Origin: an uncultured Candidatus Saccharibacteria bacterium
GTDB lineage: Bacteria; Patescibacteriota; Minisyncoccia; JAHISW01; Tagabacteraceae
Assembly: GCA_964601305.1 (NCBI GenBank)
Contig: CAZRMW010000001.1
Location: forward strand, 34,376 to 98,375
Length of the DNA stretch: 64,000 nt
Direction of reading: 5' to 3'
In this document: one piece after another, positions 1 to 64,000 of the stretch
Layout of the letters: every line of letters begins with the position of its first letter
Numbering within the stretch: the stretch's first letter is position 1
Notes under the pieces: model-generated
What the model was told of the DNA's origin: nothing
Database searches by the model: none
What the model saw: only the letters and a program-made list of their open reading frames with translations
Program-made: the position numbers and the translations under genes

Positions 1-629
1 CCCTGCGTCAAGGGTTTTTCTTTTTTTCTAAACACTAAAAATTTAAAGCCTAAAAAGTTAAAAATTAAAGATATCGCCGTAGCACAAACTTTGGCAATAT
101 TAAGCCAGCGTTCTGGAGATAAATTAAATAGTGGATCTACACAAGTAGTAAGAAAAATTACTATCCCACTGTTTATAAAAATACCTATTATCACTACAAC
201 AACAAAAGTAAAAAAGTCGCTATAATCTACTTTTTGCCCAGGCTCTCTTTTGTGCGCAAACACCCAAAACTTATTCCAAAAATAACTATTAGTAGCAGCT
301 AGCGTAAATCCAGGAATATTTACTCCTCCAACCAAAACTCCTGTAGTAAGTCCGCTAAACATACTCAAAAGATTGAGCACTCCAAAATCTATAGATGTAT
401 TTAAAAAACCAACAACAACAAATTTAGCAAACTGATATATCACAGGTAGCCATTTACTAAGCACCTTCCCCAGCCATAAACCAAAAACCCACAAAACGGG
501 AATCACAAACGGAAGTCCGTATACAACAATCCCGTCTTCTATACTCATGTTTTTTAAAGATGGCAAAAGAAAAACGCCTGTTATAAAACCTGCAATTATT
601 GCCACCTTGTAGTCTTTTTTATTACTCAT
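1..629 (-). CDS. GtrA-family membrane protein (polysaccharide-synthesis flippase-associated), 5' complete, runs off window start
   Basis: Reverse-strand translation from ATG at 629: MSNKKDYKVAIIAGF...VVVGFLNTSIDFGVLNLL...NSYFWNKFWVF, the typical GtrA hydrophobic signature. Not in ORF track because it leaves the window. Confidence 0.55.
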   Translation of the reverse strand, partial: MSNKKDYKVAIIAGFITGVFLLPSLKNMSIEDGIVVYGLPFVIPVLWVFGLWLGKVLSKWLPVIYQFAKFVVVGFLNTSIDFGVLNLLSMFSGLTTGVLVGGVNIPGFTLAATNSYFWNKFWVFAHKREPGQKVDYSDFFTFVVVVIIGIFINSGIVIFLTTCVDPLFNLSPERWLNIAKVCATAISLIFNFLGFKFLVFRKKEKPLTQ

Positions 630-716
630 ACCACCTAAGTATAGCAAAATTTTTCAAAATTTAATATAATTATTAACAGATAAAAACAAAATGTTTTTTG
701 AAAAGGAGGTGCTTCC

Positions 717-1355
717 ATGTATTGGGGTCTATCGTTTAATGATATTGCAGTGTGTTGGGTTATACTTATTGCATTTGCATATACAACGTTCCTTCTCAGT
801 ATGTGGCAGATGAGGCAAGAAAGAGCTTCTTTTAAAAAAATAAAAAAGACAAGAAAAATTCCTTTGAAAGAAATTGAGAAACTTTTTACAGTGACAAGAA
901 AAGAAAAAAAAGACATAGAAAGTGTTGTGTGGGGTTGGGTAAATATTTTTAATCCTACACAAAAAGAGCTTGAAAAAATTATAAATTTTCTAAATATCCG
1001 CATTTACGATAATTATATAAAAGCTACCGAGGCAGACCAACTAGTTGATGATCAACTTAAAAAAGCTGCGACTGTGTTTAAGGAAAGATTAGATATTGCT
1101 GAAGAAAAGAAAAAAGATGCTCTGGAAAAAATAAAAGCTGACTATGAAGCTGCCATAAAAAAAGCTGGTGCAGACAGGGCGCTAGCTACAAAAAGAACCT
1201 TTAGAAACCGAGATTTAAGAATAGATCGAGCAAACGAATTTATAACCCGCACCAAAAAAGAAGTTCGTAATCTGCAGAAAAATACCCGTGCGCACACAAA
1301 ATCAAAAATCATTCTCAAAAAAGCAAAACAAATAATTCTTACAGAAACCTCCTAA
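717..1355 (+). CDS. hypothetical protein, N-terminal TM helix plus lysine-rich coiled-coil region
   Basis: 212-aa ORF; near-perfect SD AAAGGAGGTG 6 nt upstream of ATG 717; terminator hairpin follows. Confidence 0.5.
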   Translation: MYWGLSFNDIAVCWVILIAFAYTTFLLSMWQMRQERASFKKIKKTRKIPLKEIEKLFTVTRKEKKDIESVVWGWVNIFNPTQKELEKIINFLNIRIYDNYIKATEADQLVDDQLKKAATVFKERLDIAEEKKKDALEKIKADYEAAIKKAGADRALATKRTFRNRDLRIDRANEFITRTKKEVRNLQKNTRAHTKSKIILKKAKQIILTETS

Positions 1356-1361
1356 AAATAC

Positions 1362-1396
1362 AAAAAGCCCTCGGTTTTACCGATGGGCTTTTATTG
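1362..1396. terminator. bidirectional rho-independent terminator hairpin
   Basis: AAAAAGCCCTCGGTtttACCGATGGGCTTTTATT: GC stem flanked by an A-run and a T-run, between convergent genes. Confidence 0.55.
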
Positions 1397-1969
1397 TTTT
1401 GTCATTTTTGTTGAGTCCATATTTTCCAAAAGATGCCTTATTTCTTCAGGGCTATTTTTATCTACACCCACAATTCCTTTTTGTAAATTTATCTCGGCAT
1501 TTCTCCTCTCCATAGCTTTGTCTGCTATTTCTCTTTTTATAAAAACCGGGCACTCTTTTTTGGAATCTAAAGAAGTCTTCATAGCCAAAACAACGGCATC
1601 TCCAGCTTCTACCCCAAAAATCATCGTTTTTTTTCTAAAAAACAAGAAACGATTTTTTTGTTTAATATATACAAGCGCTCCTAGAGGACCTGATTCTTGA
1701 TTCATCTCTACAATTTCTATTTTTTCTATGCTCATATTTGTTTTCTTCAGAAAATTAAATAAAAATCGATGACAAAACGGAACCTCTGGAGGATCGTCAG
1801 ACATTTCGCTTGCTATAAAATCAAAAGCTTTATTTGAAATGGGTATGGCAAGCGACATACCCTCTGGTAAAATGTCTACAAAAAGTAAAACTATATTAAG
1901 TTCAGGAGGAACAACAAGTTTGTTTGCTTTCAAAAAATCTATTCCGTACATTTTACCTCCTTTTTTCAA
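1391..1969 (-). CDS. hypothetical protein
   Basis: 192-aa ORF, no recognisable motif; co-oriented with the 2047..2397 ORF. Confidence 0.4.
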   Translation of the reverse strand: MKKGGKMYGIDFLKANKLVVPPELNIVLLFVDILPEGMSLAIPISNKAFDFIASEMSDDPPEVPFCHRFLFNFLKKTNMSIEKIEIVEMNQESGPLGALVYIKQKNRFLFFRKKTMIFGVEAGDAVVLAMKTSLDSKKECPVFIKREIADKAMERRNAEINLQKGIVGVDKNSPEEIRHLLENMDSTKMTKQ

Positions 1970-2046
1970 ATTTACTCGCCTTAGGAGAGAATTTTGTATC
2001 TATTCCAACTCCAAATATTTTCTACACCAATATTTACGCAAATTTT

Positions 2047-2397
2047 TTATAAATCCAAAAGAGTTGGTGTTGGAAAGTTTATTACAAAATCTTCAAAGGG
2101 AAGTTCTACTCCCTCCAAAACTCCAACACGAGACTTTATACTAAAAGACCTTCTTACAGTCCCTTTTAATTTAACAACCACTACATCCCCTTCAGCAAGA
2201 CCGCCAAAAAGATCGTCGTTTCTGTCGGTTAAACATAAATATTTAGGAGAGTCAATTGCTCTCAGTAATATTTTACAAACCAAATGAAAACTTCCCGAAA
2301 CCTCTATTGGTCTCACAAAAATATTCACTACTCTCCATCGTCCCTTCAAAAACCTTACGAATTCTTCTTTATTTATTGTTCTTTCCTTGTTTCCCAT
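2047..2397 (-). CDS. hypothetical protein
   Basis: 116-aa ORF immediately upstream of 1391..1969 on the same strand. Confidence 0.35.
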   Translation of the reverse strand: MGNKERTINKEEFVRFLKGRWRVVNIFVRPIEVSGSFHLVCKILLRAIDSPKYLCLTDRNDDLFGGLAEGDVVVVKLKGTVRRSFSIKSRVGVLEGVELPFEDFVINFPTPTLLDL

Positions 2398-2649
2398 GTA
2401 TCGTCTCCCTTCTGTTAGAAACAGATAAATTTCAAGCTTCAGGTTAATTTATTTCTCCTCACAAACTAACATTCACCTCTAGTTATGTCAACAAAACATA
2501 ATATATCTTCGGCTATAGCATTAAATATATTATGTTTTTAAATTTGCTTTGTTGAACTAGTTTTGCTATTCTTTTCTCTAGACTAAAGTAAATTTTAAAA
2601 ACAATTTAAAAGCCCTAACCCTTTCAGGTCAGGCAAGGAGGGTCTAAAA

Positions 2650-2973
2650 TTGGAAAATCTTTATACCACAAACCCTGGAGATCATTTAGTAATTAATGTA
2701 ATCAGTATTGGGACATTTATTGGAGAAGTTGTACAAACAAGTCCATTGATAGTAAAAGCTGAAGAAACAGGTCCTCTTTCAAATATGAGAAAAGGAGCAG
2801 AATTTAAAGTTCTTGCAAATCTTTCTTCTAAAATTCAAGACCCTGTTCAATCCAAAATACTTTTAGAAAAAGCAAAGAAAGATGGCAAACCCTATTATTC
2901 TAGTCTTTGGAGCCTCGGAGTTTTCACTGGTGTTTTTGAAGAAATACTGTTTATCCCGAAGTTTGAAAAATAA
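2650..2973 (+). CDS. hypothetical protein (TTG start)
   Basis: 107-aa ORF; SD AAGGAGGG 8-9 nt upstream of TTG at 2650; followed by a palindromic terminator. Confidence 0.35.
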   Translation: MENLYTTNPGDHLVINVISIGTFIGEVVQTSPLIVKAEETGPLSNMRKGAEFKVLANLSSKIQDPVQSKILLEKAKKDGKPYYSSLWSLGVFTGVFEEILFIPKFEK

Positions 2974-2992
2974 AGTGCCCAAAAAATTTACA

Positions 2993-3030
2993 ACACTCCA
3001 ACATTCTCAAGAATGTTGGAGTGTTTTTTT
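2993..3030. terminator. 32-bp palindrome ACACTCCAACATTCT..AGAATGTTGGAGTGT plus T-run; member of a repeated palindrome family (see 7401..7434)
   Basis: Perfect inverted repeat between convergent genes, followed by TTTTTTT. Confidence 0.6.
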
Positions 3031-3042
3031 ATGCAAAATAAG

Positions 3043-6000
3043 CTAAAACAACCCCTCCGGCGATGTGGTAGCTGTGTTTTCTATCCATTCAATAAGAGTT
3101 GCGGTGATAGCCGAAAGACCATCTCCAAGTACGCCGAGTAAATTGTTTTCAAAAGTAACATTACTTAAACTCGTCGTAGAATTTTCTACTACAACAGCTG
3201 CCTTCGTACCCCACGGCCCACTGTAGTTATGCTCTTCAAATCTCGCATTTTCTATACTCACATTTTCAGAATTTACAGCACGAATCCCATGAGGATAATT
3301 ATTTTTAAATAAAGCATTTGCTATCTGCGCTGTAGACCCTTCTAGCAAAATACCCGCTTTGTCTCTTCCTCCAGACATTACGCTCCCCGCATACTTCATA
3401 GTAAATCCACTTGCCACAAGAGATCCAGTTTCGGAAATATTTATCCCAGCAAACTGCCCAGCTTGAGGCATCGTAGATGTTTCATCGTTGTTAGAATCCC
3501 CACTTATCTCATCGTCATAAATACTTGTAAAAATTATGTCACTCGGATTCTGTCCATCTATTACAAAATTTCCGTTTACATTTAATGTTTTCTCTCCACC
3601 CTTTATTACCACTCCGTTTTCAATAGTTAATTGCGAAGATTCTACTACCGTCGGAGTCTCATATCCATTTAAATAATAAGGTATATCATTTGATTTTAAA
3701 GTTTTTGTTGAATTAGTATTAGTTAAATTTCCCCAAATATTAATGGAGTTGGGATTGTTATTTGACCCACTGTTTCCAGAAAAACTTCCCAGCTCTCCCG
3801 AGGAATAAATTGCACCTCCAGAATTAGAAGTAAAAGTATTGTTATTTGCGATTGTATTTGAATTGCTTAAATAAAGTCCTCTTAAATTTTCTAAAAAAGT
3901 ATTATTGTTTATTGTCGGCTCTCCATTTTCTGTGTATACACCATCAGCCTCATTGCCCTCAAAAACAGAGTTTGCAATTTGCGAATTAGAATTTTTTAAT
4001 CTCAAACCATAAACTTTTGAATATTTAAAACTGGAATTAGATACAGATATTTCTGGCCCCCAAGAGACAAGCAATGATTTATCAAAAGAGTTGTTATAAT
4101 ATTTTCCACCATAGCTAAAATTAGTATATTCAAAAATAGATCCATTTTCTGCATTTTCGTTTATGCAAATACCAAACCAATCTCCAGGATTAGGATTTTC
4201 TTGAGCACTCGTAAAAGCTATTGGCTCACTCTCTGTGCCTTGTGCCAAGATTTTTCCCAGAATATTAAACCCCGAATCTCCATTAAACTTAATTTCAACT
4301 CCAGGCTCTACGGTTAATAAAACTCCACTTTCAACAACTGCGTTTATATTGTCCACCAACACTGGATTGTTTAGTCTTCTTATTGTTAAATTTCTATCTA
4401 TATTTTTATTTATAGTTAGTATGCTATTTACACTATTTGCAAATTTCGGAGTACCTTTGTTTCCTAAAAAATCATTGTTTGTGTACCAGTTTTCTGTATC
4501 GTATCTTTCCATTGTATATTTATCTGTATCTCCTGCAGGCCACGCCCCCTCTGGTGTACTATCTATTGTTGTAGTAGCTGTCGAAGTAGCTTGCACCAAA
4601 ACTAATCTCTCTCCACTATTACTAAGCCCATTTCCAAAAGACCCTATATAATCTGCTTCCACATCTGGCACTGAGGTATCGTCCGTTCTTTCTATCAAAT
4701 AATACTCGCCCGACCCAAGAGTACCTGACAAATTTATATATGGTCCGTTGTCTGTTTCTGAAAAAAGTACCCAGCCATCCAAATCTATTCCGTTTTCTGT
4801 ATTATTAAAAAGTTCTATCCATTCATCGTAAGCCGAGTTGTCCGTACCCGCCCATGCGATTTCGTTTATTAAAATCGAATGCTCTGCAAAAACTTCTTCA
4901 GGTGTTTCAGGTGTCGTGCTTGCTGTTTCTGGTGTAGTCGTAGCAACTTCTGAAGTTGAATCTTCCTCTGGAAGTTCAACCTCGCTAATTGAGTCGTCTT
5001 CTATAACAGGCGCCTCCTGAGGATTGTTTGGGGAAGAAACACTTTTTGTTGCAACAACTATCGAGGTCGAACCTCTATAGCGAGGTTCAACCTCACTAAT
5101 TAAGTTGTTGTCTTTTGTGTCCGCCATTGTTTCCACAACTGCAAAAACAGCAGAAACCGCAGTATATTCTTTTTCCTGTTTTTGTGTAGCCCTTTGATTT
5201 GCTTGTTTTTCATCTTTTTCAAAGGTTGAATCTTTATCTTGAAAATTTAGCTTTGAAGTTGTACTTCCTTCAGGAAGTCCAACTTCGTTAATTAAATCAT
5301 TCGTTTGATCTTTTTTTTCTTTGTCAAAAACATCTTTAATTTTGTTGCCAACATTTTTTATTGCTCCCCAAAACCTTGAGCCACTACCCGGTAAAAAATC
5401 TTCTGCAATTGTTATGAGCGCTGTTTTAGGCACAGGCGGTTTTTCTAGTAACGATTCGTCGTTTCGAGCCTTCTCTACTTCTTGAAAGAATAAATTAATT
5501 GCCCCTGCCACGGATATGACTGCCTCACGAGATAAACGGTTCCAGTAGCCCTGGAGGATCGGTTTGTAATCTTCATTGTCGTCCTCCAACTCATACTCTG
5601 CCAACTTCTTTTCACCGTCTTTGTCCCATACCTCCTTTGTTCTTGCCAATTTAAAATAACTTCCATCTTTATCAACACCAAAGCCATATTCATCTCCATC
5701 TATTATTTCTGGCTTATTATACCTTTCATAGCCCTCGCCATTTGCAGTATCTTTACTTAAAAAATAATTATTAGAATAATTTGCTAAATAATCAAAATAT
5801 TCTTCTATGCTCTCAAGAGAAGCTGGCTCATAACTATTTAAGCTATCCGCAATTTTAAAATTTTCTATATTAAATTGTTTTGAAAAATTTTCAAGGGGGC
5901 TATCTCCAGGGTGTGGGTCATTTCTGGTGTGTTCTGGCACGGCCATATCTTCTAGTAAATGCAGAGTAAATCCAAGAGTATAAAACGCGTCTTTTTCATT

Positions 6001-6444
6001 TCCCTTTACGTACTCATAAATTGCTTTTTTCCATGCTTTGTTTCCTTTTGGCATATGAGTATTCATTTGTAGGCCTTGGCTTGTAGCCCACTGCTTTGCT
6101 GTGTTAAGTCCCCTATCCCCAAAAAGGCCTTCGTTGTAAACTGGATCATAAAAATGGTGCATCCATCTTGGTGGAGTGTCTTCGTCTATGGCCCCTTCTA
6201 TTATCCACTCTTTTTGTTTGTCTGTAATACTTCTCTCAAAATTAATATTATAAAAATTTATAGCTTCGTTTGTAAGTGCTGGATGAGTAGTTTTATCGTC
6301 CCAACTAAAAACAGTCTGAGCCCCAAAGCCCAAACTGCTTAAGTAAAACACAAATATTAAAATAAAATTTATTTTTCTGTTCATCCCACTAGAAATTTTC
6401 TTTTTCATGTTTTTAATTTTTTTATTTCTATTAGAGTAATTCAT
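3043..6444 (-). CDS. large secreted multidomain protein: signal peptide, Zn-dependent phospholipase C / S1-P1 nuclease-like domain, lamin-tail domain, right-handed beta-helix repeats
   Basis: N-terminal basic/hydrophobic signal peptide. WDDKTTHPALTNEAI, HHFYDPV and LHLLEDMAVPEHT match the Zn-PLC signature (W-x-x-E/D-x-H, HFYDP, LH-x-x-D). INEIAWAGTDNSAYDEWIELFN is a lamin-tail-domain signature. N-rich repeats (NNNTFLENLRGLYLSNSNTIANNNTFTSNSGG) are pectate-lyase-like beta-helix. Confidence 0.8.
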   Translation of the reverse strand: MNYSNRNKKIKNMKKKISSGMNRKINFILIFVFYLSSLGFGAQTVFSWDDKTTHPALTNEAINFYNINFERSITDKQKEWIIEGAIDEDTPPRWMHHFYDPVYNEGLFGDRGLNTAKQWATSQGLQMNTHMPKGNKAWKKAIYEYVKGNEKDAFYTLGFTLHLLEDMAVPEHTRNDPHPGDSPLENFSKQFNIENFKIADSLNSYEPASLESIEEYFDYLANYSNNYFLSKDTANGEGYERYNKPEIIDGDEYGFGVDKDGSYFKLARTKEVWDKDGEKKLAEYELEDDNEDYKPILQGYWNRLSREAVISVAGAINLFFQEVEKARNDESLLEKPPVPKTALITIAEDFLPGSGSRFWGAIKNVGNKIKDVFDKEKKDQTNDLINEVGLPEGSTTSKLNFQDKDSTFEKDEKQANQRATQKQEKEYTAVSAVFAVVETMADTKDNNLISEVEPRYRGSTSIVVATKSVSSPNNPQEAPVIEDDSISEVELPEEDSTSEVATTTPETASTTPETPEEVFAEHSILINEIAWAGTDNSAYDEWIELFNNTENGIDLDGWVLFSETDNGPYINLSGTLGSGEYYLIERTDDTSVPDVEADYIGSFGNGLSNSGERLVLVQATSTATTTIDSTPEGAWPAGDTDKYTMERYDTENWYTNNDFLGNKGTPKFANSVNSILTINKNIDRNLTIRRLNNPVLVDNINAVVESGVLLTVEPGVEIKFNGDSGFNILGKILAQGTESEPIAFTSAQENPNPGDWFGICINENAENGSIFEYTNFSYGGKYYNNSFDKSLLVSWGPEISVSNSSFKYSKVYGLRLKNSNSQIANSVFEGNEADGVYTENGEPTINNNTFLENLRGLYLSNSNTIANNNTFTSNSGGAIYSSGELGSFSGNSGSNNNPNSINIWGNLTNTNSTKTLKSNDIPYYLNGYETPTVVESSQLTIENGVVIKGGEKTLNVNGNFVIDGQNPSDIIFTSIYDDEISGDSNNDETSTMPQAGQFAGINISETGSLVASGFTMKYAGSVMSGGRDKAGILLEGSTAQIANALFKNNYPHGIRAVNSENVSIENARFEEHNYSGPWGTKAAVVVENSTTSLSNVTFENNLLGVLGDGLSAITATLIEWIENTATTSPEGLF

Positions 6445-6468
6445 TTTTAATTTCTAACGGGACAGGTT

Positions 6469-6948
6469 TTAAATTTCTTCTATTTTCCAATTACCTGATG
6501 GGTAAAGAATAAAATCGACAGCGATCGGTTTATAAAATGAAAAATAGTCATCAATTACATTAGGTTCTTTGTTTGTTCTCAACACTTCATTCAATAACCC
6601 TAATAGATCAGGTAATTTTTTTGCTTTATTTAAATATTCCTTCCACTCCTCCTGCTTCTCAATTACAAAATACTTACTCGCCCGCTCAAAGTCCCCCTCC
6701 TCAACAGCGCTTATAAACATTTCCAAAGTTTCCTGTGGTGTTTTCCCTCCTATTTTATCTGCTTCCATTGCTTCCTGTTTTTCTTTTGCCTCCCTATCCA
6801 TTTGTTCTACAAAATCCTTCATATCCTTTCTCATTTTCCATACATCATACCTAACCAATCCAACTTCCAAAACAACAATCAAAGTCAAAATTATCGCAAT
6901 TGCCCAAAAAATTTTATGTGTTTTTGTTTTTATAAATATATCTTTCAT
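6469..6948 (-). CDS. hypothetical membrane-anchored protein
   Basis: 159 aa, single N-terminal TM; SD GGAGG upstream; probably co-transcribed with 3043..6444. Confidence 0.45.
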   Translation of the reverse strand: MKDIFIKTKTHKIFWAIAIILTLIVVLEVGLVRYDVWKMRKDMKDFVEQMDREAKEKQEAMEADKIGGKTPQETLEMFISAVEEGDFERASKYFVIEKQEEWKEYLNKAKKLPDLLGLLNEVLRTNKEPNVIDDYFSFYKPIAVDFILYPSGNWKIEEI

Positions 6949-7096
6949 AAATCTTGTCCGCCTCCGGCGGATTAATTAATAAAAACCTAGCAAGTATTAA
7001 CACAGTATGTCAACACCCGTCACTAATAATTTTATATTTCAATGTTCTAACCATTCCTCACACCCCACACAAAACATTCTAACATTCTATAGAATA

Positions 7097-7375
7097 TTAG
7101 AATGTTTTTATAAACTTCACAAATTTTTTACCATAAGGAGAAAGAAAATGCTCCACAGACCTACCTTTGTATTTTTTGTTTACAAGTCCAGCGAGCGTCA
7201 AACGCCTAGAATGCTGAGAGGCTGTTTTCATATGGCAATTAAGTTCATCTGAAATTTGATCTACCGTGATCCCTTCATTTTTATGAACCAAAAGCAATAT
7301 ATCAATCCTCCAATGATTAGCAGCGCCTTTAAAATGTCTTTCTAGTTGTTTTGATGTTTTTACTCTATTTTTCAT
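7097..7375 (-). CDS. winged-HTH transcriptional regulator (ArsR/SmtB-like)
   Basis: 92 aa; HTH segment ITVDQISDELNCHMKTASQHSRRLTLAGLV; flanked on both sides by related palindromes. Confidence 0.6.
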   Translation of the reverse strand: MKNRVKTSKQLERHFKGAANHWRIDILLLVHKNEGITVDQISDELNCHMKTASQHSRRLTLAGLVNKKYKGRSVEHFLSPYGKKFVKFIKTF

Positions 7376-7400
7376 GTTTTCATCCTACCACATCATATAA

Positions 7401-7434
7401 AATACTCCAACATTCTATAGAATGTTGGAGTATT
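7401..7434. promoter_or_regulatory. perfect 34-bp palindrome AATACTCCAACATTCTA|TAGAATGTTGGAGTATT, 26 nt upstream of the ArsR-like gene (candidate operator and/or terminator of the upstream gene)
   Basis: Perfect inverted repeat; near-identical to 2993..3024, with a degenerate nested copy at 7074..7106 overlapping the regulator stop codon. Confidence 0.45.
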
Positions 7435-7500
7435 TTAATTTGTTTAATCTGCGAAAAACAAAAAGCCGGTGGTAAAACCACCGACCCTATAATATATTTT

Positions 7501-8148
7501 TTAAAGTAAATTTGCCTTTCTCATCCACCAAAATTTGTTTTTATTGAAGTTCTCTGCCTCAAGATTATAAAACCCCATAGCAACATCCATCTCGTCGTCT
7601 ATAACATCTTTCTGAAAAGAAGGTACCCGATCGGTATCTACAAGTTTTTTTAAACTCAAATATTCCCACTTGTTATGTTTGCATTGGTTTTTAGAATCTT
7701 TTAAATTTTCTATTCTTCCTTCTATTTTCCAAGAAAAAACTCCTAAAAACTCCCACCATTCTTTTTTATTTTTTACTATCAAGTAGCCACACCACACTCC
7801 TAAAAAGTTCCAAAAAACATCTGAAATACTCACCATATTGTCAATTGTAACCTCTTTCAGAAAAGAAGTTATTATCATAAGAACAACGCCCATCAAAACA
7901 GAGATTTTCAATCCATAGCTAAATCTTTTAAATAAAATAAAGAAAAAAGTTACTCCCAAAAAACAAGTCAAAAAATGGACTACAAAATTTAATGACTTTA
8001 ATAAGTATAAATCTTCTTTTGAAAAAGATATGTTTAAAATCCAGTCTTTAAAAACAAAAAAAGAAACAACGACTAAAAATACTCCACAAAAAAGAAAAAT
8101 TATTAACTCATTCAAACTTCTCTCGTTTTCTATTTCTTCCATTTTCAA
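7501..8148 (-). CDS. polytopic membrane protein, unknown function
   Basis: 215 aa with about 4 hydrophobic helices and a cytoplasmic C-terminal tail. Confidence 0.45.
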   Translation of the reverse strand: MKMEEIENERSLNELIIFLFCGVFLVVVSFFVFKDWILNISFSKEDLYLLKSLNFVVHFLTCFLGVTFFFILFKRFSYGLKISVLMGVVLMIITSFLKEVTIDNMVSISDVFWNFLGVWCGYLIVKNKKEWWEFLGVFSWKIEGRIENLKDSKNQCKHNKWEYLSLKKLVDTDRVPSFQKDVIDDEMDVAMGFYNLEAENFNKNKFWWMRKANLL

Positions 8149-8160
8149 AGACCTTTTTTG

Positions 8161-8346
8161 TTATGGTGTTCCTGGGTGAGTTTTTTTAAATTCCAAATAT
8201 CCTTGAAAACCCAAATCTTCTATCATTCTTCTTCTTATTTTCCTTTTAGAATCCCAAACAAAATACCACATAACTAGACCGGCTCCTACCAAACAAAATA
8301 AAAATTCAAAAATTTGACCCAAAATACTTTCTGTTCCTGTGACCAT
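8161..8346 (-). CDS. small membrane protein
   Basis: 61 aa, one TM helix. Confidence 0.3.
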   Translation of the reverse strand: MVTGTESILGQIFEFLFCLVGAGLVMWYFVWDSKRKIRRRMIEDLGFQGYLEFKKTHPGTP

Positions 8347-8431
8347 ATATTCTCCTTTTTTTTCAAGCTACTAGAATCTAAACAAAAAATAGCACACAAT
8401 ATGCTATTTGTCTACGAAAAAAATTTTACAT

Positions 8432-9184
8432 CTATTTCTCGTACTCTCTACGGGTATTCCACCAAGCACAGTGTTCGCAATCTTTTCCAGAAGCCGGCAT
8501 CTCGCCACTCTCCAAGCATTTTTTGATTTCAAAAAGTTTTGGCTCCACCCAAGAGTCGTTGCCCTCATAAGGAATAAGCACTACATCAAATTCTATTTTT
8601 TTATCAAAAGATTTTTCGTCAGCCCGGCCCGTGCAATATACAAAATAACTAGTATCTGAAACTTTTAGCCCATTTTGCCTAAGAAGCCATTGGTACACTT
8701 CCATTTGTTTTTTGTAGCCCTCGTGCCATTTACCAGCAAGCTCTTTTACAGGCTCCGCCTTCGCGGTTGCTTTGTAGTCTACTACTATATACTCCCCGTT
8801 TTCATTTATCCAAAGGTCGTCTATGGCCCCAGACACAGTAAGCCCCGTAGGTTCATGCTTATACTCTACCCCTTCAAAGTTTTCTCGCCATGTATTTATT
8901 TTTTCGTGCTGTGCTGGTTTTACCTTGAGCTCGTATTCTTTCTGAAGTGGGTGCTGTGTGTTTTCTGCTCTATGAATATCAAACTCTTGTTTAAGCTGAT
9001 AGTCCACTGCACTATTTAAAAGAAAGGCTGGCAACGGCACTCTTTTTGTGCCAAGTTTATTGTCTATATAGAAACAGCGTGGGCACCCACAAAACAAGTC
9101 GATTTTAGATCGACTAAGCCTCCACTTGTCTCCACCGTAATTCCACATGGCACTTCTTTTAGAGTTGTATCCGTAATTTGTCAT
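8432..9184 (-). CDS. PD-(D/E)xK nuclease, Cas4/RecB-like (DUF83-type) with Cys clusters
   Basis: Motifs IDDLWINENGEYIVVDYKAT (D...E-x-K) and QMEVYQWLL (QxxxY), with N-terminal CGCPRC and C-terminal CEHCAW cysteines as in Cas4 Fe-S nucleases; no cas genes or CRISPR array nearby. Confidence 0.6.
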   Translation of the reverse strand: MTNYGYNSKRSAMWNYGGDKWRLSRSKIDLFCGCPRCFYIDNKLGTKRVPLPAFLLNSAVDYQLKQEFDIHRAENTQHPLQKEYELKVKPAQHEKINTWRENFEGVEYKHEPTGLTVSGAIDDLWINENGEYIVVDYKATAKAEPVKELAGKWHEGYKKQMEVYQWLLRQNGLKVSDTSYFVYCTGRADEKSFDKKIEFDVVLIPYEGNDSWVEPKLFEIKKCLESGEMPASGKDCEHCAWWNTRREYEK

Positions 9185-9211
9185 GAAGGCATTATAGCAT
9201 AAAAAGTACTT

Positions 9212-9415
9212 TTACCCTCGTTTTCTAGGCACAATTAGAATAGCGATGAAATAAGCAAGTATTCCTGGTAAAAACCCTGAAAGAGCCATTAAAAACAATA
9301 CAACAACTCTCAAGACTGTAGGATCTATATCAAAATACTCTCCTAATCCCCCGAGTATACCCGCAAAAACTCTGTTATCCTCACTTCTATAAAGTTTTTT
9401 ATTTCTTACTGTCAT
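9212..9415 (-). CDS. PspC-domain protein
   Basis: RSEDNRVFAGILGGLGEYFDIDPTVLRVVVL matches the PspC motif, followed by a TM helix. Confidence 0.7.
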   Translation of the reverse strand: MTVRNKKLYRSEDNRVFAGILGGLGEYFDIDPTVLRVVVLFLMALSGFLPGILAYFIAILIVPRKRG

Positions 9416-9438
9416 ATATATAGTATATAATAAAACAT

Positions 9439-10647
9439 ATGAGTTTTCTATCTTCTACAAAATATTTTGACGGGAAAATTTCTCACGGCTTTGTGTCTCT
9501 TTATACAAGCAAAACCATCACAATGATATCTGGGGGTCTTTTGGGATTGTTCCTGCCGATATTTATTTACAACCTTTTAGGACAAAACTTTCAAAAGACG
9601 ATGTTGTTCTATGGAGCTGGCTATTTTTTATATGCAATTTCTTTGTTTTTGTTTGTAAGATTTTTAAATAAATTTGGTTTTAGAAGAGCTCTTCGAGCAA
9701 GCACATTTTTGGGTGCTCTCTATTTCACATTTTTTTATTTTATAGACGAAACTAACTATTCTTATTTTCTTCCTGCTATAATTGTTGTTATAACCTTATA
9801 TAGACTCAGTTATTGGCTCCCTTACCAGGTAGATTTTGCAAAATTTACAAGCAAAAAAAACAGAGGCAAGCAAATAAGCGCAATGAAAGCAACAAGAGAA
9901 GCTATTGGAATTTTTATCCCCCTGATTGCTGGGTTGGTAATAAAAAACTTTGGCTTTGACATACTTTTTATAGTAGCAATAATTCTTTATTTAGTTTCTT
10001 ATATCCCCTACCTTACTATTCCTCGCACAAAAGAAAGATATATGTGGAACTATAAACAAACTTTAGAAAATTTAATTTCTAAAAAAAACAGAAAACAACT
10101 TATAGCCTTTATGTCCGACGGTGCAGAAACTGCCATCTCTGCAATAGTTTGGCCTATTTTTATATTTCAAGTTTTAAAGGGTGATTTCCTAAAACTTGGT
10201 GCTCTTTCAACTTTAATAATTGCTGTTACCATGTTTTTGCAACTTATGATAGGAAAAAAATTAGACAAAACTGGTCACAAAAATAAAATACTAAAATTTG
10301 GGAGTATGTTTTCCTCTATAAGTTGGGTCATAAAAATATTTGTAGTTTCGGCTTTTCATGTTTTTGTTATTGGCGCATTTCACAACATAATGAGAATATT
10401 TACGCGAATTCCTTTCGATTCTCTTACATACGAAATAGCGGCCGACGAAGGCCACTATGTAGATGAGTTTACTGTACTTCACGAAATAGCAGTATCTACA
10501 GGCAGAGTGCTAATGGTAATTTTTGCAATAATTATCTCCTTATTTTACCCAATTCAATATGTGTTTATCATTGCTGCAGTTTCAGCTATTTTCCTAAATC
10601 TTCTTCGCCCTCATCTTGCTGATGAGTCTTTAAGTACTTCTGTCTAA
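9439..10647 (+). CDS. polytopic membrane transporter (MFS-like)
   Basis: 402 aa, about 10-12 TM helices; 3' end overlaps the convergent 10586..13027 gene. Confidence 0.5.
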   Translation: MSFLSSTKYFDGKISHGFVSLYTSKTITMISGGLLGLFLPIFIYNLLGQNFQKTMLFYGAGYFLYAISLFLFVRFLNKFGFRRALRASTFLGALYFTFFYFIDETNYSYFLPAIIVVITLYRLSYWLPYQVDFAKFTSKKNRGKQISAMKATREAIGIFIPLIAGLVIKNFGFDILFIVAIILYLVSYIPYLTIPRTKERYMWNYKQTLENLISKKNRKQLIAFMSDGAETAISAIVWPIFIFQVLKGDFLKLGALSTLIIAVTMFLQLMIGKKLDKTGHKNKILKFGSMFSSISWVIKIFVVSAFHVFVIGAFHNIMRIFTRIPFDSLTYEIAADEGHYVDEFTVLHEIAVSTGRVLMVIFAIIISLFYPIQYVFIIAAVSAIFLNLLRPHLADESLSTSV

Positions 10648-13027
10648 TCTCTGACTCCACTTCGCTGGCTGGTCTACCATATTTTATAGCTGACAATTCT
10701 TTCACCTTGCTTGCCACCTGAGAACTAGTTTCTTCAGGAGGAATTGTTTGTATATTAAAAGGCTTTGTAGATTCGCCACCAACTAAAAGTTTTAGATACG
10801 CATTGTAGTTTGGTATGTTTGTTAAGTCTTCTCTTTCAAAAACCGGCTCAAACATTTTTGCTAAAAATTCTGCATCTTCTTCTCCCACTCTAAATACAGC
10901 AAGTGATCCAACGTTTCCAAAAACAGCTTTTTTTATTTCTTCGTCTAGCTGGCCAATAAATTGGTGTGCAATAGTAAGATCTAGTCGATACTTTCTTGCT
11001 TCAGACAAAATCATAGCAATAGAGTTTGTGGTAATATTTTGAAATTCGTCTATGTAGAAGTAAAAATCTTTTCTTGTGCTTTCTGGTATATCTACGCGCG
11101 ACATTGCTGCCATAAAAATTTTGCCCACAAGAAGCATACCCAAAAGATTTGCGTTTAATTCTCCAAGTCGGCCTTTGGATAGGTTTATTAGTAAAATTTT
11201 ACCATCATCCATTATTTCTCTGAAGTTGAGCGATGTGTTTTCTTGCGCTAAAATTGGCCTCATTATTTCGTTGCTTAAAAATGTATCGAATTTGCTGGTG
11301 ATATAAGGAACAATATTTGCAAGAGCTGCTTCTCCGCCAGCTTTCCCCGCAGTTTCTTTCCAAAAATTATTTACTACCGGATTGTTACTTTTTGAAAGTT
11401 TTAGTTCACGATAATCTTCATCTGTTAACACTCTGGAAATTTCTAAAAGTGTGTTACCGCTCTCTGGATCTTCCATCACAAGGAGTGTGGCGTTTCTAAA
11501 ATATTGCTCAAACATAGGGCCACCCGCCACAGACATATCGTAAAGTTTATCAAAAATCTCTAAAAGTTCGTTTACTATAAAAGTTTTCTGCTCCGGATTC
11601 TTTTTGTCGTACTCAAGCATATTTAATCCAAAAGGTCTTCTTGTGTCTGCAGGATTGAAATATACTACATCTTCCCATCTTTCTTCAGGAATTTGACCTA
11701 AAACATCTTCGAGGTCAGAACCGTGTGGATCTATAAAACACACGCCATGCCCTGCTTTTATATCTTGAAGAACCATATTTTTAAGAAGGGCAGACTTACC
11801 AGTACCAGTCTGACCAATTGTATAAAAATGCCTTCGCCTATCGTCTTCTGAAAAATGTATGTCTGTTTCTTTTCCTCTGAAGAAATTTTTTCCAAGTACA
11901 ACGCCTTTTTGTTGTAAACTTACAGGAGGCTCTGTATTTCTTGTTTTTGAAAGTTTTACTTTTGGAGCAGAAAGACCATAGGAAGGAAAATGAAAAATAC
12001 TTGTAAGCTCTTCTGTGTTTAAATGAAGAGATTCTTTTTCATTAAACAATCTAAAAGAAAAATTATGGAAAAAGTTTTTTAACACAGATCCCTTTAAATC
12101 GTTTGCAACAAAAGCATTGCCCATTACAGAAGAATATTGAGAAAAAGCGCTTTTAACTTGGTTTAAAATACTTTGTGATCGTTCTGTAGTTTGTGAAGAA
12201 ACAACTAGCCGAATATTTGCCCTCATTATTGGCTTCGCAATTTTTTTATTTAAAAAACTTAAAATTTCTGTATTTGCTTCTCTTTCCATAGAAGAAAGCG
12301 CAGACACACCATCTTTGTTTGAATGAATAGTACCCCCCGTGGCCACTTTAAGAAACGAATGTTGCAAACTTTCCCCACCTTTTAAAGCAGATTTTACTGG
12401 CTCTCCAGAATTAATGAGGTTAATAGATTTTTGTACACTTTTTTTAAAATTTGTTTCTTGGGGATCTATTATTATTTGAAGAGAGGCTCCTTCTTTATCT
12501 CTTTCTAAATCAGAAAAAGTGTTCACTACCACTTCAAGTGGGCTTGTTTCTAATTCTTCGTATGTTTTTATTGGCAACACATCGCTAGTTTTTAGTTTTA
12601 GTGTGGCCCCTGCGTTTGGCGCGCCATATTTAAAAATATTATAATCCGCTTTTTCTTCGCGAATTTCTGCTGTTGGGAAAACGGCACGGACTTGATTTTG
12701 AAAAACAGAAATTTTGTCTCTCGGTACAGCCACATAAAAATTAATCTCATTTTCTGTAGACGGAGAAACTATTTCTAGAGAAAAATAAGAACCTAAGTTT
12801 AGCATTCCCATATAAAACTGTTCCATTTTAGAAACAAGCTCTTTGAAAGGCTTTTCTTCTTTTTGGCTTCTTGGGAAACTGACTTCGTACAAAGAAAGAT
12901 CGAGCGCATGCCTTAGATCAGAATCTCTTTTTTGCCTCAAAACAAAAAACAAAAGAAGTCCTATTAAAATAAAAAATAGAGGAAGTATAACAAAAGGACT
13001 AAACAAAAGATCTAATGATTTTGACAT
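10586..13027 (-). CDS. VirD4/TraG/TraD-like type IV coupling-protein-family ATPase with N-terminal TM anchor and about 400-aa unknown N-domain
   Basis: Walker A IGQTGTGKS followed by CFIDPHGSD; C-terminal ARKYRLDLTIAHQFIGQL...VFGNVGSLAVFRV matches the TraG-D_C (TraM-recognition) region; TM helix near the N-terminus. Confidence 0.7.
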   Translation of the reverse strand: MSKSLDLLFSPFVILPLFFILIGLLLFFVLRQKRDSDLRHALDLSLYEVSFPRSQKEEKPFKELVSKMEQFYMGMLNLGSYFSLEIVSPSTENEINFYVAVPRDKISVFQNQVRAVFPTAEIREEKADYNIFKYGAPNAGATLKLKTSDVLPIKTYEELETSPLEVVVNTFSDLERDKEGASLQIIIDPQETNFKKSVQKSINLINSGEPVKSALKGGESLQHSFLKVATGGTIHSNKDGVSALSSMEREANTEILSFLNKKIAKPIMRANIRLVVSSQTTERSQSILNQVKSAFSQYSSVMGNAFVANDLKGSVLKNFFHNFSFRLFNEKESLHLNTEELTSIFHFPSYGLSAPKVKLSKTRNTEPPVSLQQKGVVLGKNFFRGKETDIHFSEDDRRRHFYTIGQTGTGKSALLKNMVLQDIKAGHGVCFIDPHGSDLEDVLGQIPEERWEDVVYFNPADTRRPFGLNMLEYDKKNPEQKTFIVNELLEIFDKLYDMSVAGGPMFEQYFRNATLLVMEDPESGNTLLEISRVLTDEDYRELKLSKSNNPVVNNFWKETAGKAGGEAALANIVPYITSKFDTFLSNEIMRPILAQENTSLNFREIMDDGKILLINLSKGRLGELNANLLGMLLVGKIFMAAMSRVDIPESTRKDFYFYIDEFQNITTNSIAMILSEARKYRLDLTIAHQFIGQLDEEIKKAVFGNVGSLAVFRVGEEDAEFLAKMFEPVFEREDLTNIPNYNAYLKLLVGGESTKPFNIQTIPPEETSSQVASKVKELSAIKYGRPASEVESEIRQKYLKTHQQDEGEEDLGK

Positions 13028-13393
13028 TTACTTTATTTGTTGAGTGGAAAATTCCTGAACCAAGCGATCGTGAAAAGCATCGTCTATTGCAGGATCTAAG
13101 TTCTTAGAAACTTTTGCAGCATTTACGATTCCCTTCTGTTCTGCAAACTTAAAAAGATTATCTACCGCTTTTTGCACTTCTCCTTGAGCAGGGTCTATTA
13201 TCGCCTTTTCTACACTTTTCAAATCTTCCCCCGAAATCAAATTTTCTTTAGAATAAATTTGTTCTGGCTTAAGCTGAACGTGCTCGCCTACTATTTCTCG
13301 AGTCTGCTCTGGACTGCTTTCAACTTTTTCCCTAAGACCTTGCCACTCCTGTTGCGGACTAATTTTCTGTTCAAATTGTTGTTCATTTGTCAT
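13028..13393 (-). CDS. hypothetical acidic protein, translationally coupled to the VirD4-like ATPase gene
   Basis: 121-aa ORF; its stop abuts the start of 10586..13027 (13028/13027). Confidence 0.45.
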   Translation of the reverse strand: MTNEQQFEQKISPQQEWQGLREKVESSPEQTREIVGEHVQLKPEQIYSKENLISGEDLKSVEKAIIDPAQGEVQKAVDNLFKFAEQKGIVNAAKVSKNLDPAIDDAFHDRLVQEFSTQQIK

Positions 13394-13440
13394 AAGCTTA
13401 TTATATCACAAATTCAAACACTTTTGGTATATCTACACCA

Positions 13441-13467
13441 AAATAACGGAGTTGAACTCCGTTATTT
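13441..13467. terminator. palindromic hairpin AAATAACGGAGTTGAACTCCGTTATTT (repeated at 17431..17458)
   Basis: Perfect inverted repeat plus T-run downstream of the 13477..14673 gene; second copy 4 kb away. Confidence 0.5.
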
Positions 13468-13476
13468 TCTGTTATT

Positions 13477-14673
13477 TTATTTTCTACCTCTCTTAAACGC
13501 TTTTATAAAGACATCTTCTATTATATCAAAATCTTCTATCCCCAAAGAAACTCTCAAGAGATACGGATCTATTCCTATTCTCTTCTTTTTTATTTCAGAG
13601 ACTTGCGCGTGTGTCATGTAAAAAGGGTTACAAAACATAGTATCTGTGCACCCTAAGCTTACAGCAAAAGCAATACCGCTTTTTATCAAAGAATTTACAA
13701 ATTTTTCCAAGTCTACACTTTTATTGTTTAAAACAAAAGATACGACACCCCCAAAAGCAAAATCTTCAGAAACATGCAGGCTTCCAACACAAGAAGGATT
13801 CCTTACTCTCAAAGCTTCAACCATAGAATACTCAGCCTCTTCTGAAAAAGGTAGGTTTAATCTTCCTGGATAAAAAACTTTTTCTACTTCTCCTGTTTTT
13901 ACTTTTTTTTCTATAAAATTTGCAAACAAAAGTGCGTTTATACCATGCCTTTCCATTCGTAAATTAAAAGTCTCAAGCCCTCTCATTAATAAAGTGCAGT
14001 AATCTGGAGACAAAATTCCACCCAAAGCAGTTCTCATTTCTCTTATTTTTTCGAAATACCCCTCATCATTTGTAGCAACAATCCCAGCCAACAAATCACC
14101 ATGCCCGTTTAAATACTTTGACGCACTTTCAACAACAATATCTATGCCGTGTAATATCGGTATCTGAAAGAAAGGTGTAGCAAAAGTATTGTCTATTATA
14201 CTTATGCTCCCTGTTTTTTTTGACACTTTGGCAATACCAGATAAATTAACCATCTCAAGGCAAGGATTATTTGGACTTTCTGTAAAAACAAATTTAGGAG
14301 TATTTGTATGAATTGCCCTTTCAAATTCTTTCACACCTCGTCTTAAAACTGTTGTTCCAAGGTTGGGTAAATTTTCTGAAAAGAATTTATCTGAACCACC
14401 ATACAAAACATCTCCTACCAAACAAACATCTCCAGTTCTAGAAAAAGCTAAAATCGTAGATATAATAGCAGCCATACCTGAAGAAAAAACCAAAGCATAT
14501 TTTGCACCCTCAAGTTCTGCTATCTTTTTCTCTGCTTCAACAAAACTTGGGTTATTCACTCTTGTGTAGGCAAATCCCTCTTTTTCCCCAAAAAAAACAT
14601 CTCTAGCTTCTTTTAAAGAACTAAAGCCAAAAGCACTTGTTCTAGAAATATCGGGCCTGTGATTTTTATTCAT
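13477..14673 (-). CDS. Cys/Met-metabolism PLP-dependent enzyme (cystathionine gamma-synthase / methionine gamma-lyase family)
   Basis: 398 aa; VVESASKYLNGHGDLLAGIV matches the S-x-T/S-K-y-x-x-G-H PLP-lysine motif of this family. Confidence 0.75.
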   Translation of the reverse strand: MNKNHRPDISRTSAFGFSSLKEARDVFFGEKEGFAYTRVNNPSFVEAEKKIAELEGAKYALVFSSGMAAIISTILAFSRTGDVCLVGDVLYGGSDKFFSENLPNLGTTVLRRGVKEFERAIHTNTPKFVFTESPNNPCLEMVNLSGIAKVSKKTGSISIIDNTFATPFFQIPILHGIDIVVESASKYLNGHGDLLAGIVATNDEGYFEKIREMRTALGGILSPDYCTLLMRGLETFNLRMERHGINALLFANFIEKKVKTGEVEKVFYPGRLNLPFSEEAEYSMVEALRVRNPSCVGSLHVSEDFAFGGVVSFVLNNKSVDLEKFVNSLIKSGIAFAVSLGCTDTMFCNPFYMTHAQVSEIKKKRIGIDPYLLRVSLGIEDFDIIEDVFIKAFKRGRK

Positions 14674-14733
14674 CTTTTCCTCCTATTTAGTTATCAAGGT
14701 TTATATAGATATGTTATAATAAATAACATAAAA

Positions 14734-16575
14734 ATGGTAGAGAAAGTATCAAAACAAATCGCAGTTATTATGCTTGGAACAATGTTTCTACTATTGTTTT
14801 TTTCCGCATGGGGAGATTCTGCCACAATGGACGAATTGGCGCACATCCCTGCTGGATACTCATATCTTTCAGAGCAAGACTTTCGTATAAACCCTGAGCA
14901 CCCCCCACTTATAAAAGATTTGTCTGCTATTCCATTAATGTTTCTAAATCTCAATTTTCCTACTGACGATCCATCATGGACAGTGGCTATAAACGGACAG
15001 TGGGACTTGGGGCGAATATTTATTTACGAATCTGGCAACGATGCAGACCAAATAATATTTTGGTCTCGCCTACCAATAATGCTTTTAGCAATCCTGTTTG
15101 GATGGATGTTTTTCAAATGGATACGCGGACTTTATGGCGACAAAGTTGCACTTCTTGCTCTTTTCTTTTTTGTATCTTCACCTACATTTTTAGCGCATTC
15201 TAGATATGTTACCACGGACTTGGCTGCAGCATTTGGATTTTTCATTGGATTAGCCTCGTTTATAAATTTTATCCGGAGAGATACAAAAAAAGATTTGATC
15301 ATTGCTGGAATAGCTTTTGGGGTAGCTCAACTATTAAAATTTTCTTTAGTAATACTTGTTCCTATATATATTATTTTGGGCATACTTTGGGTTTTCCTAA
15401 AAAATTATGAAAATTTTGCTTTTGGCAAATTCATAAAAGAATCTCTTGTAATAGGTGGGAAAATAATTCTTATTGGATTAATTGGGTTAGCAATAGTGTG
15501 GCCTACATATGTATACCACACTTGGAATTATCCCATGGAAAGACAAGTTTCGGATATGTCTCATATCTTAAACACTTTTAGAGTTAAAATAATTTCCAAT
15601 TCTGTAATATGGATGGCGAGCATGCCAAGCCTCCGCGCACTTGGAGAGTACTTATTTGGTATTTTGATGGTTATGCAAAGAGCAGCAGGAGGAAATAATG
15701 TCTTTCTTCTTGGAGAAGTTGCAAACAAAGGTTGGCCAATTTATTTTCCTCTTCTTTATTTACTAAAAGAACATTTAGCTTTAAATATTCTGGCTTTAAT
15801 TTCTATGCTATTTGGCCTAAACAACATCAGAAAAAGCAAGGATAAAAATTTAAAAACTTTTTTTGCATGGCTAAAAGATAATTTTGCTCTCACTACTAGT
15901 TTTATTTTTATTGCTATTTATTGGGCTCAAGCAATTACTAGTCCGCTAAATATTGGAGTACGGCATGTGCTACCAACTTTTCCATTTATTTATTTATTAA
16001 TATCCAGACAAACCATACGCTGGGTGAAAGGTTATTCCTTGGAAACTCCTTCAGATTTTTTGGGCGCACTAAAAAGTTTTTACAGAAACTATTTAAGGCC
16101 ACTTAAAAGGGGTCTTTGTTTGATATTGCTTTTGTCGTGGATGGCTATAGCTACGCTCATTACATATCCACACTATCTTTCTTATTACAACGAGCTTGGT
16201 GGTGGCACCTGGAATGGATACAAAATAGCCGTAGACTCAAACTACGATTGGGGGCAAGACTTGAAAAGACTTGTAGCTTTTTTTGAAACTGTTCCTGAAA
16301 GTGAAAAACAAAATGGAATAGCTATAGATTATTTTGGAGGTGGAAATCCCCACTATTATTTTGGAGACCAAGCAAAGATTTGGCACTCAAATACAGGTAG
16401 TCCTATAGACCATGGAATTACTTGGTTTGCAGTATCTGCTACATTTTTTCAAGAATCTCGAGCAGTGCCAGTAAAAGGTTTTATTCGTTTACCCGAAGAT
16501 ACATTTAGCTGGCTAGGAGACAAAAAACCCGTCGCCCGCGCAGGCACTTCTATATTTATATACAAATTTGAGTAA
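14734..16575 (+). CDS. GT-C fold glycosyltransferase, PMT/ArnT-like (GT39/GT83 family)
   Basis: ATMDELAH (DE motif of PMT/ArnT) in the first periplasmic loop, more than 10 TM helices, C-terminal soluble domain. ATG 14734 preferred over GTG 14659 (track start), which overlaps the upstream gene. Confidence 0.65.
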   Translation: MVEKVSKQIAVIMLGTMFLLLFFSAWGDSATMDELAHIPAGYSYLSEQDFRINPEHPPLIKDLSAIPLMFLNLNFPTDDPSWTVAINGQWDLGRIFIYESGNDADQIIFWSRLPIMLLAILFGWMFFKWIRGLYGDKVALLALFFFVSSPTFLAHSRYVTTDLAAAFGFFIGLASFINFIRRDTKKDLIIAGIAFGVAQLLKFSLVILVPIYIILGILWVFLKNYENFAFGKFIKESLVIGGKIILIGLIGLAIVWPTYVYHTWNYPMERQVSDMSHILNTFRVKIISNSVIWMASMPSLRALGEYLFGILMVMQRAAGGNNVFLLGEVANKGWPIYFPLLYLLKEHLALNILALISMLFGLNNIRKSKDKNLKTFFAWLKDNFALTTSFIFIAIYWAQAITSPLNIGVRHVLPTFPFIYLLISRQTIRWVKGYSLETPSDFLGALKSFYRNYLRPLKRGLCLILLLSWMAIATLITYPHYLSYYNELGGGTWNGYKIAVDSNYDWGQDLKRLVAFFETVPESEKQNGIAIDYFGGGNPHYYFGDQAKIWHSNTGSPIDHGITWFAVSATFFQESRAVPVKGFIRLPEDTFSWLGDKKPVARAGTSIFIYKFE

Positions 16576-16582
16576 TATTCGC

Positions 16583-16661
16583 CTAATATGGTGAAAATCA
16601 CCCGAGATTTCACCATATTAAACAAAAAATCGCCAGTTGAGCTTAGCCCAACTGGCGATTT
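16583..16661. repeat. conserved 54-nt hairpin repeat (ATATGGTGAAAATCACC..GAGATTTCACCATAT) followed by terminator hairpin; second copy at 17468..17548
   Basis: 54-nt stretch almost identical at both loci; each lies 3' of a small-membrane-protein gene, followed by a GC hairpin plus T-run. Confidence 0.5.
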
Positions 16662-16665
16662 AATT

Positions 16666-17034
16666 TTATTGTATTTTTCTCCTGTAAAGAATGGAAAAAA
16701 AGATTGAATAACCGAAGAACACCCCAGACATAACCCAAGCAAACAAAAATCCAATACTATCTACGGGTCGAGGAAAAATAAAGCCCAAAAAAAGAAACAC
16801 AATACCAACCACTAAGGTATACGACGCCTGCCAAAACCAATCGTCAAGTTTTGCTTTTTTGTCCTCATTCAAATCACCTACTCTTATTTCTCTAAACTTA
16901 AACTTGTCTTCCACAGCACCCTCCTTTTGTGTTTTTATTAAAATTTCAATTCCCATGCTATAGTAAAGCATCTGTCCCCTTTTCCCACACATCACACAGA
17001 CAGGGCCTGTGCATATAAGTAAACAAGTATACAA
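16666..17034 (-). CDS. small membrane protein (possibly the C-terminal half of a frameshifted gene with 16958..17275)
   Basis: 122-aa ORF with 2-3 TM helices; overlaps 16958..17275 by 77 nt in another frame; Cys-rich N-terminus CTGPVCVMCG. Confidence 0.4.
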   Translation of the reverse strand: MYTCLLICTGPVCVMCGKRGQMLYYSMGIEILIKTQKEGAVEDKFKFREIRVGDLNEDKKAKLDDWFWQASYTLVVGIVFLFLGFIFPRPVDSIGFLFAWVMSGVFFGYSIFFSILYRRKIQ

Positions 17035-17275
17035 GCGAAAGAAAAAATGGAATAAAAGTAAAAATCAAAAAAAATGAACTATAACTATTAAAAAATAAGA
17101 AAAAAAGATCTACTAACAAAAAAATAAAACCAATAAAAAAAGAAAAAACTCCATTTGTTAATGCACTTAAATATTGGGTATCAATTTGCCTTATTTTTTC
17201 ATCTTTCAAATAATCAAAACTAAATTCTTTGAAAGAAAAATTTTTTCTTGCTTTTAACAATTTTTGGTAAAACAC
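16958..17275 (-). CDS. small membrane protein, paralog of 17556..17906
   Basis: N-terminus KLLKARKNFSFKEFSFDYLKDEKI resembles KILKYNKFRDFGLEDFNKEEAGI of 17556..17906; conserved upstream promoter repeat. Confidence 0.4.
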   Translation of the reverse strand: MFYQKLLKARKNFSFKEFSFDYLKDEKIRQIDTQYLSALTNGVFSFFIGFIFLLVDLFFLFFNSYSSFFLIFTFIPFFLSLVYLFTYMHRPCLCDVWEKGTDALL

Positions 17276-17320
17276 AATGAACCTCCTTAGTTGTTAGTTT
17301 ATTTTTATTTTTCAAAATAC

Positions 17321-17395
17321 ACTTCCCTTTTTGTAGTTTTCTCTAAATTTTATACCACAAATTGTTTTTCAACACAATGGTAACCTATCTAGTGC
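17321..17395 (-). promoter_or_regulatory. conserved promoter repeat (minus strand: -35 TTGTGT, 17-nt spacer, TGG-TATAAAAT extended -10)
   Basis: About 70-nt repeat nearly identical to 17922..17998, containing TATACCACAAATT on the plus strand (reverse complement AATTTGTGGTATAAAAT). Confidence 0.45.
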
Positions 17396-17430
17396 TATAG
17401 CAGATGTCGTGTTCCATTTTTAAAATAACA

Positions 17431-17548
17431 AAATAACGGAGTTCAACTCCGTTATTTTAAATATTAGCTAATATGGTGAAAATCACCAGAGATTTCACCA
17501 TATTAAACAAAAAACCGCCAGGCCTTTTCAGGTTCTGGTGGTTTAAAT
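17431..17548. repeat. composite of three hairpins: AAATAACGGAGTTCAACTCCGTTATTT palindrome, conserved 54-nt ATATGGTGAAA hairpin, and terminator
   Basis: Repeat copies of 13441..13467 and 16583..16636; T-runs on both strands. Confidence 0.45.
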
Positions 17549-17555
17549 TTATCTG

Positions 17556-17906
17556 TTATTTTTTCTTGGGGCAAAAATGACAAGTTTCTGCACCTCTTTT
17601 TACTTCCCCTTCGCAAGTAGTACATATCTTTACTTTTTTGTTTTGATCTTTGACTGTATACCTCAAATAACATCCTACAAAAAAAAGAAAAATCGAGAAA
17701 ACAAGATTGGTGATACTTATCGCCCATATTACCCGCATACTAAAATCTTGTAGGAATAAAAATCCACTTCCCACACATACATACAAATACACAGCCACGA
17801 GAATTCGAAATATGCCAGCCTCTTCTTTGTTAAAATCTTCAAGCCCAAAATCCCTGAATTTATTATATTTCAAAATCTTCTTTCCTATTAATTCTGGCAT
17901 TAGCAT
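17556..17906 (-). CDS. small membrane protein with C-terminal Zn-ribbon (CTTCEGEV...CHFC)
   Basis: 116 aa, 2 TM helices, four C-terminal Cys in CxxC...CxxC arrangement. Confidence 0.5.
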   Translation of the reverse strand: MLMPELIGKKILKYNKFRDFGLEDFNKEEAGIFRILVAVYLYVCVGSGFLFLQDFSMRVIWAISITNLVFSIFLFFVGCYLRYTVKDQNKKVKICTTCEGEVKRGAETCHFCPKKK

Positions 17907-17921
17907 AGTACCCCCTTTTTC

Positions 17922-17998
17922 CCAATTTTTTGTATTTTTAAATTCTCTAAATTTTATACCACAAATTATTTTGAATTACAATGGTAACCTATCCACTG
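17922..17998 (-). promoter_or_regulatory. conserved promoter repeat (minus strand: TTGTAA, 17 nt, TGG-TATAAAAT)
   Basis: Sigma70-like -35/-10 with extended -10; duplicate of 17321..17395. Confidence 0.45.
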
Positions 17999-18099
17999 CT
18001 ATCGCTTTAAATAGGTTCCATTTTCTATCCTCTCAATTTCTCACGCTTGTCCGCCTTTGGAGGAATCGTAGTATTTAGAGAGAATAGAAAAAATTAAAT

Positions 18100-18141
18100 A
18101 ATCACACAACTGTGGCTATAACTTGAGTTGTGTGATTTTTG
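18100..18141. terminator. hairpin AATCACACAACT...AGTTGTGTGATT plus T-run
   Basis: 12-bp perfect stem downstream of capA. Confidence 0.5.
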
Positions 18142-18179
18142 TTAAAATCAGCGAGACTAGCGAGGTTCAACCTCACTAG

Positions 18180-19199
18180 TTAATTTGTTAACTCCGGCTG
18201 ATAAAACTTATTTAATTTTGTTTTTAATTGTTTTACTGCAACTATTTCATTGTCTAACAAATACACCTTTAAAACTAATCCCCGCATAGTCTCCTCTGAA
18301 AAATTTTGATCGAAGATAAAATTACCCAAACTATACGCTATCACCCCTCCATTATAACTTTCTATTTCTTGCACAACATGCGGATGGTGCCCTACTACTA
18401 TCTTCGCCCCATTATCTATTGCTGTCCTAGCTAAATATTTTTGTCTTTCATTAGATTTGTTTTTATATTCCTCACCAAAATGAAAAGACACAACAAGAAC
18501 ATCTACACCTCTACTTGCACGCTTTATAATATCTTCAAAATTATTTTTTATAGATAAAATTCCTGAACTATCAGCACCCGCCAAAAACCAATCCGCCCCT
18601 ACATCAGAAAACCCAACAAAACCAATTTTAACTCCGTCTCTTTCTAATATTTTTACAGCACTAGCATCTTCAAAATCCATCCCTCCTCCAACAGGCAAGA
18701 TCCCTTTGTTTTTTAACCTAAAAATATTTTCCTCAAACGCTTCCTTCCCCCAATCTGCAATATGGTTATTAGCAACAGACAGCACATCGAACCCAGCTTC
18801 ATAAAGTACATTGAGCACATCCGGATTAAACTTAAAAGAATAGACACTTCCAACATCTTTACCCGCAAGAGAAATTGGTCCCTCTAGATTTCCAAAAGCA
18901 ATGTCGGCCTCTTTTAAAAAATCAACATTGTTAAAAAGAAAAGAAAAATCACCATTAAAATTTTTAGATATTGACTCTTCTACTCCCCTGCTAAGCATAA
19001 TATCACCAACAAAAACAAGTTCCACACTTTTTGTGTTTTTAAGAGTAGCGGTATTGTTTTTGTTTGAAAAATAAAAAAACGAAGACGAACCAGACACCCT
19101 ATTAAAATCACCTAAAAAATAAAAAACACTCATTGGAACAAAAAAACCCAACAACAACACAAAAGCCCCCCAAACTATTTCTTTATTTTTTATTTCCAT
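18180..19199 (-). CDS. CapA-family metallophosphoesterase (poly-gamma-glutamate/capsule biosynthesis-type)
   Basis: VGDIMLSRGV, LSVANNHIADWG and GHHPHVVQ metallophosphatase motifs typical of CapA/PGA_cap; N-terminal TM. Confidence 0.8.
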   Translation of the reverse strand: MEIKNKEIVWGAFVLLLGFFVPMSVFYFLGDFNRVSGSSSFFYFSNKNNTATLKNTKSVELVFVGDIMLSRGVEESISKNFNGDFSFLFNNVDFLKEADIAFGNLEGPISLAGKDVGSVYSFKFNPDVLNVLYEAGFDVLSVANNHIADWGKEAFEENIFRLKNKGILPVGGGMDFEDASAVKILERDGVKIGFVGFSDVGADWFLAGADSSGILSIKNNFEDIIKRASRGVDVLVVSFHFGEEYKNKSNERQKYLARTAIDNGAKIVVGHHPHVVQEIESYNGGVIAYSLGNFIFDQNFSEETMRGLVLKVYLLDNEIVAVKQLKTKLNKFYQPELTN

Positions 19200-19975
19200 T
19201 TAAAAAATACTTTTTTACCGAACCTTAAATCTATGTACTCAAAATCTTTAGAGTTTTTTTCAGACAACTCTTCCCAAAACAAACTAAAATTATTAAACAA
19301 ATAATCCACGTCGTCTTTTATATTTATGGTGATATACCATCCTTCCTCTAAATAAAACTTGCAAACATTATTGTCTTCTAAATAAATTTCTTTTATAGAA
19401 AAACTATCTTCTAGCTTATTTTTAAATTCTAAAATTTTATTAAAATCTTCTTCATTCATTATAAATTTTCCCTTGCTTATTTCACTGCTTCTTTTATCCA
19501 TAAATTTTATTAAAACACCAGAAGAAAAAATAGGAGCTCTTTCATAAGCAAGCCCGCTTTTGTCCACAAAAAAACAATCCTCATCACAAAAAACTGCCAC
19601 AGGCTCTCTTTCTTTTGCAAAAATTAAAATACTAGACAACGAGGTTCTTTCTATTTCTAGTGTTTCAATGTTCGTAAATTTTGAAAGCAAACCATCTTTT
19701 ACTTCCTCCACTTGAAAAGAAAAGATTCTATTTTTAGGCACTACACCAAAAAATTTGCTAGATAAAATTCTATCTATTTCATACCCCAAAATCTCTTTTT
19801 GTTTTGAAGAGGAAGTTTCTATGGCAACATCTTTGATCTTCAAATCTTCTATAAAAAAGAGTGACCAGAAGATACCAACAGCAACAAAAATCAAAACAAC
19901 AAAAAAAAGAATCCAGCGCAAAAAAGCCCTTTTTCTTTTTTTATGCCTTACAGACGAAAGAATGTTTTTAGGCAT
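19190..19975 (-). CDS. FtsQ/DivIB-like cell-division protein (TM plus POTRA-like)
   Basis: Basic cytoplasmic N-terminus, single TM, then IKDVAIETSS...: POTRA-like start; overlaps capA start by 10 nt. Confidence 0.5.
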   Translation of the reverse strand: MPKNILSSVRHKKRKRAFLRWILFFVVLIFVAVGIFWSLFFIEDLKIKDVAIETSSSKQKEILGYEIDRILSSKFFGVVPKNRIFSFQVEEVKDGLLSKFTNIETLEIERTSLSSILIFAKEREPVAVFCDEDCFFVDKSGLAYERAPIFSSGVLIKFMDKRSSEISKGKFIMNEEDFNKILEFKNKLEDSFSIKEIYLEDNNVCKFYLEEGWYITINIKDDVDYLFNNFSLFWEELSEKNSKDFEYIDLRFGKKVFFKWK

Positions 19976-21236
19976 TTGAAATTGTTTCTTTTCCTAAATA
20001 TTTTTGCAAAGCTTCGGGTATTTTTATAGAGCCGTCTTGCTGTTGATTGTTTTCTAATAACGAAATCAAAATTCTCGGAGTTGCTATTACCGTATTATTT
20101 AAAGAGTGAGCAAAAAAAATCTTTCCATCTTTTGTTTTGTATCTTGTGTTTAGTCGTCTTGTTTGAAAATCATGAAAATAAGAAGAAGAGTGAGTTTCGC
20201 CATATGCTTTTTTGCTGGGTATCCAACCTTCTATATCGTATTTTTTTACCTGGCCTTGCCCTAAGTCTCCACCACAATTTACAACAACCCTAAAAGGTAT
20301 GCCGAGTTTTCTCATAAATTTTTCTGAATTGTTAGTAATTTCTTCATGCCATTTTACAGACTCTTGGTGATCGGCTTTGCACAAAATTACTTGCTCTACT
20401 TTCATAAACTCGTGAAGTCTATATAGTCCCTTTGTGTCTTTTCCGTGGCTTCCTGCTTCTCTTCTAAAACACGGTGAAAATGCTACGTATTTTTTTGGCA
20501 ACTCTTCTTCCTTCAAAATTTCATCAGCATGATACCCCATCATTGGCACTTCTGCTGTGCCAGCCAAAAACAATTCGTCCTGAGTTTGGTAAATTTCGTC
20601 TTTGCCGTGCGGTAGCCAGCCTGTTCCCTTAAAACTATCTTCACGCGTCATAGATGGTGCTAAAAACGGCACAAATCCTTCTTCAACCATATGCTCAAAA
20701 GCCAGTTGCCAAACAGCAAGCGCCAAAAGCGCCCCTTCGTTTTTTAAAAAATAACCGCGAAATCCAGACACCTTTGTTCCTCTTTCAAAATCCACTAAAT
20801 CCAAATCTTTCATAAGTTCCATATGATCTTTTGGTTCAAAATTGAAAACTGGAAGCTCTCCCCATTTTCTTATTTCTTTATTATCTGCGTCTGTTTCCCC
20901 TTCTGGCACAGATGGATCCGGAATGTTTGGCACATTTAGCATCATAGCTTTCCACTTTTCCATAACATCTTTCAATTCTTTTTCTATTTGAGCAAGCCTG
21001 TCTTTTAAAACTTTCATCTCGTTTATAAGTCTTTGCCTTTCGTCTTCGTCTTTTGTTTTAGAAATTTTGTCTGTAGATTCGTTTTGCTCAGCCCTAAGCT
21101 TTTCAGTATCTTGAATAAGCCTTCGGCGAATATCGTCTAGTTCTAAGAGTTTATTTACATCAAAATCGATGTGCTTTTTTATAGCAGCATCTTTAATTAA
21201 GGTCTTGTGTTCTCTAATAAATTTAATATCTAACAT
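19968..21236 (-). CDS. serS: seryl-tRNA synthetase
   Basis: N-terminal coiled coil, class II motifs (FRREAGSHGKDTKGLYRLHEF, GETHSSS). Start placed at MLDIKFIREH (21236): the 16 upstream codons of the track ORF lie inside a repeat element. Confidence 0.9.
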   Translation of the reverse strand: MLDIKFIREHKTLIKDAAIKKHIDFDVNKLLELDDIRRRLIQDTEKLRAEQNESTDKISKTKDEDERQRLINEMKVLKDRLAQIEKELKDVMEKWKAMMLNVPNIPDPSVPEGETDADNKEIRKWGELPVFNFEPKDHMELMKDLDLVDFERGTKVSGFRGYFLKNEGALLALAVWQLAFEHMVEEGFVPFLAPSMTREDSFKGTGWLPHGKDEIYQTQDELFLAGTAEVPMMGYHADEILKEEELPKKYVAFSPCFRREAGSHGKDTKGLYRLHEFMKVEQVILCKADHQESVKWHEEITNNSEKFMRKLGIPFRVVVNCGGDLGQGQVKKYDIEGWIPSKKAYGETHSSSYFHDFQTRRLNTRYKTKDGKIFFAHSLNNTVIATPRILISLLENNQQQDGSIKIPEALQKYLGKETISNA

Positions 21237-21263
21237 TAGCTTTATATTACCAAAACCCCCACT

Positions 21264-21301
21264 TTTTGCAAAATAAAAAGCCACCCTGTCGCTAGAGCGG
21301 C
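21264..21301. repeat. 40-bp direct repeat TTTTTGCAAAATAAAAAGCCACCCTGTCGCYAGAGYGGC (second copy 22342..22381), terminator-like
   Basis: About 38/40 identical copies flanking a 1.1-kb segment containing one gene. Confidence 0.55.
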
Positions 21302-21336
21302 TTTTTAAATACTAAGTACGCAGAAAGTATGATTGT

Positions 21337-22002
21337 CTACTTTAAATTTAAGTATTTTTTATATACGCCAGCAAGATGGTCCTCTCCGCTCCAACCTACT
21401 TTGTTTTTCCATTCTTCTGTCCACCCAGAATCGTACACCCCATGTACTACATTTTCAAAATATTCTTTGAATGCATAAAGATTTAAAGCACAACCAAAAA
21501 CATCACCCAAAGGATATCCAAGAAATATACCCATAGCTAAGTGGAATTCTTCACCACTTCTTGCACCTTTAGCTATCTTAAAAAATTCTTCCAAAATTTT
21601 CTGAGAGAAACCAATTGCTAAAGAAACCAAACCGTCCATTGTTCTTTTTTCTTTTGTCTTAATGCTCATTTTTCTCAGAAATTCTCTCTGGTAAAGAGTA
21701 GAACTAGAAGAAGAAAAATACGTAATTGGTTTACAATAAGCCACGGCAAGTGCAGATTGATAAGGCAAAATTGTTTTTTCCCATTCCAAATCTACACTAT
21801 CACTTATTATTTCTTTGTCTTTTTTACCAATCTGTCTTGTGTTAGGACAATTTTTGTTAACATAATCAAATAAACCATCAATACTTTCCCAGCTCAAATA
21901 ATCTAGAGTAATTAAGTTTTTTTGTTTTTGCGATAGTTGTTCAAAATATTCCGTGGGTTTTATGCCAAAGTTCCATGGCTGATTTTCAGAAAATCTTATC
22001 AT
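21337..22002 (-). CDS. hypothetical protein
   Basis: 221-aa ORF with no recognisable motif; bracketed by the 40-bp direct repeats. Confidence 0.45.
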   Translation of the reverse strand: MIRFSENQPWNFGIKPTEYFEQLSQKQKNLITLDYLSWESIDGLFDYVNKNCPNTRQIGKKDKEIISDSVDLEWEKTILPYQSALAVAYCKPITYFSSSSSTLYQREFLRKMSIKTKEKRTMDGLVSLAIGFSQKILEEFFKIAKGARSGEEFHLAMGIFLGYPLGDVFGCALNLYAFKEYFENVVHGVYDSGWTEEWKNKVGWSGEDHLAGVYKKYLNLK

Positions 22003-22399
22003 TTTTCATTCCTTTTTGTGTTGTTATGTTGTGAAAGTCCGAATAGCTTCCATAAAAAAACTACCATTAAAATATATATTTTGTCAAATTACTGTACTAG
22101 AAGGGTACATAAATAACACTTATCGCTACACCGAAGACCGTCTTCGATGTAAATTACATAGACACCATTTCTTTTATTTTCATCAAATCAGCCACAGACC
22201 AACTTTTTAAAAATTTTTCATACTCTCTTTTGCTTTTAAATTGATCTAAAATAATATCTGTTCCAGAAAGTATCCAATCTTCATAATCTTTGTATAGAAA
22301 ATGTTTGATTCTACATCGACATCGGGTGTCGACGCAAGTGGTTTTTGCAAAATAAAAAGCCACCCTGTCGCCAGAGTGGCCATATAAACCAAAAACTTA

Positions 22400-23110
22400 C
22401 TATATACACATTCCTGCAAATCTTATGGATATATAGTTTGCGGTTTCGGCTAAAAGCATCGTTAGATATCTTTGAACAAAAACGGCATTCATCTCGAAAA
22501 AAACTTTTTTAGGATTTAAATCAAGACAATAAAAATACAAACAATATCTATCGCCTTCTTTTCTCACCAAACAATAAAGCATTGGGACAGAATTTTCTTC
22601 AAAAATGTTTTCCCCTATTCCCATACTTTTTAAATTCATACAAAACAAAGCCTCTTCTTCCCCAAAAAGAATTGGTTTAAAACCGAGTTTATAAAAAAAA
22701 TCCCCTGTTTTCAAAATAGATTCTTCAAAAATCTGACCGAAAAAATGATAAGCGAGACGCACATTGCCATCCAAAAGAATTTGAAGTTTTTTAGAATAAA
22801 TCAAGTTTAAATCATCTGTTACTGTTCGAAGAATGTTTGGAGATTCTTCCATACTTCTTCCAAGCAAAAATAATGCAATTTCTGTACCTGTGTTAGCAAG
22901 GTTTCTCTTGATTCTTGCTGTCATCCAAAAACCTTCTTCAGGCAACAAAAATATGTGTCCGGTTCTAATTTTAAAAATTTCTTCCATCCGCTCACCCACA
23001 TATCCTTTTGAGGAACCTGCAGTACCAGCTATCACAGACATCGGCATCCTATATACAAAACCTTCTTCTACCTCTTCTGCTCCCTTCAAATTAATCGGCT
23101 CCAACATCAT
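22400..23110 (-). CDS. hypothetical protein
   Basis: 236-aa ORF, no recognisable motif. Confidence 0.45.
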   Translation of the reverse strand: MMLEPINLKGAEEVEEGFVYRMPMSVIAGTAGSSKGYVGERMEEIFKIRTGHIFLLPEEGFWMTARIKRNLANTGTEIALFLLGRSMEESPNILRTVTDDLNLIYSKKLQILLDGNVRLAYHFFGQIFEESILKTGDFFYKLGFKPILFGEEEALFCMNLKSMGIGENIFEENSVPMLYCLVRKEGDRYCLYFYCLDLNPKKVFFEMNAVFVQRYLTMLLAETANYISIRFAGMCI

Positions 23111-23211
23111 TTCAACTCCTTTTTGCCCCGCTCAGCAGGTGTGTTTCGGGTTTATTTCAATGTTCTTAACTTTACATTTTTTAACACATAAAACAAATTA
23201 AGGCAAGGGCT

Positions 23212-24324
23212 TTGACAAAAGTTTTTAGTTGCATACAATATAATGCAATGTCTACTGAACATATTTTTGCAAATGCACTAAACCAATCTCTTCAAATTGG
23301 CCCTGCCAGCCTTAATAAAATAAAAAAATATTTTGGAAGTTTTGAAAATGGCTGGAAAGCTCCAATAAGTACACTACTAAAAATTACAGAACTAAAAAAA
23401 CTAGACGAATTTAGAGGAGAAATAGACCCAGAGAAAGAAATGGAAATTTTAGAAAAAGAGGGAGTGCAAGTTTTATTAAAAGAAGATTTACCAAAAAATC
23501 TGCAAGAAATTTTTACCCCTCCAGAAGTGCTATATATAAAAGGTAGCTTGCCTGCTTCGCCGGCAGGCGGGCCAAAAGAAACACTCCCCCACCTAGCTGT
23601 GGTTGGTCCTAGAAAATTTTCTTCTTATGGTAAAGAGGCTTGCGAAAAAATAGTTAGTGAGCTAAAAGACTATAGCGCAGTAATAGTAAGTGGGCTCGCG
23701 CTGGGTATAGATACTATTGCACACAAAACAGCCTTAGAAAACAACATGCAAACCATTGCAGTTTTGGGTAGCGGCTTTAATGATAATGTTTTATTCCCAC
23801 AACAAAACAAAAAACTAGCAAACAAAATTATAGAAAACGGAGGTTGTCTAATTTCAGAGTATCCTCTAGATATGAGGGCTGCGCCCTACACATTTCCGCA
23901 AAGAAATAGAATAGCCGCAGGGCTTTGTGAGGGCACACTTGTTGTAGAAGCACCACAAAAAAGTGGGGCTCTTATTACCGCAAATTTGGCACTAGAAAAC
24001 AACCGAGAAGTTTTTGCTATCCCAGGAGGAATTTTTCAAGCAAACTCTAAGGGCACAAATAATTTAATAAAACAAGGCGCCACGCCTATTACAAATGCAG
24101 AAGATATATTAAATTCTCTGGGGGTTGAATTAAAAATAAAAAGTGATAGTATCGATTTATCTCAAGAGGAAAAAGAAATTATTTCTTTAATTTATGAACC
24201 GCTTGCTCGAGATGAACTTATAAGAAACTCCAAAATGCCACCTCAGGAAATTAATCCACTCTTAATTCAAATGGAAATAAAAGGTATTATAAAAGAGATT
24301 GATGGCAAAATTTACCCCGCCTAA
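23212..24324 (+). CDS. dprA: DNA processing protein A (DprA/Smf), Rossmann domain plus C-terminal wHTH-like
   Basis: LAVVGPRKFSSYGKEA...VSGLALGIDTIAHKTAL...EYPLDMRAAPYTFPQRNRIAAGL...EAPQKSGALITA: canonical DprA motifs. TTG start at 23212 (alternative ATG 23248); conserved dprA-topA adjacency. Confidence 0.85.
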   Translation: MTKVFSCIQYNAMSTEHIFANALNQSLQIGPASLNKIKKYFGSFENGWKAPISTLLKITELKKLDEFRGEIDPEKEMEILEKEGVQVLLKEDLPKNLQEIFTPPEVLYIKGSLPASPAGGPKETLPHLAVVGPRKFSSYGKEACEKIVSELKDYSAVIVSGLALGIDTIAHKTALENNMQTIAVLGSGFNDNVLFPQQNKKLANKIIENGGCLISEYPLDMRAAPYTFPQRNRIAAGLCEGTLVVEAPQKSGALITANLALENNREVFAIPGGIFQANSKGTNNLIKQGATPITNAEDILNSLGVELKIKSDSIDLSQEEKEIISLIYEPLARDELIRNSKMPPQEINPLLIQMEIKGIIKEIDGKIYPA

Positions 24325-24330
24325 AAATTT

Positions 24331-26391
24331 ATGACAAAATTAGTTATCGTAGAGTCTCCCACCAAAGCAAAAACTATTACTCGCTTTTTAGGGAAAGAAT
24401 ACAAAATAGAATCAAGCTACGGACATATGAGGGATCTTCCAAAAGGAGATCTGGGTGTTGATGTAGAAAAAAATTTCAAACCAAGATATGTAATCCCAAA
24501 AAAAGCACAGAAAAATGTAAACGCATTAAAAAAGATAGCCGGCAAGGCAGATTCAATTATACTTGCCACCGATGAAGACCGCGAAGGAGAAGCTATTGCC
24601 TGGCACCTAATGCACGCCTTAGATATTAAAAAAAACAAAATTCCTACAGAAAGAATTGCTTTTCATGAAATTACTAAAACAGCTATAGACGAGGCTCTCA
24701 AAAATCCTCGAGAAATAGATTTAGATCTTGTAGATGCACAGCAAGCTCGAAGAATTTTAGACAGGCTTGTGGGCTACAAACTCTCCCCTTTCCTTTGGAA
24801 AAAACTTATGCGAGGTCTTTCTGCTGGACGTGTTCAGTCTGTGGCGCTCAGGCTCATAATAGATCGCGAGGAAGAAATAAGAAAATTCATCCCCCAAGAC
24901 TATTGGTCTATACATTCTATTATAGATTCTTCAAAAGGAAGTTTCTCTGCAGATCTTTTTAAAATAAAAGGTAAATCTATACCAAAGCCAGGAATAACAG
25001 AAAAAAGTGAAGTTGAAAAAATAATAAAAGAAGCTAAGGAAAACGATTGGAAAATAGAGAGTATAGAAAAAAAAGAAAGAGAGCAACAACCCAAGCCACC
25101 ATTTAAAACAAGTACCCTACAGCAAGACGCTTGGCAAAAACTACACTTTTCGGCCAAAAAAACTATGGTTGTAGCCCAACAACTCTATGAAGGAATAAAG
25201 CTAGAAAAAGGAAGAACTGGACTTATAACATATATGAGAACAGACTCTTTTAACATATCTCCTATTGCTCTTTCTTCGGCAAAAGATTATTTAAAAAATA
25301 ATTTAGGAGACAAATACACACTAAAAACTCCGAGGGTCTTTAAAACAAAAAAGAAAGGGGCTCAAGAAGCACACGAAGCAATTCGTCCTGCGGACCCCAA
25401 AATAGAGCCAAATACGATAAAAAACAACCTTACAAACGATCAATACAAGCTATACAACTTAATTTGGTCTAGGTTTATGGCAACACAAATGCCAAATGCA
25501 ATTTTTGATAAAACAACTATTGATATAAAAACCGGGGATTATTTATTTAGAGCAAAAGGGTCTACGCTAAAGTTTGATGGTTTTTTAAAGATATACCAAT
25601 TAAATATCGAGGAAAAAATACTCCCCTCTCTTTCGGAAAGCGATGATATTACTTTAAAAGAAATAAAGTTCGAAGCACATCAAACTCAGCCACCCCCTAG
25701 ATATGGAGATGCATCTTTGGTGAAAGCTTTGGAACAATACGAAATCGGTCGCCCTTCTACTTACGCTCAAATAATCTCTACAATAGAAGCTAGAAACTAT
25801 GTTGAAAAAAATGAAGCCAAAAAATTTGTCCCTACTGAAATAGGAGAAAAAGTAAACAAACTTTTAGTTGAACATTTTCCAAACATAGTTGACACTAATT
25901 TTACAGCCAAACTTGAAGAAGAACTGGACGAAATTGCAGAAGGAAAAACAAAATACATTCCTGTTGTAAAAAACTTCTACGAACCCTTCGCAAAAAACTT
26001 AGAAGAAAAATACGAAACAGTTGAAAAAGAAGATCTTACAGAAGAAACGGACGAAGTTTGTGAAAAATGTGGCAAACAAATGCTCATTAAACACGGAAGG
26101 TTTGGTAAATTTATGGCTTGCTCTGGATTTCCAGATTGTAAAACTACGAAGTCTCTTTCTGCAAAAGAACTAAATATTAAATGCCCTTTATGTTCAAAGG
26201 GAGATGTTATTGAAAGAAGAACAAAACGTAAACGACTATTTTATGGTTGTTCCGGCTGGCCAACTTGTGATTTTGCTACTTGGCAATTGCCAACCGGCAA
26301 GCTGTGCCCAGAATGCAAAAAACCACTCGTGAAGCTCAAGAGTGGCATTAAATGCTCAAACAAAGAGTGTGATTATAAAGAAGAGAAATAA
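24331..26391 (+). CDS. topA: DNA topoisomerase I with C-terminal Zn-ribbons
   Basis: TOPRIM N-terminus (LVIVESPTKAKTI, DEDREGEAIAWH) and active-site region (YMRTDS); C-terminal CEKCG...C and CPLC...C ribbons. Confidence 0.9.
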   Translation: MTKLVIVESPTKAKTITRFLGKEYKIESSYGHMRDLPKGDLGVDVEKNFKPRYVIPKKAQKNVNALKKIAGKADSIILATDEDREGEAIAWHLMHALDIKKNKIPTERIAFHEITKTAIDEALKNPREIDLDLVDAQQARRILDRLVGYKLSPFLWKKLMRGLSAGRVQSVALRLIIDREEEIRKFIPQDYWSIHSIIDSSKGSFSADLFKIKGKSIPKPGITEKSEVEKIIKEAKENDWKIESIEKKEREQQPKPPFKTSTLQQDAWQKLHFSAKKTMVVAQQLYEGIKLEKGRTGLITYMRTDSFNISPIALSSAKDYLKNNLGDKYTLKTPRVFKTKKKGAQEAHEAIRPADPKIEPNTIKNNLTNDQYKLYNLIWSRFMATQMPNAIFDKTTIDIKTGDYLFRAKGSTLKFDGFLKIYQLNIEEKILPSLSESDDITLKEIKFEAHQTQPPPRYGDASLVKALEQYEIGRPSTYAQIISTIEARNYVEKNEAKKFVPTEIGEKVNKLLVEHFPNIVDTNFTAKLEEELDEIAEGKTKYIPVVKNFYEPFAKNLEEKYETVEKEDLTEETDEVCEKCGKQMLIKHGRFGKFMACSGFPDCKTTKSLSAKELNIKCPLCSKGDVIERRTKRKRLFYGCSGWPTCDFATWQLPTGKLCPECKKPLVKLKSGIKCSNKECDYKEEK

Positions 26392-26501
26392 AATTCTAAT
26401 AATAAAATATCTAAAAATTTTTGTCGTCAACGTTTACATATTCCCGCGATAGCGGATATACGTTAACGTTAATATAAACTTTGTAAATATAACTAGGCAA
26501 A

Positions 26502-27611
26502 TTAAAGAGTAAATTTATCTAACCAGCTTTTCATACTAGATTCTTCTGTTCTAACAATTGTAGGAATATCATCTACTTTTTCTTCATTCTCTTTTATCTC
26601 GTCTCCCACCTTTTCCTTTTCTTGCTCTGGTTCTTGCTCGGAACTTAGACTGTCTTTTTCTTGAGGTTGAACCTCCTTTGGCGGTTCAACCTCGCTAATT
26701 GAATCCGTCGTCGTTAGAATCTCTTCAATCTCCCCTGTTTCTTGAGGCACAGTACCTTCAGCAACAACAGCAGCACCTACTTTCATTAAAAAGTTTTTTA
26801 GATCATCCTCAGAGAAAAACTCCATAGAAATTTTTTTAACAGGTCCCTTTTTCTCAACAGAAACTCTTGTTCCCAGAGCATCTGAAAGTTTTCTTTCCAA
26901 ATTGCCTGCTTCTGGATCTTCTCTTCTCTCCAACTTTATTTTAGCCTTAGTTTTATTTTTAAGAATTTCACGCGCGAGATGCTCTGTAGCCCTCACATTC
27001 ATTTTTCTAAAAATAATTTCTTTGTATAATTCTTTCTGATCATCTTCGTGCTTTATTAAACTTAAAAGTGGCCTCGTGTGCCCTTCTCTAATAAGCCCTG
27101 CTTTTAGCCCTTCTTGCATATCTTCCGGCAAGCTCAAAAGTCGAATAGTGTTTGAAACAAATTCTCTACTCTTACCTACTTTTAGGCCAACTTCATGATG
27201 GCGCATTTTAAAATTGTCCACCAATTGCTTAAAAGCTACAGCTCTTTCTATTGGACTTAAGTCTTCTCTTTGTATATTTTCTATTAAAGCAAGTTCTAAT
27301 TTTACTTGATCTGAAGGTTCTTCTCTAATAATTACTGGCACTTGAGTAAGCCCCGCAATTTGAGACGCACGCCACCTTCTTTCTCCTGCAATAATTTCAT
27401 ATTCTATTATAGTGCCTGTTGGCACTTCTTTTTCTCGACGGATAACTACAAGTGGCTGCAAAACGCCGTATTGCCGAATAGATTCTGAAAGCTCGTTTAG
27501 CTTGTCTTCATTAAAAATACTACGAGGCTGAAAAGTATTTGGCTTTATTTTGTCTACTTCAACAAAAAAAACCCCGCTTTCTTTTCTTATTCTTGGAAGT
27601 TCGTTGTTCAT
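26502..27611 (-). CDS. parB: ParB/Spo0J partition protein with acidic low-complexity C-terminal tail
   Basis: GERRWRASQIAGLTQVPVIIRE ParB box; start at MNNELP (27611); tail region contains an inserted palindromic element (TDSISEVEPPKEVQPQ). Confidence 0.85.
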   Translation of the reverse strand: MNNELPRIRKESGVFFVEVDKIKPNTFQPRSIFNEDKLNELSESIRQYGVLQPLVVIRREKEVPTGTIIEYEIIAGERRWRASQIAGLTQVPVIIREEPSDQVKLELALIENIQREDLSPIERAVAFKQLVDNFKMRHHEVGLKVGKSREFVSNTIRLLSLPEDMQEGLKAGLIREGHTRPLLSLIKHEDDQKELYKEIIFRKMNVRATEHLAREILKNKTKAKIKLERREDPEAGNLERKLSDALGTRVSVEKKGPVKKISMEFFSEDDLKNFLMKVGAAVVAEGTVPQETGEIEEILTTTDSISEVEPPKEVQPQEKDSLSSEQEPEQEKEKVGDEIKENEEKVDDIPTIVRTEESSMKSWLDKFTL

Positions 27612-27667
27612 TGATTTTATTATACAAAAATTGACCAAACGAGGCAAATTTTATATTATAAATTTAG

Positions 27668-27749
27668 GCCGTCGTGGCGGAACTGGCATACGCGCACGAC
27701 TCAAAATCGTGTGAGGCAACTCATGTGGGTTCGACTCCCACCGACGGCA
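27668..27749 (+). tRNA. tRNA-Leu (anticodon CAA)
   Basis: Acceptor GCCGTCG/CGACGGC, anticodon arm CACGA-CTCAAAA-TCGTG, long variable arm (type II), T-arm GTGGG-TTCGACT-CCCAC, discriminator A; no encoded CCA. Confidence 0.75.
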
Positions 27750-27756
27750 CAAAACT

Positions 27757-27789
27757 AAACGCCTCAGTGTACTGAGGCGTTTGATTTTT
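27757..27789. terminator. bidirectional terminator AAACGCCTCAGTgtACTGAGGCGTTT plus T-run
   Basis: 11-bp stem between tRNA-Leu (+) and the convergent aminotransferase gene (-). Confidence 0.55.
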
Positions 27790-27793
27790 ATCT

Positions 27794-29185
27794 TTATTTA
27801 TCTATTTCATTTAAAACATTTTCAAAAATTTGAATCTGTTCTTTTAGTTTTTTTGCCGATATAATAATCGGTGGGCAAAAACGAATTACTTTTTTACCAC
27901 ACGGAGCAAGAAGAAGCGAAAGGTTTTTTTGTTTTTTAGCTAAGTTTATTACTGCATTTCTCACACTCGTGTCAAAAAATTCCATGCCAATCATCAATCC
28001 TTTGCCACGAATTGCCCACACTGTGTCCGGATGTTTTGCTACTATTTTTCGAAGAAGTACAAGCGCGTATTCGCCCATTTTTTGCGCGTTTTTAGTTTCG
28101 TCCACTGCTTCTTCAATTACCTCTAAATTAGCATGCACTGCCGCAGCTGGAATGGGAGAAGCATGCATACTTCCCGAATGCATCCCCGGCTCCAAATAGT
28201 TAAATTTTTCTTTGTTTGCGACAACGGCAGATATAGGCAGACCTGCACCCAAAGATTTTGAGAGAAGAATCATATCCGGCTCTATACCAAAGTGCTCACA
28301 GCCAAACATTTTTCCTGTACGCCCAAGCCCAGTTTGAATTTCATCTGCAATTATATATATTCCCTTCTCTCTCAAATAATTTACAAGATACACCAACCCA
28401 TCTTTATCTGGCACATTTATACCCCCTTCCCCTTGAATTGGTTCAAAGAAAAAACCAATAAACGGTGGGTGGTGACGAAGATTTAAAAAATAATCAACCT
28501 CGTCTTTAATTTGTTTCTTGGTAATATTTCCAGTTGGTAAAGTTAATCTTGCAACGCTACAGCTAGACGAAGCTCCCCACAAATGCACTGCTTTTGAATT
28601 AGACAACATTTGCGCCTCTCCATGCCTGCCATGAAAAGCCTTTCTAAATGCAAAAAAAGAAAAATTAAACATGTCATTGTGTTTTATAGAAAGAATTTTT
28701 TGTTTCCGTAATTTTTCAAGCTCCTCTGTGCTACACAGACCCCTGCTTCTCAAGTAAGAAATCCTTTGGATTTTTGCCGATACATTAACCGCCAAAGATC
28801 CTGAAGCTTCAAACATAACAAGCTTTTCAAAAGGCATTATTCTGTCGGTCAATTTTATCAATTTTTTTGCAAGCTCCACACGAGAAATTGTTGCCCAACT
28901 TCTTTTATCTTCTTTTTTTCTTATTCTTACGCTGTATGGCCAATCTGCAGAAATTACAGAAGTTAAAGCATCTGTCATAGCTTTTAGATAATATCTAACT
29001 TTTTTATGACAAAGCCCAGTATTATTTAAAGAGATTTGCGAAGTAGCATCTGTAAAAAGATTACCCTCAATGTCTTGAAAAGAACTCCCTGCTCCCCCTA
29101 CAATTACCGGCCCCTTATCGTCTACTGTTGTTGGAAATAAATACTTTTTTTCTTCGTCCATATACTTCTGAGTTTTTGTTTTCAT
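27794..29185 (-). CDS. class-III (aspartate aminotransferase superfamily) PLP aminotransferase with extended N-terminal region
   Basis: IIADEIQTGLGRTGKMFGCEHFGIEPDMILLSKSLGAGLPISAV matches the class III aminotransferase PLP-lysine region; SD GGAG upstream. Confidence 0.7.
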   Translation of the reverse strand: MKTKTQKYMDEEKKYLFPTTVDDKGPVIVGGAGSSFQDIEGNLFTDATSQISLNNTGLCHKKVRYYLKAMTDALTSVISADWPYSVRIRKKEDKRSWATISRVELAKKLIKLTDRIMPFEKLVMFEASGSLAVNVSAKIQRISYLRSRGLCSTEELEKLRKQKILSIKHNDMFNFSFFAFRKAFHGRHGEAQMLSNSKAVHLWGASSSCSVARLTLPTGNITKKQIKDEVDYFLNLRHHPPFIGFFFEPIQGEGGINVPDKDGLVYLVNYLREKGIYIIADEIQTGLGRTGKMFGCEHFGIEPDMILLSKSLGAGLPISAVVANKEKFNYLEPGMHSGSMHASPIPAAAVHANLEVIEEAVDETKNAQKMGEYALVLLRKIVAKHPDTVWAIRGKGLMIGMEFFDTSVRNAVINLAKKQKNLSLLLAPCGKKVIRFCPPIIISAKKLKEQIQIFENVLNEIDK

Positions 29186-29204
29186 TTTTGTCTCCGCTTT
29201 TCAA

Positions 29205-29251
29205 GGTTTATTCTATACTTCTTGTACCACAAATAATGTTGTATTACAATG
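29205..29251 (-). promoter_or_regulatory. third copy of the conserved promoter motif (TACCACAAATAATGTTGTATTACAATG on plus strand), upstream of the aminotransferase gene
   Basis: Reverse complement gives TTGTAA - 17 nt - TGGTACAAG / TATAGAAT; shares the ATTATTTGTGGTA spacer with 17922..17998. Confidence 0.4.
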
Positions 29252-29311
29252 AAATCAGAAGCTTGAAAGCCACGCCGTAACCTACAGATGCAGTTGGGCA
29301 GGGAGGGAAAA

Positions 29312-29629
29312 ATGATAAGAAAAGAACTTTCAAAATTTGAAAAAACAATAGCAAATCTCTGTATTTGGAGCCTAAGAAAACATGATTTTTTAGTTTTTTG
29401 GGTAGGAACAATGTCTGGGTTCATAGGAAGTGCTTTAATTTTTCTGCTATTTATAGACAAAATGACTACAACAATTGGAATCTTAGGTATCAGTTTTTTG
29501 CTCTTGATCCTTTTTTTAATTCTCGCAAGATGGAAATATTTAAATAAAATAAAAGATTACCCCGAAGCAAAAGAAGCTTATGAGGCCATGTTGGAACTAA
29601 TAAAAAAAAGAGGATATATAAAAAAATAA
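29312..29629 (+). CDS. small membrane protein
   Basis: About 105 aa with 2 TM helices; start ambiguous (track 29288). Confidence 0.4.
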   Translation: MIRKELSKFEKTIANLCIWSLRKHDFLVFWVGTMSGFIGSALIFLLFIDKMTTTIGILGISFLLLILFLILARWKYLNKIKDYPEAKEAYEAMLELIKKRGYIKK

Positions 29630-29660
29630 AAAGCCCTTGCCTTATTGGCAAAGGGTTTTT
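29629..29660. terminator. terminator hairpin AAGCCCTTGCC-ttatt-GGCAAAGGG plus T-run
   Basis: GC stem plus TTTTT immediately after the stop of 29312..29629. Confidence 0.5.
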
Positions 29661-29674
29661 ATTATACAAATACA

Positions 29675-31750
29675 ATGAAATATTATATTTTTACATTTGG
29701 GTGTGGCGCCAACCACGCTGACAGTGAAAGAATCGCCAGAAAATTGAAAGCCCTCGGCCACAAAAAAGCAGTTTCTTCCAAAGAGGCTAGTTTAATAGTG
29801 CTCAATGCCTGCTCTGTTAGAAAATCTGCTATAGATAGAGTTTATGGCAAAGTAAAAAATCTAAAAAACAAGCAAATTATACTAGCAGGCTGTCTCCTTG
29901 ATTCAGATAGAAAAAAATTAGAAAAAAAAGTAAAAGCTATTTGGCATCCAGACGAATATTTCGATTTATCCCCCATAAACGAAACTTCTTTTCGTGCGCT
30001 TATACCAATCACAAAAGGTTGTAATAATTTTTGTTCGTACTGTGCTGTGCCCTACACACGAGGAAAAGAAAAATCTCGCCCAGCAAAAGACATAATCAAT
30101 GAAATTAAAGAATTAATAAAAAATAATTATAAAGAAATATGGCTGTTGGGACAAAATGTAAATAGCTATAAATCTGGGAAAACAAATTTTCCAAAACTTC
30201 TTCAGAAAATAAACAAGATTGAAGGTAATTTTTGGATAAAATTTACTTCCCCTCACCCAAAGGATTTCTCCAACGAATTAATACAAACTATAAAAAAATG
30301 TGAAAAGGTTACCAACTACATAAACCTGCCTGTTCAATCTGGGGACAATGAAATTTTGAAGAAAATGAATCGAAAATATACACGCCAGCACTACATTAAG
30401 CTTGTAAACAAAATTAAAAAAGCTATTCCAGATGTAGCAATTTCTACAGATACTATCGTAGGATTCCCTGGAGAAACACGCACTCAATTTAAAAACACTC
30501 TAGATTTGTACAAAAAAATTAAATTCGATATGGCTTTTATTTCACAATACTCCCCTCGCACAGGCACCGTATCCGCACGAACTATGAAAGACAACATAAA
30601 ACACATAAAAAAAGAAAAGCGCGACAAAGAGCTTACAAAAGTATTAGCCAAATATTCGCTCGAGAAAAATAAAAAATTAGTTGGGCAAACTATAAAAGTT
30701 TTAATTGACTCACAAAAAGACACTAATTTTTTTGGCCGCACAGAAGGCAACAAAATAGTTAAAATAAATAAAACTGATTCTATAAGTATAGGAAAATTTG
30801 TAGATATAAAAATAACAAAAGCTACCTCTTGGAAGCTGGAGGGAGAAATCGCTCCTACAAAAATTATAGTAGTTTTGGGCCCCACAAGCTCTGGAAAAAG
30901 CGACTTAGCTGTAGATATAGCTCTTCAATTCCCTTCTGAAATTATTTCTGCAGATTCTAGGCAAGTTTATAAACACATACCTATCGGTACAGGGGCTATA
31001 ACCAAAAAAGAAATGAAGGGTATTTCCCATCATTTGCTAGGTTTTGTAAATCCCAAAAAAACATATACTGCAATAGATTTTAAAAAAGATGCAGAAAAAG
31101 CTATAAAAGAAATTCTAAACAAAAACAAAATACCAATAATATGTGGTGGCACAGGGTTTTATATACAAACACTTTTAAGTGGCAATAATTTACCAAAAGT
31201 AAAACCAAACTGGCCTCTTAGAAAAAAAATGGAGAAAAAAACAGCAGGCCAACTTTTTAAACAACTTCAAAAGCTCGACCCCAAACGCGCTAAAAACATA
31301 GATTCAAAAAACAAGCGGCGTTTAATTCGTGCTATCGAGATTGCTATCAAATTAACGAAGTCGGACTTCGATAGTTCACTACCGAAATCCGACTTCAATA
31401 GTTGGGATGTGCTGTATTTAGGTATAGAAAGAAAAAGTGGTAATTTAGAAAAACTTATCAGAAAAAGAATTTTGGGACTTATAAAAAGAGGGCTTTTGGC
31501 AGAAGTAAAAAATTTAAGAAAGAAAAAAGTCTCCTGGAAAAGAATAGACGAACTAGGTTTTGAGTATAAATACCCAGCTCAATATATCCGCGAAGAAATA
31601 AATAAAGAAGAAATGGTAGAAAAAATACTTACAGGAAATAATAAGTACGCAAAAAGACAGATGACTTGGTTTTTAAAATATACCCCAAAGACAATTTGGG
31701 TAAAAAATTCTAAGGAAGCTATGAAATTATCTAAAAAATTTTTAGACTAA
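29675..31750 (+). CDS. miaB-miaA: fusion protein: MiaB-like radical-SAM methylthiotransferase (MTTase-N, radical SAM, TRAM) fused to MiaA tRNA dimethylallyltransferase
   Basis: Start MKYYIFTFGCGANHADSE (MTTase N-terminus Cys), LNACSVR, AGC, CNNFCSYCAVP radical SAM, TRAM region; then IIVVLGPTSSGKSDLAVDIAL (P-loop), ISADSRQVYKHIPIGT, HHLLGF = MiaA. Single continuous 692-aa ORF. Confidence 0.8.
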   Translation: MKYYIFTFGCGANHADSERIARKLKALGHKKAVSSKEASLIVLNACSVRKSAIDRVYGKVKNLKNKQIILAGCLLDSDRKKLEKKVKAIWHPDEYFDLSPINETSFRALIPITKGCNNFCSYCAVPYTRGKEKSRPAKDIINEIKELIKNNYKEIWLLGQNVNSYKSGKTNFPKLLQKINKIEGNFWIKFTSPHPKDFSNELIQTIKKCEKVTNYINLPVQSGDNEILKKMNRKYTRQHYIKLVNKIKKAIPDVAISTDTIVGFPGETRTQFKNTLDLYKKIKFDMAFISQYSPRTGTVSARTMKDNIKHIKKEKRDKELTKVLAKYSLEKNKKLVGQTIKVLIDSQKDTNFFGRTEGNKIVKINKTDSISIGKFVDIKITKATSWKLEGEIAPTKIIVVLGPTSSGKSDLAVDIALQFPSEIISADSRQVYKHIPIGTGAITKKEMKGISHHLLGFVNPKKTYTAIDFKKDAEKAIKEILNKNKIPIICGGTGFYIQTLLSGNNLPKVKPNWPLRKKMEKKTAGQLFKQLQKLDPKRAKNIDSKNKRRLIRAIEIAIKLTKSDFDSSLPKSDFNSWDVLYLGIERKSGNLEKLIRKRILGLIKRGLLAEVKNLRKKKVSWKRIDELGFEYKYPAQYIREEINKEEMVEKILTGNNKYAKRQMTWFLKYTPKTIWVKNSKEAMKLSKKFLD

Positions 31751-32877
31751 TTATAAACAGGTACACTATTTGCGATTTGATATGCTTCTATCTTCAGACT
31801 CTTTCCGTTGTTGTAGTAATTATTAAAATCACTCCCCTCTTTTGAGCCAATATTTACAATAGCATTTGATAAATTTTGCACTGCTTGATTAAACAAGTCT
31901 GCTGATTCTACTATATTATTTACCGTAGTCTGATAAGTATATGGAGTTCTATTTTCATACAAATCTGTAGCTCCTTCTTTAGCGTCGTTAAATAAATCTC
32001 TAGCACGGCTTACAAAAGTAAAAGCAGCGACATCGTTTGATTTGTCTATTTCAGAAATTGCAGAGTTTAAATGATCGTTTCCATCTTTTAGCATACCTAC
32101 ATATATTTGCATCTCGTTGCTTAGTTTTTCTAGTTTTTCCATTTCTGCTTGCCTCTCAAGCTCTTCTGCCCTCCTTTGCTCAGCTTCTATTTGTGCTTGA
32201 GTTTCGTTTATTTTGTTTTGAGATTGTTGCAATAAAGTTTGTGTAGACTGTAAGGCTTCTTCAGTTTGTTTTTTTTGTGAAGATGTTTGTTGGAGTGCAG
32301 ATTCTATTTGGGACTTAGACCTCTCTACCTGCTCCCTTTTTGTTTCTTCTTTTTTTATTGCCTGCCTTAAATTATTTATTTTATAAGAAACTTCTTCCTC
32401 AAAAGAACTAATTAAATCTTTCGACTGACCATACAAAAGCACTGCTTCCTCGTAAAACTTAAACTCTTCATTTAAAACTGCTTCGCTGTTTTTTAATAAA
32501 ACTTCAACACTAATCCAATCTTCTTTCTCTGCTGCTTCTTTTGCTCTTAAAAAATTCTCTTCGGCAATAAAAAGTTTTTTAACACTTTCTATTTTTATTT
32601 CAACCTCATTGTTTTCTGAATTTTTTTCTTTTAGTTTGTCGTAAAGGACGAGAGCTGCTGAATAATTACCACTAGAGGTTTCCTCTAATGCTTCTTCTGT
32701 AAGCTTTTTTTCTACATATCTATTAACTAAATTGTTAGCCAATGCCACTCCTGAAAACAAGCAAAACACGACAAAAGAAGCTAATAAAACTTTTTTGTTC
32801 ATTTTTAACTTTAAATTTGGCCTGAATCTAAGCTTTGAAGTTTTTTTTGTTTCTTTTGGTTTTATGTCGTCCATCAT
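31747..32877 (-). CDS. membrane-anchored coiled-coil protein
   Basis: 376 aa; N-terminal TM then long Q/E/K-rich coiled coil. Confidence 0.5.
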   Translation of the reverse strand: MMDDIKPKETKKTSKLRFRPNLKLKMNKKVLLASFVVFCLFSGVALANNLVNRYVEKKLTEEALEETSSGNYSAALVLYDKLKEKNSENNEVEIKIESVKKLFIAEENFLRAKEAAEKEDWISVEVLLKNSEAVLNEEFKFYEEAVLLYGQSKDLISSFEEEVSYKINNLRQAIKKEETKREQVERSKSQIESALQQTSSQKKQTEEALQSTQTLLQQSQNKINETQAQIEAEQRRAEELERQAEMEKLEKLSNEMQIYVGMLKDGNDHLNSAISEIDKSNDVAAFTFVSRARDLFNDAKEGATDLYENRTPYTYQTTVNNIVESADLFNQAVQNLSNAIVNIGSKEGSDFNNYYNNGKSLKIEAYQIANSVPVYN

Positions 32878-32936
32878 TACTTTTATTATAGCTTCCTAGC
32901 CACATTTAGGACAAGTAAAGTGTGTGAATAAACTTA

Positions 32937-33407
32937 CTACATCACAGAAAATTTTTTATTTTTCAAATCAACTAGATGTAGGCCAAACAAATTTGTATTT
33001 AATTTTTTAAATCCAAGTTTTTGATACAAAATATTAGCCCCCTTTCTTTCAGAACTAGAGCCACTTGTTAAATATACGGATCTCACTTTTCTTTTTTTTG
33101 CTTCTTTCAACAATACTTTCATAAGTTTTTTACCAATTCCCTGGTGTCGATAATCTTTGTCAACAAATACGTCATCTATCATTGCTTTCTTGCAAACATA
33201 TATTTCCACAAAATGTATAGAAGCTGTGCCTACAATTTTCTCTTCATCAAAAGCTCCAAAAGAAATAAAATCTCCGTCCAAAATTCTCTTGATATCTATC
33301 TCTGACAAGCTCTTAGCATTTTTAGTAAGTTGCTTCATCAAGCTATTTAAAGACTTAATAAACTCTTCGTTTATATCTTTCTTTTTTATTTGTCTTATTT
33401 TTACCAT
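32937..33407 (-). CDS. GNAT-family N-acetyltransferase
   Basis: RHQGIGKKLMKVLLKEAKKRK (acetyl-CoA binding R/Q-x-x-G-x-G/A motif) and YLTSG...NILYQKLGF. Confidence 0.7.
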   Translation of the reverse strand: MVKIRQIKKKDINEEFIKSLNSLMKQLTKNAKSLSEIDIKRILDGDFISFGAFDEEKIVGTASIHFVEIYVCKKAMIDDVFVDKDYRHQGIGKKLMKVLLKEAKKRKVRSVYLTSGSSSERKGANILYQKLGFKKLNTNLFGLHLVDLKNKKFSVM

Positions 33408-33467
33408 ATAAAATATAGTGAACTAAATACTAAGTTTATTTCATGATACTCTAAAAAACCTGTGTTT

Positions 33468-33647
33468 TTACTTCTTCCAGTCTTCTAAAATTATTCTGCT
33501 TCCAACTTTTCGGACTTTTATTTTTTGTCTTTCTCGCCATTTCAACTCACGCACAATTTCAATAGGTAAAGTTAGCCCCATACTTCGTCCCCCACCCATT
33601 CTTGTTAATTTCCTCAAATTTTTCTCTTTTAATTTTCGTCTTGCCAT
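33468..33647 (-). CDS. AbrB/MazE/SpoVT-fold small DNA-binding protein (59 aa; not in ORF track)
   Basis: MARRKLKEKNLRKLTRMGGGRSMGLTLPIEIVRELKWRERQKIKVRKVGSRIILEDWKK: swapped-hairpin pattern (G-x-x-x-T-L/I-P-x-E-I-R-x-x-L); 60 nt upstream of the GNAT gene. Confidence 0.5.
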   Translation of the reverse strand: MARRKLKEKNLRKLTRMGGGRSMGLTLPIEIVRELKWRERQKIKVRKVGSRIILEDWKK

Positions 33648-33668
33648 ATTTTGAGTATATCATACCTG

Positions 33669-33748
33669 CTACTGAATTAAATACTGAATTAATTCAGTAG
33701 CAAGAAAAAAGTACAAAACACCGCGACCGCTACATTTTGTACTTTTTT
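33669..33748. terminator. two consecutive hairpins (CTACTGAATTAA..TTAATTCAGTAG; AAAAAAGTACAAAA..TTTTGTACTTTTTT)
   Basis: Perfect stems with A/T runs downstream of tRNA-Trp / element A on the minus strand. Confidence 0.5.
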
Positions 33749-33876
33749 ATTTCGAGCACGGGATGAGGGAATCGGTCACAAATCACTAAGTATATTTCTT
33801 CGCTACGCTCGAAATCTACAAAGTGTTCGCGACCCCGCCTCCTTCACTTCGTTCAGTCCGGCATTCGATTCCCTCC
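33747..33876. repeat. partial duplicate of the tRNA-Trp 3' end (TTTCGAGCACGGGATGAGGGAATCGG) fused to a GC-rich about 100-nt element bounded by inverted T-arm-like repeats
   Basis: 25-nt identity with the 3' end plus trailer of tRNA-Trp 190 bp away, in direct orientation; junction GG|TCACAAATC; element ends GGCATTCGATTCCCTCC (inverse of GAGGGAATCG). Confidence 0.45.
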
Positions 33877-33933
33877 TTTTTCTGAACTTACAAAACAAAA
33901 AACATGGCATTTAGCCATCTTTTTTGTTTCGAG

Positions 33934-34004
33934 CACGGGATGAGGGAATCGAACCCCCGACCGCGGTTTTGGAGACCGCTATTATACCACTTAACTAATC
34001 CCGC
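33934..34004 (-). tRNA. tRNA-Trp (anticodon CCA)
   Basis: Acceptor GCGGGAT/ATCCCGT (G1-U72), anticodon arm GCGGT-CTCCAAA-ACCGC, T-arm GGGGG-TTCGATT-CCCTC, discriminator G. Confidence 0.65.
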
Positions 34005-34074
34005 TTTTGTTTTTCTGGTTATACTGATAGTATAACAGAAGATAAAAATTTTCTACAGAAAAGGATCTTTAAAA

Positions 34075-34422
34075 ATGAACGAAAAAAATTTTGAAAGATA
34101 TTGTCCAAAATGCAACAAAAAAGCTGAAAAGTGCAATCAATCCATTTTTAGAGTAATTAGCTGGTTCAGCACAGTAAAAAGAATTGATATAATCTATTTT
34201 CTTTGCAGTAATTGTCGATTAGTTTATATAGACAAAAGTATTGTTTTAAAAATTATAAGTGATTTTAGAAGATCTTTGAGAAAAGACCAGAGAAAGAAAC
34301 TTTCCCACCTAGAGACGTACCAGAGAATTTTAAAAACACTAGAAAAAGATATTTCAGAATTTAGAGTAAATCGTCTTGGATATAGAAAAGTAGATCGTTT
34401 CAACAAAAAGCCTAGCAAATGA
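34075..34422 (+). CDS. hypothetical Cys-rich (Zn-ribbon-like) basic protein
   Basis: 115-aa ORF with CPKC...C and CSNC; opposite strand to its neighbours. Confidence 0.3.
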   Translation: MNEKNFERYCPKCNKKAEKCNQSIFRVISWFSTVKRIDIIYFLCSNCRLVYIDKSIVLKIISDFRRSLRKDQRKKLSHLETYQRILKTLEKDISEFRVNRLGYRKVDRFNKKPSK

Positions 34423-34435
34423 TTGCCAGGGCTTT

Positions 34436-34597
34436 TTATTTTTTTTTGCCTTCTTTGTGTGGCGTACGCTTCTTACACCACTTGCAAAACTTACTGAACT
34501 CTATTTTACGCTCAACTTTTTTCTTGTTTTTGCGGGTCCAGTAATTGATTCTTTTACATTCTCCGCAAAGTAGTTTAATTAGTTTGTCTTGGCTCAT
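34436..34597 (-). CDS. rpmG: 50S ribosomal protein L33 (Zn-ribbon type); missed by ORF track (53 aa)
   Basis: MSQDKLIKLLCGECKRINYWTRKNKKKVERKIEFSKFCKWCKKRTPHKEGKKK: C-x-x-C...NY-x-T-x-KNKK...C-x-x-C...H-K-E pattern of L33. Confidence 0.8.
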   Translation of the reverse strand: MSQDKLIKLLCGECKRINYWTRKNKKKVERKIEFSKFCKWCKKRTPHKEGKKK

Positions 34598-34633
34598 AGG
34601 GAATAATATATATCAAGACAGCCAAAAAAGCAA

Positions 34634-34856
34634 CGGTGGGGAGGGATTCGGTCACAAGTCTGCCTGTATAGAGGGATTCGGCCGCTCTCGTGGATCTCGT
34701 TTCGTGCTACGCACTCGCTGCGATCTCACTCCCTCGGCCCCCACTCGGGCTGTCGTCCGCCCAAGGCGGACTCGCTTCACCAGCCCTCGGTTCGAATCCT
34801 TCCTCACTGCAAAACAGTAAAGCCTCAATGCTTCGCATTGAGACTAAACTGTTTTG
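34634..34856 (-). other. GC-rich structured element B (about 220 nt) between tRNA-Tyr and rpmG, beginning with a partial duplicate of the tRNA-Tyr 3' end; homologous to element A
   Basis: GGGGAGGGATTCGG|TCACAAGTC shares the junction motif with 33762..33785; internal GC-rich stems (GTCCGCCCAAGGCGGAC); ends with sense T-arm-like GGTTCGAATCC; GC content far above its surroundings. Confidence 0.4.
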
Positions 34857-34941
34857 TGCATGGGGAGGGATTCGAACCCCCGTAGTCCGTTAGGACGACA
34901 GTTTTACAGACTGTTGCATTTAGCCACTCTGCCACCCATGC
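34857..34941 (-). tRNA. tRNA-Tyr (anticodon GUA), long variable arm
   Basis: Acceptor GCATGGG/CCCATGC, anticodon arm ACAGT-CTGTAAA-ACTGT, variable arm GTCC-TAAC-GGAC, T-arm GGGGG-TTCGAAT-CCCTC, discriminator A. Confidence 0.75.
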
Positions 34942-34944
34942 AAA

Positions 34945-37608
34945 TTACGCTACTTTCACTTTATTTTTAGTTCTCTTTTTGGGTTTCTTTTTAGAAACAC
35001 CCTCTACTGCCAGCTCGTTATTCTTTACTTTTACACTCACCAAATCGCCTTTAGATATATTATCAGAAATAATTAGTTCGGCAACTGTATTTAAAATTTT
35101 GTTTTGAATTAGTCGCTTCAAAGGTCTCGCTCCATATTGTGGACTAAAACCTTGTTGCGCCAAAAGAAACAAAGCATCGTTTGATATTTTAAATCCAATA
35201 TCTTTCACCTTTAGTCTGTCTACAACTTCTTCTATTTGAATTTTAACAATTTCTTTCAAGTCGCCTGTTGTAAGTCTGTTGAAAATAACCACCTCGTCTA
35301 GTCTGTTTATAAATTCCGGTCTAAAACGAGTCTCTAATGCTCTATTAATTTTTTCCTTCAGAGATTGTTCTTGAGCTTTTTGTGTTGAACCAGTAGAAAA
35401 ACCGATTTGAGAAATTTTTCTCACATATTCAGAGCCTACATTTGATGTCATTATAAGAATTGTGTTTTTGAAGTTTACATGCCTCCCTTTTGCATCTGTA
35501 AGTCGTCCATTGTCTAAAATCTGAAGCATTATATTAAACACCTCTGGATGAGCTTTTTCTATTTCGTCAAAAAGAACTACAGAGTATGGCCTATGCCTAA
35601 TTGTCTCGGTAAGTTGTCCGCCCTCTTCATGCCCTACATAGCCCGGAGGAGAACCCATCATTTTAGAAACCGCGTGCTTCTCCATATATTCAGACATATC
35701 CACTCTAATAAGCGCCTTTTCGTCGTTGAACATAAATTTGGCAAGAGTTTTTGCTAACTCCGTTTTACCAATACCTGTTTGCCCCAAAAACATAAATGAA
35801 CCAATAGGTTTTTCCATATCTGAAATACCAGCTCTCGATCTACGTATAGCTTGAGCAATCTTTTTAATTGCCTCGTCTTGCCCTATTACTTTCTTTCTTA
35901 GAGTCTCTTCAATCTTAAGTAGTTTTTTAGCTTCAGTCTCAAGCATTTTATTTACAGGAATACCTGTCCACCTAGAAACAACATCAGCTATTTCTTCTTC
36001 TGTAATCTCTTCTTTAAGAACTTTTCTTGAAATCTGTAATTTCTTAAGTCTTGTTTCTTGTTTTCTAAGCTCTTCTTCAGCTTCTGGAATATTGCCATAG
36101 CGAATCTCTGCAACTCTAGTAAGATTACCCCTCCTCTCCTCATTGTCGGCCTCAAGACGCATTGTTTCTAATTCGCTTTTTAGTTGTCTTATTTGCAAAA
36201 TTGTTTCTTTTTCGTTTTTCCACTTAAGCTCTGTTGAAGAAACCTGTTCTTTTAGGTCATCTATTTCTTTGTTTATTTTTTTAATTTTTGTTTTGGCTTT
36301 GCTGTCGCTTTTTAAAGCTTCTTTTTCAATTTCCAAATTTCTTATTTTTTTATAAGTAATTTCTAAATCTTTAGGCATACTATCTAGCTCCAATCTAAGA
36401 GCAGATGAAGATTCGTCTATCAAATCTATCGCTTTATCCGGCAAAAACCTATCTGTGATATACCTACTTGAAAGATGTACCGCAGATTTTATAGCAGGGT
36501 CAGTAATACGAACACCATGGTGAAGTTCGTACTTTTCTTTTATGCCTCTTAAAATTGCTATTGTATCTTCTTGAGAAGGCTCTTCTACATAAATCGGCTG
36601 AAATCTTCTCGTAAGCGCTGGATCTTTTTCTATGTATTTTTGGTATTCTTTTAATGTAGTAGCTCCAACAGCTCGAAGCTCCCCTCTTGCCAAAGCTGGT
36701 TTTAACAAATTAGAAGCATCTATGGCGCCCTCTGCTCCACCTGCACCAATAATAGTGTGAAGCTCGTCTATAAAAAGAATCACTTTGCCTTTTGCTCTTT
36801 CTATTTCTCTCATCAACATTTTAAGCCTGTCTTCAAATTCTCCACGATATTTTGTGCCTGCTACTAAAGACCCAATATCTAAAGATATTACTTCTTTGTC
36901 TTTTAAAGAATCTGGCACCTCGCCTTGGGCAATTCTTTGACTAAGACCTTCTACTACAGCTGTTTTCCCGACTCCGGCCTCACCAATAAGCACTGGGTTA
37001 TTTTTTGTTCTTCTAGATAAAATTTGCATTATTCGCCTTATTTCTTCCTCCCTGCCTATTACTGGATCTAGTTTGTCTTCCCTCGCCATTTTAGTAAGAT
37101 TTCTGGAATATTTTTCTAAAATCTTGAGCTTGCTTTTTTCTGTGGCATCATGAACTTTTTGATCACCGCTAATATTTTTTAAAACATTTAAAATACTTTC
37201 TTTCTCTACACGATGCTTTAGTAAAATTTCTTTCGCTTTAGACTGAACTTCTGAAAGACCCAAAAGCAAATGCTCTGTTGATATAAAATTATTTCCAACA
37301 GTTTTTGCCACTTTGAAAGACGCTTCAATAACCCTACCTAAATCTGGGGTAAGGTATACTTGCTGAATAGGCATCACCACTCCTCCTCCACTTGATTCGT
37401 CAAGTTCGTCTAGTATAGAATCTGTTAGAAAATTAATGTCTATTTCTAATTTATCAAAAATTGAAAACACTACGCTATCATCCTGAAGCACTAGTGCAGC
37501 TAAAAGATGAAGCGTGTCGATCTGAGTTTGACCCCGCTCCATAGCTAGTTCATGTGCTCTTCTAATTGCTTCTTGAGCTTTCGCTGTAAAATTCGAAAAT
37601 GGTAACAT
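34945..37608 (-). CDS. clpB: ClpB disaggregase (two AAA+ modules plus middle coiled coil)
   Basis: N-domain, NBD1 Walker A GEAGVGKT, long M-domain coiled coil, NBD2 [12 protein letters not shown]; 887 aa. Confidence 0.9.
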
Positions 37609-37620
37609 AACGCTATTACT

Positions 37621-38883
37621 CTACAAGTTTTTTGGTCTTTCGTCAAGTTTTATGGCTACATTCACCTCCTCTCCGTCTCGTAAAATTTTAATAGGAATTT
37701 CTTGCCCAACACGAGAATTATTTATAAGTTCACTCAAAATATTGTCTTTATTTAATTTTTTTCCATTAAACTCTAAAACAATATCTCCTTCTTTTAATCC
37801 TGCTTTTTCTGCTGGACTATCCTTCATTATAGCTGATTGTCCGTCCATCCCTCTTTCTAAAACTACTCCTTCTCCCTCCTCAACCAAATTGTATCTAACT
37901 CCCAAATAAGCAAAACGAACTTCTCCAAACTCTCTCACATCTGCCAAATTTTTCTTAGTTATATTTATAGGCAATGCAAAACCAACATTTTCTGCTTCTT
38001 GAGCTACTGCAGTATTTATGCCAACAACTTGCCCGTTTAAATTCAAAAGTGGCCCACCAGAGTTTCCATGATTTATAGCTGAATCGGTTTGGATAATTTT
38101 TTGCAGTGGCACAATTTCCCCAGTAGAACTTTGGGCTGCAATCTCTCTGTTTAATCCTGATATTATTCCAACAGAAACAGAATTTTGAAACTTTCCCAAA
38201 GTATTTCCAATAGCAACTACTGTTTGACCAGCTTTTATTTTATCTGAATTTGCAAAAGGGATATAATTAAATTTTTTATCTTTGTCTTCTTCAGGCCTGT
38301 CTGCCGGCGAGGCAGGCAAAACAACTTTTAGTATCGCTATATCTTGATATTGATCTCTGGCTAAAACATCTACAGAAAGTTTATCTCCATTTTTTAATAT
38401 AATTGAATACCTTGCGTCTTTATCAGCTACCACATGTTTGTTTGTTAATAAATATCCGTCGTTTGAAACAAAAAACCCAGTGGCAGTAGATACTTCTACG
38501 GCTTCTGTGCCATTTTGCCTATATTGTGGTACTTGTATTTCTGGAAAAAAACTATACGGATTTATGAAATATTTTTCTATTACTGGAATGTCTTTTGTGG
38601 CTACAACACTAACAACTGCAGGGGAGTATTTTTCTACCAAATTCACCACCAAGTCTTCCTGACTAACAGCGCTCAAAACATTTGCTTGTCCAATATTAAC
38701 ATTACCAGTACTACCAGGGGAAACAGTTTCTATCGTTTTTTCTATAACCTTACTTACAGTTTGAGTAATCGGAGAAGGAGCCTGTGTAACTAAAGTAGCA
38801 GTAACTATGCCTGTAAAAACAGAGGTTACAAAGGTAACTAAAAGAACCAATAATATAAATTGTGGTCTTGTAAGATCTTCCAT
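37621..38883 (-). CDS. HtrA/DegP-family serine protease with C-terminal PDZ, N-terminal TM anchor
   Basis: GNSGGPLLNLNGQVVGINTA (catalytic Ser), TNKHVV (His region), PDZ segment GLKEGDIVLEFNG. Confidence 0.85.
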   Translation of the reverse strand: MEDLTRPQFILLVLLVTFVTSVFTGIVTATLVTQAPSPITQTVSKVIEKTIETVSPGSTGNVNIGQANVLSAVSQEDLVVNLVEKYSPAVVSVVATKDIPVIEKYFINPYSFFPEIQVPQYRQNGTEAVEVSTATGFFVSNDGYLLTNKHVVADKDARYSIILKNGDKLSVDVLARDQYQDIAILKVVLPASPADRPEEDKDKKFNYIPFANSDKIKAGQTVVAIGNTLGKFQNSVSVGIISGLNREIAAQSSTGEIVPLQKIIQTDSAINHGNSGGPLLNLNGQVVGINTAVAQEAENVGFALPINITKKNLADVREFGEVRFAYLGVRYNLVEEGEGVVLERGMDGQSAIMKDSPAEKAGLKEGDIVLEFNGKKLNKDNILSELINNSRVGQEIPIKILRDGEEVNVAIKLDERPKNL

Positions 38884-38892
38884 GTGTTTTAA

Positions 38893-39336
38893 TTATACCT
38901 CTTTTTCTTCTTTTTTTAAATTCTCTATTACTTTTTTGAAAGCCTGATCAGCTAAAACAGAACAATGTACTTTTATTGCCGGAAGTCCGCCCAGTTCTTT
39001 TATAATATCTTGGGGTGTAATTTTTAGCGCTTCGTCTATCGTTTTCCCCTTAACCATTTCTGAAAAAACGGAAGTAGAAGCAATGGCCGTAGCACACCCA
39101 AAAGTCCGCCATTTTAAATCTTTTATTTTAGATTGCTTGCCCTGCCCGGCGGGGTCCAGTTTCACCCACATTTTCATTACATCACCACAAGCTGGAGAGC
39201 CAACTTCTCCCACAGCATCAAACTCCCCTTCTTTAGGGTCTTTGAGTAAAACATTTTTAGGATTGAAAAAATGATCTTTTACCTTGTCAGAATAAAACCA
39301 TTCTTGATCTTCTTTTTTTATATCTGCTTTTGTCAT
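38893..39336 (-). CDS. NifU/IscU-type Fe-S cluster scaffold
   Basis: SPACGDVM, TFGCATAIAS conserved cysteines; start at MTKADIKK (39336). Confidence 0.8.
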   Translation of the reverse strand: MTKADIKKEDQEWFYSDKVKDHFFNPKNVLLKDPKEGEFDAVGEVGSPACGDVMKMWVKLDPAGQGKQSKIKDLKWRTFGCATAIASTSVFSEMVKGKTIDEALKITPQDIIKELGGLPAIKVHCSVLADQAFKKVIENLKKEEKEV

Positions 39337-39507
39337 TTTATTTATGTTTATTAATTCAAAAAACAATATTAAATTTTAAAAATTTATCGCAGGCTGAGCG
39401 GGCATGGTTTTTTCTGAAAGAAAAAGAGCGAAGCCGAGATATAAGCAAATTTTTCACGCTGGGAAAAATATTGCGTTTTTTAAAATTTAGATATTGGTTT
39501 TTAGAAA

Positions 39508-40725
39508 TTATCTCACAGAAGAAATTCCTTTTAATTTTAAAATAATATCTGGCAAAATTTTTAATACATAGTCTACTTCTTTTTTTGTAGTCTCTTTGCC
39601 CATCGTAAATCTAAGCGAACCATGAGCATATTCATGTCCCATACCAATCGCACGTATCACGTGTGAAGGCTCCAAACTATCCGAAGTACACGCCGAGCCC
39701 GTAGAGCAAGCCACGCCCTTAGCATCAAGATATAGCACCATTGCTTCTCCCTCCACACCACGTACAGATATATTTACATTATTAGGAAGCCTATCTTCTC
39801 TTGAACCATTTAAAACACTGTTTGGTATCGTTTTTAATAATTTATCTATAAAATAATCCCTAATTCCAATAAGTCTTTTTGATTCTTTTTCTTTATTTTT
39901 TTGAACTAATTCAAGCGCTTCTCCAAAACCCACAATTCCAGATACATTTTCCGTACCAGACCTTAAGCCCATTTCTTGCCCACCGCCTACGACCATCGGA
40001 TCTATTTTAATTCCTCTTTTTTTATAGAGCATTCCTACACCCTTTGGCCCATATATTTTAGAACCATTTAAAGTCATTAAGTCTACACCCAATTTCAAAA
40101 CATTTAGATCCAAATAAGCCGGTGCTTGCACAGCATCTGTATGTATCAGTGGAGTTTGCAGGTTGTAGGTTGTAGGTTGTAGGCTTTTTTTGAAATTTCT
40201 GATTATTTTTGCGATTTCACGAATTGGCTGTATAGCACCAATTTCATTGTTTGCATACATTATAGAAACCAAAACAGTCTCTTTTCTTAAAGATTCCTTT
40301 AATTGTTTCAAATCTACAATGCCATTTTTATCTACATTTAAATAAGTAATTTCCCAGCCACTTTTTTCTAATCTTTCACAAGCATGAAGCACAGCGTGAT
40401 GCTCTATTTTTGACGTAATAATATGCTTGACACCCTCTCTGTTGGAAGTCGGACTTCCAACAGAATTGGCTATGCCGAAAATTGCTAAATTATCACTCTC
40501 TGTGCCACCGCCAGTAAAAATAATCTCGTCTGAATGGGCGTTTATTGTCTGTGCCACTTTTAATCTAGCCTCCGAAATTGCTTTTTTGGCTTCCCTGCCT
40601 TCTTCATAAATAGAAGATGGATTGCCAAAAACATCGCTAAAAAACGACTCCATTGCTTTTTTAACTTTTGGATCTAAATATGTGGTAGCTGAATGATCTA
40701 AATATATCCTTTTATCTTTATTCAT
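39508..40725 (-). CDS. iscS: cysteine desulfurase (class V aminotransferase, IscS/NifS)
   Basis: YLDHSATT, LNGSKIYGPKGVGMLY (PLP-Lys), SGSACTS (catalytic Cys loop); start at MNKDKRIY (40725). The upstream 33 codons of the track ORF are a repeat element. Confidence 0.85.
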   Translation of the reverse strand: MNKDKRIYLDHSATTYLDPKVKKAMESFFSDVFGNPSSIYEEGREAKKAISEARLKVAQTINAHSDEIIFTGGGTESDNLAIFGIANSVGSPTSNREGVKHIITSKIEHHAVLHACERLEKSGWEITYLNVDKNGIVDLKQLKESLRKETVLVSIMYANNEIGAIQPIREIAKIIRNFKKSLQPTTYNLQTPLIHTDAVQAPAYLDLNVLKLGVDLMTLNGSKIYGPKGVGMLYKKRGIKIDPMVVGGGQEMGLRSGTENVSGIVGFGEALELVQKNKEKESKRLIGIRDYFIDKLLKTIPNSVLNGSREDRLPNNVNISVRGVEGEAMVLYLDAKGVACSTGSACTSDSLEPSHVIRAIGMGHEYAHGSLRFTMGKETTKKEVDYVLKILPDIILKLKGISSVR

Positions 40726-40761
40726 AAAAAAATTATACGATTTTTTTGCATTATTGGCAAA

Positions 40762-40790
40762 CAAAAAAGCCCTGTGCAAGCAGAGCTTTT
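40762..40790. terminator. hairpin AAAAAAGC-cctgtgcaagcag-AGCTTTTT
   Basis: A/T-flanked stem between iscS start region and the end of the thioredoxin-fold gene. Confidence 0.35.
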
Positions 40791-40816
40791 TGAGTAAGTT
40801 TGAGCGAGGTCCAACC

Positions 40817-41410
40817 TCACTCATTTAAAATTTTGTCGATTAGAGCGGCCGTTTTATCGACAGTTTTAACCGGATTATTATAAAAATTATACCGCACAAC
40901 CCCCTTTTTGTCGACAATGACAAGGTGGGGCCAACCTCCTAACCCATACGAAGCTGTCGCCTTTATAACTCCAGACCCATGTTGTTTTTTGCTAACAATC
41001 AAGACCGTCGATAAAAAAGGTCCAAACTTTGTCTTAAACCCTTCAAACTCTTGAGGGTTTTTTGATGTCCACGGCACGCCCACAACTTTCACATCCTCGC
41101 GCGACTCATACTTTTCCGCCAGTTTATTCAGAACTTTGACCTGCTCACGGCAGAGAGGCGCACCAGGTCACCAGAAAGCCAAAACAGTAACACTCCCTTT
41201 AGAAAACTCGGAGAATTTCACATTGTCTCCGGTATCAATATTGGTTGCCGTAAAATCCGGCGCCATTTTGTCCACTGCGGAATTTGTTTCAACAACAACC
41301 ACCGGAGTGTCCTCTTCCACGGAAGTATTGAAGGCACCTGCTGTGCCAACAAAAAGAAGTGAGAAAATCGCCATCGCCAGAATCGTTAGAGTTAAAAGTC
41401 TCGTTTTCAT
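40817..41410 (-). pseudogene. disrupted thioredoxin-fold (TlpA/AhpC-TSA-like) secreted protein gene, GC-rich
   Basis: N-terminal part (signal peptide ...APDFTATNIDTGDNVKFSEFSKGSVTVLAFW) stops at an in-frame TGA exactly where the redox motif is expected (FW-TGA-PGAPLCREQ). C-terminal part (VKVVGVPW...GWPHLVIVDKKGVV) is in another ORF. GC content clearly above its neighbours. Confidence 0.5.
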
Positions 41411-41470
41411 CGCTCTTCTCCTTGTATTGTTTAGGTTTTGTAAAATAAATCTCTATCCCTAGATAAGCAT

Positions 41471-42121
41471 TTAAAAATACTCTTGTAAATAGCACTTTCT
41501 ATGAACATCCAAAATACCATTTTTCTTTATTGCTTCGTAATGTTTTTTTGTACCATATCCTTTGTGGCAGTCGAAACAATATTCTGGATAAATTTTGTGT
41601 AGTTTTTTCATTTTTCTATCTCTTTTTACTTTCGCCATTATTGAAGCAGCAGAAATAATAGAAATTTTTTCATCTCCCTTTATAACTGTTTTTTGATTAT
41701 AATGTTTCGGCGCCTTTAACCCTCCGTCTAATAAAACTAAACAATTTTGCGTCGACATCGGGTGTCGATGTAGATGTAGTTTTCGCAAAGCGTGATTTAA
41801 TGCTAGTTTTGTAGCTTTTTGTATACCAATTTTGTCTATAACTTTTGGACCCACCATTGCCACGCTATAGCTAAAATTATTTTTTATTATTTCAAACCAA
41901 TCTTCTCTTTTTTTTTCAGAAAGCTTTTTAGAGTCTTTTATACCTTTCAAAAATTGAAAATTGAGTTTTGAAAATTTATTGAAAATTGAAAATTGAAAAT
42001 TAGAAATTGTTGTTGCAACAGCAGCAACTGCCACCGGTCCGGCCAGTGGCCCTCTCCCCGCCTCGTCTATTCCAACAATAATGCATTCTTTTTTATCCTT
42101 CATATTCTTCATTAACTTCAT
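41471..42121 (-). CDS. rnhB: ribonuclease HII
   Basis: GIDEAGRGPLAGPV, DSKKLS, ASIMAK motifs; contains two apparent in-frame DNA-repeat insertions. Confidence 0.85.
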   Translation of the reverse strand: MKLMKNMKDKKECIIVGIDEAGRGPLAGPVAVAAVATTISNFQFSIFNKFSKLNFQFLKGIKDSKKLSEKKREDWFEIIKNNFSYSVAMVGPKVIDKIGIQKATKLALNHALRKLHLHRHPMSTQNCLVLLDGGLKAPKHYNQKTVIKGDEKISIISAASIMAKVKRDRKMKKLHKIYPEYCFDCHKGYGTKKHYEAIKKNGILDVHRKCYLQEYF

Positions 42122-42262
42122 ATTACCATTTTAGATAAATTATCCAAAAATCATCGACCGCATAAAATTGGATAGTTTTTAAAAACAAAAACATCATACA
42201 TCCTTGGCGATAGCACTAGATATATGATGTTTAAGATAGACAAAACAAAACAGAAAAAAGCA

Positions 42263-42308
42263 GAGCCCTCGTAAGAGGGCTCTTTTTGTTTTGTTCCGCT
42301 GGAGCGGA
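42263..42308. terminator. two GC hairpins (AGAGCCCTCgtaaGAGGGCTCT with A/T flanks; GTTCCGCTGGAGCGGAAC)
   Basis: Perfect stems immediately 3' of the GC-rich minus-strand gene. Confidence 0.5.
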
Positions 42309-42315
42309 ACAGTGA

Positions 42316-42696
42316 TCAACATCCGTTGCGTGCAACCGGTCGGTAGACGGCGATATTCCGCAGAGATCCGATGGCGTCCATGTAAGACCAATGCCGGGAT
42401 CTGACGATGTCGTATAAATTGAGTTTACGGGTGGCGCTGGCAATGTTCATCCGGAACTTTCCATTATAGTAGATGACGGCAGTGGCCAGCAGAGCAAGGG
42501 TGAAGATGGCAGCCGCGACGACCACGATCAGTGGCAGCGCCGGTCCGAAGGTTATGGTGGTAAGACTCGAAAAACTTTTCAGCATGGTGCCGATGACGCC
42601 GACGCTCGCAGTGGCCGATGCCGTCATCGCCGTGATGGTAACTCCAACTACGAGGGCAACAATGAGCCCTATGAGAAATACGGCAAATCTGTTCAT
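42316..42696 (-). CDS. GC-rich small membrane protein (2-3 TM), likely horizontally acquired
   Basis: 126-aa ORF; Ala/Val/Thr-rich TM helices; region 42190..42720 much GC-richer than the flanks. Confidence 0.5.
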   Translation of the reverse strand: MNRFAVFLIGLIVALVVGVTITAMTASATASVGVIGTMLKSFSSLTTITFGPALPLIVVVAAAIFTLALLATAVIYYNGKFRMNIASATRKLNLYDIVRSRHWSYMDAIGSLRNIAVYRPVARNGC

Positions 42697-42847
42697 AACA
42701 TCCTCCTTTTGTGCCTATTTAAAGGCTTTTTGTGGGAAAATCCCGTTTCAAACTTATATTTGGTTTTTAAACCTGATATTTAGTATACTCTTATACAAAA
42801 CATTGTCAACCCCGTCATTCGACGAGGCGAAGCCTCTTTGTGGATAA

Positions 42848-44608
42848 TTATTTGAGCTTCTCTATCTCTTTGCTAAGATATTTCTTCATTTTTACTACAG
42901 TGCTTTTCAACCCTTTTAGAGAATTATTTATCATTTCTTTGTCTTCAGATTTAAATTTTTGTTTTTTCAAACTCTTTTCTAAATCTTCCATATCGTTTTC
43001 CATAAGTTTGCTCAGTTTTTTTATATCTCTTCCAACAATTATTTTATATGCGCTCCTTTTCTCTTTTTCAGAAACATAATACCAAGCCACAAAAGATCCA
43101 ACAGAAGAAAAAATTAAAACTAAAATAATAACTATCTCAAACCACCCGAAATCCACAACACCCAAAGAAATTATTGTTTTTGCTGTAATTTTAAAAGATA
43201 TTGGCTCTGTATTGTAGCTTACGCCACCCCTATCGTCTCTTGATGAAATCAAAAACTTATATTCTCCCCCCTGAAACGGCTCTTCTATTACAACTTCCCA
43301 ATTGCCAACCTTATTGCTCTCTGAAAAAGTAGTAAAAATTATCTGATCATCTTTTAAAATCTTTACATCCACAAACCCATTTGGAACAGCCTTTCCAGAA
43401 GCAAACAAAAACTCGCCTCCAGAAACTTTTTTTGTTATAAAATCTACTACCGGTTTTTCAAGAGGAATTATTTCAAACTTAATGTCATCTTCCACGCTGT
43501 TTCCTGCCTTATCGAAAACACGCACCACTAAATCGTGCTCCCCTGGAGATTGAGGAGGCAACAACAAAAACTCATCTGTAGATTCTACCGCCTCTTTTCC
43601 ATCAATAAAAATCAAAGCGTGAGAATAACCAGAAAGACTATCTTGTGTTTTAAACTCTATCTCGGGGACAGGATTGTCGCTAACAAACGAACTGATTTGC
43701 GTTTCAAAAGGGAGAGGTGAAGTTGTGTCTATGGCAATTTTATAATGAGTCACCTCTCCCCAACCTTTATTGTTTTTAAATTGTACATGTACATAGTGTA
43801 TTCCTTCACTCAAAACTCCTATATTTTTACCTGTAAAAAGTTCTTCTTCGGAAGTGGTAGGCTCTGACGACACTTTTGCGTTTACCTCTACTGCAACTTT
43901 TATTACATCTTCAGGAACATCCCACAAAACTATTGTATTTCCTTGGTGGTTGTACCATTTCCCATGCTCAGGATAAAAAGGAACTCTAACAACCGGAGCC
44001 TCGGGCGCATCTACTGCTTTTACAGCTACTCGTTCAACTCTTTGCGGAAGCTCTTCTTTTTCAACCTCTTGCGGAACAAAAGGGATTTCAGCTTCTATAG
44101 TTTTTGCGCCAATTTTTATTTTTGTGCCTGCCATTTCAGAAAGCACATTTGTGCCTTTTCCATCGTTTGCAGTAACCACAGATTCATCAAAAGAAATGTT
44201 TGCAACACCAGTACCAACAACCTTGAAGTTTATTCTAACAATTTGAAGTGCCCCACCAGAGACACCCTTTGCAGTGCCCCCGATAAAACTTACTCGCCCC
44301 AGCTCATTGTTTATTTCTGGTTCGTCTATCCAAAAATTAAAAACAGAACTATTTTTATCTGTACTAACAACCTCTAAAATATTGTTCGAAAAATTTACTG
44401 TAGACTGAACCGCATTTATAAAAACATCGCTTGTATCTACTTTTACATCTACAGAAAATTCCTGTCCACGCGCAAAAGTCTTCCCTTCTGGAAGCAAATA
44501 AAGAGTAGATGCATTAGCAGAAGGCGCAAACGCCAGAATAAAGAATAAAGAATAAAGAATAAAGTTGCTTAACTTTAAAATATTCATAATTCGTGATTCA
44601 TAATTCAT
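42848..44608 (-). CDS. type-I membrane-anchored surface protein with N-terminal cohesin-like domain and Ig-like middle region
   Basis: Signal peptide; GQEFSVDVKVDTSDVFINAVQSTVNFSNNILEVVS...VRINFKVVGTGVANISF resembles cohesin; C-terminal TM plus basic tail; N-terminus paralogous to 58607..59602. Confidence 0.55.
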   Translation of the reverse strand: MNYESRIMNILKLSNFILYSLFFILAFAPSANASTLYLLPEGKTFARGQEFSVDVKVDTSDVFINAVQSTVNFSNNILEVVSTDKNSSVFNFWIDEPEINNELGRVSFIGGTAKGVSGGALQIVRINFKVVGTGVANISFDESVVTANDGKGTNVLSEMAGTKIKIGAKTIEAEIPFVPQEVEKEELPQRVERVAVKAVDAPEAPVVRVPFYPEHGKWYNHQGNTIVLWDVPEDVIKVAVEVNAKVSSEPTTSEEELFTGKNIGVLSEGIHYVHVQFKNNKGWGEVTHYKIAIDTTSPLPFETQISSFVSDNPVPEIEFKTQDSLSGYSHALIFIDGKEAVESTDEFLLLPPQSPGEHDLVVRVFDKAGNSVEDDIKFEIIPLEKPVVDFITKKVSGGEFLFASGKAVPNGFVDVKILKDDQIIFTTFSESNKVGNWEVVIEEPFQGGEYKFLISSRDDRGGVSYNTEPISFKITAKTIISLGVVDFGWFEIVIILVLIFSSVGSFVAWYYVSEKEKRSAYKIIVGRDIKKLSKLMENDMEDLEKSLKKQKFKSEDKEMINNSLKGLKSTVVKMKKYLSKEIEKLK

Positions 44609-44626
44609 AATTCTTTTGTATTAAAA

Positions 44627-46099
44627 TTAAATTTTTATGTTTTTTAAAAATATACTAAAATCTATAATATCTATTTTACCATTACCGTCTAAATCTATTT
44701 CTCTTCTAAGCGATTTTTCTTTAGACCCCCATCTAAACAAAAACATACTCCAATCTACAACATTTATAGAATTGTCTTTGTTAAAATCTGCTTTAGGAAA
44801 ACTTAGAGACGACACTCTAAAAGAACGCGGAAAAGAAAAACCACTATCTTTTCCTTCTTTGTTTGTTTGACCAACACGAACTTGAAAATCCCCTGCCCCC
44901 AAATTGCTTGGATTTAAAATAAATTCATAATAACCATTATTATTAGCTTTTGTTTCTTCTTTTATTATATCACCTACCTCTATTTTTACTGCACTTCCTG
45001 CTGTGGAATACCCAAATATTTTTATATTTTTGTCTAGTGTAAAAATACCGTTACCAAAATTTATTGTTGGTGGGAAAAGGATATCTCTAGCTACTAAACT
45101 TTTTTCAGAATTAAAATCTACATTAAATGACATTGACCCAGTTTTTTGTCCCATTTTATCTATAGCCCTAATACTAAAAAAGTATCTGCCTGTAAGAAAA
45201 GCTGTGTAAGATATATTAAACTCTCCGCTACTTGATATATTGTATGTACTAAGTGGTACATTTCTATATACATCGCTAACATCATCTCTAAATAAAACCT
45301 CCACTTCGCTTCTTGGAAAAGCTTTGCCAGAAAAAAGAACTCTTGTGGGAGCCACCCCTCCACCCGTAGGAGTAGATATGCTTGGTTGCCCACCAGATCC
45401 ATTTGTGACTGTAGTAGCCTCACTTGGCACATTAGATAAACTTGAAGTGTTTGGAACTTCGTCGGATACTTTAATAGCAAAGTAATAAGTAGTATTTGCA
45501 CTAAGCCCGGAAACTGTCATACTCTCAGAGCTTCCCGCCACACTTGGTGTGGGCTCTCCTGTGACCTGTGTTGCATTATTAAAATCTGTGTCGTTTGTGA
45601 TGTTTGAGGTTGAATAACGAACATCGTAAGTTGTGGTAGTTCCCGAACCAGCGTCATCGCCTGGTGCTGTCCACGAGAGATTTATGGAAGTTTGGGTAGC
45701 CCCTAAAGCGGTTAAATTATTCACCGCCGACGGTGCTGTAGTATCAGAAGGCGGAGTTGTATATGTAAAACCACCAACTAAAGTTCCCGATTTACCATCT
45801 GATGTACGAGTATAAACAACATCCTGTGCCCCAGCTGTGCCACTAGGAGTTGTCGCTGTCATCTCTGTGCTACTTACAATAATAAGATTTGTTACTGACC
45901 CCCCACCAATAGTCAGCGTTCCTGCTGCAAAACCTGTCCCACCGATAGTTACATCGATCCCTCCCGCCGTTGAACCAGAAGTGGGAGAAATAGAATTAAC
46001 ACTTGGTGCTGGTGCAGCAAAGACACTCCCTGTACTTAAAAAATAGAGGAATAAAAAAACTACTAAAAATTTTAATGAGTGCCCACAAAAATATCTCAT
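44627..46099 (-). CDS. secreted protein with IPT/TIG, fibronectin-III-like and C-terminal dockerin-like domains
   Basis: Signal peptide; GGIDVTIGGTGF (IPT); TSINLSWTAPGDDAGSGTTTTYDVRY (FN3); DFNKDNSINVVDWSMF...DLDGNGKIDIIDFSIF (paired dockerin Ca-binding repeats). Confidence 0.6.
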   Translation of the reverse strand: MRYFCGHSLKFLVVFLFLYFLSTGSVFAAPAPSVNSISPTSGSTAGGIDVTIGGTGFAAGTLTIGGGSVTNLIIVSSTEMTATTPSGTAGAQDVVYTRTSDGKSGTLVGGFTYTTPPSDTTAPSAVNNLTALGATQTSINLSWTAPGDDAGSGTTTTYDVRYSTSNITNDTDFNNATQVTGEPTPSVAGSSESMTVSGLSANTTYYFAIKVSDEVPNTSSLSNVPSEATTVTNGSGGQPSISTPTGGGVAPTRVLFSGKAFPRSEVEVLFRDDVSDVYRNVPLSTYNISSSGEFNISYTAFLTGRYFFSIRAIDKMGQKTGSMSFNVDFNSEKSLVARDILFPPTINFGNGIFTLDKNIKIFGYSTAGSAVKIEVGDIIKEETKANNNGYYEFILNPSNLGAGDFQVRVGQTNKEGKDSGFSFPRSFRVSSLSFPKADFNKDNSINVVDWSMFLFRWGSKEKSLRREIDLDGNGKIDIIDFSIFLKNIKI

Positions 46100-46109
46100 T
46101 TAAACAAAT

Positions 46110-46601
46110 TTATTTTTTCCTTTTTTTCTTTTTTGGTTTAACTTCTTTTTTTGTCTCTTCTTCAGATTCTTTTTCTTCTGCCATTCCCTCTATTTTTTCT
46201 GGCGCTCCACTGTTGCCAGGCCTGCTTTCGTCTCCAAAAAAATCTTTTACTTTATCTACGATTTCAGACACAGCATGTTGAGATTTTACTATGTAGTCGT
46301 GTGCGCCAAGCCTCAACCCCTTTTTAATATCATCGTCACTCCCAAGCATTGTGAGAATCATCACAGGAATTTTTTTGGTATTTGGATCTTTTTTAATATC
46401 TTTAAGTACATCAAACCCGTGTAGCTCTGGCAAAATAAGATCAAGTAAAACTAAATCTGGTTTTTTAGATTGCACCAATTTCAGGCCTTTTTCACCATCA
46501 TAAGCTTGATCCACTCCATAATTAGCTTCTTTTAGCTCTTCTTTTATGACTTTTGACAACACTTTGTCGTCTTCTATTAAAACTATTTTTGTTTTCTCCA
46601 T
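46110..46601 (-). CDS. stand-alone response-regulator receiver domain with Lys-rich tail
   Basis: KIVLIEDD...LLDLILP...(phospho-acceptor D)...KIPVMILT...GAHDYIVK: CheY-like REC motifs. Confidence 0.75.
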   Translation of the reverse strand: MEKTKIVLIEDDKVLSKVIKEELKEANYGVDQAYDGEKGLKLVQSKKPDLVLLDLILPELHGFDVLKDIKKDPNTKKIPVMILTMLGSDDDIKKGLRLGAHDYIVKSQHAVSEIVDKVKDFFGDESRPGNSGAPEKIEGMAEEKESEEETKKEVKPKKKKRKK

Positions 46602-46662
46602 TTTATTTATGTCGTTTAACTAATATTATTATTCTAACAAAAAAAATGCTTATTCTCTAGTT

Positions 46663-48603
46663 TTACGCCAAACCCTTTTCACCCCCTACTTTTTTAGATT
46701 TTAACGGAAGTTCGACAAAAAAAGTAGAACCCTTTCCTTCCTCTGATTCAAACCATATTTTACCTCCCAAAAGATTTACTGCCTGTTTTACAATATAAAG
46801 CCCCAACCCTGTACCGTCTGTTTTTACTGTTATTGCATTATCTCCCCTAATAAATTTTCCAAAAATAGTTGATTGATTTTCTTTAGGAATACCAATACCA
46901 GTATCTGCTACTTTAAAGAGGAACTTTTCCCCTTTCTGTTCCAAATATACTTTCACTTCTCCACCAGCGGGAGTATATTCTATAGCATTTGAAATTATAG
47001 ATTGAGTAATATTTCTTATAGCATTTCTATCTGCGCTTATCTCTAGGCTTTTAGGATGCTTCTCAAAAGTCATTTTTATATTCTTTTTTTCACATATTGG
47101 TGTACACTCTAAAAAATAACTCTCTAAATAACTCACCAAATCAATTTTTTCTGGATTTATAGAAATCCTCCCCTCTTCTATTCTAGAAACATTCAATAGG
47201 TCATTTACAAGCAGGGTGAGTCTGTTTGTTGAAAGACGGATGTCTTCCATATACCCCCTGTCTTTTTTGGGAAGTTTTGATTTTTTAAGCATTCTTTCTG
47301 CCACCCACTGAATACCCGTAAGAGGTGTTCTCAATTGGTGAGAGGCTACAGAAACAAACTCACTTTTCATTTTTTCTATTTCTTTTTCCTTTGTAATATC
47401 TCTTTCAATACCAACAAAAAATACAACTTCATTTTTAGTATTTAAAACAGGTGAAATACTTGCATAAGCAGTATACTCTTGGCCATTTTTTCTTTTGTTT
47501 TTTATTTCTCCTTCAAAAACTTTCTTTTTTTTCTTAACTTCATTCCACATTTTTTCATAAAACTCCTGCCCCATTAGTCCCCCCCAATTTTCCTTTGTGC
47601 CTACTTTTTTTCCTAATATTTCTTTTGAAGAAAACCCAGTAATTTTCTTTACTGCTTTGTTAGCATAGATAACTGACCCATCAATATCAGTTATTACTAT
47701 ATGATCTGAAGCATTATCAACAGCCAATTTAAACTTTATTAAATCATTAGCTAATTTCCCTGATTTTTTTCTTTCCTCGTCTACGTCCTCTAGAACATTT
47801 AAAACTGCTTTCTGTTGACCTTCCAGGTCTTTTTGTTTTTTTCTTATTTCACTTGTTTGCTCTTTGACCCTTTTGTTTATTTCACTTCTGCTTTTTTTTA
47901 TGGCAACCACTGCCTTATCAAAAGATCTAGAAAGATCTCCTATTTCATTTTTCTCTTCTGTATCAACTTTATAATCAAGATTACCTTTTTCTATAACACT
48001 AATCCCCTCTTGAAATTTTCTAATAGGTTTTAAAACAACTCTAATAACAAGCCAAACACCAACCGCTACAATCAAAAGAAAAGAAAAGATAGACAAAACA
48101 AAAACTACAACCAACATTCTCCCTAAATTACCGACTTCGTTGCTTTTATCACTGCTTAAACCAGAGGCACCTAACGCTATTTTTTGTGATAAGAGAAGTA
48201 TTTGGCTGGTTAATCTATTTTCCAATTCAATATTTAAAGTGCCTCCATTTTTATGTAAAGCGAGAATTTTTTCAAAAATAACACCCATGTCTTTGTGCTT
48301 TTTACGCAACGATCTTGTCAATTCAACTTTTTCAAAATCTTCAAAAACTTCTTTTTCTAGAAGAATTAAAATGTTTTTATGTTTAGTTTTCCATTGTTGT
48401 TCAGCCCGCTTTTCCTGATAAAGTAAAAAATCTCCAAGGACAATATCTAAATCAAAAACTTCTTTAAATATTTCATCTGCAACCCTCCCTTTCGCAACTT
48501 CTCTTATTAGTTTGTTTGTCATTAAAAAAAGTATCGCACTAATCACCAAAGTTAAAACAATTGTAATTATGGTGAAAGTTTTTAATATTTTTTTTATTGT
48601 CAT
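46663..48603 (-). CDS. sensor histidine kinase (TM, HAMP, PAS, HisKA, HATPase)
   Basis: H-box FVSVASHQLRTPLTGI; N-box/G-boxes ISNAIEYTP, DTGIGIP, GTGLGLYIVK. Confidence 0.85.
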   Translation of the reverse strand: MTIKKILKTFTIITIVLTLVISAILFLMTNKLIREVAKGRVADEIFKEVFDLDIVLGDFLLYQEKRAEQQWKTKHKNILILLEKEVFEDFEKVELTRSLRKKHKDMGVIFEKILALHKNGGTLNIELENRLTSQILLLSQKIALGASGLSSDKSNEVGNLGRMLVVVFVLSIFSFLLIVAVGVWLVIRVVLKPIRKFQEGISVIEKGNLDYKVDTEEKNEIGDLSRSFDKAVVAIKKSRSEINKRVKEQTSEIRKKQKDLEGQQKAVLNVLEDVDEERKKSGKLANDLIKFKLAVDNASDHIVITDIDGSVIYANKAVKKITGFSSKEILGKKVGTKENWGGLMGQEFYEKMWNEVKKKKKVFEGEIKNKRKNGQEYTAYASISPVLNTKNEVVFFVGIERDITKEKEIEKMKSEFVSVASHQLRTPLTGIQWVAERMLKKSKLPKKDRGYMEDIRLSTNRLTLLVNDLLNVSRIEEGRISINPEKIDLVSYLESYFLECTPICEKKNIKMTFEKHPKSLEISADRNAIRNITQSIISNAIEYTPAGGEVKVYLEQKGEKFLFKVADTGIGIPKENQSTIFGKFIRGDNAITVKTDGTGLGLYIVKQAVNLLGGKIWFESEEGKGSTFFVELPLKSKKVGGEKGLA

Positions 48604-49611
48604 TTATCTTATTATACTAATTGCTTTTGGCTTAACATTTTCTAGAGCTTCAAAATAAATATAATCCAAATAATTTGGAACCTGCACACTTTCGGTTAGG
48701 TTGTTTTTAATAGCCCACCTTGCCTCGTCCTCTAAAGTGAGGATTAAAGACTGTTCAAGAGAAATCTCAAACTCAAAATCATCCCAAAGAGAAGCTATAG
48801 AATCTTCGTCTAGTATTAGTCTTTTTGCAACTATATTTTGTGATTCTTTTTTGTTATTTTTTATAAATTCAGTGGCTTCGTCTATAGCTTTCATAAATTT
48901 TTTGAGAATTTCAGTATTTCTCTTTGCAAAATCTTTCATGACCATAAAATTAAATGTTTCCATATAAACATCAGAGCTTGGTAACCTAATAGCATCACCT
49001 TCAGACAACTTCTGGGTATTATAAGCGTGCGGCTCCCAAATAACGACAGCGTCAACTTCCCCTTTGTTTAAAGATTTCGGTAAATCTGCCGGACTAATAT
49101 CAAGCACTTCTACATCAGAATCCAACATACCCCTTAAGACCAAAAAAGAGGATAGAAAAAATTGCCCCGTAGTACTCGCTGGTGTGCCTATTTTTTTTCC
49201 TTTTAAATCTAATGCGCTACTTATTCCTTTATCTTTTCGCGCAATTACTTTTACATCTTCATAAGAATGAACAAATGTAGAAAATATATAAAAATCTTGC
49301 CTATCAAAACTATTAAACATTATAGGAGTTGGAGCGACAGTTGATATGTCAACTCCACCTTCTAGCATATTAACAAAACTTAAACGCCCTGATTCAAATT
49401 CTTTTATTGCCACATCTAGTCCGTGTTTTAGAAAATATCCCTTATTTTCGGCTATCCACACTGCTGATGGTAAAATACTAGATTCAACACCCAAAACTAT
49501 TTTTTGAGGTGGCTCTATATGTTTTTTGGAAGTACTCAAATAAAAATAATAAAAAATAGCTCCAAATAAAAAACCTAATACAATTATGCTTGCTATTATT
49601 TTTTTAGCCAT
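48604..49611 (-). CDS. periplasmic solute-binding protein, NMT1/SsuA/TauA-like
   Basis: N-terminal anchor; KIVLGVESSILPSAVWIAENKGYF...GGVDISTVAPTP family pattern; adjacent to the HK. Confidence 0.6.
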   Translation of the reverse strand: MAKKIIASIIVLGFLFGAIFYYFYLSTSKKHIEPPQKIVLGVESSILPSAVWIAENKGYFLKHGLDVAIKEFESGRLSFVNMLEGGVDISTVAPTPIMFNSFDRQDFYIFSTFVHSYEDVKVIARKDKGISSALDLKGKKIGTPASTTGQFFLSSFLVLRGMLDSDVEVLDISPADLPKSLNKGEVDAVVIWEPHAYNTQKLSEGDAIRLPSSDVYMETFNFMVMKDFAKRNTEILKKFMKAIDEATEFIKNNKKESQNIVAKRLILDEDSIASLWDDFEFEISLEQSLILTLEDEARWAIKNNLTESVQVPNYLDYIYFEALENVKPKAISIIR

Positions 49612-50449
49612 TTTGTTTTTTTTGTCCGCCTTTAGCAGAAATTTGTTTTTTAAGCTCTATCATTTTAAGCTCCCTGCCTACCATTAATTTATTAACTCGT
49701 TCTAATTGCTCCATTTTTTGTTTTAACTTTGTTTCTGCTAATTTTCTATCTGTAATATCTCTACCTTCTGGTATTAAATAAATAATTTCTCCTTTTTTGT
49801 TTTTTGCTGGATTTATTGAAAAGTCAATATAGTGCAAAACGCCTTTTTTGTCTTTGTGCGTAGCTTCAAAACGAACAAACTCTCCTTTTGCAGATTTTTT
49901 TACACCTTCTTTAACTTCATTTTGTAATTTTTTTGAGTGAGTCCACCATGGAAGCATCCAAAAATATTTACCAATTAGTTCAGACTCTCCCTTTTCCACC
50001 ATTGAAAAAGCTGCCTTGTTGGCAAACAAAAGTTTTCCCTCAAGCGAAAGAATGCCTATTAGCTGAAAACTTTGATCTAAAATAGCCCTTAATTCTTCCT
50101 TGCTTTTCCTCAAAGCTTTTTCTTTGTTTTTTTCTTCTGTTGTGTCCCAAAAAACACCTAATACCCCCTCTGCTTTTCCGTTTTTGCCTAAGACTGGTGT
50201 TTTTATGGTGTGCACCCACGACTTTTTACCATCAACAACATAATCTTCTTCTATATCCTCCGTGTTCTTAGATTTCATAATTCTCTTGTCGTCATCGCAA
50301 TATTTATCAGCCAACTTTTTAGGATAAAGATCATAGTCAGATTTGCCTACCATGTCTTTAGAGTTCAACTTAAAATCTTTGGCGTAATTTTCATTACACC
50401 AAACATAAATACAATTTTTATCTTTTTGAAAAATTTTCTTGACTGACAT
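49604..50449 (-). CDS. PAS-domain signalling protein (two PAS-like modules plus C-terminal coiled coil)
   Basis: PAS-like cores around WVHTIKTPVLGKNGKAEGVLGVFWDTTE and VRFEATHKDKKGVLHYIDFSINPAKNKKGEIIYLIPEGRDITDRK. Confidence 0.55.
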   Translation of the reverse strand: MSVKKIFQKDKNCIYVWCNENYAKDFKLNSKDMVGKSDYDLYPKKLADKYCDDDKRIMKSKNTEDIEEDYVVDGKKSWVHTIKTPVLGKNGKAEGVLGVFWDTTEEKNKEKALRKSKEELRAILDQSFQLIGILSLEGKLLFANKAAFSMVEKGESELIGKYFWMLPWWTHSKKLQNEVKEGVKKSAKGEFVRFEATHKDKKGVLHYIDFSINPAKNKKGEIIYLIPEGRDITDRKLAETKLKQKMEQLERVNKLMVGRELKMIELKKQISAKGGQKKQNG

Positions 50450-50477
50450 AAAAATACACCTTTATTATACCAAAAAA

Positions 50478-51524
50478 TCAGGAAAGAAAATAATTATCAA
50501 CAGCAAATTTAAACTGCTGGACAAACAACTCTTTGAAAAATCTTAAATTATTTTGTTCATAAAACAAAATCATTGCTTTTTTATAATCTCCCTCATCTAC
50601 ACTTCTAAAAGATAAGGGGCAAATATTGTAAGCTAAAAGAATAGCATCTCCCAAAAGCCGACTTGTTCTTTTGTTCCCATCCTCAAATGGTTGTATGTAA
50701 GAAACCATTAGGATCAAAACCAATGCCTTCTCAAACGGATTTTTTGAAGAATTAATCAATTTAATTGTTTTCTCTACAACTTCTTCTATCTGATATTTGT
50801 TGTCTAACGGCCTATATCTTGTTCCAATAATACCAACTGGCAATTCTCTTATTCCTTGCTTAATACCCAAGTCTTCTACAATCAACTTTTGTATATTTTC
50901 AATTTTTCTTAAGTTTATCTTTTTAAAATCTTCCTTGTTTTCTATAATGTAGTCCAATGCTTTCTTGTGATTTAAAATCATAATGGCTTCTTCTTTCTTG
51001 TGCCCCTCAGCTTCTTTGTTTTCTTTAATTAAAATTTCTGTATCAAGCAAAGAGTAAGTGTTTCCTTCAATTTGTGAAGATTTCCAACTCAATTCAATAG
51101 ACAATCTCTCAAACTCTTTTTTCAAAATTGTGTCTGACAATTTTTTTATTCTTCCTCTATAATCATTATTTAGTTTCTCTAATTCTTCGCTTTCTTTTTT
51201 TGAAAACAAATTTTTTAGGTTTTTAAATATATCAAAATTGAAACGCCTAAAAAGAATATCTCTTTCATCTGGTGAAATATCAAAATACTTTTCTGTATCT
51301 ATATATTGCAATAATTCGTTTGTGGCACTATCAAAGTAGCGAACACTCCTTCCACGACCTTCTTTTTTTATTAAATTCTCACCAAGAAGCTCTTCTAAAT
51401 CCCTCACCACGGTAATACGCGAAACGTCATCAAGATACTCCACAATTTGTTTATTGCTTGTGCCATTATTACTCTTGATAAAATCTAGAATTTTTAATTG
51501 TCGCTCTTCTAATTGTTTCATCAT
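50478..51524 (-). CDS. Fic-family protein with N-terminal winged HTH
   Basis: Fic motif HPFEDGNKRTSRLL (HPFx[DE]GNGR); N-terminal HTH LKILDFIKSNNGTSNKQIVEYL. Confidence 0.8.
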   Translation of the reverse strand: MMKQLEERQLKILDFIKSNNGTSNKQIVEYLDDVSRITVVRDLEELLGENLIKKEGRGRSVRYFDSATNELLQYIDTEKYFDISPDERDILFRRFNFDIFKNLKNLFSKKESEELEKLNNDYRGRIKKLSDTILKKEFERLSIELSWKSSQIEGNTYSLLDTEILIKENKEAEGHKKEEAIMILNHKKALDYIIENKEDFKKINLRKIENIQKLIVEDLGIKQGIRELPVGIIGTRYRPLDNKYQIEEVVEKTIKLINSSKNPFEKALVLILMVSYIQPFEDGNKRTSRLLGDAILLAYNICPLSFRSVDEGDYKKAMILFYEQNNLRFFKELFVQQFKFAVDNYFLS

Positions 51525-51653
51525 AATACCCTTAATTGTATCATTTTAAGCCAAAAAATGAAACAATTAGAAGCTATTCACCTAAAACTCGCCTGGTTTT
51601 AGGTGAATAGCCCTAAATATACCTCAAAATACTATCTAAAAAAACTAAGTGTT

Positions 51654-52145
51654 TTACGTTCTTCTTTTTAAAAGCATTAAATTGGTTATTACTAATCCAG
51701 CTACGAACAAAACAACTCCAAGAAGTACGAAAAAGTATAATTTCAATTGCGCGCTTTTGCCTCCTACTACTTGAAAACTTGCAGAAACCTCCTCCATTAA
51801 GTCTTCATAGTCGCTAATTTTTACATTTATAATATGTAGCCCGCCCTTAGCTATTTCTGGAATTACAATGTAGTCCATAAAAGATGCTTGAGTTTCTATG
51901 GCTTTTAAAAATTTTGCTTGAGCAATAATTTCTCCATCTTTGGTTAGAATTTCATAATTTAATCTTAAATCTTTTCTTCGAGGATTTTCCGGATATTTAA
52001 TTTCTAATTCAAAATAAAATCTCTCACCAGCCACAACATCTGTATATTTTTCTGGCACATGCACCTGAATACTTAAAGCATGCGCAGAAGAAGCCACACC
52101 AAACAAAAACGATACCACTAAAATTGTTTTTATTATTCTACCCAT
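51654..52145 (-). CDS. secreted/membrane-anchored hypothetical protein
   Basis: Signal peptide and C-terminal TM. Confidence 0.4.
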   Translation of the reverse strand: MGRIIKTILVVSFLFGVASSAHALSIQVHVPEKYTDVVAGERFYFELEIKYPENPRRKDLRLNYEILTKDGEIIAQAKFLKAIETQASFMDYIVIPEIAKGGLHIINVKISDYEDLMEEVSASFQVVGGKSAQLKLYFFVLLGVVLFVAGLVITNLMLLKRRT

Positions 52146-52632
52146 TACCTTTATTATCTATTTTTTTAGGAGAAGTATCAATCAAGAAACTAACAATAAA
52201 GAAATAATATAAAATAGTCGCTCCAAAAACTGATATTATGTTTAAAAAATCAAAATAATCACCAAAAAATAAATTTAAGCCTGACTCAAACAAAATTATA
52301 CCAATTACAAAAATAGGGATTCCAAAAAACAATTTTTTATTTATAAAACTCCAAACCCTGATAGAATTTACAATAAAAAGAAGGAGTTGCCCTGTATTCA
52401 TTAGCATTAAAATATTCATAATTATTCCACGCTCTATCCCAACAAAAACTCTATAGTTATCGAGTACGACAAAAATGGTAATAGAAACAGTTAAAATCAA
52501 GTACAAAAACAGTCCTTTTTTAAACTTATCTTTTCTTCGGAAATATTCTCCCACCAAAACACCTACCAAAATAACCAAAAGGATATATTGAACAAAATAA
52601 TTCGTCAAAGCTAGAATCTTAATTATCTCCAT
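52138..52632 (-). CDS. polytopic small membrane protein
   Basis: 164 aa, 4-5 TM helices; overlapping-operon arrangement. Confidence 0.4.
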   Translation of the reverse strand: MEIIKILALTNYFVQYILLVILVGVLVGEYFRRKDKFKKGLFLYLILTVSITIFVVLDNYRVFVGIERGIIMNILMLMNTGQLLLFIVNSIRVWSFINKKLFFGIPIFVIGIILFESGLNLFFGDYFDFLNIISVFGATILYYFFIVSFLIDTSPKKIDNKGNG

Positions 52633-52876
52633 AGTGTTTCAAATTTAAAAATATCCAAAGAAATAATATTGCCCACCCAAACTCAACAATAAACCATATT
52701 TTTTGATCAAAAAAATCATAAAAACCAAGCCCAGTATTTAAACAAAGCAAAACCCCTGAAACAAAAAATGGTAATATTAAAACTATTTTTCTTTTTGTTA
52801 ACATTAGATTTGTAGACAACCACAAAAGAAAAACTGCAACAATCAAAGGTGGAGTCAAAAATAATACATTTATCAT
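52619..52876 (-). CDS. small membrane protein
   Basis: 85 aa, 2-3 TM helices. Confidence 0.3.
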   Translation of the reverse strand: MINVLFLTPPLIVAVFLLWLSTNLMLTKRKIVLILPFFVSGVLLCLNTGLGFYDFFDQKIWFIVEFGWAILFLWIFLNLKHYGDN

Positions 52877-52885
52877 AATATCGTT

Positions 52886-54733
52886 TTATTTTAAAGCGTT
52901 TTTAAACCCTAAAAATACAAACACGAGGCCAACAAGGCCAGTAACAACTCCTGGCACCCAATAAACATCTAGAATGGCGCCGTGAACAAAAATATACACC
53001 CCCAAGAAAAACCACACGAGCCTATCTATAATTAAAAATATCGAACCAATTATAACAAAATTTCTAGAAGCCCGTTTTTTCAATTTAAAACCATACCCAA
53101 AAAGAACAAATAAAATTACTGTAGTTAGTAAAATAGAAATATTGTTGTAAAAAATAGTACTAATTTTTGCTTCTCCAAAAGGCATCGACAAAAAGAAATA
53201 GCTTGTTGTAAAAACTAAAGCAAATAGAAAATAATATCTTAGTTTTAAATTAGCAAGAAATTTCTTTGTTTTAGGATATTTTTTAATTTTTGTTTTTCTA
53301 ATTTTTTTATTAAAAAAGACCCCAACAAACATTCCTAAAACAGTAATGACCAAAACACCAATCAAAGAAATAATAATTTTCCCTTTTAAAAATTTCTTTA
53401 ATGGATCGTCTATCGCCTCCTTTTTTTCAATTTCTGTAATTAAGCACCAGCTTGGATCTAAAATAATTTCATGAATACCAACAACCTCGTCCCCCTTGTA
53501 ATTTAAAAATTCACCTGTTGGATCGTGTCCAATACGTTTTTTGCTTTCAGACATACCAAAACATCTTTCTGTATTTTCACTCTCAATTACTTGAATCATA
53601 ATATCAAAATTCTCCAATCTTAACGGACTTATTAACAATAAACTTTTATTAACAAGATAACTTTCTTTAGTTTCACTAAAACTGTCTTTATCTTCGGCTA
53701 CAATTTCAAAAATTTTTTTCATTTGGTTTACTATGGCAACGTAACCCAAAAATTTATCTTTGTTGTAAATAGGAGCCATAATAGAAAATTTTGGGAAAAT
53801 GTATCCATAGCTTCCAATAAAAGGGCCGTAAAAAGAAATCTCCTTACTTTTTTTGACATCAAAATAATTTTTTGAAAGTCCATGACCCAAATTAACTTCC
53901 CACCCTAAATTCTCTCCAAAAGGCCCGTGTTCATCAGTCATATAAGAAACATATCCATCTTTAGAAATTAAAAGAATGTTGTGGTAATCTTTCTTTTTAC
54001 TAAAATTTTCTAAATATTCCGATTTCTCTTTAATTTTTTTATAATCATCAACATAAGCAGTAACAGAAATACCTAATTCAAAATCATCTGCTGTTTTTAC
54101 AGAAAGAGGAATAAACTTGCCATATTTTTTTCTTACTTTTTTCGATAACTCCTTCCATCTATAAAAACCTTGATTGGCTTCTTTCGTTTTTTTTACTTCT
54201 TCTATATATCCTATAAGTTCAGGAAAATATTTTTCAATATTCACCCCAATAATAGAACTATATTTATGAAAATAAATAGCAAAGTCATTAATATCGTATA
54301 TTGCACTATATCCATCTTTACCCACTGGCTGTACAGCAATTTTTTGAAATTCACTACTCTCTTGCAAATCTTCCAAAGACATCTTTGGGTGCATTTTAAG
54401 GTAATTCTCAACTTCTTTTGTGATAATCCTCGATTTTTCTTTAACATCTTTTTCAATTATAGCTTTCTCAAAAGTTAAGTTTTTCTTCAATAATTTTTTT
54501 ACTTCGTCTGATTTCTGTAGTATTTCAAGGTCATTTTTCATTTCAGATAAATAATTTTCAATCTTTTTTGTTTTTTCTTCAGAAATTTCAAGCAACATAT
54601 TGTGTGCTTCCAAAGTCAGCCTATTCTTTTCCTCTTTATATTGAAAAAACAAAAACAAGCCCGCAACACACAGACCTATCGCAAAAAACACTGCAATATT
54701 TTTTATTTTTTTATATATGTTTCTGTCTGTCAT
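52886..54733 (-). CDS. membrane protein with large extracytoplasmic (sensor/Cache-like) domain and C-terminal 5-TM module
   Basis: N-terminal TM, about 430-aa extracellular region, then 5 hydrophobic helices. Confidence 0.45.
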   Translation of the reverse strand: MTDRNIYKKIKNIAVFFAIGLCVAGLFLFFQYKEEKNRLTLEAHNMLLEISEEKTKKIENYLSEMKNDLEILQKSDEVKKLLKKNLTFEKAIIEKDVKEKSRIITKEVENYLKMHPKMSLEDLQESSEFQKIAVQPVGKDGYSAIYDINDFAIYFHKYSSIIGVNIEKYFPELIGYIEEVKKTKEANQGFYRWKELSKKVRKKYGKFIPLSVKTADDFELGISVTAYVDDYKKIKEKSEYLENFSKKKDYHNILLISKDGYVSYMTDEHGPFGENLGWEVNLGHGLSKNYFDVKKSKEISFYGPFIGSYGYIFPKFSIMAPIYNKDKFLGYVAIVNQMKKIFEIVAEDKDSFSETKESYLVNKSLLLISPLRLENFDIMIQVIESENTERCFGMSESKKRIGHDPTGEFLNYKGDEVVGIHEIILDPSWCLITEIEKKEAIDDPLKKFLKGKIIISLIGVLVITVLGMFVGVFFNKKIRKTKIKKYPKTKKFLANLKLRYYFLFALVFTTSYFFLSMPFGEAKISTIFYNNISILLTTVILFVLFGYGFKLKKRASRNFVIIGSIFLIIDRLVWFFLGVYIFVHGAILDVYWVPGVVTGLVGLVFVFLGFKNALK

Positions 54734-55839
54734 TTATCTTTTGTCAGATCCTTCCACAAATCTTCTTGTAATTTTCTGATGTTTTCAGGTTGATCATAGT
54801 CAGAATAATACTCAAGCCGTTTCATTGTATTCTTGTCGATATTAGCAAATTCTTTATACACACTGTCTTGCTCAAGCATTCTTTTTGATTTTAAGTTAGG
54901 ACTCATATAATTATATTTGGCAGCTAATTTAGCGCCGACACCAGCATCGAGAATATAATTTATAAACATCTCTGCTGTGTATTTCGATTTCGTTCCTTTC
55001 GGAATAACCATATTATCTGCCCAAATAGCTCCGCCTTCTTTAGGAATGATATATTTAATGCCAGGATTCTTCTCAACAATCTCATGTGCATGTCCACTCA
55101 TAAAAATAGCAAGCCATATATCTTCTGAGATTATTTTTTCTTGAATATCTACAAACCCATAAAAATCCCAATTCATATCATGGAAATTAATAAAATTTTC
55201 AATAGTTTGTATGTCCCGACGTGTCATTGGAACAATTGGACTTCCAATATATTTTGATATCGGACCAAAAAAATCTTCAGGAGTTTTAAAAAATCCAATT
55301 TTATCCTCATAATCTAACTTCCACAAGACATCCCAACTATCTGTGTTTTTGGGGACATATTTTGTATTAACAAAAAGCCCTGTTGTACCAGAAAGATACG
55401 GAAAAGAATATTTGTTTTTTAAATCATAATGCTTATTTAAAAATTGAGGATCAAGATTTCCGCGGTTTGGAATATTTTTTTTGTTTAACTTTAAAAACAA
55501 ATTCTCTTTTAGCATTTTTTTTAAATACGCATCACTCAAAATAAGTAGATCGAACTTTTTTTTCGTTTCGTTTTCTTTAATTTTTTTATGCATTTCACTA
55601 GCATCATAATATTCGTACAGATTTACTTTAACGCCATATTTTTTTTCAAAACCATCCAAAATATCTTGAGAAATATAATGTTCCCAATTGTAAATATCTA
55701 GTTCGTGAGCAAGTGTTTCTTCTGTCTTTGACAACCCCAACAAGAGCCAAACCGCTACACCACACACAACAAGTACGATTATTATTAAAAATAATATTAA
55801 TTTTTTATTTTTTTTATTCATCCCATGGATATTCTTCAA
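54730..55839 (-). CDS. membrane-anchored solute-binding protein, PotD/PotF-like (polyamine-type)
   Basis: N-terminal TM anchor; overall SBP type-2 pattern (..LYEYYDASEM..FDLLILSDAY..GAIWADNMVIPKG..). Confidence 0.5.
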   Translation of the reverse strand: MKNIHGMNKKNKKLILFLIIIVLVVCGVAVWLLLGLSKTEETLAHELDIYNWEHYISQDILDGFEKKYGVKVNLYEYYDASEMHKKIKENETKKKFDLLILSDAYLKKMLKENLFLKLNKKNIPNRGNLDPQFLNKHYDLKNKYSFPYLSGTTGLFVNTKYVPKNTDSWDVLWKLDYEDKIGFFKTPEDFFGPISKYIGSPIVPMTRRDIQTIENFINFHDMNWDFYGFVDIQEKIISEDIWLAIFMSGHAHEIVEKNPGIKYIIPKEGGAIWADNMVIPKGTKSKYTAEMFINYILDAGVGAKLAAKYNYMSPNLKSKRMLEQDSVYKEFANIDKNTMKRLEYYSDYDQPENIRKLQEDLWKDLTKDK

Positions 55840-56884
55840 TCACCATTGAATTAATCAAAATAGTGCTCGAAATATCTTCCTTTTCAATGTCTAGTTTTTT
55901 TAACCTAGCTAAATTAATCATCGGTACTTTTTTGTCGGTTGGCTTAAATTTAAAACTTGATGGTCTTTTGCCCTTAATTAAAATTTCATAACCAAGCTCT
56001 GCTGCATCAGCACCCATCCCTTGGTTAGAAATCATTACTCCGCAAGTTTGCCCCGTAGTAATTACAGTCACCCAAAGACCAAGATCTGGCAAATTACTAT
56101 TTTCGGCAATCCATTTTCCAAAAATTTTATTACCAACATTGTTCCCTCTCCTATCGACAAATCTTGATAATGGTGTAAACACAAAAGCATCTGTTTTATC
56201 TTGATAATACAAGACCTTATTTTGAAAATCTTCATAAAATTCTTGTTTTTCTATTGCAATTACTTCCATACCAAAAGTTTTACTTCTCTCGCTTATTCTT
56301 TCCATTACACCATCCCACTGTTTGGTCGGCTCTGCAAAAACAACCAGTTTTTTTACATAAGGAAATAATTGCTGTAAAAGCTCTAAAGACTCATCCACAA
56401 ACTCTCTTTCTAAAACTCCTGCAACATTTTTTGCTTTGTCGTAATTATAAACCTCTGGCTCTCTATTTACCCCTGTGAAAACAACTGGAATATCCGAATT
56501 AAGATAATACGATTCTATCACATATTCTTGCGCAGTATCGTCTGTGGCAAAAATCAAATCTGGTTGCCATTTGTCTATCATTTGTTTGGCTAGTTCTGCC
56601 TGTTCTAATTTCCACTCCTCTTTTTCGTTTCTTACGGTGTCCATGTCTAGTCGCATTGTTTCAATTTCTATCCCCTCCTTTTTCCAAAATCCCAAAAAGC
56701 CTTCCAAATACCCCTCAACTACCATTGGGGGGGCAACGGAATGGTAACTGTTTAACAAAAAAATCTTAATCGGTTCCTCCCCTCTAAATTTGTATGGGCT
56801 ACGAAAAATATAGTAAGAAGAAATTAAGACAACCATCATTAAAACTACACCCCCTAAATAAATTAACTTTTTTTTATCTTTCAT
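55814..56884 (-). CDS. membrane-anchored periplasmic-binding-protein type I (ABC_sub_bind-like) protein
   Basis: N-terminal TM; IKIFLLNSYHS...DLIFATDDTA...VVFTGV pattern of sugar-binding-fold PBPs. Confidence 0.45.
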   Translation of the reverse strand: MKDKKKLIYLGGVVLMMVVLISSYYIFRSPYKFRGEEPIKIFLLNSYHSVAPPMVVEGYLEGFLGFWKKEGIEIETMRLDMDTVRNEKEEWKLEQAELAKQMIDKWQPDLIFATDDTAQEYVIESYYLNSDIPVVFTGVNREPEVYNYDKAKNVAGVLEREFVDESLELLQQLFPYVKKLVVFAEPTKQWDGVMERISERSKTFGMEVIAIEKQEFYEDFQNKVLYYQDKTDAFVFTPLSRFVDRRGNNVGNKIFGKWIAENSNLPDLGLWVTVITTGQTCGVMISNQGMGADAAELGYEILIKGKRPSSFKFKPTDKKVPMINLARLKKLDIEKEDISSTILINSMVIEEYPWDE

Positions 56885-56885
56885 A

Positions 56886-58019
56886 TTATTTACATTTTTT
56901 AGAAATTAATAAACATATCAAACCAATTATAGAAAAAATAACAAACAGACAAAATACAAAAAACAATAAAAATCTTTTCTCCAAATTACCAATGGTTTTA
57001 CTAATATAATTATCCTCAGAAACATTCACTAAAACCCAATAAAAATCTTTTTCTGGGCTTTTGCCAAAAACTTTCTCAAAACCTCTGTAAATTTCAAAAC
57101 TTCCTTCCGAAGGATGTATGTGTCTATAAGTAAATATTGAGTTTTTATCTCTCAATTGCCTTTTTTGGTAGTCAAACAATATTTTTTCAGAAATATCTGG
57201 ATAATCATCTAAAAAATTGTCGCCACTACCTGTAAGATTTCCAAACTCCTTTGACTCATCAGGGTGTGTGATATAATAACCATCTTGGTTGACTAAAAAA
57301 GTTAACTCTCCACCCCCTTGGAAAGATCTAATATCTTCTAAAAAATAATCAGCATAAACATTTGCTACCATAATCCCAGCACGCTTGTTGTTTTTATCAA
57401 AAACGGTAGTTGCATACGTTAAAATAGGAATGTAATCCACAAATTCTTGAGTGCCACGATTTTCAAGCTCGCCATCTTTTGTACTTAAATCTATTTCAGA
57501 TATAAGAACTTCTCCTTCCTCTAATTTTATAGCTTCACCAAAATAGTACTGTCCCCTTCTGTTTTGGAGTTCGTTTTTTGTAATTATTTTATATTGACCA
57601 TTTAGTTTGAGGGTAGCCGTACGACTAATCTCAACTTTAACCACCTCATCACCATACTCATCAACATAAAACAGTTGATAATATGCAGGGTTCTCTTTTA
57701 TAAATCTTAGAAGATCAGATTCTAATTCTTTTTCAAAAGATTTCTTTTCTTGAACTTTTGTTTCTCTTATCAGATTGTTCAAACTAGAAAGTCCACTCAA
57801 AAATAAAATATCGTTTGCCGCTGTTCCCGGAAAACTGTTTATTTCAACAAAAAGAGTCTCTATGCGTCGGCTAATCGTGTCTACAGCATTAGCTGTGTAG
57901 TTTTTTGAGTTTTCTTTTAAATTGAAATAGTCTCTTGCAGCCAATAAACACAAAAAAGACAAAAGAATTAGGCAAATTAAACCTGCAACAAATTTTTTAT
58001 TGAGTAATCTGGTTAGCAT
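56886..58019 (-). CDS. bitopic membrane protein with extracytoplasmic sensor-like domain
   Basis: N-terminal and C-terminal TM helices flanking about 300-aa domain. Confidence 0.4.
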   Translation of the reverse strand: MLTRLLNKKFVAGLICLILLSFLCLLAARDYFNLKENSKNYTANAVDTISRRIETLFVEINSFPGTAANDILFLSGLSSLNNLIRETKVQEKKSFEKELESDLLRFIKENPAYYQLFYVDEYGDEVVKVEISRTATLKLNGQYKIITKNELQNRRGQYYFGEAIKLEEGEVLISEIDLSTKDGELENRGTQEFVDYIPILTYATTVFDKNNKRAGIMVANVYADYFLEDIRSFQGGGELTFLVNQDGYYITHPDESKEFGNLTGSGDNFLDDYPDISEKILFDYQKRQLRDKNSIFTYRHIHPSEGSFEIYRGFEKVFGKSPEKDFYWVLVNVSEDNYISKTIGNLEKRFLLFFVFCLFVIFSIIGLICLLISKKCK

Positions 58020-58626
58020 AATTTTTTGTCTCTTTGCTTAAATAAAGATACCCTCCAACAATAGACACTAACAATATCCCCAAAACCAACCAGACATAAA
58101 CTATTTTGTTTTTTGAAATTTCAAAATCTTGCCTAAACTCATCTAAAACATCTACATTGTACAAAGTTTGTAATTCAAGAGTATATTTTCCAGACGGAAA
58201 TTTTAAGTTATTAAAATTTTTAGTAAAAACCCTCTCGGTTTCCACCACTAAATAATCTTGTTCCATATGGATTTCTTTTCCAGAACTATCCAAAATACTA
58301 AATAATAAATTCACTGGTGTTGGCTCTGTACCAAAACTTGTAAATATAACTCTGACCGACAAATCCTCGATACTATCAACTGTCTTGTCGTCAGTTTCAA
58401 AATTAATGTCAAATAAATATTTGGTTGAGTCTTTTTTTTCTAAAGCAATTTCCACACGACCTTCTTCTGTTTTACGCTTTTTTACAATTTCGATGCCCCC
58501 ATTGTCGTGTTTTATATTTGGATAAAAACCTATCACTAGCAAAATAGACACAAAAGACACTAGTAGCAATGGCAACGAAAAAACAAAAAACTTTTTTAAC
58601 ACATTCTCACTTTTTCTTCGTTCCAT
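57997..58626 (-). CDS. surface protein carrying the conserved 'LFDIN...TLYNV' module plus C-terminal TM anchor
   Basis: Module shared with 58607..59602 and 60424..61614. Confidence 0.5.
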   Translation of the reverse strand: MERRKSENVLKKFFVFSLPLLLVSFVSILLVIGFYPNIKHDNGGIEIVKKRKTEEGRVEIALEKKDSTKYLFDINFETDDKTVDSIEDLSVRVIFTSFGTEPTPVNLLFSILDSSGKEIHMEQDYLVVETERVFTKNFNNLKFPSGKYTLELQTLYNVDVLDEFRQDFEISKNKIVYVWLVLGILLVSIVGGYLYLSKETKNYANQITQ

Positions 58627-59602
58627 TGTTTCTTTTTATGTTCCAAAAGTACAAACTCGCAACGACTATAAAAATCAAAACAAGCAAAACATAGACATAC
58701 CAAGTTTCTACTATTTTCCTCTTCTCAATAATTTCAAAACTAACCTTAAACTCGTCTTCTACATTCACATTGTAAAGTGTTTTTACAACAAGCGTATATC
58801 TACCTAACGGCAAATCAAGATCCTTAAACCTTTCTATCAAAACTCCTTCGGTTTCTACCACTATTTGATCCTTTTGGCTATGAACTATTTCTCCGGTTTT
58901 ATTTACAATATTAAATGTTAAATCAACGGGAGTTGGCACTCTTCCAAAACTTATAAATATTACTCTCGAAATCAAATCTTTTATGTTAGTTATTGATACT
59001 TTGTCTATTTCAAGATTGATATCAAAAAGTTGTTCTGGTATTTCTTCTGTCTCTGTCTCTGCAGTTTCTGCTGGAGCTTCAGCCCTCACAACAGGCACTA
59101 TTGTAACATAAGTTTGTACAGATTTTTTATCATAAACATTGTTATTTTGGATATCCAAAACAAAAGTACTGCCATCTACTTCTATAATTCCTTCTCCAGT
59201 TTTTTTAGCTCTAAAAGTAGCCGTGCCAAAAGCAGTGCCAGAAGAAACGCCCCTTGGGTAGCCCCCCGTTTTTATTAAAATCCCTTCATTATTATTTATA
59301 AGATCATATCCTGGTTGTTTTAAAGAGACCCAACTATCATTCATTTTGAAAGAGTTGACTTCTAAAAGATCTGGCGGGTAATTTAACTCTATTTTTGTCG
59401 TATAGTTGTTCACTCCAGCTGGGTTTATGCCGACCATAAGCTCAAATTGCTCTCCTTCAACAACATTTATATTTACTGGACTTAAAAAAACAGAAGTATC
59501 GGCTAATACGTCTGGAATTAAGAACAAAGTATAAAGAATTAAGCAGACAACAACAAAAGACGTCCGCAAAAAAACATTCTTAATTCGTGATTCATAAATC
59601 AT
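58607..59602 (-). CDS. cohesin-like domain protein with conserved C-terminal module and TM anchor
   Basis: N-terminus MIYESRIKN paralogous to 42848..44608; cohesin-like GEQFELMVGINPAGVNNYTTKIELNYPPDLLEV; C-terminal IPEQLFDINLEID module. Confidence 0.5.
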   Translation of the reverse strand: MIYESRIKNVFLRTSFVVVCLILYTLFLIPDVLADTSVFLSPVNINVVEGEQFELMVGINPAGVNNYTTKIELNYPPDLLEVNSFKMNDSWVSLKQPGYDLINNNEGILIKTGGYPRGVSSGTAFGTATFRAKKTGEGIIEVDGSTFVLDIQNNNVYDKKSVQTYVTIVPVVRAEAPAETAETETEEIPEQLFDINLEIDKVSITNIKDLISRVIFISFGRVPTPVDLTFNIVNKTGEIVHSQKDQIVVETEGVLIERFKDLDLPLGRYTLVVKTLYNVNVEDEFKVSFEIIEKRKIVETWYVYVLLVLIFIVVASLYFWNIKRNNGTKKK

Positions 59603-59614
59603 AATTCTTTTTTA

Positions 59615-60094
59615 CTAATTTTGATTATTAACTACCACAGGCCCTACATTTACAATAATGTCTCTCTCTGGACTGTACAAAATTGCTTGTTGTTTTTGTA
59701 GATAAATTAACACCTTATCGCCATCAATTGAGCCATGATAAAACGGTTGCTCATTTATAAGTGTCTGTGCGTCTACGATAGTAGCCACACTAGGCAACTC
59801 GTTTTCTGGTAAAACAAAATGTTCTCTCACTTGTTTTACAACCTTTTCAATTTCCTCTTGTTGTTGTTTTTGTTTTTCTACTTCAATTTTTTCTGCAGAA
59901 GTTTCGGTGGCACCAGTAAAGGTAAGGTAAGCGCAAACAAAACCAAAAACAGCCAATATTAGCAGGAGAATAAAAACAACTTTTTTCTTTTTACCATTAG
60001 AATCAGGTTTTCCTGAAAATTGTTCTTGTAATTCTTGATCATTAAATTCCCTTAATTCTTCTATTTCTTTTTCTCCTTTTGTTTTTCTAGGCAT
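59615..60094 (-). CDS. membrane-anchored protein with 'QPFY...SPERDIIVNVGPV' domain
   Basis: Paralogous C-terminal domain to the middle region of 62218..62997. Confidence 0.45.
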   Translation of the reverse strand: MPRKTKGEKEIEELREFNDQELQEQFSGKPDSNGKKKKVVFILLLILAVFGFVCAYLTFTGATETSAEKIEVEKQKQQQEEIEKVVKQVREHFVLPENELPSVATIVDAQTLINEQPFYHGSIDGDKVLIYLQKQQAILYSPERDIIVNVGPVVVNNQN

Positions 60095-60423
60095 AATAAA
60101 AATACAGCTAAACCTTCTAATAATAAAAATTAGATAGATTTAACTGCGCAAAGTTATAAACTGTTCAATTGTTACCGTAATTATACACCGTTCACATCTA
60201 TTTGCAAACCATGCAAGAAGTATTTATTTAAAATCTTTTATAGCAATAGTCTTCCCTCTTGATTTTACTACCACCCTTTGTTTTTCTCTGAACTTTAATT
60301 TTTTGATAATCTCAATAGGCAAAGTTGCCGTCATACTACTACATTTTAACTTCCAGTACTCAGCTTTCAGACTTAACCAAATATTTTTGTCTGTCTACTG
60401 ACGGCTGGTAGCTGTTTACTTAT

Positions 60424-61614
60424 TTACGAATTTTCTTTTTGTTTTCTTCTTTTCGACAAGACAACAATAAATCTTGTAGCAACTACCAAAAGTGTTATAA
60501 ATATAATCCAAAACCAAATAGTCTTGAAAAACGACTTCTTTTCTTCTTTTATTTCAAAATCTTGCCTAAACTCATCAAATACACCTACATTATAAAGTGT
60601 GTACAGCACAAGTGTGTATTTGCCAACAGGAAGCTCTTCGGCCATCTCAAACGTTTTTCGTTTAATTGCTTCTGTTTCTACAATAATATCAACATCTTCT
60701 CCTTCGTCTCTGTACACCTCTTTCCCTTCTTCGTCCAAGATAACAAAAGTTAAATCTACAGGAGTTGGCACTCTTCCAAAACTAATAAATACAACTCTAG
60801 CAACTAAATCTTTTATGCTAGATATTGCAGAGTTGTCTATTTCTAAATTAATATCAAAAAGTTGTTCGGGAATTATTTCTTCTTTTTTACATCTTTTATC
60901 CAATTCTCCTCTTGTTGCCTCGTCTAAAAAACCTTCTCCTGCCCCAAGATATTTCTCTTGAAATTTAATAATCGCTTCCTTGGTGGCATTTCCAAAACTC
61001 CCCGTAACATTTTTTGTAAACACTCCCTCATCCTCTAAACACAATTGAAGATATGCGACATCTTTGTTTCTATTTCCCTCTATTAACTCCTGATTAAAAG
61101 AATGCTCTATTGGAACAGATTTGGGAATTTTAAACGGATACCACGCTTCTTTGGCGCGACTAAGTATATTTTTTGGATTAGCTTCATAGCTAAGAGTTAA
61201 TATTTTATCAAACCACTCAACATTCACTGTTTTGTCGGTCAGTGTTTCAAATGAAATAGAAAATAATTCTCCTGTACCAGAAAACCCTTTTGGAACACCA
61301 CCAACGAAAGAAATAGTATTACCAACGATTTTGGGCTCTTCAACCCACAGGTTCAAAATAGAATTATCTTTTGAAACTGAAACAACCTTCAAGTCTTTAG
61401 CAGGAAATCTAATAGACCCCTCCACAACACTAACTTTTCTCCCTCTCGTGTCCACCATGGCACGTGCTTCTATTCGTTGCCCTGCACTATAAGTTTCACT
61501 TCTTCCGGGTATTTCTGCGGGAGAAATATATAAATCAGCTCGAGCAAAAACTAGAAATGGGAAAAACCCTAGAAGTACTAAAAACAAATATTTGATTTTA
61601 TTAAATTTTTTCAT
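60424..61614 (-). CDS. cohesin-like plus peptidoglycan-binding-like domain protein with conserved C-terminal module and TM anchor
   Basis: Signal peptide; cohesin-like ...NSILNLWVEEPKIVGNTISFVGGVPKGFSGTGELFSISF; PG_binding_1-like VTGSFGNATKEAIIKFQEKYLGAGEGFLDEATRGEL; C-terminal IPEQLFDINLEID...TLYNVGVFDEFRQDFEI plus TM. Confidence 0.5.
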   Translation of the reverse strand: MKKFNKIKYLFLVLLGFFPFLVFARADLYISPAEIPGRSETYSAGQRIEARAMVDTRGRKVSVVEGSIRFPAKDLKVVSVSKDNSILNLWVEEPKIVGNTISFVGGVPKGFSGTGELFSISFETLTDKTVNVEWFDKILTLSYEANPKNILSRAKEAWYPFKIPKSVPIEHSFNQELIEGNRNKDVAYLQLCLEDEGVFTKNVTGSFGNATKEAIIKFQEKYLGAGEGFLDEATRGELDKRCKKEEIIPEQLFDINLEIDNSAISSIKDLVARVVFISFGRVPTPVDLTFVILDEEGKEVYRDEGEDVDIIVETEAIKRKTFEMAEELPVGKYTLVLYTLYNVGVFDEFRQDFEIKEEKKSFFKTIWFWIIFITLLVVATRFIVVLSKRRKQKENS

Positions 61615-61634
61615 AATATTATTTAAATTTTAAC

Positions 61635-61671
61635 CAGCCTGCCCCGTGAGAATCAAAGATTCTTTTACGGG
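61635..61671. terminator. hairpin CAGCCTGCCCCGT..ATTCTTTT..ACGGGG overlapping the stop codon of 61665..62231; homologous copy inside the CDS at 63164..63199
   Basis: CCCCGT/ACGGGG stem; same AGCCTGCCCCGT...ATTCTTCGGGG unit occurs in-frame in the 63006.. gene. Confidence 0.45.
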
Positions 61672-62231
61672 GTCCACTCAAACACCAATACTGCAAAATC
61701 AAAAGCATCGACTACACCATCTTTGTTTATATCAACACAAGATTGAAGAGGTTTTTCTACCTTCCAATAAAAAATAAGTGTTGCAAAATCAAAAGCATCT
61801 ACATCTCCGTCAAGATTAAAATCTGCTCCATTACACTCACTTACAACACCTGCTCCTCCACCTATTATTCCACCTCCGCCCCCCCTAACAGCCGTAGCCG
61901 TTTCTTCTGCGACTGCTGTTGCCGCTGTTGCTGTAATATCGGCTATAACTTCCCCTACACCGCCTTCGTTGTTAAAGTTAGTACTGGAACTTTCCCCAGC
62001 AAGCGCCTCACCAAAAGACCCAATCATCAGATAATTACTGGATGTTGCACTCGCAACACCCCCACTATTAAAACTTGATCCTCTTATACGAAAATTTGAA
62101 CTACTTACAGTTTCTGCGCACACATGTCCATATACAAAAAAACCTCCGAAAACAGATATGCACAAAATAATAAATATATTTTTTCGCATAATTTTCACAT
62201 TCATACATATATAAAACCTATTCCTTTCCAA
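61665..62231 (-). CDS. secreted Gly/Ala-rich protein with C-terminal dockerin-like domain
   Basis: Signal peptide; ADFNLDGDVDAFDFATLIFYW...DINKDGVVDAFDFAVLVFEW = two dockerin Ca-binding repeats. Confidence 0.55.
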   Translation of the reverse strand: MERNRFYICMNVKIMRKNIFIILCISVFGGFFVYGHVCAETVSSSNFRIRGSSFNSGGVASATSSNYLMIGSFGEALAGESSSTNFNNEGGVGEVIADITATAATAVAEETATAVRGGGGGIIGGGAGVVSECNGADFNLDGDVDAFDFATLIFYWKVEKPLQSCVDINKDGVVDAFDFAVLVFEWTP

Positions 62232-62997
62232 TAATTATCACTGCGTCGGCATTGCTTGTTGCTTCCCCTTCCGGCAAGATATCTGTAGAAGAAATATTTA
62301 ATTCTTTTTCCAATCCTTCAATATCTTCTCCTGTTAAGGTTAAATTTATTAACAATGTTTCTTCATGTTCCTGCAAAGAGGCATCGGATGTATTTAAAAT
62401 TCTATAGCTACCTATAGCTTGCAAAGTATTGGCCAAGCTGTTGGCAGCCCCATTTACACCAGATCCATTTCTAATATCTAAACTTATTTTCTTTTCTTCC
62501 TTGACCAACTCACTTTGTGAGTTTAGGTTTTTTTCTTTTTGAATTGGTTTTGGTGCTTGGGATATTTGTTGGTTGTTTTGCTGTTCGTTTTGCTCATAAA
62601 CAGGGCCAACATTAACCAAAATATCCCTTTCTGGGCTGTATATAATTGCTTTATCTTTATAAATTAAAACTTTGTCTCCATTTATAGCTCCACTAAAAAA
62701 AGGTTGTTGTACCACAAGAGTTTCTGCATTTTGAACAGTCGCTAAATTTGGTTCCTCGTTGGGTAAAATGATAAACTTAGAAACCTGCTTTTTTGTTTCT
62801 TCAACCTCTTCCAGGTACAATTCTTTTTGAATTTCTGGATTAGAGAGAAGCGCTACTTGTTTTTTTGCTTCACGATAGTCTGCAAAAATCCATACAAAAC
62901 CACTTGCAAAAATTATAAATAAAGCAAACTTAAATATCCCTTTCACGCCTACTTGTCTAATTAATAATTTTGTTATATTTAAAACTTGCTTGTTCAT
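62218..62997 (-). CDS. membrane-anchored protein with QPFF...SPERDILVNVGPV domain and C-terminal LytR_C-like domain
   Basis: ISLDIRNGSGVNGAANSLANTLQAIGSYRILNTSDAS resembles LytR_C; N-terminal TM. Confidence 0.45.
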   Translation of the reverse strand: MNKQVLNITKLLIRQVGVKGIFKFALFIIFASGFVWIFADYREAKKQVALLSNPEIQKELYLEEVEETKKQVSKFIILPNEEPNLATVQNAETLVVQQPFFSGAINGDKVLIYKDKAIIYSPERDILVNVGPVYEQNEQQNNQQISQAPKPIQKEKNLNSQSELVKEEKKISLDIRNGSGVNGAANSLANTLQAIGSYRILNTSDASLQEHEETLLINLTLTGEDIEGLEKELNISSTDILPEGEATSNADAVIIIGKE

Positions 62998-63005
62998 AAT
63001 TTAAT

Positions 63006-64000
63006 TTATATTGTTTCTGGAGTTGTTGTAGAAACTGGTTCCTCAACAACATGCTCTTCGTATTCGCAACTTAGATCATCTTCTGTTGCGCTTTCATCGT
63101 GATTTAAGGCATCTGGATCCATACAGCCCAAAATCAGCTCGGGTTCTTGCTCCTGAATTAATTCAGCCTGCCCCGTTAAATCCGTAGGATTCTTCGGGGT
63201 ATTTAATTCAGTAGCAGTAGTCGTGGAGGTCGTTCCTTCAATTAACGAAGTTGGACTTCCCACATCCTGCGGTGTGTGAACTCCAACTTCAACAATTCTT
63301 GTTGTTGTCCCTACATTCCCCGCTTGATCTTCAGCAATAAAAGTAATTACATAAGTAGTTGTGCTAGAAGTATCTAAGCTTAATTCGTTCGGATACATCT
63401 CTTCTCCACCATCAATGCTTACTTTATACCCAAGGTTGTCGTTTACATTGTCTGTTACTGTTGCCCCCATATCGCTATATGTGCTACCTACTTCTATTTT
63501 TGCAGGGTTATTTCCAAGGAGAATTATGATTGGAGACTCAACGTCAACACTGTCTGTATTTTCATTGATTATTGATTCATTAGATATTGATTGATCATTG
63601 ATTGTTGAAGATTGATCATTTTTAAGCATTCCCTTCAACTCTGCCAATTCCTCTTTATTCAAACAAACTTCTCCACCCTCTTCCCCAATACATATTTCTT
63701 CTCTAGCCAAAATTCTATTAGCTACAAAAGCTCCGTTTAATTCTTGATTTGTTATAAATTCTTCCACTGATCCACCAAGAGAAAGCGAGTTTAATTCATT
63801 TTGAAGAACTTCTATCATCTCCTGTTGCTCTTTTATAGCCTCTAAGTTAAGGGCTGTTAATTTTTGATAATCTATCATCTTATATCCTTGCATATCCTCA
63901 TAAACCAATTCTGGGAAAAGCACTTCCACTTCCTGGGCAATCAAACCTGTTTGGCGACCATCCCCTAAAAATTCTGTGTGAGAATTTGTTTTATCCCATT
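63006..64000 (-). CDS. surface protein (5' end outside window) containing a phage tail-fibre/endosialidase-type intramolecular chaperone (peptidase S74-like) segment followed by a DUF5011/Ig-like domain
   Basis: GLIAQEVEVLFPELVYEDMQGYKMIDYQKLTALNLEAIKEQQEMIEVLQNEL matches the S74 chaperone helices; PIIILLGNNPAKIEVGSTYSDMGATVTDNVNDNLGYKV...AEDQAGNVGTTTRIVEV is DUF5011-like. The reading frame stays open upstream of the track's start to the window edge. Confidence 0.5.
   Translation of the reverse strand, partial: WDKTNSHTEFLGDGRQTGLIAQEVEVLFPELVYEDMQGYKMIDYQKLTALNLEAIKEQQEMIEVLQNELNSLSLGGSVEEFITNQELNGAFVANRILAREEICIGEEGGEVCLNKEELAELKGMLKNDQSSTINDQSISNESIINENTDSVDVESPIIILLGNNPAKIEVGSTYSDMGATVTDNVNDNLGYKVSIDGGEEMYPNELSLDTSSTTTYVITFIAEDQAGNVGTTTRIVEVGVHTPQDVGSPTSLIEGTTSTTTATELNTPKNPTDLTGQAELIQEQEPELILGCMDPDALNHDESATEDDLSCEYEEHVVEEPVSTTTPETI

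Follow-up and report, generated by a model that had tools for sequence, protein, structure and literature searches.

The window, by which we mean the whole 64,000-nucleotide stretch that was analysed, contains two copies of one promoter-gene-terminator-hairpin unit in the genome of an uncultured member of the Patescibacteria. The most likely explanation, to which we give roughly even odds (about 0.5), is that three paralogous genes, coding for small two-pass membrane proteins without known relatives, form a tandem array specific to this lineage, and that its flanks are expression signals which were duplicated and are joined to extragenic palindromes of a REP-like kind. The array would be transcribed as two co-directional units, one consisting of gene C alone and the other of genes A and B'.

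The duplication itself, proposed in an earlier sequence-only reading, was confirmed. A repeat search aligned an upstream block (17339-17401 versus 17943-18005; 63 nt, 87% identity) and a 3′ block (16583-16636 versus 17468-17521; 54 nt, 96% identity), and in pattern searches each block occurred exactly twice in the window compared to approximately zero times in shuffled sequences, which is far above chance. BLAST and MAFFT alignments extended the 3′ block to ~100 nt, from just past the stop codons to 10 nt beyond the hairpin, with divergence confined to the upper terminator stem. Across the unit as a whole, divergence runs roughly from the transcription start to that upper stem. The conservation is thus reversed, the flanks being 87-96% identical whereas the proteins share only ~25% amino-acid identity.

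All three genes (C, A and B') lie on the minus strand and occupy a slot of variable content, bounded by capA on one side and on the other by PMT_2, a convergent glycosyltransferase gene (14659..16575). The genes adjoining the array are capA, an ftsQ-like gene, serS and PMT_2, and the synteny serS-ftsQ-capA-slot-PMT_2 is conserved; in relatives the slot is either empty or filled with unrelated accessory genes. Toxin-antitoxin (TA) modules are found in or near the equivalent slot of two of these relatives, an MNT/HEPN-like pair in L020 and HicAB in L018. A second assembly, L011, which stems from another sample, carries an identical locus and differs only in serS, so that the comparison is uninformative on the evolution of the flanks. 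Searching the whole locus with blastn gave no match in phages or plasmids. The features of the array, from unit 2 to unit 1, are as follows.

17981..18021, minus strand: upstream palindrome of unit 2, plus strand ATGGTAACCTAT-N18-ATAGGTTCCAT; abuts the -35 element; DNA fold z = -4.7
17943..17981, minus strand: predicted core promoter of unit 2; -35 TTGTAA at 17981..17976, TGg and -10 TATAAA at 17961..17953, predicted start near 17946
17556..17906, minus strand: gene C; 116 aa, N-terminal motif KFRDFGLEDFNKEE, two transmembrane (TM) helices, C-terminal CxxC-x12-CxxC tail
17512..17544, no strand: stem of Term1 of unit 2, between an A-tract and a T-tract; folds on both strands
17469..17505, no strand: hairpin 2 of unit 2, conserved perfect palindrome
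17429..17459, no strand: generic bidirectional terminator hairpin AAAATAACGGAGTTCAACTCCGTTATTTT between the units; second copy at 13439-13468
17377..17417, minus strand: upstream palindrome of unit 1, decayed, placed by alignment; DNA fold z = -0.08
17339..17377, minus strand: predicted core promoter of unit 1; -35 TTGTGT at 17377..17372, TGg and TATAAA at 17357..17349, predicted start near 17342
16958..17275, minus strand: gene A; 105 aa, GTG start after AAGGAGG, motif FSFKEFSFDYLKDEK, two TM helices
16666..16914, minus strand: gene B'; 82 aa from the GTG at 16914, after AAGGAGG-N5; motif KFKFREIRVGDLNEDK, two TM helices
16627..16661, no strand: Term1 of unit 1, bidirectional terminator; 16 pairs and tail TTTTGTTTAAT in the minus-strand scan; folds on both strands
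16584..16620, no strand: hairpin 2 of unit 1, conserved perfect palindrome; begins 8 nt past the PMT_2 stop codon (gene 14659..16575, convergent)

An extended -10 promoter had been suggested on the minus strand of each unit, and this was borne out by reading the sequence: both units carry a promoter-like site with a TGn extension (TTGTGT or TTGTAA, 17 nt, TGgTATAAA). These sites went unflagged in the consensus scan because TATAAA lacks the final T. Within the core promoter AATTTGTGGTATAAAATTTAGAG is identical between units 1 and 2 (23/23), and the upstream block as a whole is patchy, identity blocks of 10/10, 24/27 and 23/23 alternating with patches of 2/10 and 1/5. Ahead of the -35 lies an intergenic palindrome of 40-41 nt of the form ATGGAAC-N~26-GTTCCAT; in unit 1 all that is left of it is the loop and the arm next to the promoter. 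The family of this palindrome has three copies, the third being situated outside the window (L021, 8728-8767), ~18 kb away and near an unrelated gene. In the preferred explanation, a 40-nt palindrome of a dispersed family would abut a predicted sigma-70-type promoter (TTGTrw-17-TGgTATAAA), and both units would thereby come under equal transcriptional control. Two further candidates were rejected. A third promoter copy at 2657-2672 is a mere hexamer match within another ORF, whilst an inverted repeat (17935-17952 and 18073-18090; 14/18 identity) that might have made the promoter invertible has a perfect core of only 9 nt and no recombinase, and was judged to be chance.

The sequence-only reading also described paralogous membrane-protein genes. 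The paralogy and the membrane proteins stand, with three genes in place of the two described. Each protein has two hydropathy peaks, and the N-terminal motif that they have in common obtains a score of 67 (shuffles: 26 +/- 9), a value reached by 3/5000 shuffles. This motif, F-x-F-[KR]-[ED]-[FI]-x3-[DY]-[LF], would be cytoplasmic in all three proteins. C terminates in CxxC...CxxC, in agreement with the Zn-ribbon noted earlier at the end of the unit 2 protein, and would combine the motif with a zinc-ribbon-like tail. BLASTP between the paralogues is weak (E 0.009 to 0.18), and a low-confidence AF2 model of C (pLDDT 60.6) shows a helical hairpin (27-51 and 55-91). By codon log-odds, the annotated frame of each of A, B' and C clearly outranks the other five, strong Shine-Dalgarno sites with proper spacing precede the starts of A and B', and A is also annotated in the public assembly. 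Codon scores are 0.07-0.16 bit per codon, below those of typical genes (0.38 +/- 0.11), and these low scores for A, B' and C speak against the preferred explanation. Among 1.84 billion protein representatives no homologue of the family was found, a word-index search with C and an exhaustive profile search with the three paralogues returning only the three themselves. Likewise, A, B' and C gave no significant match in Pfam, NCBIfam, PHROGs or PADLOC.

One alternative is that these ORFs are unexpressed, the remains of a decaying non-coding duplication whose protein similarity is compositional. Codon scores well below those of typical genes, weak pairwise BLASTP and the lack of homologues anywhere would all fit. 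Against this, the annotated frames are the best of six, Shine-Dalgarno spacing is good at A and B', all three proteins have a common two-TM architecture with a motif score reached by only 3/5000 shuffles, and a promoter-like site and a terminator frame each unit. We regard this as the least probable of the alternatives, with very little chance of being correct.

The gene of unit 1 had been considered split or overlapped, which suggested a frameshift. The ORFs 16958..17275 and 16666..17034 do overlap, and to that extent the observation holds; the overlap arises because ORF B was extended to 17034, upstream of its likely start at 16914. The frameshift was not upheld: B' has its own AAGGAGG-N5-GTG at 16914, frame A outscores frame B in the overlap region (-1.8 versus -6.6 bits), and the second assembly, from another sample, is identical. 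What looked like a split gene is more plausibly a third paralogue, B', with its own AAGGAGG-GTG start. A zinc-ribbon remnant in the overlap of A and B was also discarded, as the B-frame extension cannot be aligned to the tail of C.

Downstream of B' a T-run and hairpin are present at 16661..16627. The two-sided terminator that had been proposed is supported by Term1, which can fold on either strand and has an A-tract on one side and a T-tract on the other; in unit 2 the fold is stable, yet unflagged by the terminator scan. The lower stem of Term1 is common to both units. Compared with unit 1, Term1 of unit 2 has one U-A pair replaced by C-G, which is compensatory, and one G-C pair replaced by G-U. 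Sequence has diverged whilst pairing was kept, as would be expected of a purely structural element, and this favours the preferred explanation. Beyond it lies hairpin 2, an intergenic palindrome of 37 nt with a perfect 13-bp stem and an 11-nt loop (ATATGGTGAAA-N11-TTTCACCATAT). The conserved 3′ hairpin of the sequence-only reading is thereby substantiated, the 13-bp stem occurring in both units within the repeat that is 96% identical over 54 nt. Hairpin 2 is identical at 36/37 positions, loop included, while the adjacent terminator stem has drifted. Neither strand has a U-tract at hairpin 2 (plus side TAAACAAAAAA, minus side TAG(G)C(G/T)AATATT) and the terminator scan flags neither, so that it does not qualify as an intrinsic terminator. 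Fold z-scores of the 100-nt 3′ segments range from -5.5 to -10.5 on both strands. Small plus-strand ORFs starting within the hairpin (MVKITRDFTILNKK...) were rejected as genes: they lack both a Shine-Dalgarno site and a TM peak, cross the terminator, and have codon scores that are inconsistent.

In the preferred explanation, each unit would end in a bidirectional intrinsic terminator followed by the 37-nt perfect palindrome. Any role of hairpin 2 would probably be that of an extra 3′ stem-loop or an insulator for read-through transcripts, rather than of an antisense-RNA gene. The near-identity of hairpin 2 next to a drifted terminator stem suggests, however, sequence-specific recognition rather than a mere stem-loop or a passive relic, and this counts against the preferred explanation.

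Alternatively, a sequence-specific regulator might bind hairpin 2 and the upstream palindrome as operators in double-stranded DNA; the site ahead of the genes would then co-regulate both promoters, and the 3′ site would act as a roadblock or insulator between close-packed and convergent units. We consider this unlikely. The conservation of hairpin 2 beside a drifted stem would fit, as would the footprint-like patchiness upstream, the palindrome abutting the -35 and its third copy ahead of another gene; the half-sites also appear to have ATGG(T)nA in common, which is weak evidence read from the sequence. The half-sites are, however, 24-30 bp apart, which is unusual for dimeric operators, one arm of the upstream palindrome has been lost in unit 1 and only two or three sites are known. 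Moreover, no regulator gene adjoins the array, the nearest HTH ORF (7097..7375) being 10 kb off with a different hairpin family around it. Were the flanks instead recombination handles, gene conversion or cassette exchange would keep them identical while coding cores are swapped or diversify, and the locus would amount to a small cassette array for variable membrane proteins. Flanks of 87-96% identity around proteins of ~25% amino-acid identity, the extent of the divergence (from about the transcription start as far as the upper stem of the terminator) and the variability of the slot across relatives are in keeping with this. Integron cassettes with attC are likewise short genes followed by a palindrome, imperfect or perfect, tandemly repeated in a variable slot. 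Unlike in those, each unit here has its own promoter, there are only two known units, hairpin 2 has no attC-like GTTRRRY core at either end (as read from the sequence), and no integrase or other recombinase was seen among the neighbouring genes. In addition, the patchy upstream conservation is unlike simple conversion tracts, the two assemblies are identical, and alternative cassettes were absent from all collections searched, including viral contigs and JGI metagenomes. Taken together, we hold recombination handles to be very improbable.

The remaining alternative concerns RNA. The loci txpA/RatA and bsrG/SR4 are type I toxin-antitoxin loci that overlap at their 3′ ends, and type I toxins are small and hydrophobic, usually of less than ~60 aa and with one TM helix. 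The sequence-only reading raised the possibility that the 3′ elements are convergent small RNAs of this kind. Each 3′ block would then give a ~85-nt plus-strand RNA, type-I-TA-like or a cis-antisense regulator, in which hairpin 2 would form the 5′ stem-loop, followed by an A-rich linker and then by the shared terminator. By pairing with the 3′ end of the mRNA for the membrane protein, this RNA would govern the stability of that message, and the membrane proteins would be the toxic partners. As in par (Fst / RNA II), txpA/RatA and bsrG/SR4, a hydrophobic membrane-protein gene does end at a bidirectional intrinsic terminator, namely Term1. Two hairpins, an A-rich linker and a T-rich tail are indeed found on the plus strand, the G-U pair of Term1 in unit 2 is compatible with the plus strand only, and in unit 2 a further bidirectional terminator, lying directly upstream, would isolate an independent RNA unit. 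The TA modules of L020 and L018 also favour it. A -10-like AATATT opens the conserved 3′ block 5-6 nt before the hairpin, a distance that suits a plus-strand RNA, and this observation goes against the preferred explanation. The par/Fst loci, with convergent promoters and a shared bidirectional terminator, are a precedent (PMC7472228), and as there, a structured conserved element, possibly a convergent small RNA, lies beyond the terminator (PMC7472228).

However, upstream of either hairpin neither a scan nor reading of the plus strand gave a sigma-70-like -35/-10 pair or an extended -10, AATATT being the sole candidate. The proteins are of 82-116 aa with two TM helices, whereas type I loci in general encode ~30-60 aa with one TM. 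The Fst toxin has 33 aa and one helix (PMC7472228). The 5′ part of the RNA has no consistent complementarity to the mRNA 5′/RBS regions (matched by 17/300 shuffles in unit 1 and 122/300 in unit 2), the best duplex site in unit 1 being the 3′ coding part of B', and there is none of the DRa/DRb-like complementarity to the RBS seen in par/Fst. The G-U pair of Term1 in unit 1 favours the minus strand. Rfam gave nothing above threshold, searches of Pfam, NCBIfam, PADLOC and PHROGs gave no toxin-family match, no toxin or antitoxin family homology was found and, unlike in type I loci, unit 1 is a two-gene operon. The proposal of a type I TA locus or a convergent small RNA is therefore not supported: the candidate toxins are too large, neither complementarity nor homology to a known family was seen, and AATATT is the one promoter candidate on the plus strand. 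The bidirectional terminator is shared with such loci. We consider a plus-strand RNA of either type as unlikely as DNA operators, and the alternative offered alongside it, conserved 3′ structures, is closer to the evidence. More specifically, plus-strand sRNAs that control unusually large membrane toxins (82-116 aa, two-pass), forming a tandem-duplicated module in an accessory hotspot, are quite improbable. If true, this would be the first type-I-like TA or cis-antisense module described in Patescibacteria, with atypical candidate toxins. To our knowledge type I-like systems have not been described in this phylum, and none of the papers listed by a literature search on the topic mentions Patescibacteria.

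We therefore return to duplicated expression signals with REP-like palindromes. REP, REPIN and BIME extragenic palindromes and Rickettsia-type palindromic elements are the comparison systems here; REP/REPIN palindromes are 20-40 nt long and occur in many copies across a genome. As in these systems, the intergenic palindromes of 37-41 nt sit beside terminators and promoters, the copies keep their sequence identity including the loops, and several such families occur in the genome. In ~80 kb of genome the upstream palindrome has three copies, one ~18 kb off, and hairpin 2 has only two, both in this locus even when 152 kb of loci are added to the search. Unlike REP/REPIN, these two stand at an equal relative position and hairpin 2 may have been duplicated with the unit. 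That its REP-like dispersal was not seen in the DNA searched also counts against the preferred explanation. A covariance model of hairpin 2 with Term1 gave no further copy, weak matches being generic double hairpins; searching genome contigs with the hairpin palindrome yielded nothing beyond unrelated palindromes that arise by chance, e.g. in Prevotella and Clostridium; and specific hairpin and promoter patterns were not found in viral contigs or JGI metagenomes.

The array also resembles the 'upstream homology box' loci erp/ospEF of Borrelia, paralogous families in which the upstream region is conserved and the coding sequence varies, in that its promoter/operator region shows much stronger conservation than the paralogous genes themselves. 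By this analogy, shared regulation of divergent small envelope proteins may be implied. Unlike those loci, there are two promoters in one genome with no known regulator, and there is no sequence relationship.

If the preferred explanation is correct, the array is ordinary accessory genome, a strain-specific membrane-protein array of local interest only, and would matter more if the plus-strand RNA were real. It would nevertheless show clearly how promoters, terminators and palindromic repeats are organised in a phylum whose signals are poorly characterised. The reversed conservation, together with several hairpin-repeat families, hints that REP-like elements shape the intergenic regions of these reduced genomes. 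Several other hairpin-repeat families were found in the genome, and double hairpins also follow other genes, e.g. capA. As for a mobilising enzyme of the REP/REPIN type, an intact RAYT flanked by these palindromes was not found; a Y1-transposase remnant of 51 aa (22315..22163) lies in the window, not flanked by palindromes of the array. Intact Y1_Tnp genes are present in relatives, where they are associated with a different hairpin family; one of these genes sits in the equivalent slot with hairpins around it.

Reading both strands, a repeat search recovered the upstream block twice as a direct repeat (17339-17401 and 17943-18005; 63 nt, 87% identity) and the 3′ block twice likewise (16583-16636 and 17468-17521; 54 nt, 96%). 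With 3 mismatches allowed, a pattern search gave n = 2 copies per block in the 64-kb window, compared with approximately none in shuffles, and the 100-nt 3′ segments fold on both strands with z-scores of -5.5 to -10.5. Therefore, the duplicated module described in the sequence-only reading, with its upstream repeat and near-identical 54-nt 3′ hairpin repeat, is real, and each repeat is present in exactly two copies in the window. All of the module genes lie on the minus strand, and the locus is arranged as follows.

Layout of the locus, in the direction of module transcription
18180, minus strand: stop codon of capA, then two hairpins, upstream of the unit 2 upstream block
17906..17556, minus strand: gene C, 116 aa, following the unit 2 upstream block
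~17512-17544: Term1, a terminator-like stem-loop with the run TTTTTTGTTT, then the palindrome hairpin 2, after C
17459..17429: generic terminator hairpin between the units (second copy at 13439-13468)
17275..16958, minus strand: gene A, 105 aa, following the unit 1 upstream block, before B′
16914, minus strand: GTG start of gene B′, 82 aa (AAGGAGG-N5-GTG)
16627-16661: Term1 with T-run, then hairpin 2, after B′
14659..16575, convergent: PMT_2 glycosyltransferase gene, its stop codon 8 nt beyond the unit 1 hairpin 2

A codon log-odds score trained on 28 long ORFs from the window ranks the annotated frame of A, B′ and C clearly first among the six (+0.07 to +0.16 bit per codon, compared with about -0.3 to -0.9 in the other five frames of each gene), at values lower than those of typical genes (0.38 ± 0.11). 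Each product has two hydropathy peaks and K/R-rich termini, and the AF2 model of C is a helical hairpin of low confidence (pLDDT 60.6). Pairwise BLASTP among the three is weak (E 0.009 to 0.18). The best ungapped three-way alignment of their N-terminal segments (YNKFRDFGLEDFNKEE / NFSFKEFSFDYLKDEK / KFKFREIRVGDLNEDK) scores 67 against 26 ± 9 in shuffles, a value reached by 3/5000; paralogy is supported. Given the AAGGAGG-N5-GTG start at 16914, and a design in B′ that is the same as in A and C, the locus therefore comprises three paralogues, C forming one transcription unit and A-B′ the other, and not two genes of which one is split. The proposal of a paralogous small membrane-protein gene in each unit consequently stands as to paralogy and hydropathy, and fails as to number. 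The suggestion of a frameshift in unit 1 arose from gene B being listed as 16666..17034, with a 77-nt overlap with A. Within this overlap the codon score favours frame A (-1.8 bits) over frame B (-6.6 bits), BLASTP did not align the B-frame extension with the zinc-ribbon tail of C, and B′ has its own start; the ORFs can be explained without a frameshift. A sequencing error in 16958-17034 is excluded: L011, assembled from a different sample, matches 16400-18300 at 100% identity.

Conservation of the upstream block between the aligned units is patchy. The patch AAAATGGAAC (10/10 identical) is separated by a diverged stretch (~2/10) from C(G/T)ATAGCA..GATAGGTTACCATTGT (24/27), which is followed by a diverged -35 and spacer (1/5) and then by AATTTGTGGTATAAAATTTAGAG (23/23), containing TGgTATAAA. 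Together with TTGTGT or TTGTAA 17 nt upstream, this is a plausible extended -10 promoter, with predicted starts near 17342 (unit 1) and 17946 (unit 2) and 5′ UTRs of ~67 and ~40 nt. The consensus promoter scan did not flag the site because TATAAA lacks the final T. The minus-strand repeat is upheld, with a plausible extended -10. An nhmmer profile of the two blocks found the distal part, but no more, a third time, at 8728-8767 of L021 (a locus of the same genome reaching left of the window), ~0.5 kb beyond the window's left end, where it is flanked by the terminator of a 114-aa ORF and by a holB-like gene. The distal part is palindromic over 40 nt (ATGGAACCTAT-N18-ATAGGTTCCAT), and its loop is conserved. 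The L021 copy is the best preserved (DNA-fold z -6.0, compared with -4.7 in unit 2 and -0.1 in unit 1, whose copy has lost one arm) and is without the core promoter, which occurs in units 1 and 2 only. The distal-only copy and the palindromic shape therefore indicate that the 'promoter repeat' consists of a dispersed palindrome joined to a core promoter. On the plus strand at 18046-18147, the -10/start region of the promoter recurs in part and in inverted orientation (TAGTAT..TTAGAGAGAA, TTGTCC 16 nt upstream), facing a 15-bp hairpin (18097-18140) and then TTTTTGTT; it could give a short plus-strand RNA, or merely be a second terminator of capA.

Hairpin 2 (16584-16620 and 17469-17505) has perfect 13-bp arms and an 11-nt loop, and each copy adjoins a Term1 stem-loop, in keeping with the terminator with T-run noted behind the hairpin repeat. 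Conservation runs from just past the stop codons through the A-tract, lower Term1 stem, T-run and hairpin 2 to 10 nt further, and divergence is confined to the upper stem and loop of Term1. In the lower stem the units differ by a single compensatory pair (U-A to C-G) and a single G-C to G-U change, and hairpin 2 is 36/37 identical, loop included; Term1 has thus kept its structure while its sequence drifted, and hairpin 2 has kept its sequence. Hairpin 2 lacks a following U-tract on both strands and so does not qualify as a canonical terminator in its own right. Either it is recognised sequence-specifically, or it is a repeat element whose own dynamics keep it uniform. Its 3′ half and the A-run recur as a degenerate (72%) direct copy at 16714-16749, in the 3′ coding part of B′.

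The 3′ blocks had also been read as convergent small RNAs of a type I toxin-antitoxin arrangement. Loci of the par type are defined by a toxin of ~33 aa, by convergent promoters that share a bidirectional terminator, and by direct repeats through which complementarity to the toxin RBS arises (PMC7472228). A bidirectional terminator of this kind is present in each unit here. A, B′ and C have 82-116 aa and two TM helices. The consensus scan found no sigma-70-like site for plus-strand transcription ahead of hairpin 2 in either unit, the sole candidate being a -10-like AATATT at the margin of the conserved block. The 5′ part of the putative RNA is not consistently complementary to the mRNAs: its best duplex in unit 1 (-26.7 kcal/mol) is equalled by 17/300 shuffles, and that in unit 2 by 122/300. 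The unit 1 site, in the 3′ coding part of B′, derives from the 16714-16749 copy, the only extended complementarity of the putative RNA to mRNA. In Term1, G-U asymmetry favours the minus strand for unit 1 but the plus strand for unit 2. An antisense arrangement is therefore unsupported and improbable, and a type-I-like module with atypical two-pass toxins in Patescibacteria would be less probable still. Plus-strand ORFs starting inside the hairpins were rejected; they have no Shine-Dalgarno, run through the terminators and are not hydrophobic.

For the module proteins, Pfam, PADLOC, PHROGs and NCBIfam returned only sub-threshold noise, a word-index search with C found C itself only, and an exhaustive HMMER profile search of 1.84 billion representatives found A, B and C only. 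Rfam gave no match to the locus at gathering or relaxed thresholds, nor did blastn against phages and plasmids. The hairpin and promoter patterns were not found in viral contigs or JGI metagenomes, and the hairpin arm pattern matched only unrelated chance palindromes in the genome contig collection.

Several other hairpin-repeat families occur in this genome as near-identical copies at separate loci.

Hairpin families
AAAATAACGGAGTTSAACTCCGTTATTTT, bidirectional terminator: two copies, 13439-13468 and 17429-17458
CTCCAACATTCTATAGAATGTTGGAG type, long palindrome: three copies, 2992-3025, 7071-7108 and 7398-7437
Palindromes with core GAGGTTSAACCTC: at least 7 copies in the window, 4971-4983, 5063-5075, 5082-5094, 18162-18174, 26663-26675, 26681-26693 and 40806-40818

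The AAAATAACGGAGTTSAACTCCGTTATTTT hairpins are 29/30 identical, 4 kb apart and behind unrelated genes, one separating units 1 and 2, and double hairpins also follow other genes such as capA. A Y1-transposase remnant (22163-22315, minus strand) retains the C-terminal 51 aa, with 55% identity to a protein of the related locus L017 (tblastn, E = 4e-13); intact Y1_Tnp genes occur in relatives, one of them in the same slot with hairpins around it. These observations therefore favour REP-like palindromes on duplicated expression signals. The preferred explanation is that three paralogues for small membrane proteins without known relatives stand in tandem in a variable accessory slot, and that their promoter and terminator signals would have been duplicated and fused to REP-like palindromes. 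That the promoters are active, that the units are co-regulated and that the palindromes have any role we infer from sequence.

Two CTCCAACATTCTATAGAATGTTGGAG-type copies bracket a small HTH_20/ArsR-like ORF (7097..7375). Most GAGGTTSAACCTC copies lie in frame within coding regions, in a manner resembling Rickettsia palindromic elements, and supply '(D)SISEVE(L/P)P'-type peptides to both ORF 3043..6444 and ORF 26502..27647. In the related locus L014, GAGGTTSAACCTC-type hairpins (7020-7050, 7266-7295, 7577-7610 and 7788-7815) surround and interrupt a Y1 transposase gene. The Y1 remnant is preceded by an 89% copy of a 47-nt sequence spanning the serS start (21263-21309 / 22342-22388), so both ORFs begin MAFYFAK.

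Lastly, homologues of CapA place the organism in Patescibacteria (Paceibacteria-like), the closest other lineage being 67% identical. Five related loci keep the order serS, ftsQ-like, capA, slot, convergent PMT_2. The slot content is different in each.

Slot content in related loci
L018: empty
L012: 63-aa ORF
L014: Y1 transposase and GNAT acetyltransferase
L017: 143-aa protein with zinc ribbon and TM segment
L020: MNT/HEPN-like pair and membrane protein

Thus, with slot content varying while the flanking order is kept, the module is a lineage-specific occupant of a variable accessory slot. L011 is identical to the window over 14315-15781 and 15813-20000, bar 6 differences in 18250-18499. Its serS (window 20000-21250) differs at 203 positions, with up to 68 per 250 nt, and represents either a recombined allele or a chimeric assembly.

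Follow-up and report, generated by a model that had tools for sequence, protein, structure and literature searches.

A Probable REP/REPIN-Type Palindromic Element in Frame in the miaB-miaA Fusion Gene of a CPR/Patescibacteria Genome

A Palindrome Pair in the miaA Part of miaB-miaA

The miaB-miaA gene of this genome, a housekeeping gene, carries a REP/REPIN-type element in frame in its miaA part. This 54-nt feature is probably a REP doublet (REPIN-like) of a repeat family common to CPR/Patescibacteria genomes, and it is located in the variable loop that links the RAIEI helix to the LYLGI strand of MiaA. The four Pfam domains listed for the host gene in Table 1 fall on one called gene, which is therefore a MiaB-MiaA fusion. 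As read from the window (the whole 64-kb stretch of DNA analysed), the first unit is AATTAACGAAGTCGGACTTCGATAG at 31350-31374 and the second is CCGAAATCCGACTTCAATAG at 31382-31401; both are contained in the fusion ORF, with the surrounding translation ...KLTKSDFDSSLPKSDFNSW... and the peptide TKSDFDSSLPKSDFNS encoded by the doublet. A palindromic repeat with distant matches had been described in the MiaA half by an earlier, sequence-only reading, and the sequence is as described there. The matches that it placed at 63241-63260 and 5273-5298 are present one base away, at 63240-63259 (+) and 5274-5293 (-), where both read AATTAACGAAGTTGGACTTC and are identical to 31350-31369 at 19 of 20 positions.

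The same reading took the units for a tandem palindromic pair. Two copies do exist, the second being degenerate, but they are inverted and do not form a direct tandem, since the centre base, an established orientation marker for REP doublets (PMC3337134), is G in unit 1 and C in unit 2. This arrangement matches the geometry of a REPIN (REP doublet). In folding calculations the pair forms one long hairpin, both as RNA (-24.3 kcal/mol, z = -4.85) and as a DNA hairpin (-12.6 kcal/mol, z = -3.96). The sequence downstream of the miaA copy is AATAGTTGGGATG, which has no T run, unlike that of an intrinsic terminator, where a run of T residues comes after the G+C-rich stem. No Rfam family matched the element region, the only matches in the whole window being three tRNAs.

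The Repeat Family across the Window

At least 11 loci of the family were found in the 64 kb of this genome covered by the counts (about one locus per 6 kb), with approximately none expected by chance. The sequence AATTARYGARGTYGRACYTC, allowing up to two mismatches, gave nine matches and none in 100 shuffles, and the 13-nt core, at the same tolerance, gave 13 matches against a mean of 0.56 expected. The unit is thus over-represented within the window, and its general form is about 23 nt long, TA-NN-GARGTY-N-RACYTC-NN-TA. Six doublets are present; in five the centre base is clearly G in the first unit and C in the second, as in an inverted pair, and the remaining one is ambiguous. Coordinates and contexts are given in Table 1.

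Table 1. Host gene and predicted members of the repeat family in the window. E-values refer to the covariance model.
Feature	Position	Strand	Context and details
Host gene, miaB-miaA fusion ORF, 701 aa	29645..31750	+	Pfam UPF0004, Radical_SAM, TRAM, IPPT
Probable REP doublet (REPIN-like) in MiaA loop	31347..31402	+	Basis: sequence, covariance-model match, folding
Unit 1 core of miaA doublet	31357-31369		GAAGTCgGACTTC; perfect 7-bp-arm palindrome CGAAGTCGGACTTCG
Unit 2 core of miaA doublet	31384-31396		GAAATCcGACTTC; degenerate
REP doublet c2	5251..5298	-	Within 1133-aa ORF 3043-6444 (-); peptide LINEVGLPEGSTTSK
REP doublet c3	5059..5106	-	1133-aa ORF 3043-6444 (-); peptide LISEVEPRYRGSTSIV; model match 5072-5104, E = 1.2e-5
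REP doublet c4	4948..4995	-	1133-aa ORF 3043-6444 (-); peptide SISEVELPEEDSTSEV
REP doublet c5	26658..26705	-	C-terminal tail of ParB-like ORF 26502-27647 (-); peptide SISEVEPPKEVQPQE
REP doublet c7	63240..63290	+	Antisense in ORF 63006-63944 (-); peptide VGVHTPQDVGSPTSLIEG
Long palindromic REP singlet, 13-bp arms, TCTGTTGGAAGTCgGACTTCCAACAGA	40438..40464	.	In NifS/IscS-like ORF 39508-40824 (-); core encodes GSPTS
REP singlet c8	40796..40828	-	Junction of ORF 40817-41092 and NifS-like gene; extragenic or stop-codon overlap; E = 1.1e-4
REP singlet c6	18152..18184	-	Directly after stop of ORF 18180-19199 (-); E = 7.4e-5
REP-like singlet (A and T runs), AAAATAACGGAGTTGAACTCCGTTATTTT	13438..13470	+	Terminator-like, between ORFs; E = 4.3e-6
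Second terminator-like REP singlet	17428..17460	-	E = 2.4e-6

Unrelated genes host the copies, which run in both orientations and are read in three different frames. Long ORFs contain seven of the 11 loci, and the other four are non-coding; of eight oriented copies, six (c1-c6) follow the sense of their gene, one (c8) sits at a gene junction on the same strand, and one (c7) runs antisense. Three unrelated genes share one 20-mer, of which the non-palindromic flank AATTAAC is a part. In MiaA and NifS the residues flanking the copies align with those of orthologues, and the NifS core adds 5/6 aa relative to solved cysteine desulfurases and 1 aa relative to the orthologue of L039, the closest relative. 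A resemblance at the protein level, in which a short peptide motif would recur in several proteins, could be read from four copies that translate alike (xISEVEPx). However, the same DNA is translated as KSDF in MiaA, as EVGLP/EVEP in two other proteins, and as GSPTS in two more, one copy being antisense and four loci non-coding, and this scarcely credible explanation already stands refuted, since the copies are read in three frames and run both ways.

From copy to copy, the two arms change together (GAAGT/ACTTC, GAGGT/ACCTC, GGAGT/ACTCC), which fits a hairpin and not a fixed protein site. This covariation bears on the proposal that the palindrome is bound by a dimeric protein, one organising the chromosome for instance, or serves as a DNA uptake signal, in a gene that is merely tolerant. 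The symmetry of the core runs through its central base (6+1+6), as would be expected of a dimer site, the window contains DprA and ParB genes, and the known natural competence of CPR bacteria (PMC10633639) fits an uptake signal. However, DNA uptake sequences have a fixed, non-palindromic core at about one per kb, whereas here the core varies with compensating arms and about 11 loci occur in 64 kb. No canonical parS with up to two mismatches was found in the window, so nothing ties the element to ParB, and the association with RAYT-like genes described below is left unaccounted for, making a protein-binding or uptake site very improbable.

An exact scan of the 20-mer against 185,579 species representatives, a set that does not include the source organism, returned 36 single matches and no genome with several.

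Association with RAYT-Like Transposase Genes

Six other CPR genomes carry the same hairpins on the flanks of, and often inside, a gene for a Y1/HUH transposase, as seen in the contig stretches, at most 20 kb long, that surround each transposase gene. The association was first met by accident in three carriers of hairpin clusters (L011, L035, and L037), which were among the matches of the DNA-only 20-mer scan described above and encode the same protein with hairpins on its flanks. As an independent test of this association, three further homologues were chosen by protein only (L122, L123, and L124), and all are flanked by such hairpins: in L122, AATTTATCGAAGTCCGACTTCGATAAATT, with the same core as the miaA copy, lies on both sides of the gene, and L123 has 2+2 hairpin copies in inverted orientation. 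The inverted-doublet layout also occurs at L013, L061, L079, and L010. The transposase scores 23.5 bits against Pfam Y1_Tnp, barely above the cut-off of 23, and its sole NCBIfam match is NF047646, REP-associated tyrosine transposase (E = 7e-8 to 1e-11), with scores of 32-45 bits that are below the curated 80-bit cut-off. Direct inspection of the sequence revealed an HUH-like MPNHYHLIL and a GRYK motif. The transposase, which has more than 7,800 homologues, usually has a hairpin inside its own gene, at about residues 58-65; most of 120 homologues examined translate it as xEVEPRY or RGSTSI. The 64-kb window itself contains no RAYT-like gene.

A covariance model was built only from 12 hairpins at four RAYT-like genes of other genomes, and its best match in the whole window is the miaA copy (31347-31379, 37 bits, E = 3.9e-8); five other window loci match at E ~1e-4 or better. 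The stem of the model shows compensatory changes with 97% of cells paired, and none of 500 shuffles attained the observed covariation score. The flank TA, two bases outside the core, is invariant (TTAAY, TAGY, TATC). The conserved tetranucleotide GTAG or CGTC that is found at the foot of REP hairpins (PMC3733652) is absent.

Two inverted units form one long hairpin, which, by analogy with the REPIN-RAYT systems of Proteobacteria, a Y1/HUH (IS200-like, RAYT-like) enzyme would cut and paste as single-stranded DNA. In this genome, copies are found after stop codons, where some are terminator-like, and in frame in weakly constrained protein stretches, namely the MiaA loop, a NifS loop, the ParB tail, and the linkers of two large proteins.

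Comparison with Known Systems

The REP/REPIN-RAYT systems of Proteobacteria (E. coli, Pseudomonas; PMC3116915, PMC3337134, PMC5581495) share with the present family short, repeated palindromic units, inverted pairs folding into a long hairpin, the presence of these units on both sides of a Y1/HUH transposase gene (here in other CPR genomes), long symmetric singlets, and some terminator-like copies with A and T runs. In contrast to them, the unit is shorter, palindromic through its centre, and bordered by the invariant TA without GTAG/CGTC, the transposase gene usually has its own internal hairpin and scores under the NCBIfam equivalog cut-off, and the hosts are CPR bacteria. By definition REP elements are extragenic, and nearly all work on them concerns Proteobacteria, whereas most copies in the window (7/11) lie in ORFs, in frame. 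The IS200/IS605 insertion sequences and their palindrome-associated derivatives likewise encode a Y1 HUH transposase (Pfam Y1_Tnp), and subterminal hairpins lie to either side of its gene; the dispersed copies here, however, are bare hairpins without the gene, and the best NCBIfam match is of the REP-associated type. The stem followed by a T run of intrinsic terminators is seen only at the two terminator-like singlets (13440 and 17430), both situated after genes. Unlike terminators, which share no sequence across genomes, the family is found in several, and the miaA copy is inside an ORF.

These observations suggest that the tiny, gene-dense CPR genomes carry a system related to REPIN-RAYT, with copies pushed into the remaining tolerant places such as surface loops and linkers. 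It is possible, if doubtful, that CPR/Patescibacteria own a REPIN-RAYT system whose hairpins lie routinely in coding sequence, including essential genes and the transposase gene itself, where the cognate hairpin would occupy a fixed codon position. If so, the repeat could derive from the coding sequence of the transposase, or the enzyme could control its own gene via the internal hairpin, and protein loops such as that of MiaA would be targeted sites, beyond mere tolerance. Such a system would give a traceable source for the short insertions behind the odd look of CPR proteins, and would offer a strain-typing marker as well as naturally permissive positions in essential enzymes; the hairpin inside the transposase gene would be a testable lead on the control of domesticated transposases. 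In the literature library searched, no paper was found that connects REPIN/RAYT with CPR bacteria.

The Element Fills a Flexible Loop of MiaA

The element fills a flexible surface loop of MiaA rather than adding 15-19 residues to it, as the sequence-only reading had claimed. The reading frame is unbroken across the element, and the conserved MiaA motifs resume afterwards. In HMMER alignments, the element segment aligns without gaps to E. coli MiaA (2zm5) and yeast Mod5 (3eph), and with short, offsetting gaps only to 3d3q and 2qgn, so that the loop has the length of that in solved MiaA structures. A segment of equivalent length in canonical MiaA, which that reading had itself named as the observation speaking against an insertion, is therefore formally present. 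This equality is not decisive, because CPR MiaA loops are shorter: counted from the RAIE glutamate to the LGI glycine, the loop has 27 residues here, a median of 23 in 80 CPR orthologues, and 22 in L039. The net gain is thus 4 residues over the CPR median and 5 over L039, for a doublet that spans about 16 codons. With a gain of only 4-5 aa for a 54-nt element, an extra deletion or overwriting must be assumed; the copy, probably old and partly decayed, would mostly have replaced loop-coding sequence instead of lengthening the loop, with insertion preceding deletion.

The related genomes had been suggested as a source of an uninterrupted allele. The syntenic allele of L039 has no palindrome in its MiaA loop, and among the alleles compared none lacking the element is closer than ~62% identity. 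In the AlphaFold model, pLDDT falls below 50 solely at residues 171-178 (DSSLPKSD), a segment that coincides with the stretch encoded by the element. The effect of the miaA copy on the enzyme is probably small, and the copy may be neutral for MiaA. The proposal that a housekeeping enzyme has tolerated a selfish insertion is upheld insofar as a dispersed, probably selfish repeat lies in frame in a tolerant loop, without the net gain of 15-19 residues.

Rickettsia palindromic elements (RPEs) also lie in frame in housekeeping genes, in tolerant surface parts, and leave the ORF intact. They are about 100-150 bp long and add 30-50 residues. The element here differs from them in its length of 25-55 nt and its net MiaA gain of 4-5 residues, where an RPE is an in-frame insertion adding tens of residues, and no transposase is known to be linked to RPEs. 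The two are not expected to be related in sequence. The MiaA of L079 has a clean +18-aa insertion, twin GGAAGTCSGACTTCC, in a different loop.

Palindromes in the MiaA Loop of Other CPR Genomes

In many CPR orthologues of MiaA, this loop contains long perfect palindromes whose sequences are unrelated and whose presence hardly alters its length; examples are L082 (21-bp arms, its E..G loop exceeding the CPR median by about 3-4 aa) and L047 (16-bp arms). Among perfect palindromes with arms of at least 8 bp in 83 CPR MiaA genes, 16 of 35 fall in this loop, which makes up 7% of the gene (binomial p = 7e-10). The orthologous palindromes of L066 and L074 differ by compensatory changes.

The unrelated sequences, the small change in length, and the compensatory changes would be explained if palindromes arose in place in an unconstrained loop, with template switching at replication copying one arm from the other and keeping the arms identical without any mobile element. 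The locus-specific outer arms of the NifS palindrome agree with such an origin, as does template switching as a documented one-step source of perfect hairpins (bioRxiv 10.1101/2023.04.19.537475). However, an in-place origin does not account for the 20-mer with its AATTAAC flank in three unrelated genes, for the same core around RAYT-like genes elsewhere, or for the match of the miaA copy to a model trained elsewhere (E = 4e-8), and it is unlikely as the explanation of this element. Under the preferred reading as a REP doublet, template switching may still contribute to the extension and upkeep of the arms.

The concentration of palindromes in the loop and the compensatory changes between orthologues would also be expected of a hairpin with a function in the miaA gene or in its mRNA (such as processing, pausing, or a regulatory site), kept as structure and not as sequence. 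In the window, no other 60-nt stretch of the MiaA-coding part is as stable as the MiaA loop. Against this, the loop is among the 10% most stable stretches in only 25 of the 83 orthologues (median rank 0.29), L039 has no hairpin, no Rfam family matches, and the loop sequences are members of repeat families spread over the genome, with further copies in unrelated genes and between genes. A functional structure is accordingly improbable, and a universal hairpin in the MiaA loop was rejected on the same ranking.

A general excess of perfect palindromes in CPR genes was not found (9.3 vs 5.3 per 100 kb in non-CPR control loci), and one third of the CPR perfect palindromes in that comparison are those of MiaA.

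Across CPR, palindromes of many different sequences gather in the MiaA loop, a hot spot that simple random insertion leaves unexplained.

Probable REP Doublets in miaA and Across the Window

The palindromic repeat that the sequence-only reading had observed in miaA was confirmed: the bases quoted for 31350-31374 and 31382-31401 match the window sequence exactly, and the first 20 bases do recur at 63240-63259 (+) and 5274-5293 (-), each with 19/20 identity. The host ORF (29645-31750, + strand, 701 aa) reads RAIEIAIKLTKSDFDSSLPKSDFNSWDVLYLGI across the element, and its product carries UPF0004, Radical_SAM, TRAM, and IPPT domains, identifying a MiaB-MiaA fusion; since the identical protein is present on three independent contigs, an assembly accident is excluded. 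With up to two mismatches, the degenerate 20-mer AATTARYGARGTYGRACYTC was found at nine places in the window and in none of 100 shuffles, and the 13-nt core gave 13 matches against a mean of 0.56 expected.

The REP (short palindromic) unit, GARGTY-N-RACYTC, is a 13-nt palindrome, usually between flanks that are themselves palindromic (TTAAC...GTTAA, TAGY...RCTA, or TATC...GATA). It forms six doublets in the window, where unit 2 follows unit 1 by 6-18 nt, and stands alone at five other loci. In five of the six doublets, unit 1 clearly has G as its centre base and unit 2 has C, so the units are mutually inverted; the miaA copies are not the direct tandem that had been proposed. The miaA pair folds as RNA into one long hairpin (-24.3 kcal/mol, z = -4.85, equalled by no shuffle) and as DNA at -12.6 kcal/mol (z = -3.96). 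A shared peptide motif as the nature of the repeat was ruled out, because the in-gene copies use three reading frames and both orientations, marking the repeat as a DNA-level feature: the miaA copy yields KSDF, those in a 1133-aa protein and a ParB tail xISEVEPx or NEVGLP, and those in NifS and ORF 63006-63944 GSPTS. A 7-bp-arm palindrome, CGAAGACcGTCTTCG (22132-22146), resembling the REP core with its inner triplets swapped, is intergenic between ORFs 21337-22002 and 22400-23110.

Repeat features of the window and RAYT-like genes of other CPR genomes
Feature	Coordinates	Context
Doublet c1	31350-31402	in miaA
Doublet c2	5251-5298	
Doublet c3	5059-5106	
Doublet c4	4948-4995	
Doublet c5	26658-26705	
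Doublet c7	63240-63290	
Singlet	18152-18184	directly after stop codon
Singlet	40796-40828	at gene junction
Singlet	13438-13470	intergenic, A and T runs, flagged by terminator scan
Singlet	17428-17460	intergenic, A and T runs, flagged by terminator scan
Singlet	40438-40464	27-nt perfect palindrome within NifS-like gene
GCCTGC...GCAGGC hairpin	23546-23572	DprA, ORF 23212-24324; peptide GSLPASPAGGPKE
GCCTGC...GCAGGC hairpin	38294-38320	HtrA-like protease, ORF 37621-38883; peptide VVLPASPADRPEE
ACTCCAACATTCTATAGAATGTTGGAGT hairpins	2992-3025, 7071-7108, 7398-7437	
RAYT-like gene, L011	258-959	units 435, 727 inside ORF; 979 just past stop
RAYT-like gene, L035	702-1388	units 614, 669 before gene; 1396 after
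RAYT-like gene, L037	3279-3911 (-)	units 3922, 3716, 3255
Hairpin in RAYT-like gene, L011	435-447	
Hairpin in RAYT-like gene, L037	3716-3728	
Hairpin in RAYT-like gene, L122	10174-10194	
Hairpin in RAYT-like gene, L124	10174-10194	

Association with RAYT-like Genes in Other CPR Genomes

A 20-mer scan in which each species was represented by a single genome returned 36 single matches, about 10 of them in CPR (Patescibacteria) genomes, where a longer, mostly intergenic palindrome, AAATTAAYGARGTYSRACYTCRTTAATTT, has the REP unit at its centre; one (L013) shares the two-hairpin layout of the miaA copy, within an ORF on the opposite strand. The units cluster in three CPR matches (L011, L035, and L037), each time around the same gene. 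The protein it encodes matches Pfam Y1_Tnp (E = 6.6e-5), and in NCBIfam it matches NF047646 alone, the model for REP-associated tyrosine transposase (RAYT), at E = 7e-8 to 1e-11, although below the curated cut-off. It has more than 7,800 homologues, many in Patescibacteria, annotated merely as "transposase". As a prediction test, three further homologues were chosen by protein alone, and hairpins of this type flank all three: AATTTATCGAAGTCCGACTTCGATAAATT, the core of the miaA copy, on both sides of the gene in L122; inverted, with two copies per side, in L123; and units of the GAGGCTCGGCCTC type in L124.

A covariance model was made only from 12 hairpins of four RAYT-like genes and took in nothing from the window. 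Compensatory changes are present in the model stem (97% of cells paired), and 0 of 500 shuffles attained its covariation score. The model's best window match is the first miaA unit (31347-31379; 37 bits, E = 3.9e-8), and five more window loci match at E ~1e-4 or better.

RAYT-like ORFs also hold their own cognate hairpin at a fixed position, around residues 58-65, which in most of 120 listed homologues read xEVEPRY, EVGLR, or RGSTSI; window doublet c3 translates as ISEVEPRY-RGSTSI, the same words. On the Paceibacterota contig L122 (8940-10705), the RAYT-like gene adjoins miaA divergently, which may be coincidence.

In REP/REPIN-RAYT systems, repeats surround one Y1 transposase gene, REPs occur as inverted, hairpin-forming doublets (REPINs), excision of doublets is invoked to account for long symmetric singlets, and some copies have been co-opted as terminators (PMC3337134, PMC5581495). 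The CPR hairpins and Y1 gene resemble this arrangement, with the defining gene-repeat association seen in six CPR genomes. However, they lack the GTAG or CGTC tag, most window copies are intragenic, the CPR transposase scores under the curated threshold, and no cognate transposase gene was found in the window. Rickettsia palindromic elements are similar in their effect on proteins, but the miaA element is much smaller. The miaA feature is likely to be a REP doublet of a RAYT-associated CPR hairpin family; we are less confident that a RAYT mobilises it, since we infer that step. In the literature searched, no paper tied RAYT or REPIN to CPR bacteria.

The MiaA Loop as a Probable Insertion Site

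The 15-19 extra residues previously proposed for MiaA were not found, as solved MiaA proteins have a segment of equal length: in HMMER alignments the segment is gap-free against E. coli 2zm5 and yeast 3eph and shows only short, mutually offsetting gaps against 3d3q and 2qgn, and the domain is as long as stand-alone CPR MiaA proteins. The loop is, however, shorter in CPR MiaA proteins: measured between the E of RAIE and the G of LGI, it has a median of 23 residues in 80 CPR orthologues, 22 residues in L039 (the closest relative, syntenic and likewise a MiaB-MiaA fusion), and 27 in the window. The net gain over CPR relatives is therefore 4-5 residues, whereas the doublet spans ~16 codons, suggesting that part of the ancestral loop would have been overwritten or deleted. 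In the AlphaFold model (mean pLDDT 88.7), the element-encoded stretch sits between the helix ending IAIK and the strand VLYLGI, and midway along it falls the sole segment below 50, residues 171-178 (DSSLPKSD). The broader claim of a repeat in frame inside MiaA, probably a selfish one, holds: the element is a family member in a tolerant, low-pLDDT loop between helix and strand.

Among 83 CPR MiaA genes, 16 of 35 perfect palindromes (arms of at least 8 bp) sit in this loop, although it accounts for just 7% of the gene length (binomial p = 7e-10). They differ widely in sequence between genomes, with arms of 21 bp in L082, 16 in L047, and 14 in L044; the L038 loop holds CGAAGTCGGACTTCG, identical to the window unit, plus a second palindrome, and that of L094 a near copy of another window hairpin family. 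Palindrome-bearing loops are slightly longer (median 24.5 vs 23, p = 0.02). This recurrence reads as that of a very tolerant, possibly preferred, landing site, and the arms may be lengthened and preserved partly through local template switching. A universal MiaA-loop hairpin was rejected: only 25 of the 83 genes have the loop in their top 10% of stretches by stability, and L039 lacks the hairpin. In-gene perfect palindromes showed no general large excess in CPR loci over control loci. Among odd-centred perfect palindromes (arms of at least 7 bp) in L038-L121 and the window, 12 of 70 are centred GTC-N-GAC, where ~1 would be expected if all 64 possible centres were equally likely; many are REP-family units in coding regions.

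Copies in Other Genes and Other Repeats

Two cases support the view that copies do get into genes. MiaA of L079 carries, in a different loop, a clean 18-residue insertion that consists of twin GGAAGTCSGACTTCC units and is missing from all its relatives. In the NifS-like protein of the window, the core GGAAGTCCGACTTCC amounts to exactly five residues, GSPTS, lacking in solved cysteine desulfurases; relative to these, the same protein (ORF 39508-40824, -) has a second insertion at residues ~210-225, SLQPTTYNLQTP, with no obvious palindrome. A twin palindrome, TTGGAAGCCTCGCTTCCAA / TTGGAAGCGAGGCTTCCAA, lies within a pyridine-nucleotide oxidoreductase ORF (L124 18408-18449), in a genome that has GAGGC...GCCTC hairpins on either side of its RAYT.

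A second hairpin family of the window, rich in G+C, has in-frame copies in two more housekeeping genes. A third, with arms up to 19 bp, is the one whose near copy, CCAACATTCTTGAGAATGTTGG (L094 729-750), lies in a MiaA loop. Three diverged direct repeats at 58118-60880 (82-141 nt, 65-82% identity, spacing 613 and ~1830 nt) are probably paralogous domains or genes.

Follow-up and report, generated by a model that had tools for sequence, protein, structure and literature searches.

A 64,000-nucleotide stretch of DNA from an uncultured Candidatus Saccharibacteria bacterium, here called the window, encodes a complete MiaB methylthiotransferase and a complete MiaA dimethylallyltransferase in one unbroken polypeptide. 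Judging from its sequence, we hold with moderate confidence that this protein is a bifunctional enzyme for both steps of ms2i6A37 formation, which would have been born of an adjacent gene pair and would gain from hand-over of the tRNA between two neighboring active sites. The chemistry is not new; what is new is the natural single-chain form of a two-step tRNA-modification pathway. A natural MiaB-MiaA chain in the ultra-small Patescibacteria is apparently undescribed: the full-text literature searched contains no account of MiaB-MiaA fusions, of MTTases without TRAM or of ms2i6A in CPR bacteria, which is not proof of absence, and one paper (PMC10702137) only restates the canonical three-domain MTTase plan. 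The gene and its upstream signals comprise the following features:

29634-29654: terminator-like hairpin followed by a T-run, closing the upstream small gene (consensus match and sequence)
29637-29665: promoter-like TTGCCT-17-TATTAT, overlapping the hairpin, its -10 ending 10 nt before the ATG (consensus match only)
29675..31750, forward strand: MiaB-MiaA fusion CDS, a single ORF of 691 aa plus stop
29678..29935, forward strand: MTTase N-terminal domain (UPF0004), residues 2-87 (Pfam PF00919, E = 6.9e-19)
30002..30508, forward strand: radical-SAM core, residues 110-278 (Pfam PF04055, E = 2.2e-31)
30020-30043, forward strand: CxxxCxxC motif (Cys116, Cys120, Cys123) within the radical-SAM core
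30671..30850, forward strand: TRAM domain, residues 333-392 (Pfam PF01938, E = 4.5e-13)
30842..30880, forward strand: fusion junction, residues 390-402 (G-E-I-A-P-T-K-I-I-V-V-L-G), read directly
30857..31747, forward strand: MiaA half (tRNA A37 N6-dimethylallyltransferase), residues 395-691 (TIGR00174, Pfam IPPT)

Positions 29645..31750 of the forward strand form a single open frame, whose ATG at 29675 gives the 691-residue product (ORF listing). The first-pass annotation had placed the start at this ATG and had described a single-polypeptide MiaB plus MiaA architecture joined at the end of TRAM, and on all three points it stands. The alternative TTG at 29645 falls inside the terminator-like hairpin, so that 29675 is the correct start; the ORF, Pfam and equivalog scores agree on the architecture, with UPF0004, radical SAM, TRAM and IPPT in that order within one ORF (Pfam, E from 4e-63 to 5e-13); and the junction exactly matches the sequence quoted earlier, reading ...ATSWKLEGEIA and then PTKIIVVLGPTSSGKS, with the frame unbroken and free of stops. 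No Shine-Dalgarno sequence is visible ahead of the ATG. A search of the protein collection returned a public protein (P0001) identical to the 691-residue product. Motif scans across the whole window gave a single copy each of miaA and miaB. A 19-bp inverted repeat at 31356-31397 within the gene was considered as a repeated element and rejected, being instead a local tandem duplication in a hypervariable loop.

Residues 1-392 constitute a complete MiaB, with MTTase N-terminal domain, radical-SAM core and TRAM, each of whose Pfam matches exceeds its gathering score. Conservation was counted across 118 fused homologs of 45-67% identity. The radical-SAM cysteines Cys116, Cys120 and Cys123 are invariant (118/118), as are two of the auxiliary [4Fe-4S] ligands of the UPF0004 domain, Cys46 and Cys73; the third ligand, Cys10, is cysteine in 100 of the 118 and gapped in the remainder, with zero substitutions. 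The closest solved relative (PDB phmmer) is the stand-alone MiaB of Bacteroides uniformis (PDB 7MJV-7MJZ), which shares the three domains and six cluster cysteines with the window protein at 34% identity; Foldseek aligns the MiaB half to 7MJV with TM 0.83 and an rmsd of 2.5 Å. Unlike stand-alone MiaB, the window protein runs on into MiaA right after the last TRAM strand, and its spacer between N-domain and radical-SAM core is about 45-50 residues shorter than that of 7MJV (query residue 105 corresponds to chain residue 160). Measured from Cys73 to the radical-SAM motif (Cys116), this short spacer comprises 43 residues; in other fusions it spans 35-75.

Residues 395-691 are a complete MiaA. TIGR00174 scores 224.3 with a cut-off of 148.65 and is matched over profile positions 1-284 of 288 (NCBIfam), Pfam IPPT covers residues 430-666 (profile 1-240 of 243), and the IPT P-loop region lies at 396-452. 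The motifs GPTSSGKS and DSRQVY, from which a full MiaA domain had been proposed, are located at 402-409 (the P-loop) and 427-432, and the proposal is confirmed; within them, G402, G407, K408, D427, S428, Q430 and Y432 are invariant in 118/118 fused homologs. The closest solved relatives are 3D3Q, 2QGN and 2ZM5 (PDB phmmer). Like stand-alone MiaA (E. coli 3FOZ and 2ZM5; S. epidermidis 3D3Q), this half is full-length, with P-loop, DSxQxY motif and insertion domain; unlike stand-alone MiaA, it lacks an initiator Met and a free N-terminus. Its model is nearer to the tRNA-bound MiaA conformer (Foldseek TM 0.80-0.82 against E. coli 3FOZ and 2ZM5) than to apo structures (TM 0.67-0.73).

How are the two enzymes joined? 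In the AlphaFold2 model of the window protein (pLDDT 91.5, pTM 0.83), the last TRAM strand (388-392) and MiaA strand 1 (395-401) are separated by a gap of two residues, as assigned by DSSP on the model, and we read the pTM as pointing to rigid packing of the two halves in the predicted structure. A TRAM-less fused relative is modeled by AlphaFold as two independent bodies with a disordered linker (pTM 0.51), so that fusion need not always imply a defined interface. The 12-residue junction is common to nine fused relatives (P0002-P0006, P0009, P0010, P0013 and P0014), while that of P0008 has 11 residues and that of P0007 has 20. Codons 380-400 contain no in-frame ATG or GTG, and at the junction the one codon of a start type is TTG401, which immediately precedes the codon of the P-loop Gly.

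Is the fused gene the ancestral arrangement? A qualitative survey of related genomes, with patterns from the MiaA half, found that both states exist: among the matches listed, most of the genomes examined, in Patescibacteria and also in Chloroflexota, carry separate, adjacent miaB and miaA in that order. The miaA ATG of these unfused relatives often overlaps (ATGA-type) or abuts the miaB stop, and it lies 8-15 codons ahead of the P-loop Gly, which is the position of the fusion junction. Adjacent pairs from Patescibacteria, Chloroflexota and 'Ca. Aerophobus' (loci L002-L066) have the gene order and families of the fusion, 40-74% identity to fused forms, and the miaA ATG and miaB stop at the junction position; they differ in making two polypeptides, whereas the window gene has shed stop and start. 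In the protein search, all 120 of the best-scoring clusters (from NCBI, JGI, ENA and Logan) were fused. At 90% identity the fused clusters number at least 120, and at 50% identity only about 15-25, compared with thousands of stand-alone enzymes. On a tree of 152 sequences, fused and unfused forms are intermingled: parsimony requires at least 15 changes of state, and identity between the closest fused and unfused members reaches 74%. The junction varies between clades in sequence and, within a range of 10-27 residues, in length. Fusion is derived and changeable, and what is conserved is the close pairing of the miaB and miaA genes; the adjacent pair is likely to be the ancestral state, as far as the compared sequences tell. 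Because the two states interconvert often among relatives, the covalent link is not essential, and the interleaved states and clade-specific junctions suggest that it may be of little selective weight.

Could the fused frame be an artefact? The separate genes of relatives lie in different frames with overlapping stop and start, so that a single 1-nt indel error could merge adjacent miaB and miaA and mimic a fusion. This reading is hardly credible and already largely refuted, since the same ORF is found in independent assemblies and the junction is kept in orthologs of 57-67% identity, most of the closest relatives sharing its 12 residues in frame. The 691-aa ORF recurs unchanged in JGI metagenome 3300009405 and in Logan assemblies of other runs (SRR9166041); fused orthologs at 64-65% identity, with shared DprA-TopA-ParB synteny, occur in NCBI MAGs and separate Logan assemblies; and a complete, closed Nealsonbacteria genome of 647,540 bp has the fused gene too (L001/P0099). 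The best-scoring clusters are fused in all four sources, in-frame ATG and GTG are gone from the junction, and there is no stop or frameshift between the domains. We consider it very unlikely that the cell obtains two distinct enzymes from the intact ORF, whether through a second translation start at the junction or through proteolytic cleavage. A Shine-Dalgarno-like GGAGGGAG does lie at 30838-30845, in the L-E-G-E codons and at the place of the miaA ribosome-binding site in unfused relatives, but we rejected it as the signal of an internal MiaA start: no usable start codon follows, as a start at TTG401 would cost the protein MiaA strand 1, and it is mainly the W-x-L-x-G-E motif closing TRAM that accounts for the GGAGG (W386, L388 and G390 are common at their columns). 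The two-residue gap between TRAM and MiaA, modeled with high pLDDT, would be a poor protease site. Is the radical-SAM half a MiaB at all, or is it a methylthiotransferase of another type, such as MtaB or RimO, or could one of the halves have decayed to a module that binds tRNA without catalysis? The three-domain plan is common to all MTTases, the stricter MiaB model NF010916 falls below its cut-off (327 versus 606), and the spacer between N-domain and radical-SAM core is unusually short. Nevertheless, the MiaB equivalog TIGR01574 passes (384.5 versus 355.3), whereas the MtaB models (TIGR01579, 284.3 versus 357; TIGR01578, 276.1 versus 314.7) and the RimO model (TIGR01125, 244.3 versus 357) all fail (NCBIfam), so the earlier assignment to MiaB, and not to RimO or MtaB, holds. 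PDB phmmer likewise gives 257 bits to MiaB and 175 to RimO, and linkage to MiaA, the producer of i6A, is consistent with MiaB specificity. With the catalytic residues of both halves invariant, save for the gaps at Cys10, either form of this alternative is highly improbable.

A different alternative grants both activities and denies the fusion any advantage. The link would then be a selectively neutral consequence of the way stop and start codons overlap in streamlined genomes, with the halves working independently on diffusing tRNA and co-expression as the only benefit. Overlapping stop and start codons are the usual signature of translational coupling, and the unfused pairs already overlap in this way. 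The frequent changes of state on the tree, the close identity of some fused and unfused forms, the clade-dependent junctions, the small number of fused clusters at 50% identity and the floppy linker modeled for the TRAM-less member all agree with neutrality. They are countered by the near-constant junction of the window clade (12 residues in most), which persists to about 57% identity, by the confident whole-chain geometry of the AlphaFold2 model and by the fused clusters at 90% identity, which keep the fusion with purifying selection on both halves. Weighing these points, we regard a neutral fusion as possible, though doubtful.

For the bifunctional enzyme that we favor, we infer both activities, the order in which they act, an origin by loss of stop and start, and an advantage in hand-over. 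The C-terminal MiaA half would use DMAPP to dimethylallylate N6 of A37 in UNN-reading tRNAs (A36-A37-A38), and the N-terminal MiaB half would next place a methylthio group on C2 of i6A37, using its radical-SAM and auxiliary [4Fe-4S] clusters and two SAM. The gene would have descended from an adjacent miaB-then-miaA pair whose miaB stop was overlapped or directly adjoined by the miaA start, and loss of this stop/start signal would have welded the last TRAM strand onto MiaA strand 1. One likely gain would be obligatory 1:1 co-production of the two activities; another would be a high local concentration of the second active site, such that an i6A-tRNA leaving the MiaA half may be caught again by the attached MiaB half.

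Would the fusion channel the i6A-to-ms2i6A step, as the first-pass annotation proposed? In the published structures, MiaB (7MJV) and MiaA (3FOZ/2ZM5) grip the same anticodon stem-loop and flip A37 each into its own pocket. Because each enzyme needs A37 flipped into its own pocket, the tRNA would have to be handed over and not tunneled, and because the flipped A37 is the same and the anticodon-loop contacts overlap, the two halves cannot act simultaneously on one tRNA. The identity and architecture that underlay the proposal are correct; its claim of channeling is probably too strong, since both sites compete for A37 and the fusion state switches. We envisage hand-over by proximity rather than a sealed channel; true channeling is less likely than such a hand-over or than simple co-production. 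A bolder idea, speculative and in our estimation rather unlikely, is that MiaB and MiaA of Patescibacteria, and perhaps those of Chloroflexota, form one obligatory 'ms2i6A synthase' unit, fused or co-translated, to which the tRNA would bind once, largely through the MiaA half; A37 would swing from the prenylation to the methylthiolation pocket with the tRNA body unreleased, and in the window protein the rigid TRAM-MiaA junction, with no linker, would be the structural form of this unit. TRAM is present in 62 and absent from 58 of the best 120 fused homologs, and it is also absent in several unfused pairs. This repeated loss, which challenges the view that every methylthiotransferase requires three domains, would be explained if the tRNA is held mainly by the MiaA half.

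Why does a single-chain form matter? It provides a system for studying the passage of tRNA between enzymes that compete for one flipped nucleotide, and it captures gene-fusion evolution in mid-course, with dispersed, adjacent-overlapping and fused states coexisting and many switches among them. Paired tRNA-modification activities are fused in some lineages and separate in others in MnmC (mnm5s2U34) and in the archaeal Kae1-Bud32 (t6A). These have folds and chemistries unrelated to those of MiaB-MiaA, act at other nucleotide positions and share no sequence relationship with it; they are analogous in logic alone. Database names for the fused proteins are 'MiaA' only or 'MiaB' only; as a consequence, pathway reconstructions for Patescibacteria will wrongly call one step missing.

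Three tRNAs of the window have C32-U33-N-N-A36-A37-A38 loops and are candidate MiaA substrates:

27668..27750, forward strand: tRNA-Leu(CAA), predicted substrate, loop CUCAAAA (ARAGORN, Rfam)
33933..34004, reverse strand: tRNA-Trp(CCA), predicted substrate, A36-A37-A38 (ARAGORN, Rfam)
34856..34941, reverse strand: tRNA-Tyr(GTA), predicted substrate, A36-A37-A38 (ARAGORN, Rfam)

All three are UNN readers, and the pattern is conserved in close relatives: tRNA-Leu(CAA) ends 1 nt ahead of the fusion-gene ATG in the orthologous loci L083 and L084, and tRNA-Trp(CCA) and tRNA-Tyr(GTA) keep their downstream position in L003, L085 and L086. At L085, tRNA-Trp adjoins rpmG (ribosomal protein L33), and tRNA-Trp next to rpmG is a common arrangement in bacteria. 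Functional clustering of the enzyme with its substrate tRNAs was considered and rejected. Across 41 other loci, UNN readers account for only 5 of 16 neighboring tRNAs; given this proportion and the rpmG adjacency, we read the pattern as inherited synteny. The window also encodes the Fe-S assembly proteins NifS and NifU, which speaks, as do the three tRNAs, for the bifunctional enzyme.

The MiaB and MiaA domains lie in a single open frame that runs without interruption from 29645 to 31750 (+) in the ORF listing of the window. The TTG at 29645 falls within a terminator-like hairpin (29634-29654) with a T-run that closes a small upstream gene, and translation from ATG 29675 gives a 691-aa product, which one entry of the public protein collection (P0001) matches at 691/691 residues. 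The coordinates proposed by the first-pass annotation, 29675-31750, are therefore exact. Its reading of the gene as one fused polypeptide also holds: the junction between the TRAM end and the MiaA start reads ...ATSWKLEGEIA-PTKIIVVLGPTSSGKS in the same frame throughout, with no stop in the window sequence. Pfam divides the protein as follows.

Pfam matches in the window protein
Residues 2-87: UPF0004
Residues 110-278: Radical_SAM
Residues 333-392: TRAM
Residues 396-452: P-loop region
Residues 430-666: IPPT (the MiaA family)

Could the MiaA half also be translated separately? An SD-like GGAGGGAG is present near the junction at 30838-30845 of the window sequence. Internal initiation nevertheless appears unlikely, since TTG401, the sole start-type codon ahead of the P-loop, would remove MiaA strand 1. 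No Shine-Dalgarno sequence is visible in the window ahead of ATG 29675, and the transcript may lack a leader or carry only a very short one. A promoter-like TTGCCT-17-TATTAT (29637-29665), a consensus match only, shares sequence with the upstream terminator hairpin, and its end lies 10 nt upstream of the ATG.

The methylthiotransferase (MTTase) paralogues MiaB, MtaB and RimO were separated using NCBIfam equivalog models with their cut-offs.

NCBIfam models scored against the window protein (score, cut-off, outcome)
MiaB TIGR01574: 384.5, 355.3, pass
MtaB TIGR01579: 284.3, 357, fail
MtaB-like TIGR01578: 276.1, 314.7, fail
RimO TIGR01125: 244.3, 357, fail
MiaA TIGR00174: 224.3, 148.65, pass (profile positions 1-284 of 288)

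The MTTase half is thus MiaB, as first annotated; classification as RimO or MtaB was tested, and those models fall under their cut-offs. Among solved structures, the top sequence match of the N-terminal half is Bacteroides MiaB 7MJV (257 bits versus 175 for RimO), and the C-terminal half matches MiaA 3D3Q, 2QGN and 2ZM5. In an alignment of 118 fused sequences, the auxiliary-cluster cysteines C10, C46 and C73, the radical-SAM cysteines C116, C120 and C123, P-loop residues G402, G407 and K408, and D427, S428, Q430 and Y432 of DSxQxY are invariant or never substituted, which argues that both halves are under purifying selection as enzymes. The gene very probably encodes a genuine bifunctional MiaB-MiaA protein. 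The C73-to-C116 spacer (29894-30022, residues 74-115) has 43 residues in the window protein and about half of the fused relatives, and 55-75 in the remainder. Relative to 7MJV, this region lacks about 45-50 residues; the linker joining N-domain and core is thus trimmed in the window protein.

An assembly artefact is very unlikely. The identical fused ORF was recovered from JGI metagenome 3300009405 and from Logan assemblies of SRR9166041, and orthologues at 64-65% identity (P0002 and P0006) turned up both in NCBI MAGs and in Logan assemblies made independently; the P0002 neighbourhood is DprA-TopA-ParB, as in the window. The best 120 matches in a 5.8-billion-protein collection, drawn from NCBI, JGI, ENA and Logan, all (120/120) carry IPPT and radical-SAM in one chain of 578-873 aa, and in a closed Nealsonbacteria genome of 647,540 bp the gene is fused as well (locus L001, protein P0099). 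The junction length, 12 residues, is identical in most of the closest relatives.

How widespread is the fusion? Relatives were surveyed for fused versus separate genes, as the first-pass annotation had suggested, and both forms were found. A scan of species-representative genomes gave at least 46 loci with matches to both halves. By a frame check of the matches listed, only L001 passes the junction as a single ORF; in L003 the junction is likewise fused, with a frameshift elsewhere, and all other loci listed keep miaB and miaA as separate neighbours, with their order unchanged. Many of these have a miaA ATG that abuts or overlaps the stop of miaB (ATGA-type overlap in L007, L018 and L034), and this ATG lies 8-15 codons ahead of the P-loop glycine, the position of the window's junction. 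The adjacent arrangement is spread over many Patescibacteria lineages and also occurs in Chloroflexota, Limnocylindrales included (L020, L041, L047, L053, L057, L060, L064), and in 'Ca. Aerophobus' (L043); this shared order could reflect an ancestral operon or transfer. Other Patescibacteria have miaA without any MTTase within 10 kb. There are therefore three genomic states: dispersed, adjacent-overlapping and fused. Exhaustive HMMER searching of 1.84 billion 50%-identity cluster representatives returned only ~14 full-length fused proteins plus some junction-spanning fragments, and beneath them ordinary MiaB of 400-480 aa. The fusion is well populated, yet a minority form.

A neighbor-joining tree was then built from 119 fused proteins together with 33 unfused pairs, concatenated. 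On it the two states are interleaved, and Fitch parsimony requires at least 15 changes versus ~30 with shuffled labels; this number of switches is approximate because the tree is rough and sampling was biased to proteins chosen for being fused. The nearest fused-unfused pairs share 65-74% identity, and the distance from the TRAM-end Gly to the P-loop Gly ranges from 10 to 27 residues, with length and sequence varying between fused clades. State interleaving, such close pairs and clade-specific junctions provide evidence for repeated interconversion, and the fusion, judged from these sequences, is a derived and changeable state.

TRAM is normally taken as a constant part of MTTases. These are described, in PMC10702137 citing Esakova et al. 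2021, as three-domain enzymes with all three domains touching tRNA. Unlike these canonical enzymes, many Patescibacteria MiaB, fused and unfused, lack TRAM entirely. Among the best 120 fused relatives, the CxxxCxxC-to-DSxQxY distance is bimodal, and TRAM is kept in 62/120 and absent in 58/120 (e.g., P0011, P0012, P0015, P0019, P0022, P0025, P0030); the window protein keeps it. In the TRAM-less fusions the radical-SAM C-terminal helix continues straight into MiaA strand 1. MiaB without TRAM is also found among adjacent pairs that are not fused (e.g., L011, L013, L018, L019, L025, L032, L034), and on the neighbor-joining tree of fused and unfused sequences TRAM switches between present and absent at least 17 times.

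An AlphaFold2 model of the window protein, built on the alignment of 118 fused homologues, has a mean pLDDT of 91.5 and a pTM of 0.83. By Foldseek it matches MiaB 7MJV (TM 0.83, rmsd 2.5 Å) and tRNA-bound E. coli MiaA 3FOZ and 2ZM5 (TM 0.80-0.82), the latter more closely than apo MiaA structures (0.67-0.73). Two residues separate the last TRAM strand (388-392) from MiaA strand 1 (395-401), and from the model we infer that TRAM serves as a bridge, holding the two enzymes in a defined arrangement. The TRAM-less P0011 model has a pLDDT of 84.9, a pTM of only 0.51 and a disordered linker (327-334), from a shallower alignment (58 sequences versus 118). An inverted repeat with a 19-bp stem (31356-31397, residues 561-575; RNA fold ~ -21 kcal/mol) lies in a hypervariable loop of the MiaA half, where residues 567-574 are the model's only segment with pLDDT <50. 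It derives from a tandem duplication, KSDFDSSLP / KSDFNS, of a unit that is palindromic in its own right (GAAGTCGGACTTC); no other copies occur in the window.

Why join these two enzymes? MiaA prenylates N6 of A37 in A36-A37-A38 tRNAs, after which MiaB methylthiolates C2 of i6A37. Each flips A37 into its own pocket, gripping the anticodon stem-loop; therefore, one tRNA is unable to fill both sites simultaneously. The first-pass annotation had proposed that the fusion channels the i6A-to-ms2i6A step. Consecutive action on A37 stands; the channel is probably too strong a term, and is better called a proximity-driven intramolecular hand-over with 1:1 synthesis. The MiaA half would prenylate A37 and the MiaB half would then methylthiolate i6A37, the i6A-tRNA passing within one molecule by proximity, with 1:1 production of the halves guaranteed. 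We lean towards such functional hand-over or co-production. That the fusion is near-neutral is a possible and serious rival, since the covalent link is evolutionarily changeable, with switching between fused and unfused states.

Within the library searched, no paper was found to describe a MiaB-MiaA fusion, and public records label the fused proteins 'MiaA' alone or 'MiaB' alone. It is apparently a new architecture of two well-known enzymes, and no new type of system; MnmC and Kae1-Bud32 are precedents for fused, cooperating tRNA-modification enzymes. Its interest is moderate, and would be greater if the TRAM-less forms and rigid junction showed MiaB and MiaA to work as a single unit for tRNA binding.

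The neighbourhood includes tRNA and Fe-S genes.

27668-27750 (+): tRNA-Leu(CAA), UNN reader with A36-A37-A38, predicted substrate
33933-34004 (-): tRNA-Trp(CCA), UNN reader with A36-A37-A38, predicted substrate
34856-34941 (-): tRNA-Tyr(GTA), UNN reader with A36-A37-A38, predicted substrate
38893-39366 (-): NifU-like scaffold
39508-40824 (-): class-V aminotransferase, NifS/IscS-like cysteine desulfurase

The fusion enzyme is predicted to act on the products of all three tRNA genes found in the window (3/3). Close relatives retain this neighbourhood. At L083 and L084, tRNA-Leu(CAA) ends 1 nt ahead of the fusion gene ATG (L083 4932-5016), and tRNA-Trp and tRNA-Tyr lie downstream at L003 (3200-3569), L085 (7667-7738, 8616-8701) and L086. 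Because UNN-tRNAs show no general enrichment beside other loci (5/16 neighbouring tRNAs read UNN codons), this clustering is probably inherited synteny. tRNA-Cys(GCA) lies upstream in three other loci. The NifU-like and NifS-like pair (38893-40824) lies ~7 kb away from the fusion gene and makes up a minimal system for assembling Fe-S clusters, a capacity relevant to maturing both [4Fe-4S] clusters in the MiaB half.

The window has 34% G+C and housekeeping content (DprA, TopA, ParB, class-III aminotransferase, GNAT acetyltransferase, ClpB, HtrA, SerRS, RNase HII), and the nearest named relatives are Patescibacteria MAGs. A convergent downstream gene (31747-32877, -) has a 4-nt overlap with the stop of the fusion gene; no Pfam family matches its 376-aa product, which includes a long stretch rich in Q/E, coiled-coil-like by eye. 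The upstream ParB homologue (26502-27647, -) has a long acidic, E/K/P-rich C-terminal tail. Large surface proteins are predicted at 3043-6444 (-), 42848-44608 (-) and 44627-46099 (-), one of 1133 aa that combines beta-helix with lamin-tail domains and others bearing Big_13, fn3 and TIG domains, and a TrwB-like coupling-protein homologue lies at 10586-13027. Such surface-protein and DNA-uptake content is typical of Patescibacteria.
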